The position numbers were made by a program, and so were the translations under genes. A DNA stretch of 64,000 nt from Mizuhopecten yessoensis. Taxonomy: Eukaryota. Location of the stretch: NCBI RefSeq assembly GCF_002113885.1, contig NW_018479929.1, forward strand, positions 1-64,000. Reading direction: 5' to 3'. How positions within the stretch are numbered: the first letter of the stretch is position 1; every line of letters starts with the position of its first letter. Under the pieces are notes generated by a model, which worked only from the letters and a program-made list of their open reading frames with translations, ran no database searches and was not told the origin of the DNA. Positions 1-64,000 of this stretch are shown one piece after another.

Positions 1-269
1 ATGCAAAATGAATTTGTCCACCATTATGAGATTGTCCTTACTTAGAAATTATTCTATCATATAAAACAACACTCCCATAATTATAATGAATGATACATAG
101 CATACATAACATACAAAGTATATGCCAATCAGATCAAAAGGGGGAAAGGCGGCCATAGGAAAAAGAAAGGATGATGAAGACACACAATGTTTATGATGTA
201 GAAGCACAGTCATAACTGATGGTTTTCATATTTAAGAGACATAATATCAAATCAGAAATATATAATGTA

Positions 270-3200
270 TTATATATGTGGAAATCTATGTGTAGCTGTG
301 ACAAACGCGGCAGTATATTCAAATATATTTACATTGGTTTGCTCATCACAATCACCACAGCCAGATAGAAGTACATCCACAGTGTAGTGATTGTGATTAA
401 CATCAAATAATTTGAAGGTTTTACGTGGTTCATCATACTTATTACGAATGAGAAAAAAATGATGTACTGTTTCATGGGCATTGCCACAGGTAAAAATTGG
501 TGATTCGAAAAGATGATCTCTGTGTAGATCAAAATTAAGATTACTTGAAGAATCACCTGCGTTGACATAGGTAAATTTTCTACTTGTGTCTAATAACATG
601 ATGTAATGTCAATTACAGCTCTTCTTAAAGGTTTTTTTTAAATTGGTAAAGTGATGTGCTGTTAGTCAGGTCCAACCTTGCTGCAAGTTCATTGTAATCT
701 TTAAGTGAAGACTAAATAAAGCTTTTGGCATAAGTATTTGTTCTGCACACAGGAATTGTAAAGATTCTTTCATTCCTTAACAGGTATGATTTTATATTTT
801 TGAAAAAGGGTTCAATTAATTCAGTTAAATAAATGGGTGCAGTTCCTATAAGAATTTTGTATAGAAAAATAAGTCTGTGTTTTTCCCGTCTTGCAGCAAG
901 GGTGTCCCGACGAAGTTANGTTGAAAAAGGGTTCAATTAATTCAGTTAAATAATTGGGTGCAGTTCCTATAAGAATTTTGTATAGAAAAAATATGTCTGT
1001 GTTTTTCCCGTCTTGCAGCAAGGGTGTCCCGACGAAGTTAACAATTTTATAGTGTGAGGTTCCTTTACGCAACCTGTAATTATTCAAGCAGCCTCTATTT
1101 GGATAGATTCAAGTAAAGTTGCCTCCTGCTGAGTACAATTATCAAAAAGGATATCACCATATTCAAGTATAGGTATAATATAAGCGATGTATATAGTGAT
1201 TAGTGTTTTACTACTCATTTTATATTTAAAGATTTCAATTAATTTATGCGATTATACGCTTTATTATAAATAAAGTTGATATGGTGATGCCACTTACCAT
1301 CTTCAGAGGAAAATATACCAAGAACTTATGCGTTGACACATTTGCTATAGTTTCATTTTGCAAAATGATATCATGAGATGTTATATTTCTTTTTCGACTA
1401 AAAGTTAAAGATTCCGTTTTAGTAGGATTAAAATGTATGTCCCATTTCTTAGACCATATATTAACATTTTCAAGATCACTAGATAGACTATTGGCTGCAT
1501 CGAGTGGAGTAGTTTGTATAACCTTAGAAAGAGATGTATCATCGGTAATTCAGTTATTTCATTTATATAAATCAGAAATAGAAACGGACCGAGGACGATT
1601 AGTTAAGTAATCTTTAAACCAATTAAGGATACTTCATGGACATTTCCTTATAAGGGTACCTCTAGTAAAGGTTATACATGGATAATAATTGAAAAACAGT
1701 AGAGTCACCATGAATAAATCCAGACTGCTATTTTGTTAATAGTTCGAATTCAAATAAGTGATTATATAAATGCTTGAACATGACATTTTCTAATATTTTA
1801 CTGAAACATGAAGTAATAGAAATTGGACGGTAATTTGAGACATCATATTTATCACCTTTACCTTTATATATAGCATTAATATTAGCCCATTTCCAAGGCA
1901 GAGGAGTAGAACCAGATGACATGGTTTTATTAAATAACATAGTAAGGGGAGGTATTAATGATGGAGAAAGAAGTTTAATAACTTTCGGCATGATTTCAGC
2001 AGATCCTGCAGGTTTCTTATCATTAAGTACAGTCAGTTGATCCCTCACATCCTGTTCTCGAAATAAAATGTAATTAAGTATGTTAGGTGACTCAGGAACA
2101 GGAGGCAAATGATCAATATTATCAGGGGATGTGGATATGGCTGTAAAATAATCAACAAGACATTCGACTTTATCAAGTGGATGGAACAAAACAGTGTTAT
2201 TGTCATTTAATGGTGGAATAATAGGTGACTTGTTAATTTTCAGAATAGTTTTTGTGGTTTTCCGCCATTTAGATGATGAGACATTGGGATCATTTAGAGA
2301 GTGTTTCAAATTTTGTATAGATCTATCTTAAGTGGTACGTATTAAGCTGATGGCTTCATTTCTGATGTTCCTAAAATTTGCCCATTGATCTGAATTATTG
2401 GTCTGGTTTTTTTTTATGGATTATATTCCTCAGTCTTAGTTTTAACCTTATCTCGTTTGACATCCATGGCTTATCATTTGGTCGGATAGTAATTTTCTGT
2501 ATAGGTATACAGTCATCTATAGCATTATTTATAGCATCAACAAGTCCAGTATTAAAACCATTTACATTTACATCTTGTTGTTCATTTATACTTACCCAGT
2601 TTATGTTATCAATCATCTGATTCATTTTTATAACATCAACATTATTATACAGGAGAACATTTTTTGTATATGCATGTTGTCTAAAAGAGTAAGAAGCACT
2701 GAAGTTGATTACAGAGTGATCACTACAGATTGGAGGAGTTACAATTACATTTTTAACAATAGTATCATTATTGGTAAGGACAAAATCAATTAAGGTAGCA
2801 GAATCCTGAGTTATTCTTGTAGGATCTTTTACATAATTGTACAGAATACATTTTGTTAAAAGTCTTTTTAAACGAGAGTTTGGCTAAATATTGCTCATAT
2901 TTACATTAATGTCACCATTAATAATAATGTATGCATTTGTTCGCCTAGAGTCATCAATTACATGATCTAGTAAATTATCAAGCTTGTTCCAGTAATCAAT
3001 ACTACTGTCTTGAGGTCTATAAATACAACCTAGGAGGAGTTTTTTGTTGCTAATTGTAATCTCTGACCATAATAATTCTGAATCAGGAATCTCGAGATCT
3101 GGTCTTCTTTTCATAATGATAATGTCCTTATAATGAATTATAATGCCTCCCCCCGGACGTAGACAGCCGTCTTTTCTGAAAATTTGTCAAGAAATTTTTT

Positions 3201-3450
3201 TGGGAGTAAATAATATATATATCGTCAATGTCATGATTTTTTCCATGAAGATGTCTTTCAGTTAAACATATACATATAATATCTTTATCATTCAATTCAG
3301 CTTCAACTATATCCAGTTTATTTCTTACTGAACAGATGTTTAAGTAACTAAAGTCAAGACTGCATAAAGGACCTAGATTTTTTTCAATATCCATATACAT
3401 TATGATTAGTATTAATATTAGAACAAATGAGAAATGGTAATTTCAATAAT
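270..3450 (-). mobile_element. Degenerate CR1/L2-clade non-LTR retrotransposon ORF2 (APE endonuclease - reverse transcriptase - C-terminal Cys/His motif), fragmented by stops and frameshifts
   Basis: Collinear minus-strand ORF pieces: NICSVRNK..ICLTE (3128-3400); ELLWSEI..GCIYRP..GDINVN (2884-3114); DKPWMSNEIR (2395-2625); WKWANINAIYKGKGDK..NYRPISITSCFSKILE (1728-2309); CG..ETVHHFF..KY (270-599). Confidence 0.93.
800..1040. other. About 120-bp duplication across a single N (919); probable contig-join artefact
   Basis: 800-918 and 921-1040 are near-identical direct copies separated by N. Confidence 0.85.
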
Positions 3451-4582
3451 AATATATTTAATATAGGAGTTTGTGTCTGCCAGGTTTGCCATAGAATAAC
3501 CAAGACTGATTGTTACATGAACAGAATGTACATAAACAATACTAATAATCAAGAGTAATAAGCAGAAACTGACAACCACTGGGATGCACTCCATGCAGTA
3601 TAGTCAAACTATACTTGTAAGCACAAATATTATCCGTTATCAAACGGATACAATTAAATTACAAATCCATGGGGTACAAATCAGCAGTCGCAATACTTTT
3701 CAGATAAAACGGGCCACCGTTAGAAAAGAAATCGGATAAACATATATTATGTGGTAATAAACATGATAAAGATAAAATGGAGATATTTAAATACACAACT
3801 ATTATATACATTTATGTTACTTTCATACAGCCGATTGCATGTAGCTAGTGACAGGGATTTACAACTGTTGAATGTAAGTAGAGAGCTTGTTGTAGTGTAG
3901 TGGATTGAGTGCCAGTTATACACCTAAGTGATCTAGATGATTTGTATACTAAACTAGACCGGATACTGTATTCCGGATATTTCAATTCTTACAACACTTC
4001 ATCTTGTATATTGGATATTTAACAGAAAATCGTATTTATTGTTATTTCTATCGTTAATCGGTCATTTTAAACTAAATTAAGAGGAAGACGGATGAACAGA
4101 GACAACATTTGCTTCTGACAAAGACCAATGATTTCAATCTTGTTAATCATGGGGTAGCAATCAAGATATCTATGAGACTAGAAGAGTGATCTCCCTTTTA
4201 TCAGTATTTAATTTAAATAGTAGCTTTATAATAAGCCATATTGTGAGCATTATAGTGACTTTAACGATGTTTTTTGGACAAGTATTTGGACATTTAAATA
4301 GTACAAATGTTATACATTAATATAGTGTAGGGAGTACATGTTGCCTGCATAGTACACTTCACTGAATGAAAGAGTTAACATAGTATTCATGCAACATTTC
4401 TATATTGTACAATATAATATTACAGTTGTGGGAACGCACAACGCACCAACAAAACCGTGCGCACACCGTGCATACATCGTTCACACACCGTCCGCACATC
4501 GTCCACACATGGTGCGCACAACTGTGCGATTTAACAATCGCTCGCCCCGTTGTGCGCTTCTCTCCGCACATCTGTGCGATAT

Positions 4583-5034
4583 GGACTAAGACCACAATTA
4601 ATTTTACTATGATTCATTGTTACATTTAATTTCATAGCAAGTTCCCAATATCCGATAGCCAACTTTCCATCTAACCTGGTCAAGAGCAACATCTTGGGAG
4701 TAAAATATCAAAATTTCAACATAGCATGTTGGCCTTTTTCTTGAGATAATCGTCTGCATGTGTCACCAATGTCAAAAATAAACTTCCGGGTCAGGGGAAG
4801 AGGTGAATACAGGCCTTTTCACACAGCACCCTGCACCAAAAAAATAAATGCACAATATAAAAATTTGACACAGAAATTGTTAGATTGATATCTCCATAGT
4901 ATTTTAACACCAAACTTTTACACAAACACCAAGTTCTTAGAGGCATAGTATAGTTTTTACTAAAGTACCTATACTTCTAAGGGACTTCATTCGTGGGTAC
5001 TGAACCCGGAAGCATTTAATTGTGACCTCAGTCC
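4583..5034. mobile_element. Non-autonomous DNA transposon (MITE) with about 19-bp TIRs and ATAT flanks
   Basis: ATATGGACTAAGACCACAATTAA (4579-4601) is the reverse complement (20/23) of TTAATTGTGACCTCAGTCCATAT (5016-5038). ATAT on both sides is compatible with a 4-bp AWWT TSD. No coding capacity. Confidence 0.7.
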
Positions 5035-5464
5035 ATATGGTACAATTTGTTGATCAATATTACGGAATGGAAAAAATACGAATGCTCGTATGCAATAAAG
5101 TACATTGTATATATCACTGTGATTTCTCATCACTATAATCAGAGACGTATACGTCTCTGCTAAAATTAAGAGTATGTACAAGTTTGCAATGCGTGTGATA
5201 CTGTATACAGTGATCGTTAGACTGTCAAGAATGGGTTTGGCTACAGGTAAATAACAATTTGATGAGTGACCGGAGTTTTACCTGGCCTGTACTTGACACA
5301 TAACGCTGATATATAATACCGGCTCATTCCCCGAATACCAACTCTTGAAAATTCAAAGGAAGATGTTTATATAGGAAATCCTTTGAAGTTTAGTTATAGC
5401 CTGTTTCAACTAAGAATGTTAACTCATTTTGTATATATGATACTCAAGTCAATAATAAAATGGA

Positions 5465-5900
5465 TAGAAAGTTTTTATTCATACATATAATAACTGTAAT
5501 ACACATTTAATACAGCACTAAGTAATAGAAAATAATAATTAAATATTGATATTTACATTATATGATAAAAAAAATAGCATTACATTATATGAGAATTAAA
5601 ATTCTTAATACAAGCCACATTGATACTAATGTCAGCATTAACATAAAGTTTTTATTCATACATTTAATAACTGTAATACACATTTATACAGCACTGAGTA
5701 ATAGAATATAATCATTAAATATTGATATTTACATTATATGAAAAAAAAATAGCATTACATTATATGAAAAAAAAGCATTACATTATATGAAAAATAAAAT
5801 TCCTTAATACAAGCCACATTGATACTAATGTCAGCAATAAAATAAAGTTTCTATTCATACATATAACAGTAATACACATTCAATACAGCACTAAAGGATA
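5465..5900. repeat. Three about 180-200 bp AT-rich direct repeats inside the MULE
   Basis: AAGTTT(T/C)TATTCATACAT...AATACACATT..ATACAGCACT recurs near 5469, 5646 and 5845. Confidence 0.8.
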
Positions 5901-6009
5901 ATTATTAAACATGAATATAAACAGTAAACCACTAAATGAAGCTGAAGTTTCTAGCACAAATCACATTCTCTATATATATCACTTAAGTCTCTAGCACAAA
6001 ACACTCTAT

Positions 6010-7000
6010 CCCAGATGCAGAAGCTGTGATGCTGAGTCGGCGTAGGTCGTCAGGTCGATAGTTCCAGTCTGATAACGGTCTTTCAGGGTGTCCAGGCGTC
6101 TGTCGATGTTGGCGTATCTCTTCTTTCGGGGTTGAGTAGTGCCTCCTGCATCTCTCTGGATCCGGCTGATGTCATTCACGTTCTGTATGTCCTTAAACGT
6201 CTGGATGATGGTGTAGATGTTGGGGTGGGCATGCAGTACTCTTTTCTTCAGTTTTCCGTGCCAAGCTTCCAGATGGTTGGTAGTTCCTTGGTTGGTAGGT
6301 CCTTATGTTGAGAAGTGTTTCCAGGTTGGTCCGTCTCCTTCTACCCATTGCTCTGTGACGTAGTCTGTGAAAAGCAGCACGGGATGTGATATGTCAGCAT
6401 CATCAGCATTTTCAAGGGTTTGGAACTAGACGTCTTCTATGCGGTCTCAGGGGATGAGTGGAAGAACAGCAGCTCGGCGGACAAGTAGTTTGACGTCATC
6501 GTTCTCACGGTACAGTGTCTGGAGTCCGGTTGACTTGGCCTTTCGCCAAATACATTGAGTGTAATGGAAAAAACAGCCTTTTATGTTGATTCCAGGGACG
6601 ACAATGCGGATGGCGTTGTGTGCTGCCACCTCAAAATCGATGAAGGCTGTTGTGGGTCGGAATGGAATCTGGAAGTTTGCCATGTGTTCCTGTATTAGCG
6701 TGAAGAAACGATTGTAGATAGCCTGGCTCTTTCCGGGAAGTAGTGCATATGTAACTGGGGTCATGATTCCTTCAATCTGTACGTGAATGCTGTAAATCTG
6801 GTAAAATATAGTAGGACAGGTGTAGAAGGTGCCGTCACTGAAGATTACATCGGAGGCTGCAAGTTCGGCCATGTTCTCTGATGTAGCGAATGCAATAATT
6901 CTGTTGTTCTGTTCATCGTCGTCGAAGAGGAGAAATGGTTCGCCTGTAGATGTTTCTGTCCATCTACCATCCAAGGTGATGTCGGTCAAGGTCTTTGGTA
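6010..7000 (-). pseudogene. MULE DDE transposase remnant (N-terminus missing, in-frame stops)
   Basis: Motifs DGTFYTCP..FYQIYSIH, YALLPGKSQAIYNRFF, DFEVAAHNA, GCFFHYTQCIWRK. Past the stop at 6447 it continues to DYVTEQWVEG and TTNHLEAWHGKLKK. Confidence 0.92.
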
Positions 7001-7250
7001 GCACACAATAACAGATAAAGTCACACAAGTTCACACAAATATGGAAATAAGTACAAGTTTTATCTGACAATAATTATAAGAGAAATCATACGAGTCTGAA
7101 AGTACAAGTTTAACTAATATCTATGTATCAAAGCACACAATAATAGATAAAGTCACACAAGTTCACACAAATCTGAAAATAAGTACAAGTTTTATATGAC
7201 AATAATTATAAAAGAAATCACACAAGTCTGAAGGTACAAGTTTAACTAAA
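7000..7250. repeat. Two about 132-bp direct repeats inside the MULE
   Basis: AGCACACAATAA(C/T)AGATAAAGTCACACAAGTTCACACAAAT at about 7000 and 7132. Confidence 0.85.
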
Positions 7251-7877
7251 ACGATGACAAATTCTGAATACAAAATTCACATTCACTGAGTAAAGAAGTT
7301 GATGTTTCAGTACAGAGCGAAATATGATAATTCTCCAAAGTGTGCTGCTGTTTTATACATTACCCATTTAACAGCTTGGGAACAGCTTAATATTCTAAAT
7401 ATTATTGATTCTTTTGCAATTATTAGCAGCTTAGTTATAAGAAGAATAGCTTGGAATCAGAACTCTAAATATTAATTATTATTTTGCAATTATTAGCAGC
7501 TATTGATTATCTGATTAGTTATCAGAAGTTGATTTACCTGTGTAATTTACCTGTACACTTTACTGCAATAGACTATAACTCACTATCATCACAAATGACC
7601 ACCTATGTAAACATGTGATTTTAAGCAGAGTTGGTATTCGGGGAAGACACCATAATACCGTATAACCGTTATGAAAACTCAACTGGACGTTTAATATTTG
7701 TTATTTGCATTCGTTTTGGTCTATAGTTCCCCTTCATCTGGTTTTCACACCTTGGCGAGTTACGTAAGTGCCCCGGGCGGGGTAAACTACGGTCCAGGTA
7801 CAAAGTGGCAATGTTTACCTGTGTAGCCGAGACTGTGTTGTAAATTTACACGTTACCAGATCTCAAGCTCTCATAGG

Positions 7878-9712
7878 TTATCCGGAGTGAGCACTGGTAG
7901 CATGATCTGAGGAGGGGTCACGGAGGCGCTTGGTGATCTTTTTGGAGTTCTGGTAGTCATGTAGAGTTCGGGGTCTGTTGATAGGTCTGGGAGGAGGGTC
8001 CGGATACGCCCTGAGGTCATCTAATAAAGTGACGGTCGTATTTTGGTGGTCATTACCTCGTATCACAATCCTACCATCCTGTGTCCAAGTACCTGATATT
8101 AATATAATATAATAGTACTGAACGCAGGCATATGCCTATATATCCAGATCAGGTGTATCGTCAGACTCTAAGCTGACACCCCGACAGTTAATTAGTTCAT
8201 TATTATCAATTTCATGGTTATAATAGCATTCTGGTTTTCCCCAGTGCTTATCCAGTCGGGCTTCAAACGTTTTTAGTGTTGGTGATGTGATGTGACGACG
8301 TGGGTTGGCAGTGAGTTCCAATGGTTGACTACTCTTTCTTTAAAGGCATACTTTCTTAAGTTTAATTTACACATTCCTTTTCCAAGTGGAAGGCTATGAC
8401 TTCTTGTTCGTTTGTTATCGTTTATATTTAAAAACTCTTTCGTTACAGAAGTGTCATAGCATCCTTGTGACAGTTTGTAAACTTGTACCATATCCCGTCG
8501 TACTCTTCTGTGTTTTAGCGTTGGTAATTTTAGTACCTTTAATCTGGCTTGATAACTTACTTCTTTCATTCCTGGTATCTATTTTGTTGCTTTCCTCTGC
8601 ACATTTTCAATATCGTTAATGTCCTTTTGAAGGTATGGATTCCAAATGCAAGCTCCGTATTCCAGATGTGGTCTCAAGAGCGCTTTATACAAGAGACAAA
8701 AAGTTGTTGCATCTAAATATGTATATGTTCTATTTGCCTTGTTGACCGATTCTTGTATATGATCAGTATTTAAGTTTGTTGTCTGTAATTACTCCGAGAT
8801 CCTTTTGATTCTCCCTTCATCGGTTTCTTTATACAAGTATAGCGGCGCGGTATTGATATTTTTTTCCTAGTGTAAGTACTTTGCATTTGTCCGGATGGAA
8901 TTTCAGTAGCCATGTATCTGACCATTTTTGGAGCTGGTCCAGTTCTTCCTGTGGGTTGATGTTTTCGCTGTGATTATACATTTTAGTGTCATCCGCGAAT
9001 ATAAATGTTGATGATTTTATCAGTTCTTGTAGGTCATTGATGTATATTACGAACAATGATGGTCCGAGGACACTGTCCTGAAGGATTCCACTGGTTACTT
9101 CCATCCATTTTGTTGCTTTGCAATTTACTGATACCCTTTGTTTCCTGTATGATATAAAACATTTCACCCAATTTATAATTTAAGCTGATAGTCCGTATGA
9201 ATGTAATTTAGCTATAAGGCGCTTATGTGGTACAGTATCAAATGCCTTCGTGAAATCTAGATACACAGTTTGGATTGATCCTCCTTGGTCGAGTATTTCC
9301 GTCCAGTTATCAATGACCTTTTGTAGTTGTAGTACCGTCGATCTTGCTTTGACAAACCCGTATTGGTGCTTATTTAATAAATCGTTTCTCCATGATTTTA
9401 CATATTATATTCTGTTTTTTGAGATATCTCGTCTTGGTTGTTGAAAAGATCAAACCGTTTCTCATATACTAGGGCACGAACTCTATATGAGATGAACCGA
9501 ACAATGATGTCCTGGGGGTAATTGGGATTAGGCTTCCCTACCCTATGAGAGCGGCTAATATCAGCGCTGTCAACCATTAGGCCTAGAGTCTCAATACACG
9601 CATCAATTATCAGCTGCTCAGTATCTTCCCCTTTAGACTGCGGCAAACCCCTGAACTTCAAGCAGTTACGCCTTGAATATTGCTCTAGGTCGTCCAAACG
9701 GTCTTCCAACTT
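7878..9712 (-). pseudogene. LINE ORF1-type (coiled-coil/RRM/CTD) gene remnant, split by a nested LINE insertion
   Basis: The N part (9402-9709) has LEQYSRRNCLKFRGLP..ISRSHRVG..IIVRFISYRVR. The C part (7878-8101) has ISGTWTQDGRIVIR..VTLLDDL, typical of ORF1 C-terminal domains. Confidence 0.8.
8102..9401 (-). mobile_element. 5'-truncated CR1/L2-type LINE (RT to 3' end with short-repeat tail)
   Basis: HQYGF, YLDFTKAFDTVPH, SVLGPSLFVIYINDL, FADDTK, WLLKFHPDKCKVL, RVVNHWNSLP and FEARLDKHW. (ATTAT)n-like tail at 8102-8114. ATATTA duplicated at 8096-8101 and 9402-9407. Confidence 0.92.
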
Positions 9713-12657
9713 TTTAACCTGGAGTTTGTAGGTCCGAGATACCTAGGGCAGACTGTAGGGATGTATTGTACAAGTCATTAATTAACAGTCGTCTCACATT
9801 TTCATCCACCTGTTGTGGATCTCGGACTGCGATCAATGTGTAGATTTTTTTTTTAACTTTATAAGGCAATTCTGGAGTAGTGTGTAGCGCCTTCGTGTAC
9901 ATATACGTGTAACTCAATATGGCCTCGTAAATCTCGTGCAGATCGATAGGTATAGACAATTAAAATGTTCAAACAATAATGGCGTGAGGCTTCAATCTAT
10001 CAATATTTGTGATTACCAGTGAAAGAAGAATGTCTTCATCTAATCAACATTCACATCTGCGGAATAATGAAGAATTTTGAGTAAATCCATTTACCTGTCG
10101 AAATCACTGCCTGTAGTCCATGACCGGAAGTTCTGTACACCTGTTTTGGGTATATGTGCATGCATGTGTGCGTTTGCCGAAGTTGTATACTGACGATGGA
10201 TAAGCCTGTTGTTGCCATTACCCTAAATGTTGAACGCTTAGCAGGAAAAAACAGCTGCATCTGTAATGACTTTAGCATGTCCTTGCCTCAGGACAAAAAC
10301 TCATTGCCTTCCTTACCTGGGCGAACATTCTATATTCAAACGAGAAGTGAGATAATGCCAAGCAAGTCGCAAGAAAATAGAAGGTAGTTAGAAGTAGACA
10401 GAAATATAAAGATCCCACATATGCAATGAAGTGCAGCAGCTTTATTTTGGTCGCCAAAGCAAATCCCCAATTCAGAGGTTGCTTCACACATTAGTTGCAA
10501 TTTACGACACATGCAGTGGGTATAGTCAGTTGTATTCTTTTCTCGATAACCGACCTGCAGCAGTGCAGAGCAGTGCAGAGGAGTGTTTCAATGTTAATAT
10601 AACGACTGTGAAAAATGAAAGTATCAGTTCGGTGTTTACTGAAATAACGTATGTTTACATTTGTCAATACGTTTTTTTTAAGATTATTTATGTTCTAGTG
10701 TTTAATGTTAAAGAAGACATTTTATGAGCTTTTTCAAAAATGAGAAATATGGTTTGTATTTATATACAAGTAACTGTGTGTTGTTTTAGTCGCAGACAAT
10801 TCGTATCGACATTTAACGCATCAAACTTTTTTTTATGTTATACCAAGTTCTTTATTAAATCTCAACGATACTCTTTTTTCATCATCGTATTCCGTAATAT
10901 CGTACTTCGAAAACTCTTTACTATCATATTATTTCTTTGGATTTATAAGCTAACATTCTTAAAAGAAATCTTTTTAGGTTTTGTTAGATAACTGTTTCTC
11001 TTGTAGAATCTATAGTTGGCTGATAATATCACCACACACACGGAACTTTATGTAATTTTATAAATGATATATGGGAATATGACGTAAATGATGAGGCAAA
11101 TCGCACCTTTGAGGATACTGTCATCACATTTCCTTTGCTATATACCTGGTTTTGGAAGCCTTATGTGTTATTTTCAACACTTCAATAGAATATTCATACG
11201 TAAACGAGGTAAATGAACCCCTGTCTTTTTGATTATCTAATTCAACACAGAACTTTATCTAGATAATTATTTCAAACACTGTAATCAAATAAGTTAAGTT
11301 TCCTCTGTGCACTGTGTGCAAAATCAATATGTTTCAAACGGTAGAATTGTTTTTGATTTCTACCTCTAAAAAATTAAAAAATAAACCCGCCTTTACCGAA
11401 AGTTTTACTATGAAAGATACATTTTTATTGTAAAACACTCTGTTTTAACGACATTTTAACTGAACTGAAGACATCTTTAAGCAAAACTGTTTCCTTATTT
11501 TTAAGCTGAGGTTACTTTTATGACCTCACAGGGATGCATGTTGTTATTTTGTGTGATATGAAGGTCGATGATTTTGACTATGCTCATTAAAGTGTCATGG
11601 ATTTTTGGTAATTACTAGTCGACTCGTCGATTTGAGGACGTTTCAATACTTAGATTTGACCTCGAATCACATGGCGGGCGTCGTTAATGTAGAAGAAGAC
11701 GCCAATATCTTCGAAAACGGTACACAGTGGGCTTCAACTGACTTTAAGCTTCAGAACGATCACATGAATAAGGGCCCTTATCATATTTTCCTCTTTCCTT
11801 TTCAAAAGAATCCATGTAAATAATTCCTTTGTTTATATTGTTTTATCGATTTATGTTTACATATATCCCCTTTTCAGCCTGATAAACTCTGAATGCGTAT
11901 AAATTAGCATATACCCAATAAAAAAGGCTCGGCGGATTGGTATCTGTTTCAAATATGGCGCCGTTAACGCTTTAGCTCGATAACTGTTCGATTACAGACA
12001 TTGTTTGGTTCCTTCAACATCTGGAAACATAGATCATATTCTGTATCCATTATGATTATACAACAAAGGGATGCTGGTTAACTTCTTTTTCCACGAATGC
12101 ACATTCATTTTTTTCCTCTCAATAAAGCAAACAATGGCGGCTTCCTTTTGCGACGTTCGCATCACTCCCAGAACAGTGTATCAATGCGTGTACATAACGA
12201 CCGTTATTAATGAATAAATATGTTCGAACGGCTACTTATATTTTTTTTTATTAAAAATTAAAAGGCGATGAAAAGAAGAAAAATAGTGTTGTTCACTGCG
12301 TATTTTTTACCAATATATCGATGCACGCTCACTGTAACTATATTATCCTAGCAACCCCGGCTACCGTAGTTACCATCGTAGCAACCCACTTCGAATGTGT
12401 TTTTTTTTTTTTATAGCATTCGGGCATTATTTATGTTGTAAATATATGGATTGACCTTCATTTTGACAGCTTATAATGTAGTATGAACGCAGTTGGCAAC
12501 GAACATATTCTATGGTGCGCGTTAGAACATGTTCGTTCCCAACTGTGTTCATACTACCGTATACGCCGTCATAATGCAGGTCAATCCTTAAATAGTTCGA
12601 ATTACAGTTTTGTTAACACTTCGGTATTCTTTTGTTATTCTCATGTCTTTGGATGTC

Positions 12658-15600
12658 CTCGAACCTGACTTGTGCAGTGTTGACTGGCCCCTGTAAAGCT
12701 GAATTTAGAGTTACATGTTTGGTTTCATGACAACGAAAAACAAAGCTTTCAGTCAATATCAAGTTTTACCATCAGAGCCATTCGTTATCATGCTGATTGA
12801 AACGATTCCATGTAATCGAGATCAACACGCTCCAAGGAATTTCAATCGAGGACCTTTTACTTTTGCAGTGCCATTTTCTCTTTAAATATATATATTGTCC
12901 TTCGAATTTAACCAACAAATAATTGTATTTATATACTGTTGTATATGTAATTCTGGACTCATCCGGAACCTATAGGTCTCACAAAACTAAATCATTTACT
13001 ATATGTTATTACTAAGCTTTTGAGCTAATAGCGTTAATATGTCAACATTAGTGACACCTGTCTAGGTTCACAGATACATACCTGATAAAGGCATTTTTGA
13101 TGAGATTAGTGACATAAAAAGAGCGCTACAGGCGTCTGCTTTTGACATTCGGAAGTTTACAAGCCAAACCGGTGAAGTGGGACGTGAACACTCCTGACAT
13201 TTGACCCCAGATCGATTCGCCATCACATTTTGAAACCTATTTTTTTTTTATATATAAAGTTCAATATCTGTAGATTTCATTCAAAGTAAAATATGTCAAC
13301 AATTACCTATCTAAATTACTCAGAGACACTGTATTAAACAGGAACAAATTTTAGGTAGGAATTACAATCGTATGAATCACTTGTTGATGGGCTGATTTAG
13401 TTGTGTAATACCTATTTAGTCACGCCCTGCGGACTAATCTGATCTAATCAAGTAGTTTATAAAATGACGCCATTGAGTTTGCAGTGTTGTCAATGGCGGC
13501 TCCAGCCTCCAGATTGTTTGTGGGTAAATACACCACATATACCATATATTAACGATGGAAACTACTAAGGTTTGGAGAAATATATATTGCTTGAAGCATG
13601 ATCCCTTCAGACAAATTGTGAGTTTTTGCAGAAATGAGTTTATTAGCTTACATTTGTAACTGACTGTCTGTATTCCTTTAAAAACGATTTATGGCAAAGA
13701 ACTGAACAAATTTAACCTAATTTGGCATTTATTATGAACCAAAATGATGTAATGGCCTACACATACAATGGGACTTTCCTAAGGGCGGAAATGGTCAACA
13801 GATAACAAAGTGTTAAGGGTCTTTAACACCTTACTCACTACCACACCCACTTTACAATAAAAGACTATACGATATTGCAACCTTTCGACTTTTTCATTAT
13901 ACAAAATAATGAAGAAGTCTCAATATCGCCGGGAAACACACAATGCACAACAACTTATTTATAAAACTTTAAAAAATATTAAAATGGTTACCAATATTAT
14001 AAGATTGAAGGAAGACTTCAAAAGACGTACACATTCTCAACAAACGCAAGAATTTGAAAATGTAAACTTTGGATAAAATCGTGAGAATTTCTGGTTGACA
14101 ACATCTTTGTTAGTTTTGTTTGTATTAGAAAATTTGTCTTTATCCCGGTCGACTTGTTCTTTTACAGTGGCATATTCCTGCCACCAGTTAATTATTATGA
14201 AGATTCCTATCATTAATTAAGACAGTTTATTAATTAAGCTGTACTAGATACGTGACGCTTTCAATGTTCTGATCATGAACATTCCATACAGACGTAGTTT
14301 CGCGGATAATGTGGTAGGCAAGAGTTTGCTCCTACTGTCATGACGTCTTTAACTACTAACATACACACTTGTAGCACATGCTTTTCATTGATGCAGGCTG
14401 ATGGCCGCCATCATGATCTCACAGGGAAATATGTTGTCTCTTTGTGTGCTATTGAAGGTGGATGTTTTAGATAATGCTTATTAATACGCATTGTGTTGAT
14501 GTCACTACCCCAATTATCACTATTAGGACATATTAACTACTTGTAATTGAATAACATGAAGGGTACCGTCGATTAGGCAGAATATGCTTAGTTTTCCTAC
14601 TTAATTTTATCATTACAATGTATTTTTGAATTGATGAATGTAGGGGAACGTTCATCTTTCGTTACAAATATTGACTGTTGACAAACAAATTACAGATAAT
14701 TGATTAAATCTATATCCATAGTTAATATATCTGACCACAACAAGTTTCCTTATGTTGCAAAGAGGACCTAAAGCCTCAATTTTAGAAAAGAAAAAAAAAT
14801 CATTTTCTAATTCCTTAATATTCACATTTGGAAATTCATATTCAATTATATTCATTTGGATCCTTCAGCTAAAACTTAGTTAAACGCATCAAAGTAGCTA
14901 TACTGATTTGAAACAAGGGTGACTCTTGATATATAATCCTGTAATGTCAACGGAATGATGAAACACAACATAAAATATTACAGCATACTAACACGACATG
15001 ACGACAAGTCACACCTTTGCCGATACGTTCATCACATTTCCTAATGTTATATGACCTGTTTGATATCTATAAATGTACACATGGGGTCGTGTCCCTCCAC
15101 CTCTCCGTTAGAAGGACACACCTACGTTCAACATCGACGATAGATCCGTCTTACTGACCCCGGTTCGGGAAGTACTTTTTCTATGTAAAACTGACGTAAG
15201 CGATCAGATATTCCGTGCCATATCGGCTAACGATCTGAAGTGTGAATTGATTTCAATACATATCCTGTCGCCATCAAATTGAAATTTTAGTAAGTAGAAG
15301 AATATCTTCTGCAAAAACACAGTCTGATATCATCTCGCGGAAATAAACAGTTCTGACACAAACTTACATTAAAACTTTTCCAAACCCTTTTATCTTCACC
15401 ATGTCGTTCTTTTCTCTCCTTCTTTCCAAATATAGAAAATCTACCATATCTTATTATCGACTTGTAATGAATTCCCCGATAAGAGTTGAATGAAAATGGG
15501 TTGATCAATTTGTAGGTATGTTGCATAGAGAAGTTTCTACCATCGGCTATACAATTTTGGCACACAACCTCCGCAAANCTCGAACCTGACTTGTGCAGTG

Positions 15601-18501
15601 TTGACTGGCCCCTGTAAAGCTGAATTTAGAGTTACATGTTTGGTTTCATGACAACGAAAAACAAAGCTTTCAGTCAATATCAAGTTTTACCATCAGAGCC
15701 ATTCGTTATCATGCTGATTGAAACGATTCCATGTAATCGAGATCAACACGCTCCAAGGAATTTCAATCGAGGACCTTTTACTTTTGCAGTGCCATTTTCT
15801 CTTTAAATATATATATTGTCCTTCGAATTTAACCAACAAATAATTGTATTTATATACTGTAGTATATGTAATTCTGGACTCATCCGGAACCTGTAGGTCT
15901 CACAAAACTAAATCATTTACTATATGTTTTTACTAAGCTTTTGAGCTAATAGCGTTAATATTTCAACATTAGTGACAACTGTCTAGGTTCACAGATACAT
16001 ACCTGATAAAGGCATTTTTGATGAGATTAGTGACATAAAAAGAGCGCTACAGGCGTCTGCTTTTGACATTCGGAAGTTTACAAGCCAAACCGGTGAAGTG
16101 GGACGTGAACACTCCTGACATTTGACCCCAGATCGATTCGCCATTACATTTTAAAACCATTTTATTTTTATCTTTTTATAAAGTTCAATATCTGTAGATT
16201 TCATTCAAAGTAAAATATGTCAACAATTACCTATCTAAATTACTCAGAGACACTATATTAAACCGGAACAAATTTTAGGTAGGAATTACAATCGTATGAA
16301 TCACTTGTTGATGGGCTGATTTAGTTGTGTGATACCTATTTAGTCACGCCCTGCGTACTAATCTGATCTAATCAAGTAGTTAATAAAATGACGCCATTGA
16401 GTTTGCAGTGTTGTCAATGGCGGCTCCAGCCTCCAGATTGTTTGTGGGTAAATACACCACATATACCATATGTTAACGATGGAAACTACTAAGGTTTGGA
16501 GAAATATATATTGCTTGAAGCATGATCCCTTCAGGCAAATTGTGAGTTCTTGCAGAAATGAGTTTATTAGCTTACATTTGTAGCTGGCTGTCTGTATTCC
16601 TTTAAAAACGATTTATGGCAAAGAACTGAACAAATTTAACCTAATTTGGCATTTATTATGAACCAAAAGGATGTAATGGCCTACACATACAATGGGACTT
16701 TCCTAAGGGTGGAAATGGTTAACAGATAACAAAGTGTTAAGGGTCTTTAACACCTTACTCACTACCACACCCACTTTAAAATAAAAGACTATACGATATT
16801 GCAACCTTTCGACTTTTTCATTATACAAAATAATGAAGAAGTCTCAATATCGCCGGGAAACACACAATGCACAACAACTTATTTATAAAACTTTAAAAAA
16901 TATTAAAATGGTTACCAATATTATAAGATTGAAGGAAGACTTCAAAAGACGTACACATTCTCAACAAACGCAAGAATTTGAAAATGTAAACTTTGGATAA
17001 AATCGTGAGAATTTCTGGTTGACAACATCTTTGTTAGTTTTGTTTGTATTAGAAAATTTGTCTTTATCCCGGTCGACTTGTTCTTTTACAGTGGCATATT
17101 CCTGCCACCAGTTAATTATTATGAAGATTCCTATCATTAATTAAGACAGTTTATTAATTAAGCTGTACTAGATACGTGACGCTTTCAATGTTCTGATCAT
17201 GAACATTCCATACAGACGTAGTTTCGCGGATAATGTGGTAGGCAAGAGTTTGCTCCTACTGTCATGACGTCTTTAACTACTAACATACACACTTGTAGCA
17301 CATGCTTTTCATTGATGCAGGCTGATGGCCGCCATCATGATCTCACAGGGAAATATGTTGTCTCTTTGTGTGCTATTGAAGGTGGATGTTTTAGATAATG
17401 CTTATTAATACGCATTGTGTTGATGTCACTACCCCAATTATCACTATTAGGACATATTAACTACTTGTAATTGAATAACATGAAGGGTACCGTCGATTAG
17501 GCAGAATATGCTTAGTTTTCCTACTTAATTTTATCATTACAATGTATTTTTGAATTGATGAATGTAGGGGAACGTTCATCTTTCGTTACAAATATTGACT
17601 GTTGACAAACAAATTACAGATAATTGATTAAATCTATATCCATAGTTAATATATCTGACCACAACAAGTTTCCTTATGTTGCAAAGAGGACCTAAAGCCT
17701 CAATTTTAGAAAAGAAAAAAAAATCATTTTCTAATTCCTTAATATTCACATTTGGAAATTCATATTCAATTATATTCATTTGGATCCTTCAGCTAAAACT
17801 TAGTTAAACGCATCAAAGTAGCTATACTGATTTGAAACAAGGGTGACTCTTGATATATAATCCTGTAATGTCAACGGAATGATGAAACACAACATAAAAT
17901 ATTACAGCATACTAACACGACATGACGACAAGTCACACCTTTGCCGATACGTTCATCACATTTCCTAATGTTATATGACCTGTTTGATATCTATAAATGT
18001 ACACATGGGGTCGTGTCCCTCCACCTCTCCGTTAGAAGGACACACCTACGTTCAACATCGACGATAGATCCGTCTTACTGACCCCGGTTCGGGAAGTACT
18101 TTTTCTATGTAAAACTGACGTAAGCGATCAGATATTCCGTGCCATATCGGCTAACGATCTGAAGTGTGAATTGATTTCAATACATATCCTGTCGCCATCA
18201 AATTGAAATTTTAGTAAGTAGAAGAATATCTTCTGCAAAAACACAGTCTGATATCATCTCGCGGAAATAAACAGTTCTGACACAAACTTACATTAAAACT
18301 TTTCCAAACCCTTTTATCTTCACCATGTCGTTCTTTTCTCTCCTTCTTTCCAAATATAGAAAATCTACCATATCTTATTATCGACTTGTAATGAATTCCC
18401 CGATAAGAGTTGAATGAAAATGGGTTGATCAATTTGTAGGTATGTTGCATAGAGAAGTTTCTACCATCGGCTATACAATTTTGGCACACAACCTCCGCAA
18501 A
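12658..18501. other. 2.92-kb near-identical tandem duplication across a single N (15578); probable haplotype/assembly artefact
   Basis: 12658-15577 matches 15579-18501 apart from scattered SNPs and small indels. The ORF track shows identical spurious ORF pairs. Confidence 0.85.
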
Positions 18502-21500
18502 GCGCCTTTGTTCTGACCAAATTATTAACCGCTAGGTTTTTCATGTTTGTCTTGTGTTTGTTTGGATTTTTTTCGAAAATTAGCACGCCTTTTTGTTGTC
18601 TAGATTTGGAAATGGTCAACTGTAGTTTTATCTTTGTATGTCGTCGTTCGTAATTGTTGACATTTTGGTTTATTATATTAGATGTTAGCTATAGTTCAAC
18701 TTGTAAAACCAACTTCTCAACTTTTCTTTATGCAGTCCAGTTTTATAAGCTGTATTACACGTGTGTTTGCGTACTGGCACAGGCCATGTTAGGAATGTCT
18801 CTCTACAACTATATGCTAACTATAGGTATTTTGAAGAAACGAGTCCCTCTATATCAGCGCTATGAATCCAGGATCACGGGATTCAATACTGAAATAAGCA
18901 AAACAAGTGTGTATAAAAATTACATTTATTTCAATTACACAAAGCAGTGCGTAAAAGACGAATGCCATCTTTGTCTTCTGTTTAATTAAGGATATAGACT
19001 TATGCTACGTGCAGCTCCTAAAATTATTAACATTACAAATGCGAGAAATGTAAAGTCTTTACAGGTACCTCCTTATCTTGACCTTTTCATTAATAGGTGA
19101 TGCATTAGGTACACAAGAGTCAACATATTTATCGACCTAATGCAGTATATTATATATTTTTTTTTAAACTTTATACCATACCTTTCAAATAGCTTATCTG
19201 GAAAAATAATATGCGTAGTTAAATTCTATTGAATTTTAATTATCTTTCGACATTGTCTTCAATAAGATTCATCAGTTTGGAGATTTGAGATATTAAAGCT
19301 GTACTTTCTACACAAACAATGTATGTATCAAACGTGTCGCAACGTTTCAATACTGACTAACCCCTTTGTCATAGCTTTACAAAGGGACCAGTCGGTCTTG
19401 AAACGTTGCTACATTCTTAAAACGTACATTGTTTGTGTAGAAAGAAAAATGCTGATATCTCTTTCGACAATGGTTTTCGATTTAAAGGTTAAAATGGATT
19501 TGTCAAACATAATGCATCGCTGTAGCCTACCGTAAAGGTATAAGTTATGTTAGGATAGCGTGCGCCTCTCACGAGGTTCGCAACTTATAAATATGTGTTA
19601 TAACTAATTAGTTAATGACACAAGTAACATGTGTGCAGTTATTTTCTAGCAATTCTGAAAACCCCCCGAATAAAAAGTATTTTCATGTATAAAATAAAAA
19701 AACATAATCTCAAAGAAAGACATCTTCAAATAAAATTACAAAACCAACTTCACTTCAGCGTCAAAACACAAGGATACAAAAAAAGACGATAGTTCAAACA
19801 ATTAAAGAAAAATAACCTACAAACAACGTAAGTAAATAGTATCATTAAGGACAAAACTTACATCTCATATTTTGAAAAAATGGTATTATACAGAACAAAA
19901 TATGACCTCCAGATCGACACGAATATATAACAACATGAATTAAGACAATTAAAGACGGCATAACCGACCATTAAACAAGGTGATCACGAAGGTCAAAAAA
20001 CGTTCTTAATATAATTTTACAAACCCGACTATAACATATACAAAAACATTACACTTAAACTTATTAAATCTTTCACTTATTTGCAATGTAGACAGAAATG
20101 TCAATTCAAGGGTAGGAGTTGTGAAGATATGCACGAAATTTTGCCCAATCCTAAACTTCATAATTCCATCATGATTGTTATGTTTTTATCTGCCAAATGT
20201 ACAAGGAAGACACATTATTGTTCTTCCAAACTTTCTTACAAAATCGCAAGGTTTGTTTATGAAGCTGAACCGGTCATACGCTACATTTGATTTCAACATA
20301 TTTTATTGACATAGAAGAATGTTACACTGTCAAAAGGATTGGACAACAGGCTTATAGCCTATATAAGTCCTCTCCATTGATGGTAGGTATATGGACATAA
20401 TGGATTGATTTTATAATAATAAGATTTTGCTTACTGTCAAAAATTAACGTTTGTAAATCTAATTAGATAATTACATAATTAAGAGGTTATTATATAAAAT
20501 ATGGTGTGGGTGGGGGAAGGGGGATAACTCCCATAGAATAGTGTATTAATTAGATTTAGTCTGCAATATACAATGTAGGTAAAATATATATATATATATA
20601 TTGGTTATAGACCGCATATACATGTAGTATACAAGCTTTAATATCAGATTGAAGACCGCACTGTCCTTGTGTTACGTTTAGGTCTTCAACTGAACACTGT
20701 ACAGGATCCATAGTAAATATTATTGCGGTATAATTCACAGTAATGCATTTGAGAACATATATGGAAAAATTGCAGATCTGAAGTATGTACACTAAAAATT
20801 AAAGATATAAGTAGTATGGGAGAATATAAAAGGAAAGCATAACAATATCATAATAACCAGCCAGAGATGCACTCCTGTACGAATGGATGTTGTTTTATAA
20901 ATAAGTGTTATTATCTACAAATATATATACATGTGTATATATATTAACTTAAAATGTGTCAAGTTGCCTGGTATTATACTCGATATTCAACAAATCTTTT
21001 AGTTTTAACTATATATTTTAGGATAGAGCTAAGAATTTCCATATGTACACTTTCGTTACATGGTTGACAGCCATATAGTAAGTTGATGAGCTGAAAATGG
21101 TTATGGTTTCCAATAAGTTCAAGTTCATTTTTTAGTAATGCTCTTTGGACTGAAAACAGAGGACAGTGAACAAAGGAGCGTGACATGTTGACGTAATGAT
21201 GACGCTTTCCTAATCTCACTGCAAGAGGTGATAACACGATATGATATTTTATAATAAAAGCGCGTTTGAACTGTCTTCCTTATGCCGACAGGTGAGGAAT
21301 GGGGAAATAGTAAACATGACGTGATCAAGGCAGACACTGACTTTGTACAGATAGTTAGAACATATTTTATTTTATATTTTTACCATTGAAATATCCGGAA
21401 TTATCAATGTGCTAAATATTAACTACACAGTGAAGATATAATAAATACAGAACGGTAGATTAGAGTCGTATATAACAGTTTCAAGTTCAGAGGATTCAAC

Positions 21501-22017
21501 AGTAGAATGAATGGTGGTTTTGGTACGTATTTGCAAAATACAGTATGACATTTAAATAATTACACAATTGATAACATTGTATTAGAAAATCATATCAGAT
21601 ATAAGCAGCAAACGGTCGAATCCCCCTCGCTTTTAAGATGAAGCAAACTTTGCACCGATTTATTTTAACAAAATGCAATAAATGTAAAATCTAATTGTTT
21701 TCCGTTTAATACTTAATTCATATATGTCTATTATAACAGCAGTAAATTGTTTCATAGGGACTATAAAATAATAGGGGAAAAAATGTCGTTACATGTGGCA
21801 TTTTCATTGCATCAATGAGATTCGTTGGACACTTGTTTAGCTATTAATATCGATATTCCCCCTGTCGTAAGCATTCTTTAAATATCGTCATTCTGCAAAA
21901 CTTGTGAACTAAACATGAAATTGAACTGGATAATATTACATATCCTCTTTATATCAATTTATACTAATTTAAAGGCTTATATAAAGGGATACACAATCAA
22001 TATTCCTATATAAATTA

Positions 22018-23890
22018 TACTGAGTAAGGTATGTACTGAGCAGGATATCACTATCACTGTATAACCGATACTAAGTAAGGTATTTACTAAACACTTAACC
22101 ACTATCACTGTATAACCGTTACTGGGTAAGGTATGAACAGAAAACTAAACAACTATCACTATTGATATTGAGCAAGGTATATACTGAACACTGAATCACT
22201 ATTACTGTATAACTGATACTTGGTAAGGTACGTACTGAACACTAAACCACTATCACTGTTTAACTGACACTGAGTAAGGTATGTACTGAACACTAAACCA
22301 CTACCACTGTATAACCGATACTTGGTAGTGATGTACTGAACAATGAACCACTATCACTGTTTAACTGACACTGAGTAAGGTATGTACTGAAAACTAAACC
22401 ACTATCACTGTTTAACTGACACTGAGTAAGGTATGTACTGAAAACTAAACCACTATCACTGTATATCTGATACTGCAAAAGGTATGTACTGAGCAATGAT
22501 CCAATATCACTGTATAACCTATACTGAGTAAGGTACGTACTGAACACTAACCCACTATCACTGTATATCTGATACTGCAAAAGGTATGTACTGAAAACTA
22601 AACCACTATCACTGTATATCTGATACTGCAAAAGGTATGTACTGAAAACTAAACCACTATCACTGTACAACCGATACTCGGTAAGGTACGTACTGAACAC
22701 TGAACCACTATCACTGTATAACCGATACTGGGTAAGGTATATACTTAACACTGAACCACTATCACTGTATAACCGATATTGAGTAAGGTACGTACTGAAC
22801 ACTAAATCACTATCACTGTATAACTACACTGAGTAAGGTATGTACTGAAAACTAAACCACTATCACTGTATAACTGACAATGAGTAAGGTATGTACTGAA
22901 CACTAAACCACTATCACTGTTTAACTGACACTGAGTAAGGTATGTTCTGAAAACTAAACCACTATCACTGTATAACTGACACTGAGTAAGGTATGTATTG
23001 AACACTAAACCACTATCACTGTATATCTGATACTGTAAAAACTATGTACTGAGCAATGAACCAATATCACTGTATACCGATACTTGGTAGTGATGTACTG
23101 AACAATGAACCACTGTCACTGTATAACCGATACTCGGTAAGGTACGTACTGAACACTAAACAACTATCACTATTGATATTGAGTAAGGTATATACTGAAC
23201 ACTGAATCACTATTAATGTATAACTGATAATGGGTAAGGTACGTACTCAACACTAAACCACTATCACTATATAACTGATATTGAGTAATGTATATACTGA
23301 ACACTGAACCACTTTCACTGTCTAAACGATACTTGGTAAGGTACGTACTGAACACTAAACCACTATCTCTGTATAACCGATACTGGGTAAGGTATCTTCT
23401 GAACACTAAACCACTATCACTGTATAACTACACTGAGTAAAGTACGTACTGAACACTAAACCACTACCACTGTATAACCGATACTGAGTAAGGTATTTAC
23501 TGAACACTGAACCACTATCACTGTATAACCGATACTGAGTAAGGTATGTACTGAACACTAAACCGCTATCACTGTGTAACCGATAATGAGTAAGGTAAGT
23601 ACTGAACACTAAACCACTATCACTGCATAACCGATACTGAGTAAGGTACGTACTGAATACTTAATCACTTTGACTGTGTAACCGATAATGAGTAAGGTAA
23701 GTACTGAACACTAAACCACTATCACTGTATAACCGATACTGAGTAAGGTTTGTAATGAACACTAAACCACTATCACTGTATAACCGATACTGTGTATTGT
23801 ATGTTCTGAACACTGAACCACTATTACTGTATAACTGATACTTGGTAAGGTATTTACTGAACACTGAACCACTATCACAGTATAACCGAT
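22018..23890. repeat. 51-bp minisatellite, about 36 copies
   Basis: Consensus CACTATCACTGTATAACCGATACTGAGTAAGGTATGTACTGAACACTAAAC. It generates 17-aa periodic pseudo-ORFs on the minus strand. Confidence 0.97.
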
Positions 23891-24245
23891 GGATTTGTTT
23901 TGAATCAAACATGAAGCAATGCATCGGGACGTTCAAATTTTCTAAACATATGCCTTTTTACATAAAGTGATAAGGGATTGCTTAAAATGATGAGTAGTCA
24001 GAAATTACCGAAATATCTACAAAACCTTTACTCGATACTACAAATCTAAGAAACAAGGACAAACTATTATCAATTTTAGTCAATTAGCTCAAGATAAGAA
24101 GTTATTCTGAAATATTAACTTGTTTTGTAAATATTTGCTTTTTAACATTCTTGTTAAATGCTGATATCATGAAGGTGGGGTGTGAGGCTTGAATTTCGAA
24201 ATGTATTCCCTTAAAAATTAGGTGAATTTAAGTGGTCTGTATTTT

Positions 24246-24520
24246 TTACTGCACTCGTCTAACACAGTAAAAGTATCTTCCCGTTTTGTCCAGGTAACCA
24301 TCACCCTCCTCCAATGACTTGAAATTATCACTGTGACCCTGACACGCATGACTTTCAGAGTTAAACACAAACGACAGACAGTCAGGATGGGCTTTGCATG
24401 CCTTGGCGCAGTCTGGAAACGCGCCAGTTTCCGTTGTCATAACAACGTCACGTGTCATGTTGGCATAAGGAATGCCGGGTAACACCTTCCATTGTTGTGT
24501 TATCTGGTGGTTGCTGTAGA
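24246..24520 (-). CDS. Last coding exon: PAN/Apple domain of a secreted Methyltransf_FA + PAN protein
   Basis: Acceptor ttcatttaaccag|TC (phase 1). PAN core DCAKACKAHPDCLSFVFNSESHACQGHS. Ends at TAA 24248-24246. Confidence 0.85.
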
Positions 24521-26121
24521 CTGGTTAAATGAATATAAACATGATATTAATGATATTTCATGCATTGATTAAGCGTGAATTGCATTGATTTTGTGAAAAC
24601 TAGGAAAGTTTGTGTCATGCTTTCCAAAAATATGTTTATGGAACACACATTGTCTGGAAATATGATAGCTATTACATTGTACATGTACTACCTCTCATTA
24701 TCAATTGCCAAAAAAGAACATCACCAAGTGTAGCTATCGCGTCAGAGAGAATCATACATAAATTGTTCAGTCTCATCAGACTGAATGGCAATTAGTTAAA
24801 ATATGTAGAAGAGTACAACTTACATCTTTGATATATCTACAGCTTTTATTTCATTAACAAAACCTGTCAAATGCATCGCAACGTGATTTATTTTAATTGA
24901 TTTCTCTTCATATCAGATTGACCTGAACAAAATTCACTAAATTGACAAGGCTCATACATTGATCTTATTGGTAACCTTTACCTTAAATTCATCGTTAAAA
25001 ATTCGAGTTTTGTGTTATCATTTTGTATTTAAAGATTATGTGACGGGTGTATTTAAGACAGTTGTTCATGCTTTCACTTATTCCCTCATGCGCGTGTAAA
25101 GTTAATATTTTGTACTTATTCAAAAGATTACTTGTTTTCATATGAATTATATTTTTTCAGGCAATTGAGTATTTGTATGCAATTAATACTTAAATAATGA
25201 TCAATATTCATGGAAGGCATTGTTTTATGTTTCATTTTTCATTCAATATTTCCATTGAAGAAAATAGTTTTAATATGTGCATCATAATGAAGCCATAGCT
25301 ACACTAGGCCAATTCATGAGATTATTTTTTTAACCCGTTCCTCTGATTTTACATTCAGATGTATTGTTTCGTGTTGGTTGTTAAAAGGTTAAATAATTTG
25401 CCTCACAGAGTCCTGTTTTCATTCTGAAAACCAAAATAATAAAGAAATGAAAAAAACCCACCTTTACGAAATCAATATTTGTCTGCTTGAAAATAGTTGC
25501 ATTGTTTTTTATATTGTGAGGAATTATAAGTTTTAATTACAATGTCGCTGCCTCCATAAGCGTCAAAGGATTGTGTTTGTTTGTTTGTTGGTGTTTATTT
25601 AGGTCTTTGCCAGGAATAAGGGACTTTTATGGCAAGTTTCGATAATTTTCATTATGATTTCGTCTATGAACAATCCTATTACGCATGAAGCTAAATTTGA
25701 ATGTCGCTTTAGCATGCTTTTTCAGTAACATTGCTATTAAAAACAATATCAAACAAATAAAGAAAATTATTTTCGTACAGATGACAACCTAGTGATAAAG
25801 AGCAATAACCTTGTATTTCTATTCTCTCTATGTGTAAAGTTTTAGCCTGATCTGAAATAACGTTTACTGACTGGGTTATTTTTGCAAACCTTAACGAACA
25901 AGTCGTCCATAGACTCTACGGTGTCCATAACATTTAAACCCTATAGTTGAGTGACGACACCTTGTTAACTAGTGTAAATAGGTAAAGGGTATCTGTCCTT
26001 CTGCAATGTGATTCCTCGTATATACAGTAACATCCACTTAACGTCGTTCGGGATATAATTTAAGCACAATTTACAAGGACACTTCTGTTGACCAGATTGC
26101 TTAATCAGTTAGAGCGATACT

Positions 26122-26218
26122 TCAACAGAAATTACTTTCAGAAATGATTTAAGGATCCAGAATGGAAAANCTCAACAGAAATTACTTTCAGAAATGATTG
26201 AAGGATCCAGAATGGAGA
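26122..26218. other. About 48-bp duplication across a single N (26170); probable contig-join artefact
   Basis: TCAACAGAAATTACTTTCAGAAATGATT..GGATCCAGAATGGA lies on both sides of the N. Confidence 0.8.
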
Positions 26219-26478
26219 AAAAAATATTGCAGTGATACGGGGATTTTTCATGCAACAATCTTGTAAACCGGAAGTATATTCATCAGGCGTAACAATCTTT
26301 GAGTAAAACGAGGTGCCGTCTTCTTAGCAACAATTTTGAAAGATGCCTAAGTTTAGACGCCATCCCGATCAAATATAAAAGATTTTTCAACTATGACCTA
26401 TTGATACAGTTTTTCACCACTGAATGGATTCTTAAAGGTGTGACACAAACAATAATTAAACGCTTAACATTTACAAAC

Positions 26479-26913
26479 CTGACAGGCGAAATTCCCACAG
26501 GCCAGTAGAATATGGTGTCAACGCCGCCATCTGTTGGACCTTAGTAGATGTGAGTTTCATTTGAACCAGCTGTCCGTAGCCTATGACAGTCCCGCTTCCA
26601 AAAGATACCATGTCACTCAAAATCTTAATCCACATTTCTGTGAAGTGTGAACATTTGTGTTCGTAAAAAAGACCAGAAATCTTTTTCGGATATTGTCTAA
26701 TATCTCTGATGAAAGTATTGCGACGATGAGACCCTAAAAGCAGCTGTACTTGGTAAGTGGATTGTCTAGTTGTATCGTAACAAGTTATATATATCATGGG
26801 TTCAAGACACGCTTTAACCCGGAAGAAAAACTCCGTCTGTGATTGTTTAATACCTATTTTGTTTTCAGGATCAATGTTTCATGTCTTTTCTGTATTAATG
26901 AACATCTCCTTTC
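26479..26913 (-). CDS. Middle exon: farnesoic acid O-methyltransferase-like (Methyltransf_FA) domain, with in-frame TGA at 26881-26879
   Basis: Acceptor tttattttcag|GA, donor TCAG|gtttgt. 435 nt, phase 1-1. Motifs FRVKAC, LLLGSHRRNTFIR, CSHFTEMWI..VSFGSGTVIG and STGLWEF match the FAMeT-domain pattern (F.VKAC..A.I.L / YEIVIGG..N..S.IR / C.EFR.FWI / STG.W.F). Confidence 0.82.
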
Positions 26914-28254
26914 CTGAAAATAAACAAATAAATGAACAAGTCTGCTTGAGAGATAAATATTAATCTTCAAGCTTTGTCATTTTTATATACAATTCCCAAA
27001 GGTCTTTACCCCATTATGCAGACAAAATCATAAATTCTTCTAATCTCATGTTTTAAATCAACTGTCCAATGAACTGTGCAAAACCATGTTTTGTACAGGA
27101 TAGGCATGTCTGTCTATGGTTTGGAAAACAGACATTTGATCTGAGGCGCCGATAATGTGTTATATTGTTCGGCGCCTTGCTCCTCTTCCAGTAACAATTA
27201 CAAGCACAGAACAGCATTCACTTCAATTATATTCGAAGAAATCAAATAACCTTTTGTACAAATAGTTCAATTATAGATGAAATAATTTGATACGAAAAAA
27301 CTTGTATTGCCTCATTCTGCTCCAAATGCATGCTTTGCTGCGATAAGTTAAATACGTAAACATCAATTATTACTGAACAATGTTGTGTGTGAGTTTACTG
27401 TTCCACCGCGCAAACAATTATTTGAAACTGCTTCCTTTTTTAACGGTTAACAAATGTCAGATAAATAACAAGTATATTACTGTTTCAGTAACAGACATAT
27501 TATCAAGATACTGTAACTAGACGATCGCATGGTAGTATATATGTTGGACATGTGGCAGGCAATAATTATGAAATTTTCGTTATCGGTATCATTGTCATGT
27601 TCTTATAGATTTCTTTTATCCTCTTTAATTGAATCATAATCATGTGGTAGAGATGGGTAATTGTGATATAGTGTCGCTGTTACTATTTTTAGATACAGCA
27701 GGTCAACGGTGACTTTCTGGAGTCTCTGCAATTCTAACAATCAACACAATGTAAACGTTCAGTACCCTTCTCGTGACGATTAGTTCACGCGCAAGCAGGG
27801 TTGATTAAAACAAATTGTTGCTTGTTTAATATAACAATTAAGGAAGTTTATATCGTTGAATATGTGTATATAGACCAAAAATGTGTATTGACCGCGACTC
27901 TGTCAATGTAAATATTGTTTTCGAGTCCATATAACCACGAACTCACCTCAACAAAAGTAATATTTGACAAAGAGTTGATTCGCAGTATGTATAGCATAAA
28001 ATTAACGTAACGTTTAGCACTCCATAACATGTAATTTCACCACACACTCACACACTGGTAATAGGTCGATCCATGTGCGACATGTGTGTGAAAGTGACGA
28101 TTTGTTTCTAAAATATCAGTTTGAAGTGCGCTCCGGGCGCGGGTCGCATATTTCCCGCTTATTATAGAGGGCCGGAGTTCTGACGTTAATCGACGACAGA
28201 CCGATATGAAAAAGTCGATAAAACGTTAGAATAATTCGGACTACGTATTTATGT

Positions 28255-28515
28255 ACACCTGACCTCTGGACACGAAGTATGTCGTGTCCATGACACATGT
28301 TAGTAGTTCGATGATGTTGTCTACTGATTGTTCTTTTCTGATATTTCTTGTCTGCTTTTAATCTCTCTCTGTTGATATTGATGGCCTCTTGCACTGGTGT
28401 GTTAATAAACAGTGAAACCACAACGTCGGAGTTGAAAATGTCCTGTTATTCAATAATTACATTGTCCAAGTAAGATGCTAAATGTTTGGAATTCTTGACA
28501 TTCCAAACTGACGAA
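28255..28515 (-). mobile_element. Penelope-like element reverse transcriptase fragment (intronic)
   Basis: VKNSKHL...SDVVVSLFINTPVQEAININRERLKADK..KRT resembles the PLE RT motif SFDVVSLFTNVPV.EAI. Confidence 0.7.
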
Positions 28516-29183
28516 TCTTATTGAAGTTACTGACGAAGCCGCTTTATTCCCAAGCAGTCTTTTTATCGAAGCCATTTAAGCAAGTCGTCAATGGCTTATT
28601 TTCAACACTATGGAAAAGCATGATGTTATACTTTAATATAACGGAAATAAAATTGTTTCTTTTTTCCCCTTTATCGAATACATATACATGTACTAATAAA
28701 TCATGTCATGTATAATATACGAGTATAATTTGTTTATGCCTACAAGTATAAGTTGAATTATATCTGGAATTCAATTTGCCTTTTGATGACCCGACTATTT
28801 GCTAAGACGTTTTTTTTGTTGAGATACATGTATGTTTGGTTGCAGGCGATCAACACTTTATTTTCAAGGTCGGCCTCTTTTAGTTAATTCAGACTATCGA
28901 GAGTTTCTGAAATTTCGGTCTCAGTCGGTTCACACAAGCATTGAGTAACTTACCTAGTAAAACATCATAACGGATAAGTGTTCTTCTACTGAATCCTAAA
29001 CTACCATTACTGCCTAAAACGGCTCAAAATGTGTAGATTAGCAACACCAATGTATTAATTAAATGAATAACAATTATTGTTATATATATTTCATTGTGTT
29101 AATTCATGAACTCTTCCATGAACAGACACATTACCTTACATGGCGTGGTGACAGAAGTATAAAAATTAAAAACGATGTCTTAC

Positions 29184-29235
29184 CTGTGTTTTCCATCACT
29201 AGGCACATGGTAACATACAGGTAAATACAGAGCAT
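29184..29235 (-). CDS. First coding exon: signal peptide (MLCIYLYVTMCLVMENT-G)
   Basis: Kozak-like aacgccATG, hydrophobic 17 codons and a strong phase-1 donor ACAG|gtaaga matching the downstream phase-1 acceptors. An acceptor (cttccag) just upstream implies a 5'UTR exon, possibly ending at about 30035 (AAG|gtaaac). Confidence 0.78.
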
Positions 29236-30132
29236 GGCGTTGATCCTGGAAGATTATTATGTAAATAATAATACCTTGAAAGAAAGTATCAAGGATAAGC
29301 AAACGCGAAAGTAGGTATACAATGCAACATAATGCAACAAATATATCTCTATTTTAAACTAGACTACAACTTAAACAAACAGAAAAATCAAATCCAACTA
29401 ATGAACTCAGTGTGATGGTAAATTACAGGTTTCATCTTTGAACAAAAGCAACTGGAGGCATGAGTTGTTTTTATTAATCAAACATTTAAGCTGGACTTTT
29501 TATCTAAAGGAAAAAAATAAACAAAACATTTTCATATATATTGCAAAGTTTGCCCCTTCCACCCTCACAACTGGAAAATCTGTGAAACATGAGAATGCTT
29601 TTGTTTTTTAAACAAATTTTATATCTCTGTCTCTGGATACTATGTACGTCTGAAAAAGAAGATATTTAAGTTCAATATATCGTAAACTACAGCATATAAA
29701 AACACATATCTTAGGCCATTCGAAAGACTAACGGGGTGGGAGCACAAGTATAACAAATGAATAAGGATGAGAAGAAATATTATTAAACAAAAACGTATTT
29801 CACTTTAAGTGACGGGGGACGGGAATCAAATGTCAAAAAGCAACTCCTACCTTTTTTGACGTAGACTGTCCATTAAATACAAGCCATGTAACAGACGAAG
29901 GGATGACTCCGTCAAAAGTAACGGCTGAAAGTGTGTAGCCGAGGTTTTGTCACTTTTAAAATAATCTAATAAGATAAATCACTCCAACAGCCAAGCTTTG
30001 ATGTTTTAGCTCTCGTTTTGGTCAGCGGGTTTACCTTGTCCTCACTCGACTTTAAATGTGAGATTAAATCCGACATCCAATGGAGATAACATGTCGTCTC
30101 TAAAGACGTTAACTAGGATGAAACTTCCTGAC

Positions 30133-30198
30133 ACAGCGTCTGGGTGTGCTGCTGATCAGACAGGTACAGCGTCTGGGTGTGCCGCTGATCAGACAGGT
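30133..30198. repeat. 33-bp tandem duplication
   Basis: ACAGCGTCTGGGTGTGC(T/C)GCTGATCAGACAGGT x2. Confidence 0.9.
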
Positions 30199-33100
30199 GG
30201 TGATCTGATGACTAGAGCGACAATCACGAGTTCATAGGTCCAGATTTCGAATCATGATCTGACCTCATTGCAATCATGCACCCTTGTAAGCACAAATACT
30301 GAAAATATTGGAATTGTGTGGTGAAGTCCTCAATTAGTAAAATAATTTTCAAACATAATTGATGTCATTCTTATAAAGCAGTGAGTGCTTGTCCTTTCTA
30401 AATCAATGGATGCAAGGTTGTCGACTTTAACATGTAGTTGACATGCGTCTTCATTAAAGCATTTGCATTAGTGTGTGGCACCTTAAGACAGTATACGATA
30501 TTGAATATATGAATCGATATCCGACTAAAGAATACCTTCAAGGCGTTAATTGGATTCAAGCATACCTATCTTCTTTACATTAATAAAATATTACCAATTT
30601 CTTTATGTATATTTTCAGTACTGACATGGGACATGGGAACATAACCCTAGCTGCATATATGAAACAAAGTAGTCTTATTTTTGCACCATTAAGGTGACAA
30701 CAATAAACATCCGACATATCTTATGGTTATTGCTGGGTTCTAACTAAAATTAATAAAATATGGAAAATCAATAGTTTAACACAAAGTAAGTATAATGTTT
30801 TCTGTAGTTGTGTAATATCTGACACACAGATCGATACAAATACAAATAGGTATATAGCAGCATATGTACTCAAGTTGCATCGATGCAAATTAAGTTTAGG
30901 AACATGTGACGTCATAAAAAATGGGGGCATTAATATAGGCTTTAATCTGGATTTCCTATCTTTCTTAACTCAACTGTACGTTATAAACATGTTTTGCTAT
31001 TGAACCACATACTCTTTTGAATAGTCTAAACAGGAGGAACCGCTAGGAACAAAACCGTCAAGTGAAACTATGACAAACTATGTCTTTTAATTGTTTTTTG
31101 AAAATTAAGCATGTGTCAATAAGTTAGATAATATCAAATTTGATATATAGATATTCTTAAAGAATAACGATCTATATCACCCTCTTCAGGGAAAATTTAA
31201 GGATCTAAGCCCCAATATGGTAATCGAAAGTACTTGATAGGAACATTCCACCCTCGGGTGTAAGAATTGGGTTAAGAACCGAGGCGTTGCTGGGATTATA
31301 TCACAAGATGTAACATTTCTTTCTGAACCCAAGTCCTGCCACAGTTCTGAGATGAAATTAGAAACCTAAGCTAATTGTCTATCAGCATTACCAACATAAC
31401 ACGCATTTTTTTCTCTCCCACCTACTACACGAAATATCGGTAACAAACGAAAAGGACGTAATACGCAATAATAATCATAGAAAATTGTCTCGCTAATTAG
31501 AAATGTATTCAGCAGTATATTAAGAAAGAGCAGGGAACGAAGTATGGAGGTTAACAGAATTTTTGATGTTGCTATATCAAGAACTCAGTTATATAATGCC
31601 AGTTTTTTTCCCGAAACTGATGATCCGTTTCTGCTATTAATGACATTTGTCCATTAAATACACAGACTTTTCTTTATGGATGTCGAGGACTTGATATCAA
31701 TATGAATATAAGTATTTGGAGATAGTTTGGAGATTCAAAAAAGATACTAGACGCTTTAACTAGATTACACTTACTTTTTTATCTTTTTTTCACATTACTT
31801 TGCTGTGTGGAATGATACCAGTACATAATTTTACAATGTGCTGTCCACCAGCATCATTTTAGTTGCCTTTTTTTGTAAAATCTATTTTTTGTACAGCAAT
31901 TATCAAATAATTAATAATCACATGCAAATATCAATATACATGTACATAATATACATGTTTTATCATTACTTCAATTCAATAAGTGTGTGTAAACTGTTTA
32001 TATCTGTAAGGAGAGGGCGATCATAGGCTTTGCCTGTTGACCAATTCCTTTTTATCTGAGATCTGAACAATAAATATTCTGAAATGAAAAGTATGGAGGT
32101 TTCCTTTAAAGTCAATTTAGTTTACAAAACATTCACATTGAATTTGTTCGAACATTGCTAGTGACCCTAAGGCGATTACAAATGCCTACTGTTGTTCCTC
32201 AGTTGACTAAAATGATCATTTAATGAAGTCACCTATCACATCGAAATGACGATATTTCAGAACGTCAGCCGCAATAATACTTAATGTTAGAATTCATTTT
32301 TTGGTATTAATGTACTCGATAATAAGGAATTAAAACAATTGTAGTTCCAAATAAGGGGGTCATCAAGTGGACTTTTGTGGGATGAGCTAGCGTAATACAT
32401 TGGGTAATAGATGCAGCCAGTATGCCAAATATGTATATATACTGCACCTAACAGCTGTTATACCTCATAATTGTTCCACATTTGGCATATTAATCTTGCA
32501 TACGGAGAGATGGGGGAACAAAATATCACAAACCTGGAAATATCTTGATTCATCTTTCAACGTTAAGAAAATATGAATTTCGTCGAAACATCTTTGGGAG
32601 TTCACGAATGGAATGTTAAACGTTATTTATACAGTACATAATTGCAATCTAGGTTTTAATTTTGATTATAAAAACACACCATATATTGCCCCATATTGCC
32701 ATTTCGTCTATCAAGAGCTCATCAGTTGTATTTAAAATCTCGAAAAAGACAATGCATGTTTAAACTGTTCGAGGTCATGTACAGATATTCTTTGAAAGGG
32801 AATGATGTGAAAATATAGTTTTAAACTATTCTCCATGGTCAATATTTAACCATTAAAGATATCCACGTAGCCATTAAAAATAACCCTTTTAACTATTATG
32901 ACATTATGAGTATACTATTTTGTATACAAACAAAGTCATTAAATATTTCATCATAATAAGCGAAGCATCTGTTTCAAAAGTGGAACCATAATATAAGCCT
33001 AGTATTAAAATACCTGTTTGCATTCTCTTCAGTGATTTCACCGATATTAGCCTAGTATATAAAATATACCCGTGTAGAGTCCGTGACCTTTAATCCTTGC

Positions 33101-33269
33101 ATCCTAATTGCCTTCTATTTAACGAAATGTATCATTTCTTTATTTCTCTAGTGGTAATTATAAATATAAAAAAAGTGTTCCATTATATAGAAAAACATTT
33201 TGATGAATAAATCCAACCCCATTAAACGCGAATAACGAAAGTATATTGGTGAAATTACTATACAAATGC

Positions 33270-33630
33270 ACTCAGCTTTGTAAAAAAGCTCTTTTACAGA
33301 AATATACAAGATTTTAAAGGATTTGATTGGTTCTGAAAATAGTAGTATTTGATAAATGCACAACATTTTAGAAATGTCTGTAAGTTCCAAAAATAGCACT
33401 ATTACACATCAGGCTACACAATTTTAGGGGATTCGATTGTTTCGTGAAATAGCTGTCATTCATAAAAAATACAACATAATTGAAGGTACAATAAGTTCTT
33501 AAAATATAAGTCTTTAATTAAAGTACAACATTTCAGAAGGTTCAATAGCTTCGAAAACTGTAGTCTTTCATAAAAATACAACATTTTAGAGGATTTGATA
33601 GGTTCGCAAAAGACCAGCACTAAAAAGAAG
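33270..33630. repeat. Degenerate about 60-bp minisatellite, resuming at about 36200-36310
   Basis: Recurrent AAAAATACAACATTTTAGA..GATTTGAT.GGTTC units. 33541-33600 closely matches 36202-36260. Confidence 0.7.
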
Positions 33631-33636
33631 TACATG

Positions 33637-33665
33637 TAATAATAATAATAATAATAATAATAATA
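33637..33665. repeat. (TAA)n microsatellite, probably the 3' tail of a minus-strand LINE
   Basis: About 9-10 TAA units followed by TTTATT (AATAAA on the minus strand). Confidence 0.85.
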
Positions 33666-33979
33666 GACTTTATTTAAATTTGATAACACATTGAGTCAAT
33701 GACTCGTCTCACATGTGGTCGACATAAAATGTAGAATATTTACAACATGGATATGACATACACGTACATACATAAGAAATTAAGTAACATATAACAGGTA
33801 ATAAAACATTGTATTATCTTTAAAACCAAAAACAAAACAACAACACACTCTTGCATCCTGTATCCAATAACAAAACTACGTAATACATATCACAGATATA
33901 TTGGTATGTGATATCACACAGGCTTACAATAAAATATGTCACACGTGTATTGGAAAATAAAAAGTTGGCTAAATNTTTT

Positions 33980-36200
33980 TTTTGACGATATATTGCATAC
34001 CGTGTGACATTTCAGATATCACATGGCTTTTCTGATTGGTCTATGCCACAGTCTGGGGGCGGTGCCCATTTTAAAATTTGGCGTGACAAATAAACAAGAC
34101 ACGATAACATTGCAAACAAATTTAATTAAACTTAGACACCGTAAGTGTAAAAAACAGAGCATTTCTCTATCAAGCACCAATAAAGTGTTGGTATTATATT
34201 TGTTCACGCTACGTTACGCGTAGACAAAGTTTAACAGCAAAACACAAACAGTCTGTAGCTACATAAACGCGTTACTTACGCGACAGCACTGCAATGGGTA
34301 CATGCATTACAGGGAATAGAAATCCACGTGGCAATTATGCAACTGATCCTGAGAACGACTAGGCATAGGTCCCATATTATTTTCAATGTCATTTTCTTTG
34401 TTTTCCTCTGTTTCGATCTTGACCTTCTTGATCGTACTTTTTCCACACTCTAATGCCCGTCGTATTTCGACCTGTTGCGCCTCGGACGGTCTCTTGTAGG
34501 CACGGACAGCGGTAATGCTATGTCCAGTCCTTTCCATAATCAACTGTTCATCAAAGCCTAATGTAAAGTTTAGGTTAATGTCAATGCGTATAACATTCAA
34601 GTCAAATAAAAAAAAATCACATCAAAATGATTAATTGTTTTATCACTACATTGTATTTTAATAAAAAAAAAATCAAAATATACACATGCGTTGCGTAAAA
34701 AGTAGATACCTTATCATAAATGGGAGAATATGTAAACAAAATAAAAAACGCGTCTGTAATTTAACTTCAAATATCGTGTTAATGGATTATTTAGAATTTA
34801 TGTTATTTATGGACATCGAAAGTTATTTTCATATACGAAAAAGAACATGTATTCTATTTTACAGAATATAAAAAAACATATACACATGCTAACATTTTCG
34901 TGATTCACAATTATATTTAGACACACTTTAATTTCAGACTTACCGGCTTGGTAAAGAGATGTGGCGCATGTTCTCTTTCCGAATTGATTTGAAAATTTCC
35001 CCTCGAATCCTGCTTCCATACACATGTTTTTTCATGTCTGTAGTTCCTCTGTGTATATATCATATAAACTCCGGGGATGTCCGGACTCTGAAAAGTGTCG
35101 GTCACTTTTAGCCAAAATTTTCCTTTGGTGTAACCCCCAGCAAAAAAATGCTGGTTCGTCCTTGAAATTCTATGTACGTTTTTCCTTCACTATTCGCCCC
35201 ACAATGGAATTGAGAAGTATGGAGATCACGGTGTTCGTCGTGGCCACGTAGTCCAAATTATTTGCAGTTGTAATAGAATAACGTATTGATTACAGCTTGC
35301 GAACTAGCTTGTCCCAGAATGTCCGACTCCAACAATGTGCTTTCTTGTTCCGGGTTGATGGGGGTCAGCCTGTTTCAGCGAAACACCGATGCCCTCGCTT
35401 GCCAATTGTTTCATTCTAGCGTTCAGCGTTTTCCGAAAGTTCGTGAAACGACCATCCTTAGCATCGTGAAAGTTTTTATCCATTACACCATGTTGTCTCA
35501 TATATCTTAACACAGCCGATGGTAGCTGATACAAGGTCATCGGGGATATGGTGAGCCTTCCGCTCTACGGGCTTCCACCACAAAACACGTAAGCACGTGG
35601 TCCAATTCGTTAGTTGTACATGTAAGGATATCGGGGAACTGTTCGATGTCCGTTTTCCTGATATTACGTAGGGTCCGCCATTCTTCGAACACTCGGAAAC
35701 CCTACGAAGTATTCCTAATAGTGTTCTTGCTCTGTTGTGCTCGTTGCAGATTATTTATATATGTTGCCGTGACTGGGGCATGGAACCGTTCGTCCATCTC
35801 GTCATTTAAAAACCCATCCACCAACTGCTTTGAATCAAATAGTCCAGTGTCGATGTCTTTCAGTTCCAATTCATACTTGTCGACGGCCTGTGATAAAGTT
35901 ATATCATCCAGATCTCTGAAAACATCGGTGTCAATGTTTTTTTCTTATGTCAGTCCATGCTTGATCCGCCATCATTGACACCTGAGACTGAAATGAATAC
36001 TGTGGCAGGAAATGGGATGGGTCACAAAGTGGCGGGAAAATATCAAAGTGATTACTTGACAGGTTCTGATCAGCTGTATAGCTCCTCCCCCTGACACGTG
36101 GGTGACAATGACCTCGGCGGTCATTGGATAAAACAGATACATAATTGGCACTCGTGACGTATCGGATATATCACTCGTGCGCATTATGTATCTATTACAT
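33980..36200 (-). mobile_element. Crypton-type tyrosine recombinase transposon (DUF3504/KIAA1958-like), degenerate
   Basis: A YR pseudogene lies inside. The outer boundary is suggested by the interrupted host minisatellite resuming at about 36200. The left end abuts an N gap (33975). Confidence 0.8.
34307..35975 (-). pseudogene. Crypton tyrosine recombinase gene with one phase-1 intron (34558-34943)
   Basis: SKNTIRNT, FVVEARRAEGSPYPPMTLYQL, FRKTLNARMKQL, FGLRGHDEHRDL (catalytic R), SNQFGKRTCATSLYQAG|FDEQLIMERTGHS..AVRAYKRPS (H-Y box). Donor G|gtaagt, acceptor ttacattag|GC. In-frame stops present. Confidence 0.9.
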
Positions 36201-36455
36201 ATTCGATAGCTTCGAAAAATAGCAGTCTTTCATAAAAATACAGCTTTGAGAGGATGGGACTGGTTTGTCAAATAACATTCTGTTATAAAATTGCAAAATT
36301 TAGATGATGCAGTAAATTTAGTGTGATTTATTTTTTTGTTATGTCACGTCATTCTATATGAATGCTACTTATAAAATATTTTTGAATATACGATAGATGT
36401 CTCACATAGTAGTACAATATTCTAGATGATATTGGATATGTAAGTAAGACCTTTG

Positions 36456-37791
36456 TGTCATATTCGCTATGTAAGTTTGTCATATTTTGTGTATGTTTTG
36501 CGTATATGTGTGTCGCGACTAGGCCACCGTAGAGTAGACCGACAGGACGGTGAGTAGGGGTCAGCCATGCGACACCGAGATAATGTGTTTTGAATAAATA
36601 ATCCATTTTAACCGTCCGAAAGCCCATATACGTGGATAAGGCACATACACAGACTGTGGTAAGTACTGTGCATAACTATAATATGATCGTTTGTTAGGGT
36701 GGACGTGCGAATCACTGATGCGTGAAATTGTGTTTGTGTTTTTACAGATGTTGAATGCGTTTGTAGTGAAATATTCCTATATATGTTGGCTATAACTATA
36801 TTTGAGACTATCCTCATATGTATTTATATTGTATATACATGTATCGTATATCCAAAGTAGGTAAATATAGGTATATTCGTGTGTGCGTATGAAAGTTTGA
36901 AAAAAGTATGGAAGCTCATGCGGACCATAACTATAGGTGTTGTTAAACTTAATGTTTGTGTGTAAGTGGCACATGTATTTTGTTATAGTTAGGACTGTTA
37001 GGACTTACAACTGTCACCTTTATTTGGCAGCAAACCATGTTAGGACAGCAGGAACAAACCTCATACCGAAGAAGCACTAGACTTGGTCAGCAACAGGACC
37101 AGTTGTTCTTCGAGATTGGAGCTGGTTGGAATTAGGGGGAACGCGGTAATGCTTGGAACTCTATTCCATTAACACCATATGAACGTCCTGTGTGGACAAT
37201 AAGTGTACATCTTTCCTTCGTGGAAACGAGTCATGTGTGGACCTTATACAGAGTCCTGTGTGGACATTATGCGGAATCCTTTGTGGACATGTCCTTAATG
37301 CTGTGTTGATACCTTACGTTGATACATTAGATCCTATGTGGATCCATGGCACCTGTGTGAATCCTTCATTGATAGTTTGGAAACCTGTGTGGACATTCCA
37401 AAACGTCTTTCATATATATTTTGGAACCTCTGTGGACAGTTTACCGTACTACCAAGTCCTTCGTGGAGTGGTGACAGAGATTGTAGTAACATTGTGTAAT
37501 TGTTTCTAGTATTATGTATGCGAGGAGTGTGTTAGAGAGTGAGCTCTGTAAATATCGTCATTCTCGTATATTGTCATTATTGTGGTAATTGTACATGATA
37601 TTTAATTAATTGTGAATATTGATGTTTGTTATTCGTTGGTTCGTGGTACGATTAATCCCGCTGTTCGTCCTGCGTTACACATTGAACTGCTAAGTTTTTA
37701 ATCATCTTTGCGAAGGACTCATTGGTTTAACCTTAATCTTTATTCAAACACTTCGATTGTGAGGTACCCGACTCATGCCACGAACATAAGA
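36456..37791 (+). mobile_element. Probable solo LTR of an LTR retrotransposon
   Basis: Starts TGTCATATTCG and ends CGAACATAAGA (imperfect terminal inverted repeat, 8/11). Internal TGTGGAC short repeats at 37190-37440. No TSD recognised. Confidence 0.45.
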
Positions 37792-38874
37792 AATCGACTT
37801 GACAACCGTGTTCAGAATCATTCAAGCAGCTGTAGCGTAACGTTCACGAACCCATCAAACTCCGTGAACACAGAATGGAGATAGAGGCTTCTAATTTTTC
37901 TGTCACGGGGACATGCATATGAACTGTTTTATGCTTAATTAATGTTACCCGATGGTGTATGTGAATAGTGTACCTGTAGCAAACGTATTAAAAAGGACCC
38001 TTAAATTAATATTGTGGAAAGTAAATACCAATTTTATGATAATCATGGTGTCATTATCTTTTCTTCTAGTATTTTTATTGCCTGACAATCACATTGGTGA
38101 AGAGGCAGATTCATTTTTCAGGATAATTGATCCATTAAGTACATGGTTAGTTATAACAGGAGGAAAACGAAATCCATTGGACAATCCAAATACTTGTTTT
38201 ACGAGTGTCTATTGTTATGACAGGTGGAAAGAGAAGCGTCAAAATTGTCCTGCTCCAATTGCATTTATTGCCCTAAGAAGGCAAGTACCTCTCGACGTTT
38301 TATATAGGGATACAAGGATTTGCATACTTAATGTAAATATATATTGTTGTTTTCGTTTGCTTGTTTGTTTCTTGATTTATCATTATAATTATTTTCATTT
38401 TTGAATTTAATGGAAATTCTAAAATACAAACTTATATGTGTAACACCTCAATATTCCTTGAAAGTAAGAACGATCGGAGCCGTGATGGAATAAATTATCG
38501 TACAGTGTTACATATTTTTTATTCCCAGTAATGTCATCCTAATATAGTTTGGCACGTCATGTTGTTACATGCATTAACTTTCATAATATGTCGATAACAA
38601 GAATACCTCAAGGCCGAGCTTTCGCGCTTAGCCCTTCATCAGAGATTGATTAGTACTCGCCCTCATGTCACCTCCATATTTAAATACAGAAAGTACAATT
38701 ACATTTGCGTTGTATGAGTAACGTTTATAATGATCATATTCTTCTCTATATATTTCAATTGTAAGTGTTATATATCAATACCTTATTGTTACAACTAATT
38801 AACCTAGTGTAAGCAACAGACGCATGTTTGTAAATTTTCCATTCTATCTTCAATCTATTAACACTATTGCTGTT

Positions 38875-39022
38875 GTGTCGGCGATCAGGTAGTGACGTTG
38901 GTAGAGCGCCCGCCGAGAGTTCGGATGGTCCCGGGATCGTATCTCGGTCTGGATCCGAGAGTTCGGAGGGTCCCGGCCTCGTATCTCGGTCTGGCCGTAT
39001 CATTTATCTTCCCTCTGTTTCA
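38875..39022 (+). mobile_element. tRNA-derived SINE with internal about 44-bp duplication
   Basis: A-box-like GTAGTGACGTTGGTAGAGCG, followed by two copies of CCGAGAGTTCGGA.GGTCCCGG..TCGTATCTCGGTCTGG (B-box-like). No complete cloverleaf. Confidence 0.7.
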
Positions 39023-42000
39023 TTGTTAAAAGTATATGCAGTTTTATATAAAGACAAATAATAATAACGAAACACATGTCTATATTTCCTGATTCCAAAG
39101 TCCAAACAACACTCCATGATTTGCACGATAATATTGTTGTTGCGCAACCTGACAAAACATCTAATAAGTTGATCATTGTCTGCAAAAAACATTTCATTTC
39201 CTCCTTACAAACTGAACTGGAATTGATAGCCAACAAATAAAACACTGCTTATTTATTTTTCAATTTCTCGAAAGACAAAGTTTATTAAAAGAATTTCAGA
39301 TACCATTTAATGTATTAGATCTCAACTGTTCACTGGAATCCTGGTGAACGACGTTACATCGCTTTAACTACCCTTTATCATGCTACAGGTATATGTGCAT
39401 AACAGCATAGGGATAACACATTTAATAAATTAATTACATTTATTGAAAGTGTATTCAAATCATGATATATTCTACAATACAACATGAATATAGGGGTATA
39501 CTACCTTGATATATTACCCTTGTCTACCAGTGTATTTACCAGCAGAGTGTACATGTTTATTACTATCGGTAGGAAGTGTACGTTTACAACCACTTTATTA
39601 GTACAATTGACCACGGGGGTAAATAACTGGGATCGACTATAACAGATGTATCTGTTCTTTAAGTAGCTACATTCTCCCCTATAAATCCATATTAAATTCT
39701 GAAATTTTCAAAATGTGTTGTTTGCTTAGTTATCCTATATTTATCCAACGAGGACCTTTAGACATGTATCCCGTGGATTTAAGGTATGATAGTTTGTTTT
39801 CAAATATACGAGATTTTTTAAAATGTTCATATCAAAAACATGTACAGATACTGTTTCAATAGCTAAAGACATATTTATTTCACTCGGAAAAATTGAGTTA
39901 TCTCCCCTACACTGTACTGTTAAAACAGTTAATATTTGGAAAGGACTTTAATAAGCTAACCTGATGGCAAATCCAATTGGCAAAATCAAAGTCAATACAC
40001 TCTATTGAAAGTAAAATCTATTTTTTCAGGAATGGAAGAGAGAGGTNAAATTACTACTCACAGCTTTAAATTAATGTGGTCACCTAGTAGGCACCGGTCA
40101 AAAGGATACATTACATTAAGCAACTGTCTGCATTGGTACTAGACAAAACTGATACGCAGGGAAGTCGTAACAAGAAAATAGTTCTGCATTAATATAGCAC
40201 GAGGATACAGAGGTATGCCCTGTTGATGGATATGAGAAGGAAGTAACTGTTTTTATACAAACAACTTGATACGTACAACCAATTAAAGTAGACCGTATTG
40301 ACAGGAATAGCTAGCCTTTGCTATCCTGGTCTGGGTGATAGATTCAGTGCTACAGATTTACACCAAATGTAGGATTTTGGGATGAATTGTTCTTGCAGCT
40401 CTTAAGCGGCGAGTCAGGTCGCTTATGCATTTTTGTTAGATGATACCTAGTTGGTAAATTATGTGTCAAATCCATCCACACCCTTAGTAATCCTATATAA
40501 TTTACTACGTTACGTGACGTTCATATTGTAATAGGGGAGTTCCGTTGATAGTTTGCATATGTTGTCACTCCGATAACCCGTGTCTTGATCGTATAGTTTG
40601 GGTATTTATTACGGGTTAACAACCACAACTGCATCCCTCTCTAGATTCGTCAGGTAACAGACCTGATTTCAATACAGGTTCGTACACTGGGTGCACTCCT
40701 GCTCCCCCACCAAACAGCCTAGCAGATGATTGAGCATCTGTTTATCTCAAACATACACTAAACGAAAAGCCCACCCTTGATAATGGTGAATAACACAGAA
40801 AGTGACAGGTCCTTGTCTGTTAATCATATACAACAATCATACTTAACAAAGTAAACAAATGTGAGAAGTCAACAACCGAACTTCACACACTATAAATGTT
40901 TATGTAACACACGTATAGAAAAGAGTTTTAAAATGGTTGAATATTGATTATCACTGGTGGTCCTTTCGTTACGTTTTATAGTTATTATTGTCATTTTATA
41001 ATATCTTTGTGCATGAAAACAATTCGCAACACACATATAGAACAGTAGGGGAGGTATCAGTTTTCTTAAAATTAGTATAAAGATATATAAGTGGATTGAG
41101 GAAAGCAACGTCATCGCCATTGAACGCTGCGGTCGTTTAAAAGTCTTTTCAAAAATGCTTAAGCTGCCAAATTTTCATTGCATGATTGTATACTGCACCG
41201 TATTGATTTAGGACGTAATGTATTCATGGATCTGTTTGCTTTGAAAACCTTGTGCGGTAAAGGACATAAGGTCATAAGAAACACACCACTCATATATGGT
41301 ATCCCATGGAAGTGGAATAATATTGATATAGACATGCTATATGCTATATATGTGGACGATGTAACGTTCAATGATTGTAAATGAATACAGACACCTACAT
41401 GTGATCACATGAATAGTACCACAAACTACCGTAGAAAGGGGTCGATTTGTTGAGTGAGTGAATTTATTAAACTCATAGCGCATTATGAGTTGTTTGCTTG
41501 CAAAGCTGTGTCATTCAAATAGATCATAAATACCATACAAAAACAGTTCAATACTTATATTTACGTTTTCTCTGCCTCTTATGTTCTTTTTTAACTTATA
41601 ATTCATTATTAAAATTAAAAATGCCCGCCTTATCGACAGTCCACACAATTTCGTTCAATAGTTTGAACAGCGTATTGTCGCGTGCTGATTGGCGAACAAA
41701 GTAGTACTTTGAAATTTTAACAAACACTTCAATTTTATTCCACAATTCAGTATCAATACAATTGCGTATGATATGTCTATAGGGTGATTTAAGTTTATCA
41801 ATAGAACTCTGAGCTGAAAGTTAGATTTGAAATTGTTTCGATTTTTCCCCGGAACAAATTTCGCGCATGGACAAATACAGTGAACACCGTAAATCCGACC
41901 TTGCCCTCCACGAGGGAGTTATTTTTGGAAGTTAATTCGAACTTTTCTCTTTGCTCATTTTGTGAAGAATCCAGGCGTGAATTTATTTGTTGATTGTATG

Positions 42001-42130
42001 GGAACCTGACAACAGTCGGTAGATTCTATAACAGCCTCGTTATTTGACATGTCGTCAGAAACTGAGGAACCGTGGATGCGAGACGCGTGAAACTGATAGC
42101 GTTTGAAGTGAGTGATCTTGCGACGGAGCA

Positions 42131-42252
42131 CAGGTTCGTTACAAATGTCTGAAATGTTTATGTGTGCTTTGACTCATATCAGTAGGTCTGTAACATATGT
42201 GTCAGTAGGTCTATAGAATATGTGTATTTCAGACATTTGTAACGAACCCCTG
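42131..42252. mobile_element. Short foldback element/MITE with 23-bp perfect inverted repeat
   Basis: GGTTCGTTACAAATGTCTGAAAT (42133-42155) and ATTTCAGACATTTGTAACGAACC (42226-42248). CAG...CTG termini (hAT-like). No TSD seen. Confidence 0.65.
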
Positions 42253-43126
42253 TTGACCAGTGCAGTGTAACACACGATATTTCTGATAAATTGCAGGAGC
42301 GTTAAAATTGTTTCCATTGCCGGCATTGGTGCTTTCAACCGATGTGCATTTTGTACGATATTGCAGACCTTGGTCTTGTTTTCGTTGTAATAAAAGTGTG
42401 TTTTTAATTTTATTTTTCATTTTGCACATAAATTTACAATGACATTGTCAAATCTCACAATGCCCAGCGATATTTCAGCAGCCGTCATGTTTATTTATAT
42501 TGGATATTGTAGTTCCTGTCAGTGTTGTATTAATACGCTAAGAATTATGTCTCGTGATGCATGGTAATTAAAGTCCCATCAACGACACAGCTTTCAAAGA
42601 GGCTATATAGTGACAATGCCATGCAAATGTAAATATTATATATATACATATCAATCTAACCAAGCATGTTACTCTTTCAACTTATAAATTACATAATTAG
42701 CTGATCGGCGGCACAGTCAGCCTGTCGAGGTTTCAAGGTTAATTACGCCCTTACTCGTCGGTAGTCAATATAATAATCATCCGGTAACGTGTCTGGTATA
42801 CACGTTCAACACGTGGGGAAAACGAAACTTGTATAACCTCAGGTACCTTTATAATCCTGTACCGAACACATCTACAACATACATGACATCTACCACTTTG
42901 GTATGATGTAAATATATAGATAAACTAAAGACAAAATGTCACAGTTGTATAATTAAATCATATATCCAATATTCATACAGCAAAATAACACATTATATTC
43001 TGTTTTCAAATGTGAATAATTTTACACCCAAAACTTAAAATTTAAATTTTCACAAATATCCAACAATTTCCAAAAACTCCACTGATAAGCTATACCATAT
43101 ATTAAACATTATTTATTTTGCAGGAA

Positions 43127-43151
43127 ATGGCAAATGTAACACTGGAACAAC
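43127..43151 (+). CDS. Putative start micro-exon of protease-family paralog A (MANVTLEQ)
   Basis: Strong acceptor tttattttgcag|G at 43123, ATG at 43127 and perfect donor C|gtaagt (phase 1). Confidence 0.5.
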
Positions 43152-43839
43152 GTAAGTAAAATATATAATGTTAAAAATATATGGTATTTCTTTTACTTGA
43201 AAGACAATGACATAAATAGAAAAACTTTGATCACATTTTCAAGGATGCTGTTTGTTGTGCTCTGTGCTTGCGCTCGATTCTAAAGCACGTCAAAAACGAA
43301 AATAATAGATAACAGCATAACACAAAAAATGGCAATGTAAGACCAACATTCTTTATTTGAATTTCCTCCCCTTGTTTTATTTTTGTTCATTATTCATTGA
43401 CTAAAAAATTACATATTTGAATAAATTTAGGCCAAGTTCCATAAATACAACTAGATTCTGTTTTTACATATTGAGACCATAATGCTAAATGCATCTACAT
43501 TTTTCAACCCTTTTATTATCAACTATTTTAGTTATCAAAGTAAATAATTGTAATTTTAATCTATTATATCGATCTGATGTGAAGTTATACTTTATTACCT
43601 CTTTGAATTAATTCCTTTGTGTATTATCGACAAAACGAATGGGGAAACAAAAACCAGTAAAACTCTAATACATAAGAGCATTCTTGCGCCATAGAAAATC
43701 TTTCTTCATGAAACAACCGATTGAACTAAAACTCTATACCATCGATAGCAAAACGTGTACAAATGTACCTGCATGTTTAAGAATAAGATCTCTGTAAATA
43801 ACCCATATCGTCAACTTTGGAACCAATCCAACTACGTAT

Positions 43840-44791
43840 TTATTTAATGCTCTGACGTGCCTTCCATAGGTTTTATATAAATCGATCTGTGACACGTAGA
43901 GGTGGGGTTATTTAATGCTCTGACGTGCCTTCCATAAGTTTTACATAAATCGATCTGTGACACGTAGAGGTGAGGTTATTTAATGCTCTGACGTGCCTTC
44001 CATAAGTTTTACATAAGTCGATATGTGACACGTAGAGGTGAGGTTATTTAATGCTCTGACATGCCTTCCATAAGTTTTACATAAATCGATCTGTGATACG
44101 TAGATGTGGGGTTATTTAATGCTCTGACGTGCCTTCCATAAGGTTTACATAAATCGATCTGTGACACGTAGAGGTGGGGTTATTTAATGCTCTGACGTGC
44201 CTTCCATAAGTTTTACATAAATCGATCTGTGACACGTAGAGGTGGGGTTATTTAATGCTCTGACGTGCCTTCCATAAGTTTTACATAAATCGATCTGTGA
44301 CACGTAGAGGTGGGGTTATTTAATTATCTGACGTGCCTTCCATAAGGTTTACATAAATCGATCTGTGACACGTAGAGGTGGGGTTATTTAATTCTCTGAC
44401 GTGCCTTCCATAAGGTTTACATAAATCGATCTGTGACACGTAGAGGTGGGGTTATTTAATTCTCTGACGTGCCTTCCATAAGGTTTACATAAATCGATCT
44501 GTGACACGTAGAGGTGGGGTTATTTAATTCTCTGACGTGCCTTCCATAAGTTTTACATAAATCGATCTGTGACACGTAGAGGTGGGGTTATTTAATTCTC
44601 TGACGTGCCTTCCATAAGTTTTACATAAATCGATCTGTGACACGTAGAGGTGAGGTTATTGAATTCTCTGACGTGCCTTCCATAAGTTTTACATAAATCG
44701 ATCTGTGACACGTAGAGGTGGGGTTATTGAATTCTCTGACGTGCCTTCCATAAGTTTTACATAAATCGATCTGTGACACGTAGAGGTGAGA
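43840..44791. repeat. 68-bp minisatellite, 14 highly similar copies (intronic)
   Basis: Unit TTATTTAATGCTCTGACGTGCCTTCCATAAGTTTTACATAAATCGATCTGTGACACGTAGAGGTGGGG with exact 68-bp period. Confidence 0.98.
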
Positions 44792-45410
44792 TTATTTACT
44801 TTCAGTCAACATAGTAAGCAATGCAAATAATTATTTAACTGTTATGAAACTCATAATTACATAACAGTATGTTCTTTATGTGTTGTTTTTTTTACCCGCA
44901 CAAAGGTATGACCTTGGAAGAAAATCAAACAAAATAATGTCAACAGTTTAATTGATTTTAGAATCGCACAGTAGATTAATTGGAATCGATTAGATTTCGA
45001 TCAATAATCGGAACAACACGAGTCGTCACGTGTATATTCACTGTACTGATTGATACATTAGTTCACACAGGATTCCTACATACGTGTACTTAAGACGGTT
45101 CTATCAGCGATAAGGAAAAACACCGCTGTCATTATTGCATATATATGATTTCTTATCATAGAATATCATTAGCTATGGCCTTTAAATCGTACTCACCAGT
45201 ATTTTTTTTTATTGAAGATTAATGGATAAATGTAAGCTGATTAGTAAACGTCAGGATTCCTAATACGAGTAATTTAACATGGTTAAATCATCTAGTGGAA
45301 CAATTGCAATACTTTACACGTGTTAGTATGAACTAAGGTTATGTTATACATTGGTTCAATTCATAATTGGATCACATAAATTATATTTGTGACAATTATT
45401 CCGCATGCAG

Positions 45411-45559
45411 AACCGCCGCCGGGAAAGATTAGTATCGAGACCATATCAAAGAAAATCCTTACAGGATTTATTCAACAAACTGCACAAACCGTACACGCTA
45501 TGAGGCACAAACCGATATCAGCAGGGTCATCACGTAGGACTGATCAAGTCCTAGGCGAA
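45411..45559 (+). CDS. Putative exon of paralog A (PPPGKISIETISKK...DQVLGE)
   Basis: catgcag| acceptor, open frame, GAA|gtaagt donor. Phase 1 to 0, compatible with the preceding micro-exon. Confidence 0.45.
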
Positions 45560-46775
45560 GTAAGTAGCCAAACTATGCTTCCTTTTACAACGTTATGTTT
45601 TCCCACCACTCATAGAAAATATTTAAAAAGCGTGATGCACAGTCATTGTTCGGATACTCTCAAGAGCGCCACCGTTACGCTAATAGAAAACATGAGCTGA
45701 TGATGCTTTTTTAACTATTGATATTACATGCGCTAATATAAAGCAGTTGATTTTTGAATGATTTATCTTAATCATTTATTAAGTAGTCGTGATGGTTATA
45801 CCATTGGAATATGGTTTGGAGATTTCATGCTTATTTACATATTTACTTTTCACATGCAACTGTCAATTCTCTGGCATGTCTTGCGCCATGTTGGAACTAC
45901 TTTAGATTTTTCGATTATTACAAACAAATCATGTCATGACGTAATTCAAACCTTGACGGAAAAGTTCTTTTTTTCCTATATTGACATTTGTCGCCAGAAA
46001 GACACGTTTACAATAAAAGCACGACCTTAGCACTCCAAAAGGTTTTCCTCACTTGGTTTCCGTGGGCGCCGCACCTTTTATTAATACGAAACAAATATAA
46101 TTTATTTAGCTAATGAATGTTACAAGCCAAGTTTGTGAAAATAATCATGCACTCGTAAGGAGGTTAAGTCTTTTGAAGATGAAGATACATCAATTATATC
46201 CTTTTAACATCCACTCTACTACCACAGGCAGGAAAAACTTGTCTTTAAACAACAATAAATTTATGCTCACGGGTTAACATTGTCTCACTCTTTCTTAATG
46301 GGAAGGATACTTAAGGTTAACAACGTTTCCCCTTTCCAAGCCTCCGGGGTACATCACCTCTGAACTGTATAACAGTTAGTGTCGTTGAGTCAGAACTTAT
46401 TGCTGAATATATTTAGAATCCCTTTAGCTGTTGACACGGACCATCCAGATGAGCTATACTGCTTTACAGTGCTACATATGGATCTGCCCAACCTCTGTAG
46501 GACTCAGCACACATTTAAGATATTGTGATAATACATGTGTTGCCAATAGCATAATGTGTATACACACATCCTAATATAGAAGTTGGCTATTCTAGGCTAG
46601 TTGGTTTAGACTAAAAACAAAATGTGAGAAGGAGGCTAGGAATAGTGGAGGAGAACTAGTAGGTTTGGCTTACAATTCTTGCTTATTTGTGTACATGTTT
46701 TATTAATAACGTTTTTCTATATGATTTTACAACCAAAATATCTTATTATGATAAGATATATGTTATTCACTGCAT

Positions 46776-47135
46776 ATCGTAATATTACATGCGGAATGGG
46801 AAGCACCAACTGCGTAGAGAAAACACGTATCCGGGAACTGGCAAAACACCAAACATTACAAAAGTCAATACAGATTCGGGTATTTCGTCTAATTTGCAAA
46901 GTGGAAAGCTTTCCGCTCTTACAGCGAAACTTGCAATTCGCTAGGGACATTCAAAAAAGGTGTCAGAATATAGTTGATAACGTTGATGGGATCCATTTTC
47001 CGAAGTACCCAAGACTCCTTGATCAACAAGAACTGACGTTATATATAGCTACGGGCAGTGATGTGGATGATATTTCACAAAAGATATCTACCATAATTGG
47101 TGACCATGATTACAGTGAAAAAATGGATGTTACAG
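46776..47135 (+). CDS. Putative exon of paralog A (unknown domain; acceptor position uncertain)
   Basis: Coding-like open frame (FARDIQKRCQNIVDNVDGIHFPKYPRLLDQQELTLYIATG) ending at the phase-1 donor ACAG|gtaaca. The 5' boundary is unclear: a mutated acceptor at 46775 or a weak phase-0 one at 46873. Confidence 0.45.
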
Positions 47136-47746
47136 GTAACAATGTTAAAAATAATACCTTTAGCATACCGGACATACCGACCCCAAAGCCGATTCAAATT
47201 ATATTTCTATAAATATAATTTCTGTTTTCGTACAAAAATGTGGCATTCATATACTAATAAACATGCATCACTAATAATCTTTGCCTTATAATATGTCTAC
47301 ACGGCTATGCCGTACACTTCAATCATGTATTCAACGAGTTGATATGATAAACACACCGACCGTACAGCCGCACGCTGAACATCCTCTCACGTTATCTGAC
47401 CCCGTAACTTCAGTACCAATGCTAAAATAGCATTTACACTTGAGCCTTTCAGCAAAACACGATCTTTGAAATTTTGGCTTAATTTTTCTGCCCCACACTG
47501 CCCCACTCCAATGGTTTTGTAGAAAAAAATGTAACAAAATAAGTTGGTCGAAGATATGTCACTTTTTTTGAAAATATAAACAATAAAAGCTTCACGAGAA
47601 AAACTTGAAACCAGTGCAAATATTATCTATATTTTCCGCAATGGTTGTAGTTCCTGCTGAAGAGTATGACATAAGAAACCTACAATATAAAATGATCTTG
47701 AAGTTGGGTCATACAATTAATAGATATAAATTACGTATTTTTTCAG

Positions 47747-47841
47747 AGAAATGTTTCAAAGGAGACAGTAAAATTGTGACACCTGAACAAGACTATTCGT
47801 GTCTGATTCTCTTTCTACACAAAGATGAGACGAACAATTCT
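47747..47841 (+). CDS. Putative exon of paralog A (EKCFKGDSKIVTPEQDYSCLILFLHKDETNNS)
   Basis: tatttttttcag| acceptor and TCT|gtaagt donor. Phase 1 to 0 fits both neighbouring exons. Confidence 0.55.
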
Positions 47842-48127
47842 GTAAGTAGTTTGATAAAAGCTTGAAAACATGAACATATCATTTCAGTTTATCTCTTGAA
47901 GCTATGGTATAGAGATTTCCATTTTACTTTAAATATCCGAAATAATGACATATGACCAAAAAATAATAAACAAATGAAAATTATTAACTTATTTTGATAT
48001 AACGTTGTATACAATTTTAATATAACTGTAAGATGTTTATATGTACAGTTATAGTTATGAGTGCGAATACACTTTTGCATATTCATGTTATAACTGAATA
48101 AATATTACTCTCACTTTTGTACTCCAG

Positions 48128-48169
48128 CATAGTCAGATGAGGATAAACATCAAAGGAAACAAATCATTG
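48128..48169 (+). CDS. Putative 42-nt exon of paralog A (HSQMRINIKGNKSL)
   Basis: cttttgtactccag| acceptor, TTG|gtatga donor, phase 0-0. Confidence 0.5.
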
Positions 48170-48303
48170 GTATGAACCGACTATATTACTGTCAAATGCA
48201 CAACATAAAACTAATCTCTTTGATCCCCAAACAGTCCAACAAATTAAATTTAACATTTATTTATACATCATCAATTAACTAGTCATTTTAATTTACTGGA
48301 CAG

Positions 48304-48669
48304 ATACTTGAATCATCGAAAGTGTTGCATGTTCCAAGTCCACCTGTTGTTGCGATATCCGGACAAAGCCAATCAGTAAAAGATTTCAGTGAAGAAACAA
48401 ACGGCCAGCCGTGCATTCGACGAAAACTTACGCATATTCTAGGCGAAGACCTGTTCACCTATGCAAAAGAAGTGCAGCAAAGCCATGATGAATATGAGGA
48501 AATAATCAAGTCTCCAAACCCTGACCAAATAACCATGCTGCGGAACACCAAGGAAGCTGTGACTGTATTGCTTACCCGAAGAGTGCTTCCGGACTGTGAA
48601 ACATCGGCAGCTGGTGGCTCTACTAAATGTGAAATTCCAGATGATATAGATTCAGCACTGAATGAGTGA
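48304..48669 (+). CDS. Terminal exon of paralog A: first about 57 codons paralogous to 61030-61200, then an unrelated C-terminus; protease domain absent
   Basis: SQSVKDFSEETNGQPCIRRKLTHILGEDLFTYAKEV aligns with SQSVRVFREETESRTCIRRKLTHILGEDLFIYAEKV at 61097-61203. Same gacag| acceptor. Confidence 0.7.
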   Translation: MLESSKVLHVPSPPVVAISGQSQSVKDFSEETNGQPCIRRKLTHILGEDLFTYAKEVQQSHDEYEEIIKSPNPDQITMLRNTKEAVTVLLTRRVLPDCETSAAGGSTKCEIPDDIDSALNE

Positions 48670-51600
48670 GGGTGTTTTTTTGGCTTAAAACATAATTCTT
48701 ACTGCAATATAACTTTTGGTAAAAAAATAATCCCTATTCAGAAGACCAGTTATACTATTTTGTCAAAAGATATTGGGAAACAACTACATAAATAAGAATA
48801 TGAAGCTTTACAACATGTTGATTATATATCTAACCTGTGTTTAATATGCATAAATTAAACTATGTGATGGTATTGAATTTCCAAATTCATCAGTGGATGG
48901 CCTTGTGAGATACAATGAACTTTTTGGCCTGTATCTGTTGGGTGCGGTAATTTAATCCCATCAAATGTTTATACATGTTTATATATATTGTATATGTCTT
49001 TTCGGTATTAAAATAAAAGGTTAGAATTTAAACCATTAGATTCAATTATAATAAAAATAGGTATTAATAGTTGTTTCCCCTATTTGATTATACCAACTTG
49101 TTTATATGTGTTTGTTTGTGTTCTAATGTCTATGGCTATACTTGTACCACTGTTTGTTACTATGTTTGGAGAGGGCTTAAATAGGATATGCCTGCTGCCC
49201 AATCCATTTGTCCTTTGACAATAAAGGTTATTGAAATTGAAATTACTGAGTGCCAAATAGAAAACCAATCGAATTAGTAGATTTGTTTCTTTTTCTTTTG
49301 ATTTTTGCACCCGTTCTTTACTTTGATTTATCTTTTTACTTGTTAAGATGTCTATTTAGGGGTTATATTTTTGAATGAAATATGCGTTGTCTGAGATTTG
49401 AATTTTTAGCAGTGTTTTAATATTGTTTTGTAGTGTGATAATTACATTTACTACTACTAATCTTAATAATCGTTTCAACATAAATCATTTTTGATCCCAA
49501 TTTGTTTTTGCAACCTTATTTATTTTGATAAATAATATGTACAAATGTGTAAATATATGCGTTAACACTTGTGAATAGGTCGGATGTATTGAGTATTTGC
49601 TTTTGCTTATTCATCGTGTATTTTGTATCTTAATCGTGATTAAAAATGTGTTTCCCGTATAGTGCCGTATTGTCAATGCAGTATTCCGAGTTATTTAAAA
49701 TCGTATATGACGCGTTACATGTCTACTTTGTATTAGGGTTGCTGCTTCCACCTTCAGATATAAAAACTGTTTCCTTGAAAAAAAAAGAAAAACCTTCAAT
49801 AAATAATTTATTAAACTGTCTTTACTCAGAAAAAGTTATTTTGAAACGAACTATGTTTGTTTGAATATTTTGTACTGATGTAGTACGGTAAAGTCTGGGA
49901 TATTTTTATCTTCATCTTTATTTTTAATAAACAAATTATTGTCTTAAACATATAAAATATCGGTACAAAAACATACACTATTATCGTTCATTCACCATCT
50001 TGAAACTAAGTTCCTACTTATTATCCTTATCTATATATGAAGTTAGAACATTACATGACATTGCATCAAAATAAGACTCTAGATCGAGGAATATAGAATA
50101 AAAAACATCTAAAATTTTATTTTGTTATCTTTTTACCGAAACAAATGTGACCTTCTTTGTGATGGCGTGAACGGTAGAATGAACAAGTGTGGCAACTATG
50201 ATTAACGCGCTCGATGAAAAAAACATTCGTTGCACAGCGAACAACTATTATATTTTTAAACTTGATGATATTTCTCGTCATATTCGCGCATTTACATACT
50301 GATTACGGTCAAACAGTAAGGAACAAAGCCAACATCGTTTACTTAAAAGACATAGAAATTTGCATCTATTGAATACGAGGTTTATCATCATTCCACTGTT
50401 GCGTAATTAGACGAGATTTGATCCAAGAAGTGTTACCTGTTCCAAGGTGTTGAAATTACGAACAATAGTTGTCTCCAGAATATTATGTATCGCTGAACCG
50501 TCTAGTCATGCGCCGTATTTCAAACAGGTATCAATTCGCCGAACCTTCTTTCACTGCATATATACGATAAATTATACGAAGTCACAGTTTGATAAGCTAA
50601 AGATGAAATTCTGTAAATATATACATGAGGCAGGTTGATAGTCTTGCATAAATGACTAATTTTATTCAATTTGTATCTCGTATATATTGTTTTTTTAATT
50701 CATTATTTTGTATCGCAATGAACGTATAATCTTCCATATATAATATGATTTTCAGAGAACGAATTTGTTATACTCTTTTTTCTTTGTTTAAATTCCCAGG
50801 GACGCATACAGATATATTTTTTTTTATTAAAATTGCATACTCGTATTCAATAGTTTTATTTCATCTTACATCTATATTTGTCATTTCAATATGAAGAGCT
50901 TTATTTTGAAGTGTTATCAATAAAAAATATATATTGTAATACTTGATTGAATTATTCAATATCAATTTTTTTTTTCAAATTGTTTGAAATTTTTTATTAA
51001 TAAAAAAGAATTATCATATTCATTTTTTTCTTTATGTCTTACAGAGATTGCATTGCTGTTGAATTTCAGGACGTGACAAATCTCTACTTTCCATCTGAAA
51101 GTTCCATCTTTATAATTTCTCAAGATTTGGTTATGTATTTCCATCAGAATCTTTATTTTACTTCCGTCTGCAAGAAACAGAAACGTATACAATATCAATA
51201 GAAAAGTTTGTAGCTATCAAAGTGATGACAATACACGAGGAATAATATAGTTGTTCCCAAACTTGGGTGTAAGACAGAACAATTTCCACTAAGAGAATAA
51301 GATTAATGTAATTTCACCTTTATGACTACTACGGCTCAACACTACGCTGTAAATTAAAGAAAATAGATATTTAGTCAGTCTTTTTAATAATATTCATCAG
51401 TTTGGAAATATGTAATATCAATGTTTTAATTTCTACACAAACTATGTACGTATTAAACGTATGGTATTTGTAACCTATCTGTTATAGTGTGTAGAAGCGC
51501 CATATCGATAGGCGAAACACTAAAGGTGATAGCTTATATCATTAGTCAAATTAAGAGATGAATTGAAAATTGTTTTGGTTAATAGTTTACAAGAAATAAT

Positions 51601-52719
51601 TATCCGTTCTTGAAATGTTTCTGAATAAGAATAATTTAGATAAAACTAGTATTAAAAGACATCCATCATATATTCGAAGTAAACAACCTGAAATAAAGAA
51701 ATGAAAAGAGATTGATATATTTCTTATCGATAGGAAACGGTGATCACAGACACAGTCGTTAACATTTATGACACATGGAAATCATATAGAACCAGGTCAC
51801 CTAGTAGTCAACAGAGCTATCAATGTATGATTTTAAACATATAAAACAATCTGTTGTATCAGACAAAATAGTGATAACATAAACTCAGGTACATTACTTA
51901 TACTGAATATGAATAGACTTCTTTCGGTTGTATATACAATACTGTTTCCAATTATAAAAATATAAAATGTGTGAAAATAATCCTAGACATTTCCTTTAAT
52001 GTTACTATGACTTTACAATTATAAGATAAACGAGGACTTTGATAAAAAGGCCTGCAGACATTTAACGTACTGTATATGTAGCAGGTGAGAAAACTCTTCC
52101 TACTCTTTAACCAATAGTTTTATGTTTCCATTAGTGTGACGGATTTATTACTATACCCTTATAACATAAACAGTTATCATGTGCTTTTTAATCAATATAA
52201 TTCAAGAAACCGGTGAATTCTTTTAATCTAAATTTCGTATAACAAAACGATATTTAAATAGTGCCCTATAGCAATCTTACCCCCGTCTTTGCCATACCAT
52301 AACAATATATGTTAACACATTCTCCAACTGGAGTCGGGCGTCTGGTGTTAAAAATAAGCGCCGAATGATGACAACAAACACTAAGACGTTACATGTTGTA
52401 CACAACTATACATGGACGCTACAAGACATTTGTCTTCAAAGACAACATGTTTATCCTATATTTACCATCAAAACATTTACAATATCTTTCCTAAATTCAC
52501 TCAGCGTGGTATTTTCCATCTGCTTCTTATCGGCTCGGCTATGAATCCTCTCTCCTTTGCTCATTCGAAAGAGACTACATATATAAAAAAGACCTTTATT
52601 TATTTAACTACAATTATGAAGCAAACAAGTATGTGATGTGGGTCGAGAAAATTCATGTGATCGGGCAGGTGATCCAATTTCTTTTCACGCCCGATCGGGA
52701 GGTTGGACCCTGGCTTTGT

Positions 52720-52805
52720 TCGTCAAAGTATTCACTGCATCAGGCTAGTAAACCAGAGGTTACGGGTTTGAGCTCTGGCGGAGACATTGGAACTGATTAT
52801 TTTTG
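52720..52805 (+). mobile_element. Degenerate tRNA-derived SINE fragment
   Basis: GGCTAGTAAACCAGAGGTTACGGGTTTGAGCTCTGGCGGAGAC resembles a tRNA anticodon/T-arm (B-box) region. Confidence 0.4.
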
Positions 52806-54287
52806 AGTGAGAATATCATTCTACGCAATAATAACACATTGCCCGATATAAAATAACTGTATTCCCGAAAAGTATCTTATTTATATTTTATCGTACATAC
52901 ATGGATGAATAGTACATAACATACTGTAATGTACGTACATGTAACAAGCTAGCGCGTTATCAACTGCTCCAGCAAATCATCCCAATTAAAGATAACAAGC
53001 TAACGGGTGTGATTGGTATGAGTATGAGTAAAGTGAACGACATTGACCTTGTACTGATTGATACCGGCTTAGTAATCGGAAAAGAAATAGACATTCTCGG
53101 TATATGCTTTAAATATAGCTGTTCGTAGATAAAGTTATCTCCACTGATGATAGACAGTCGAAACCGCATGTTGATAATAGTATTTTGAACCTTAATGGTG
53201 AAACCAGATAAAAGGTAGGGTCATTTAATATTTCGAATTAACGTTGACCTCTTTTGATGACATTGGTGTACATTTTTGTCTTTATTTTTACATCACGTCA
53301 CACTGCCAGATATGTTTTTCCGCTGCAAACGGATCAATTTATAATGGTTCATTATATTAAGAATATCATTGGGAGAATTTGTATGCCATAATTGTCTTTC
53401 AATTGACATTTGAGAAATTAGTTTACCATTATTTAATTTGACTATCGTGTTTCTACCTAAATTAAAAAAACTAAAATGCAAGATTACAACTAGCAAAAGC
53501 GTCAGCAGCAACGTACCATGTCACTATATCAAAAGGTAAGAAATGTCGTTTATAGAATATTGACTTCAACTCTGAAAAAAACAAAGATAAATCGATAACG
53601 ACGATTAAAACAGTTCAACCTTTATGAGATGGTTGGTTGTTTAAAGCACCTTTCGTTTGTCGCCCTTTTTCTCATAAAGTACTTGGGCAATAGTTCTTTT
53701 ATTTTAGTTGTAAGTCTCCCTTGGTACTGAGATGAGTATGTTGATTTTACAGTTTGACACAAAAACAAGATGACTGTGGCATTGACAATAATTATTTGTA
53801 ATTATTATTATTATTTATGATAATGAACTGAAGTCTCTTTTTAGGCTTATCTGATCTGCTGGTTCTTTGTTATGTACAATATCAAATTATTCGTGCTTTT
53901 CTTTATACATTATTATAAAATAAGTATGCTAGTACAAAGGTCGAACGACTGCCCCACTTTGAGTGGATGATATCGCAAACAGCAGTTTGGATATTTGATG
54001 AATAGTTTGACAAGATACTGTTGAAATGAATCAATCCAAAAATAAGAAAATTATCAGAGATAAAACTGCCTATCAGTAAAAATATAATACCGCACGTTAT
54101 CGTGGTGTGCTTTCTAACACTTAAGTGAGGAAAAATCTTTTACAAAAATTCAACTTTGTTTATTTACCAAAAGAGCACGTCAGAGTAAGTCAGAAAATAC
54201 ATGACATGTTATAATGCTATATTTTCAACATGATCAATACAGTTATAAAACTTAAGCTATTTTTAGCCAATTTTAATCTGACAAAAT

Positions 54288-56790
54288 ATGACAATAACAG
54301 TTTTGATGTTTATGAATTAAAATCCGCGCATTACTATTGTACATGATTGATAACTAGTACTTTAAGACTTCTGATTATCTATCTTTCAATTTCAAGTGTT
54401 TAGTTGCGTATTTATGACATCAACATATAACTTACGTGATGCGTAATGTCGGATCTGATGAGCGTGAGTAGAGATTGTATCGTATTGATAAAAAAAAGTT
54501 GTTGAAGTGAATTCGTGTTTCAATTTACATGGTCCCCTGGTAATTCGGGTATTATTGATATTTATAAAGTTGACTAAATGTAATATTTATTGCCTGTCAA
54601 TTTAAAAATAGTCATCATTCAATAAAATATTAGCTGAAAGTCTTTGCTGTTATCTTTCGTATAATCTATTTACATCCTTTTGGTGACGCTGTTATACATT
54701 TGTCTTAAACAATCTTAATTTCTGATAATTCCTGAAGGGAAAATTGATAGTATGAATAGTTCTGTCTAAGATCGTCTGCGTAAATGTAAGAAAATATAAT
54801 GTAGGGATTTAAATGCTAACCTTGGTTCAATTTAACGATTATGTTCTCCATAATTTCCAAAATGATTTTTGTACAAAAACGAATTAATTTGTGACACAAG
54901 AGTAGCTTATGACAATAACCGTTTTGATGTTCATGAATTAAAATCCGCGCATTACTATTGTACATGATTGATAACCAGTACTTTAAGACTTCTTATTATC
55001 TATCTTTCAATTTCAAGTGTTTAGTTGTCTATTTATGACATCGACGTATAACTTACGTGATGCGTAATGTCGGATCTGATAAGCATGCGTAGATATTGTA
55101 TCGTAATGATAAAAAAAGTGAATCCGTGTTTCTATTTACATAGTCCCCTGGTAATTCGGGTATTATTGATATTTATAAAGTTGATTAAGTGTAATATTTA
55201 TTGACTGTTGATTTTGAAAATAGTCATCATTCAATAAAATATTCGCTGTATGTCTTTGCTGTTATCTTTCGTATAATCTATTTACCTCCTTTTGGTGACG
55301 CTGTTATACATTTGTGTCCATTTTACCGAAGATAAATCTACCAGAGACGATTTGGGTGAAAATAGTCAAACACAAGTATATCGATTATTTATCTGAGAGA
55401 GAACACATCTTATGTATGTATTCCACAAATAATGCTCGTACAGTGGTCATTTAAAAACAAGTTTTTTTTTTAGGTTTCCCGAAGGGAAAATTAATAGTAT
55501 GAATAGTTCTGTCTTAGATCGTGTGCGTAAATGTAAGAACATATGATATAGGGATTATTTAACGATTATGGTCTCCATAATTTATAAAATGATTTTTGTA
55601 CAAAAACGAATTAATTTGCGACACAAGAGTAACTTTTCTAAATACAATCCATAAATAGTAAAGGTTAAATTTTGGTGGAAAATAGTCTAAAAACAGAATC
55701 GAATTTTTATCATAAAATCATGCAATATGCTACTGGCTTGTGTAATTTTTAATACCTATACACTCTTGTTTTTAGGATTCGAAAGTAGGATTTATTTATT
55801 TACCAAAAAATGGGCTTAACAAGTAAAGTTTTCATGACATGCCATAATATCTTATCAGGATGATAAATTACATCAATAGATAATCACCAAAAACTTTTAC
55901 CTGAACTATTCTCATTAACCAAAAACTAAACCAAACCACCTGGTGTTATTTTACTATGTAAATATGTGAAAACAACCGTATTGATGTTCTTGATTTAAAA
56001 TTCACGCATTAATATTATTTCGGAGAATTGATAGCTGATATTATCAGAATTCTTGGAACTTATCTTTATATTTCAAATATATTGTGTCAAATGAATTTCG
56101 TCGACATATAACTTACGAGCAACGTAACGGGGACCTGATAAGTAAAAATTGATTTATCGATTTATTGAGCATCAATAAGAAGGTGAAGGTAGTGTCCTCG
56201 AACTCAGGTTACTCGAATGCCCCTCATTCGTCGAACAGTTTGTTTGGTCCCGGCCGAGTTCCTACATGTTCTTTGTTAAGTAACCCCGGATTGTATGTTT
56301 ATCGAATTCTTGGAACTTATCTTTATATTTCAAATATATTGTGTCATATTGATGACATATAACCTACGAGTAACGTAACGGCGGACCTGATCAGTAAAGA
56401 TTGATGTATCGATTTATTGAGCATCAATAAGAAGGTCAAGGTAGTGCATTCCATTATATCGTAGGAGCCACCATAAATATGTGTATCGATTTATTTGAAA
56501 AAACATGCCCCATGGAGATTCAAAAAGATATTGACAAAGACATCTAAGCAGATCAGAAAGTTCAGTAAGAATATCGCTGTCATGCAGACAGATATATGCC
56601 AGCTTATCTTAAAGCAGGATAAACCCTAATATCATCATGATCTCCGTTATTGATAGTTATTTTTGTATATATATTTTTTAAATTTTGACTTCAGGGTAAC
56701 TTTTCTAAATACAATTTATAGGTTGTAAAGATAAACTTATGGTTGAAAATAGTCTGAGAAAGAAAGATAATCGATGTTTTACTATATACC
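54288..56790. repeat. Tandem about 621-bp repeats (two close copies plus diverged/partial copies)
   Basis: ATGACAATAAC.GTTTTGATGTT.ATGAATTAAAATCCGCGC at 54288 and 54909. Diverged copy at about 55965. Partial copies to about 56790. Confidence 0.85.
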
Positions 56791-56794
56791 TTTG

Positions 56795-58057
56795 TGTAAG
56801 ATTCACACATGTAAAAGTCATCCGGTAGCGTGTTCAAGCAGGTCGGGTACACATGATACACTCGTGGGAAAACAAACAAATTATGTAACGAGAACCGACC
56901 GGGATTGATTAAATACTGGTTCCCTAGAACATAAGGCAAACACGGTTCAAACAGTATATGCAATGTATTTACAATGCATAATTAGTACACAATACACAAA
57001 ATCAGATTGGTTTTCTCTCTCTCTCACTATCAACTCGCTAACGAATGACATGTAATATGTACATATATATATCTAACTAATAATACAAAATGCCATATAA
57101 ACACCATAAAGTCTCTGTAGCTGGTTGGACGCTGTTGTGTCGTGTCCAATGTTGATGACGGCGTCCTCCCTTAGACTTGTCCAATCTCAGTGAAGTCCCC
57201 TCCAAGCTCACAAATACATATATAACGTAGCGGGTCACACAGATCCAGCCGTTACGGGTCACACAGACCAGTGAAACATAAACAGGTCACACAGACCAGT
57301 CAACTCTCAGTCACACAGACTAGTGGGACACAGGTCACACAGACCAGTCCAATGTACGGGTATACAGTGTCACCCTCTCCATGGCCACACAGGTCCAGGT
57401 AAGTATATACAGTAATAGGTCATACAGACCAGCCAAATACAAGGGTATTAGGTTTTACCCTCTCCATGACCACACAAGTACAGGTAGGTATATATGTAGG
57501 AAAAGGGTTTCTCTGGGAACGTTCAGTCTCGCGTCATCGGGATCCGATAGTTGTAGAGTACCAAAATGACCATCTGTATTTGTCCTTCCGTTACACGAAC
57601 GTCGACGGCCCAAGGACGAAAAGCTACAATATACGTATGCCTTAACTAAATAGCTATTATACACGTAACGATAGTATTATACTGGTATACTATTTAATTA
57701 CAATTATTGATTAAGACAATATAATCTATATCTGAACTGGTTATATATAGTATTTAAGCAGTAATGCTAGCACTAAACATTTCATTATGCTGAACAAAGC
57801 TAACAGTGATATTGTTCACGCTTTAACTGGTCCAACGCCTATATATGAGTCAATACATTTGTTATAATAAATCTGATAAAACTTAAACAAGTTTAAACTT
57901 ACCGCTAGCAGCTATTTGCGCTCCAACATTCACTACACGGTCCGCACCCGTAATGTCCGCCCTTCTCACCTGTAGTACACTTATTAGCGCTTGCCTAACT
58001 TACCTGTTAAAGTTACCTGGCTGGAAAGCGCGCGATATTCAAACACTGATATTTACA
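56795..58057 (-). mobile_element. LTR-like region abutting the Gypsy pol fragment, containing a nested 712-bp LTR-like element (56884-57595)
   Basis: Outer ends TGTAAGA...TTTACA. The inner element has a perfect 7-bp terminal inverted repeat TGTAACG...CGTTACA and internal GGTCACACAGACCAGT repeats. No TSDs recognised. Confidence 0.55.
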
Positions 58058-58790
58058 GATACAGATACTTCTGGAATTTCTGGATCGCCCAGACTTTTGC
58101 TAAGCATTCCTTCTCAACGACTGCATACGCTCGCTCACTGTCCTTCAGTTTCCTACTAGCGTAGGCCACCGGGAGCAAGCAGTTGTTTTCCAACTGTAGC
58201 AGAATTGCGCCTATTCCATAGTCCGAAGCATCTGCTTGGATAATAAACTCTTCCTCCAAATCCGGCAATTTCAAGATTGGGCTCGTGGCCAACAGCTTCT
58301 TCAGTGCCTCAAACGAATGCTCCTGCGGTTCATCCAAAACCACTCGATTTGGCAATCCTTTTTTGGTCAAGTCCGTCAGTGGAACTGCAGTCACTGCAAA
58401 ATTAGGAATACATTTTCTGTAAACCCTACTAGTCCTAGAAACGATCTAACTTGTTTCTTGGTTTCCGGCCTAATTGCATCCATGATCGCCTTCACTTTGT
58501 CAGGGTTTGGAAGTAGTCGTTGTTGTCCCACAATATGAACCAGGCATTCCAAACTATCAAAGCCCAGTGCACACTTTGTCTGTCGGTCTAGCTGTGAGAC
58601 CAGCGTCTCGCAATCGTGCACATAGTTCATGTAGAACTTCAAGATGTTCTCTCCATGACTTTGTATAAATCAACAAGTCATCCACGAAACTTTAAATGTT
58701 GCACATTCCATTTAGTAGTTTCCTTACCATACGACAAAAAGTTGCTGGTGAATTCACTAACCCAAAAGGCATCACTTCAAATTGGTTGAC
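58053..58790 (-). mobile_element. Gypsy/Ty3 pol fragment (RT-RNase H), degenerate
   Basis: MPFGLVNSPATFCRMV, FVDDLL, TKKQVRSFLGLVGF, PLTDLTKKG, DASDYGIGAILLQ, PVAYASRKL and EKECLA.VWAIQKFQKYLY. Confidence 0.95.
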
Positions 58791-58799
58791 CTTTATTTC

Positions 58800-61700
58800 A
58801 ATTTTCGTCCTGTGTGTTTTGTGGTCTGCGCATGCGCTCGATACTAAAACAATTGAAAAGACAAAAAATAGATATGAGCATGACACAAACATGGCAATGT
58901 TAGACATATGTTCTTCATTTGGTTTCCCCTTTATTTTTCAAATTTCACTGATTAAAACTACATCCGTGTAGAAATGGATGTGCGTGCATCAAGAAAATAC
59001 ATTTTTGTTAAATGTTCCGAGACAATTATACTAAAACGGCATCTATTTTTTTTTTTTTTAATATTTACAATTGAATTTTCAAAAGGACATAGAATTGCTT
59101 CAACATGTGTATCAAATGTGTTGATCTGATGTGAAATTATATTTAATTCCTCTATTTATTTCGTTGCTTTGTGTATTATCTACTCAACAAATGCGGAAAC
59201 AAGAACCAGTAAACCCCAATACATTAGAGATTTATCGCGCCGTAGAAAAACTATCTACATGAAACAACCGTTGTAAGTAAAACTGTATACCACCGTTAGC
59301 AATGCGTGTACCTGTATGTTTAAAAATAGAATCATCTGTAAATGACTCTTATTGTCAGGTTTGGAACAAATCCAACTACGCATATTGATATACTTTTCTA
59401 ACTAGCCTACCACAAGTATTATATAAATCGATATATGCTTTTATACCTTAAAAAACGCTGGTATCCTAGACACCTTCGATATGAGACTGTTAACTTTCAG
59501 TCAACATAGTGTACAATGAACGGGCTTTTTTTTTTTAGCTATTATGAAACTCATCATTACACAACATGGCACTGAATGTTCTTCATGTGTAGTTAAGTTT
59601 TGTTACTCCCCTTTTTCCTTTTTATTAGTAATGGTTAACTTTCTCCTGTTATTTTGTTATAATTTTAGAGTAATTATACCGTATTAAAACTATAATATAT
59701 CAACTATGAAATAAAATTATGACACTACTTATCAATCTTACAATAATGTTACATACTTTGGTAATGTGGGGTTGGCCGTATCGCTCCTTAATGCTTCTAG
59801 TTTTAAGGTATATGTCACAAGGTTAGCCTTTAACTTATGTGAGCTTTTTTGGAACTATTGCGCCTCTTTTACTTGAAAAGCATTATGGATCTATTTATAG
59901 AAAGTTGACAACTGTCAGAGATTATACACTTAACATCAAAACAATCTTATAAGTAATTTCTTTTTATAACCTTACAGTTCGTTATTCCTTTTATCTCAAC
60001 ACAATATCCATATTTAATATATTTCAATTAACGCTGGTCACAAAGTAACCGTTGCTTTACCGTAAAGTTCTACCTAATTGATAGTATTTAGGATTAGGAG
60101 CTTGCTATATTTACTGCGAATATGAAGAGAGTTCATAACTACTGAATAAAATTAAATCGCACGTGAATCATACATATGTGAAACAAAGACGCTTCTATTT
60201 GATAAGAAAAATATACGGTTTTCATATTGCATACATATGATAGCTAATCATAGTATTTTACTAAAGATGGTCTTCAAATCGTTTTATCCGAGTTGTTTTG
60301 TTGAACATGAGTGGATAAATAGTCACTGATATGTAAAGCAATCTAGATGACTACTTTCTTAAAATGAATAATTCGAGATAGTTTCATCATCCTGTGGAAA
60401 CCTTTCATTTCTTTTATCATGATGTCAAAATGATCAGTTTGAATACATTGTTTGTTTGTTTATTTGTTTGTGTTTAACGGCCCATCGACAACTGTGATCA
60501 GTTAGGGCATGAATGCATGTAAATAGCAATATAAACCATTTTAAGGTAAATAGCACCAACAATATAACCATAATATTACCATCGCACTTTTGTGAGATAT
60601 TTAAAACATCTAAAAATATATTATATCAAATTCGCATGCTGCGATGCGTTTAACAAAATTACGCTTTTTTCAGTTTGAAAAAAGAATGCATGAGTCGATA
60701 TCAGTACCTTTACACTATGCTACTAACAAGGATAGGATAGATAAAATCACAGAAATAACATGAATGTTTAAATCATTGAGCTCATACCAAATGAAAAAAG
60801 TTGAATTTTATATAGAATAATGAAATGTTCAAGGAAAAAACTTAATAAACCCTTCTTCTTGAAGTAGTACCATTTACTTTGATACTCAACTCTAGTCCGA
60901 ACCATCTATCTTACTGACAAACACATAAAGTAAAACTGATTTCTTCGATCTCAAAACAGTCTAAAAAATCAATTTAAAACATTTATTTAGAAAGATCTTA
61001 TTGATATGCATCGTTAATGTCCTTGACAGGTACACGAATCATCGAATATAATGTATGTTTCGAGTCCATCCATTGATGTCGAGATATCAAAACAAAGCCA
61101 ATCAGTAAGAGTTTTCAGAGAAGAAACAGAAAGCCGTACGTGCATTAGACGAAAGCTTACACATATTCTCGGCGAAGACCTGTTTATCTATGCAGAGAAA
61201 GTCAGGATTTAATTCCGTAGCAAATTAACTGCTATGATTATATGTCTGCGCTTTCAATATTCTCTCTGTTACCTTTTCAGAATAAAAGACAGCGGCGTTA
61301 TGGCGTTTGGATTGCTTGTGGACCACTTTGTATTCCTTCTTGACTGAAAGTGCAGTGACCAAGTACAAAAAATTGCCACCCGAAAGATTATGAAACTTTG
61401 CAACAAACGAAGCAACTTCAAAGTACCTGTTGACGTGGTAGCAGTTTCCCAAAACTGTTTGACAGATACTGGTTTAGAGCAAGGCCATACAGTCAAATCA
61501 CTACACAGTGGGACTCTATCGGAATGGTAACAGAAGCAACCAAGCCAATCACCACAGAGACAACCAAAGAAGCAGACGGACCGACCACTTCAAATTCAGA
61601 ACAGAAAACTCACAAAAACATTGTCGTGGAAATAACTGCAGGTCATTTCTTTACACAAAACGATAACGCATTTTTCGTTAAGAATGGCGAAACTAAAAAA

Positions 61701-63260
61701 ATCGGGAAATGTCTCACAAGTCTACACCGTTCAGGAGACACTACGACCATCGCCATGATAGAACTCGACGAGAAGATGACAAACAGAGAAGATTGCGATC
61801 TTAAATTCAGAAATGAAACTGGTGAATCGTGTGACTGTGTTGTGTTTAATGGCACTCTTGCTTCTGGTACCGTAATGTACAAAAAAGGTGCTGCCACAGA
61901 AATGAGCGAAGGAATTGTGGCCAGCCCAGATTTTCGGCTAGTAGGACTTGTCGATACGCAGAAGGGTTATTTGATCAAAGGTCGAGATGATAGTGTTTTC
62001 TCTGAGGGCGGAGATAGCGGTTCTATTGTATTTACGTTAGACAACAAGGATACTGAAAAGAGAACTGTCAATCTAGTATCGATCGCTACGAAAATGATGC
62101 CAGATGATGCGGCCAGAATACTTGGTATCCCTGTAACTCTATCGTCCATCGTCCGCCTGGACAGGTGTATTGAAAAACTATTTGAGCTCAAGGGTGCGGC
62201 CGTACAGATGCATGAAAAGTAAAACACTGCGATATGCATGTTGTCTACGTTGCCCATTATAATACATACTTTTTTTTATCTTTGACTATTTTGCACACTT
62301 GCAAATCTTCAATCTAAATACATATTTGTTTTTCTTATTACTTTAACAAGAATACTAGCACGGTAGATCATTAGACATTTCTATTGCTTTGGTTTGTGTT
62401 ATAAGGTTCATGTACATCTATTAATACTGTGTCTTGTCCTTCTTTGAAAACTTTTAACTTCGGTGTAAGTATATATATAGGACTTGATAGAAAATAAAAA
62501 CATATCAAAGTAGTACATTTGTTACTCTTTCTTTTGATTTTTAGGCTGTTCGTCACTTTGATATCCGTTTACTTGTTTAAACATCTGTTTAGTGGGTATA
62601 TTTTTAAATGTAGTATACGTTGTCTGTGATTTTTCAATTTTCATCAGTGTTTTATATATTGTTTTGTAGTTTGATAATAATAATTTCTACATCTTATTTT
62701 AATAATTGTTTCAACATAAATCATTTGTAATCCCTATTGATTAAAAATAAATAAAAAATTGCAACCTTATTTGGTTTTTAAATTATATGTAAAACGTGTA
62801 TATATATATGCGTTAACAATTGTGAATAAAGAAAATACACAGCGAACAACAATTAATTAATTATTCTCGATTATAATTTTCGTTATGTTCGCGCATTTAC
62901 ATTCTTCTTAGAAAATGACACGGTCGAATGTTCCAGAAGTCGACATCGTTAACGTTATAGACAAGGCTATATGAATGTGTATCTATTAAATAATAAGAGG
63001 TTTGTCAGCATCCCGTTCTTATATAATTAGACATGAAGGATCCAGAATATGTTCCCAATTTCCAGATGTTAAATGTACGAAGTAATAGTTGACACCAGAA
63101 TGTTATGGCGCTAAACCGTGAAGTAAACATATATGGTAACGCGACGTATTTGAAACAGGTATCAATTCGCCGAACCTTCTTTCACTGATTATATATGCTA
63201 ATGTATACGCAGTGACGATTTTCTAAGATCAAGAAGGAATGGTGTACATGTATACATTAG
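58800..63260 (+). repeat. Segmental duplication copy B (paralogous to about 43240-50640)
   Basis: See the shared blocks listed for copy A. Confidence 0.88.
61030..62222 (+). pseudogene. NAL1/Ssy5-like trypsin-fold (PA clan) serine protease gene, paralog B; disrupted
   Basis: Exon from 61030 (frameshift at about 61070). Exon from 61281 (ttaccttttcag|) reads GVMAFG..VPVDVV..GHTV..SGTL[frameshift at about 61519]GMV..ITAGHF..YKKGAATEMSEGIV..FSEGGDSGSIV. In-frame TGA at 61345-61347. Confidence 0.85.
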
Positions 63261-63471
63261 CTGTTCAATAGTCTTGGTAAAATCATATATTTTGATATAT
63301 TTTTTACCTCCTATACATTTGTCTTCCGAATTCATAGAAAGAAAGACTTTTCTTATATATTTGTATATCTCAGTTTATACACACAGAGACGCATATAGGT
63401 ATATTCATTATAATTATATTCCGCATTCAATATTGTTCCATCATCTTGCATCTTCATTGTTCATTTAACAT

Positions 63472-63745
63472 GAAACGCACAAAAACATTATCGTGGCAAT
63501 AACCGCAGGTCATCTCTTTACACAAAACTATGATGCATTTTTCGTTAAGAATGGCGAAACTAACTTGTTTGACTAGTCGATACGCAGAAAGCATACTTGA
63601 TCAAAGGTCGACATGATCATGTTTTCTCTAAGGGTTGATATAGCGGCTTTATTGTGTTTTCATTTTAGATGTCCATGACGACAGGTGTCTTGAAAAACTG
63701 TCTGAGGTCAAGTGTGTGACCGTGCAGATGCCTGAAAAGTAAACA
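63472..63745 (+). pseudogene. Third, heavily deleted copy (C) of the protease domain
   Basis: Three collinear pieces match about 61605-61696, 61946-62040 and 62143-62229, including ..ACCGCAGGTCAT.. (TAGH) and the terminal GAAAAGTAA. Confidence 0.9.
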
Positions 63746-64000
63746 GTGCTGTTGCTTTACAAAGAAATAAGTCTACAAGTTCCGAATCGACTAAGAATAA
63801 GAAACAATTGTGTAAATGTAAACCAATTTTTCTCTTGAAACAAAAATAAAGAAAGCCCAGTGCTGAAGATCAACTTCGATTAATAATCACCGCACTTGCT
63901 GTCACTCAAAATAACTGTCTTTTCCCGTCAGTTTGATATGTATGTTTCCTTACATTGGTCACGGAATAATGTATGTTTTATTTTTGTTTTTCCAATTTGT

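Follow-up and report, generated by a model that had tools for sequence, protein, structure and literature searches.

In rice, NARROW LEAF 1 (NAL1) is known as a yield gene; in yeast, Ssy5 serves as the protease of the amino-acid sensor. Both are intracellular proteases with regulatory roles, and they are generally regarded as specific to plants or fungi. We take rice NAL1 to be the protein of PDB entries 7Y77, 8HAS-8HAU and 8PME-8PN2, with the Pfam domains NAL1_N and Nal1_C; its domain map and the numbering of its catalytic triad (H234, D291, S385) follow PMC12012508.

Here we analyse a window of 64,000 nucleotides from the Yesso scallop Mizuhopecten yessoensis, in which the initial annotation had placed a NAL1/Ssy5-like protease gene. 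Using paralogs from the same genome, database relatives and predicted structures, we find that positions 61030-62222 on the + strand are very probably an unprocessed pseudogene made up of the two final exons of a tandemly duplicated NAL1/Peptidase S64-group protease gene. The parent gene would encode an intracellular serine protease of about 500 aa. Its N-terminal region is probably helical and is followed by a small beta-beta-alpha-beta module and by a compact domain of chymotrypsin fold that carries a His-Asp-Ser triad.

Lesions of the window copy

The boundaries first proposed for the locus are exact: the penultimate exon begins with base 61030, and the TAA stop ends with base 62222. Most of the motifs that had been read from it are also found on the + strand, including GVMAFG (61294-61311), VPVDVV (61423-61440), TAGH, KKGAATEMSEG (near 61880-61915) and GGDSGS (62007-62024). 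The penultimate exon translates to VHESSNIMYVSSPSIDVE... and matches the annotated paralog P0002 from residue 63 onward; the terminal exon encodes an N-terminal alpha/beta module and the chymotrypsin-fold protease domain. The only real intron in the interval is the remnant at 61203-61280, whose acceptor is the same in the family loci L002 and L003. The "introns" that had been placed between the pieces of frame are really the nonsense TGA and the 1-nt deletion listed in Table 1, and the "SGTL-G" motif is an artefact of reading the old frame past that deletion, the true subfamily motif being GSIGM, here DSIGM.

Table 1. Features of the protease family in the window. Lesions were called by alignment to the closest paralog, C5316 (95.2% identical; intact 317-codon exon).
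Feature	Position	Strand	Evidence or remark
Upstream tandem family gene, exons 1-3	47057-47134, 47743-47832, 48304-48665	+	tblastn with P0002; GT donor at 48666
Penultimate coding exon (exon 3 of a four-exon gene), 5' part	61030-61202	+	Acceptor CAG 61027-61029
460-nt deletion of exon and intron, in this assembly	after 61202	+	Breakpoint from C5316 alignment
Last-intron 3' remnant with polypyrimidine tract and acceptor CAG 61278-61280	61203-61280	+	94% identity to C5316 intron 3' end
Terminal exon, disrupted	61281-62222	+	TAA at 62220-62222; 95.2% identical to C5316 exon; tblastn with P0002, E 1e-144
Premature in-frame stop TGA (GGA in paralog; G>T)	61345-61347	+	C5316 alignment
1-nt frameshift deletion	between 61500 and 61501	+	C5316 alignment
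First Gly of GSIG/GTLG motif to Asp (GGC to GAC)	61512-61514	+	Gly in at least 90% of family members
Longest surviving ORF, 232 aa, without the Asp	61524-62222	+	Begins at an internal Met of the protease domain
Family-invariant Ala to Glu, five residues before the catalytic His (VVAITAGH)	61629-61631	+	Family alignments
Catalytic His codon CAT (TAGH), retained	61644-61646	+	Invariant H122 in alignments A2 and A3; HMMER aligns it with NAL1 H234
12-nt in-frame deletion removing MHYD, including the catalytic Asp	between 61747 and 61748	+	D160 invariant in A2 and A3
Catalytic Ser codon AGC (GDSGS), retained	62016-62018	+	Invariant S250; HMMER aligns it with NAL1 S385
Second protease-exon remnant, heavily deleted, three pieces, several stops	63469-63739	+	Same family; genome matches, tblastn

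Of the catalytic triad, the window copy keeps the His and the Ser and has lost the Asp (NAL1 equivalents H234, S385 and D291). The sequence TIAMI near 61740-61760 does stand at the place of the Asp motif, as had been suggested, but it was left there by the 12-nt deletion and is not a substitution. The earlier description of a gene with introns that "may be inactive" is not supported: with its stop, its frameshift, the loss of the catalytic Asp and, in this assembly, the 460-nt deletion, the locus is a pseudogene.

Recurrence of the lesions, transcription and selection

A functional gene at this locus would require that the breaks are short introns or sequencing errors and that the product is either an active or an Asp-less NAL1-like protease. 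The 232-aa ORF with its His and Ser motifs does survive, NCBI annotates a similarly truncated ORF of 235 aa at another locus (P0001), and contigs from X15, a run guessed to be RNA, cover 61406-61572 and 61706-61912. However, when set against an uninterrupted paralog exon, the breaks amount to one substituted base and one deleted base, not GT-AG intervals, and they recur in independent samples. Contigs from X3 (record 5) and X8 (record 14), two other scallop samples from other studies, cover the stop at 61345 without a differing base and contain the frameshift deletion, and contigs of X3, X8 and X15 all show the Asp-removing deletion. Since the stop and the frameshift recur in independent samples, they are not read errors. 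One raw RNA-seq run placed no reads on the stretch. Substitutions relative to C5316 are distributed 18/15/12 over the three codon positions, with a dN/dS of 1.12 (dS 0.045) compared to 0.44-0.91 for pairs of ORF-intact paralogs. With the catalytic Asp and two conserved residues gone as well, we consider a functional gene very improbable.

Not all lesions are shared by all samples. The 460-nt deletion is absent from the X3 and X8 contigs and may therefore occur only in the reference animal or result from faulty assembly. One low-depth X15 contig has an extra T after 61501 that restores the frame; because this contig lacks the frameshift and X15 covers parts of the exon, some alleles may be less broken, and low-level transcription is possible. 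Altogether, the window copy combines disabling lesions and a neutral substitution pattern with a retained intron remnant and flanks, as expected of an unprocessed pseudogene. With its stop, its frameshift, the missing catalytic Asp and two altered conserved residues, it evolves neutrally and is unable to yield an active protease.

A block probably duplicated on a second contig

The pseudogene belongs to a block of some 20 kb, window 44000-64000, of which C5316:321665-340046 is the other copy. Both blocks run collinear at 84-97% identity, with identical gene order, the same downstream remnant and many large indels. Upstream in the window block is a further tandem gene of the family, represented by exons 1-3. 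Its protease exon, contained in C5316:325216-326847, has no counterpart within the window, and a repeat of about 500 nt at 48737-49243 stands where that counterpart would be. Both protease exons of the window block are dead, that of the upstream gene being wholly lost. The remnant at 63469-63739 predates the block duplication, because the same remnant is found at C5316:339515-339785. In C5316, exons 1-2 of the downstream copy were not detectable and the exon-3 donor is GA instead of GT, so the downstream copy as a whole may never have been an independent gene.

Transposable-element fragments also flank the locus; they include a piece of RT RNase H on the - strand (58053-58394) and, at 6447-7070, a MULE transposase ORF.

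Bivalves have highly heterozygous genomes in which presence/absence variation occurs, and the window block could in principle represent a null allele of the C5316 locus: a haplotype that has diverged and degenerated and was assembled separately. Collinearity over about 20 kb at 84-97% identity, with shared gene order and downstream remnant, is what such a haplotype would show. Against this, the two blocks differ by about 5% (dS 0.045) and by many large indels, and near-identical window-type sequence is found in DNA runs of at least five studies. X3 and X8 have contigs 95-99% alike beside the window-type ones, which may be C5316 or another close copy, and the small unplaced contigs C35780 and C37281, 97-98% identical to the window, look like alleles of the window locus itself. 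We regard a null allele as unlikely.

The family in the scallop genome and in other animals

The similarity within the family greatly exceeds chance: matches in the same genome number 23, down to E 5e-150, and fall into three subfamilies. The scallop family has at least 20 loci. Intact paralogs, for which a tblastn search had been proposed at the outset, are indeed present: 12 terminal exons are ORF-intact, with H122, D160 and S250 invariant. Family genes have a conserved four-exon structure with conserved splice sites. None of 13 full-length relatives has a signal peptide, as had been predicted, or a transmembrane segment in a crude hydropathy scan. The N-terminal exons and regions of the scallop proteins and of full-length relatives gave no Pfam match.

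For the animal branch as a whole, we count at least 579 cluster representatives at E<=1e-3. The named relatives come from scallops, oysters, Pinctada, Potamilus, Mercenaria, Mya and Lingula; the proposed lophotrochozoan family thus holds for bivalves and the brachiopod Lingula, and its support reaches no further. All 26 named representatives that were looked up (of 30) are annotated as "uncharacterized" or "hypothetical". In some relatives the protease domain is fused to RING/B-box (TRIM-like) or to PARP14-like macro/WWE/KH modules, and two metagenome-derived relatives sit on contigs whose genes are sparsely arranged, as in eukaryotes. Word-index protein searches returned the scallop proteins and two others only, and the query built from 45 diverse members (A4) added almost nothing. 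An Atlas feature search with residues 60-260 of P0002 gave scores up to 0.83, including 0.79 for a NAL1_N cluster, all below the level that counts. Literature searches on NAL1 with Ssy5, on NAL1 homologs in animals and on Peptidase_S64 in oysters found nothing relevant; PMC8195603 gives general context on gene expansions in bivalves and brachiopods.

This distribution bears on a protease of transposable-element or viral origin, to which the TE fragments flanking the locus (the RT RNase H, the repeat of about 500 nt and the MULE transposase ORF) might point. Such an origin can hardly be credited for multi-exon, host-type genes that are annotated as cellular in several bivalve genera, whose fusions are to RING/B-box or macro/WWE modules and not to gag or pol. 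In addition, no viral or TE protease is among the best 50 matches of each structure search, and the protease exon was not seen to lie regularly within units bounded by LTRs or TIRs.

Affinity of the protease domain

Profile and structure searches used single-exon references, database proteins or their alignments as queries, and the pieces flanking the stop and the frameshift were searched apart. Alignment A2 holds 12 scallop paralogs, and A4 holds 45 diverse family members with rows that include the upstream module. Searched alone against PDB sequences, the surviving ORF gave chance MHC matches only (E about 0.5). The A2 profile gave NAL1 as its sole strong match (E 0.005), and the A4 profile gave NAL1 at E 2.4e-13, followed by 2sfa at 6e-6 and SGPB at 0.012.

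Pfam gives a similar picture at lower strength. At E<=0.01, 27 of the 45 A4 members match Peptidase_S64, 18 match Nal1_C (best 1.4e-8) and 8 match Trypsin_2. NAL1_N (PF25608), which the initial annotation had also named for checking, has no match at E<=0.01 in the 45 members, nor any in full-length proteins. Relative to the curated cut-offs of 26.1 bits for Nal1_C (PF25819) and 23.6 bits for Peptidase_S64 (PF08192), three relatives pass: P0082 (Nal1_C, 31.8 bits), and P0058 and P0016 (S64, 24.7 and 23.9 bits). The scallop members lie below these cut-offs (Nal1_C 12.7-19.1 bits; S64 13.6-16 bits), and the 232-aa ORF of the window copy has sub-threshold matches only (Peptidase_S64 12.9 bits, Nal1_C 12.7 bits).

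The predicted family model has a pLDDT of 90.3 and contains a beta-beta-alpha-beta module at residues 6-55 followed by a chymotrypsin fold of the PA clan, which aligns with alpha-lytic protease, SGPB and NAL1 at Z 19-21 over residues 61-317 and has the H, D, S order that is invariant in the paralogs. In Foldseek, NAL1 takes first place for both models searched, with E 2e-10 for the family model. By VIA-align, the rigid-body Z-scores of alpha-lytic protease (20.7), SGPB (20.1) and NAL1 (19.7) are a tie; the alignment with NAL1 is the longest and most identical, at 217 residues and 18-20% identity versus 190 residues and 14%. Profiles, Pfam and Foldseek therefore bear out the original assignment to the trypsin-fold PA-clan proteases, with NAL1 and Peptidase S64, and not S1A or HtrA, as the closest families known.

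S1A and HtrA/Deg were each tried as candidates and rejected. For S1A trypsins, the Trypsin model (PF00089, cut-off 20.6 bits) scores 14-15 bits in two paralogs only, the proteins have no hydrophobic N-terminus, and no S1A chain is among the best 50 structural matches. For HtrA/Deg, there is no PDZ domain, the two Trypsin_2 scores listed for the 8 matching members, 17.3 and 23.4, are below the cut-off of 27.6 bits, and HtrA/Deg chains reach Z 15-16, under NAL1 and S1E.

The Z-scores of alpha-lytic protease and SGPB above that of NAL1, and the rank of 2sfa and SGPB as the next profile matches, could mean that the family is of S1E type (alpha-lytic/streptogrisin), perhaps acquired from bacteria, or of the animal FAM111 type, and not specifically related to NAL1/S64. 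We consider this improbable. The NAL1 profile E-value is seven orders of magnitude better than that of any S1E chain, the longest and most identical structural alignment is with NAL1, and the Pfam matches are to Nal1_C and Peptidase_S64, with Trypsin_2 in only 8 of 45 members. No FAM111 chain is among the profile or structure matches listed, and the conserved four-exon genes and eukaryote-like contigs of the metagenome-derived relatives also count against this reading. The intact family is most likely a branch of the NAL1/Peptidase S64 group within the PA clan that evolves fast and has expanded in tandem in bivalves and brachiopods.

Discussion

The window locus is an ordinary pseudogene of little importance of its own. 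Its intact relatives belong to a sizeable animal branch of the NAL1/Ssy5 group, offering comparative material on how this type of protease is regulated. By analogy with NAL1 and Ssy5, intact members are predicted to be regulated endoproteases that act on particular cytosolic or nuclear substrates. The prodomain regulation suggested in the initial annotation may apply to them, and they may take part in immune or stress signalling. As a tentative proposal, they could be lophotrochozoan-wide, fast-diversifying intracellular NAL1/Ssy5-type endoproteases serving in bivalves as a signal-released effector or switch in innate immunity or stress signalling. The tandem expansion with frequent gene death, the dN/dS of 0.45-0.9 and the RING/B-box and PARP14-like fusions speak for this proposal. 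The family joins, as a candidate effector, the genes known to have expanded in a lineage-specific way in bivalves and brachiopods and, if this role is true, would give animals an equivalent of the regulatory proteases of plants and fungi.

The window copy itself resembles the unprocessed (duplicated) pseudogenes of tandem clusters in its intron remnant, flanks, stop, frameshift, deletions and dN/dS of about 1, and in its place in a duplicated block beside a second degraded copy. Its sole oddity is that the 460-nt deletion is not common to the two other samples.

Among known proteases, alpha-lytic protease and the Streptomyces griseus proteases (S1E) have the most similar compact two-barrel folds by Z, with 181-191 residues aligned. 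They differ in that bacteria secrete them, by way of signal peptides, and in having disulfides and a pro-region for folding, and their sequence signal is far weaker (6e-6 to 0.01 versus 2e-13 for NAL1). Yeast Ssy5 (S64), like the family, is a chymotrypsin-like endoprotease that works inside the cell and has a long N-terminal stretch without catalytic function, and the PF08192 matches of the 27 members lie around the substrate-pocket and GDSG region. However, these matches span only the last 60-110 of 692 model positions, and no similarity to the Ssy5 prodomain, which is inhibitory, autoprocessed and taken off upon signalling, was found in the family.

NAL1 shares with the family a cytosolic/nuclear chymotrypsin-fold serine protease without a signal peptide, and the GTLG...H, K.G..TG.T.G and GDSGS motifs align, placing His and Ser on H234 and S385. 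The models also predict a small alpha/beta module before the family protease domain, at the place of the ATP-binding domain of NAL1, a protease that also forms a hexameric cage, but this module does not superpose in a rigid-body fit, where the rmsd is about 21 A across some 370 columns. Identity with NAL1 is only 18-20% and the N-terminal 185-450 aa of the family are unrelated; the family further differs in being animal, tandemly expanded and fast-evolving.

Lesions of the window copy

The gene model proposed in the initial annotation does not hold, since the locus at 61030-62222 (+) is an ordinary pseudogene comprising the last two exons of a NAL1/Ssy5-like protease gene. A first hint that this copy is broken was the length of its open frame, which reaches only 262 codons compared with 326-336 uninterrupted codons in the paralogs. 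We aligned window 60900-62300 against the closest paralog, C5316:336460-338360 (L002), which lies on another contig of the assembly and is 95-96% identical to the window copy in exons and flanks alike. The alignment revealed four disabling changes and the replacement of two conserved residues.

The motifs noticed initially were partly confirmed: TAGH, GGDSGS, GVMAFG, and VPVDVV are all present on the + strand, with the latter two on shorter ORF pieces upstream of the ORF that carries the others. The frame pieces had been taken to be split by introns; the separators are instead the nonsense change and the frameshift. 'SGTL-G' was a misreading that arose because the old frame ran past the 1-nt deletion, and 'TIAMI', taken for the Asp position, is the scar left by the 12-nt deletion. 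The Asp lost at this site is invariant in 15 of 15 aligned family members (alignment A3). Relative to L002 the exon has 45 substitutions, distributed 18/15/12 over the codon positions, and its dN/dS is 1.12 (dS 0.045, Nei-Gojobori) versus 0.44-0.91 between pairs of ORF-intact paralogs. The window copy is unable to encode the enzyme.

Features of the window copy (lesions relative to L002) and of other family loci
Feature	Sequence	Position	Strand	Remarks
Penultimate exon, start	window	61030	+	directly after acceptor CAG
Intron remnant	window	61203-61280	+	
Terminal exon	window	61281-62222	+	
232-aa ORF	window	61524-62222	+	TAGH and GGDSGS motifs
Lesion (a), 460-nt deletion	window	after 61202	+	removes 3′ two-thirds of penultimate exon, donor, and most of intron
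Lesion (b), nonsense change	window	61345-61347	+	GGA to TGA
Lesion (c), 1-nt deletion	window	61500/61501	+	frameshift
Lesion (d), 12-nt deletion	window	61747/61748	+	MHYD lost, including catalytic Asp
Conserved residue replaced	window	61512-61514	+	first Gly of GSIG to Asp
Conserved residue replaced	window	61629-61631	+	Ala in VVAITAGH to Glu
Upstream family gene, exons 1-3	window	47057-47134, 47743-47832, 48304-48665	+	good splice sites, GT donor at 48666
Third protease-exon remnant	window	63469-63739	+	heavily deleted; three short pieces, several stops
Same remnant	C5316	339515-339785		
Upstream gene, four exons	C5316	323563-323637, 324245-324334, 324784-325146, 325487-326428		
Downstream gene, last two exons only	C5316	336605-336967, 337317-338267		

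Lesions in other samples

DNA runs that contain the stretch of this copy come from no fewer than five studies of the one organism. We placed contigs of two runs from different studies (X3 and X8) on the stretch at ≥97% identity. These contigs span the TGA and the 1-nt and 12-nt deletions with zero differences at these sites, so that the three lesions are a property of the locus and not of the assembly. At the 460-nt site, the contig matching the window's left flank continues in both runs into undeleted exon (0 and 4 mismatches in ~300 nt, versus 12 for the C5316 paralog), and intron sequence precedes the contigs matching the right flank; the X3 overhangs of 114 and 346 nt add up to 460. The joint of this deletion (61202/61203) was found in no X3 or X8 contig, and the deletion is therefore either private to the reference animal or an assembly fault.

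A low-depth contig from X15, a small run whose RNA origin is only a guess, regains the frame through an additional T after 61501 but still has the Asp deletion. In the fifth of a raw RNA-seq run (X23) that was read, zero reads were placed on the stretch, including the parts identical to the C5316 paralog, a count that is informative only if the organism is shown to be in the run.

A probably duplicated block with tandem family genes

Collinearity with C5316:321665-340046 extends over window 44000-64000, at 84-97% identity. The C5316 block contains two tandem family genes, and the window copy is the counterpart of the downstream one. The window's upstream gene retains exons 1-3; its protease exon, equivalent to C5316:325487-326428, is absent, and its place is taken by a ~500-nt dispersed repeat (window 48737-49243) with dozens of genomic copies at ~83% identity. 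We detected no exons 1-2 upstream of L002, and the search matches included no annotated protein for it. The exon-3 donor of L002 is GA (L002 903-925, C5316 ~336962-336984) versus GT in L003, the locus of LOC110459873, and in the window's upstream gene. The downstream copy may at no time have been a gene in its own right, and the ORF-intact L002 may itself be non-functional or serve solely to supply alternative 3′ exons to the upstream gene.

The third protease-exon remnant is common to both blocks and thus predates the block duplication. Small unplaced contigs that match the window at 97-98% identity resemble allelic versions of its locus, which makes a pair of paralogous blocks likelier than a pair of haplotypes. 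The non-coding or unannotated window segment 52000-56200 recurs at 76-90% identity beside family loci on three other contigs (C2215, C2160, and C76438), indicating that the protease genes were duplicated along with neighbouring sequence. Two transposable-element fragments also lie in the window: an LTR-retrotransposon RT RNase H-like one (PF17919, E 4e-32) at 58053-58394 (-), and, at 6447-7070 (-), an ORF in which a MULE transposase domain was matched (E 3e-11).

The family in the scallop genome and beyond

With the ORF as query, a six-frame search of the genome (987.6 Mb in 82,659 contigs) returned 23 matches at E≤0.001. The L003 translation is exactly the C-terminal 317 residues of Mizuhopecten yessoensis LOC110459873, and H122, D160, and S250 are invariant across 12 ORF-intact terminal exons from three subfamilies (alignment A2). 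Using the 15-row A3, an exhaustive representative search found 579 proteins at E≤1e-3, 186 of them at E≤1e-10. Of 30 representatives looked up among the 579, the 26 with a name belong to scallops (Mizuhopecten, Argopecten), oysters (Saccostrea, Ostrea), Pinctada, the unionid Potamilus, Mercenaria, Mya, and the brachiopod Lingula, in agreement with the lophotrochozoan spread first suggested. A word search added the scallop genus Pecten. All named representatives looked up are annotated as 'uncharacterized' or 'hypothetical', and two unnamed relatives of metagenomic origin sit on contigs whose sparse gene layout resembles that of eukaryotes.

The relatives have 185-450 aa upstream of the protease, and no Pfam family was found in these regions. 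A crude Kyte-Doolittle scan of 13 full-length relatives found no hydrophobic N-terminus, as the initial remark on signal peptides had it, and nothing that stands out clearly as a transmembrane segment; windowed hydropathy values stay modest in 12 of the 13, the exception being the Lingula protein near its C-terminus. Judging from these sequences, the relatives are probably intracellular and soluble. In a few relatives the protease forms the C-terminal part behind other modules, such as a RING finger and B-box (TRIM-like) in Ostrea edulis LOC125649015, and DUF4559, KH, three macro domains, and WWE (a PARP14-like layout) in an unnamed 1881-aa protein. P0154 and P0122, both from other bivalves, are the PARP14-like and the RING and B-box proteins bearing the protease domain. 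One record, in which an integrase core and LRRs accompany the protease, may represent a chimeric gene model. In Argopecten, several cluster members are complete products of 640 aa from contigs that measure just 2.2-4.2 kb, which for a multi-exon gene suggests spliced transcripts and hence expression.

Sequence and structural affinity to NAL1 and Peptidase_S64

The assignment to the NAL1/S64-like proteases was largely right, as judged by profiles, Pfam matches, and Foldseek rank. The exons, and the window pieces that the stop and the frameshift set apart, each served as a query of their own. Single sequences gave only sub-threshold Pfam matches (Nal1_C E 0.008-0.07, Peptidase_S64 0.004-0.04, Trypsin 0.02-0.04). 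Against all PDB sequences, the A2 profile matched only NAL1 chains below E 0.03. The profile of 45 diverse members (A4) matched NAL1 at E 2.4e-13 over two stretches, GTLG...H and K.G..TG.T.G...GDSGS, followed by the S1E enzymes 2sfa (6e-6) and SGPB (0.012). The family His and Ser align to NAL1 H234 and S385 (residue numbering, combined with offsets between constructs, from PMC12012508). Peptidase_S64 is matched by 27 of the 45 A4 members (best 2.7e-8), Nal1_C by 18 (best 1.4e-8), and Trypsin_2 by 8; one relative, P0082, passes the Nal1_C cut-off and two, P0016 and P0058, that of S64.

AlphaFold models of the C5316 terminal exon improved from a mediocre pLDDT of 68 with A2 to 90.3 (pTM 0.79) with A4. 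In the predicted fold, a beta-beta-alpha-beta module at residues 6-55 precedes two beta-barrels and a C-terminal helix. When the PDB was searched with Foldseek, rice NAL1 was the top match of either model (E 6.5e-10 and 2.1e-10). These alignments take in both modules over 340-380 columns at an rmsd of 12-21 Å, so the N-terminal module is either placed differently relative to the protease or its placement is unreliable. With the protease domain only (residues 61-317), VIA-align gave Z 20.7 for alpha-lytic protease (190 residues aligned, 14% identity), 20.1 for SGPB (181, 14%), 19.7 for NAL1 (217, 18-20%), and 15-16 for HtrA/Deg (163-179, 12-17%). Neither S1A trypsins nor viral proteases nor FAM111 chains were among the best 50 structural matches. 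Since NAL1 and S1E are close in Z, fold alone does not separate them, and it is the sequence profiles that tell them apart.

Comparison with known proteases

In the paralogs the triad is intact, purifying selection is weak, tandem expansion is accompanied by gene death, and the affinity is to NAL1/S64. Within a known protease group, the family forms an animal branch that is undescribed and worth modest interest. The prodomain of Ssy5 keeps the enzyme inactive until it is removed in response to a signal. Intact bivalve members would be regulated intracellular endoproteases, and their N-terminal regions might exert a control comparable to that of NAL1 and Ssy5. NAL1 forms a cage as an oligomer and breaks down specific regulators (PMC12012508). 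Lineage-specific immune-type expansions have been described in bivalves and brachiopods, this protease family not among them (PMC8195603); its own expansions, its high dN/dS, and its fusions to TRIM-like and PARP14-like modules would fit that pattern.
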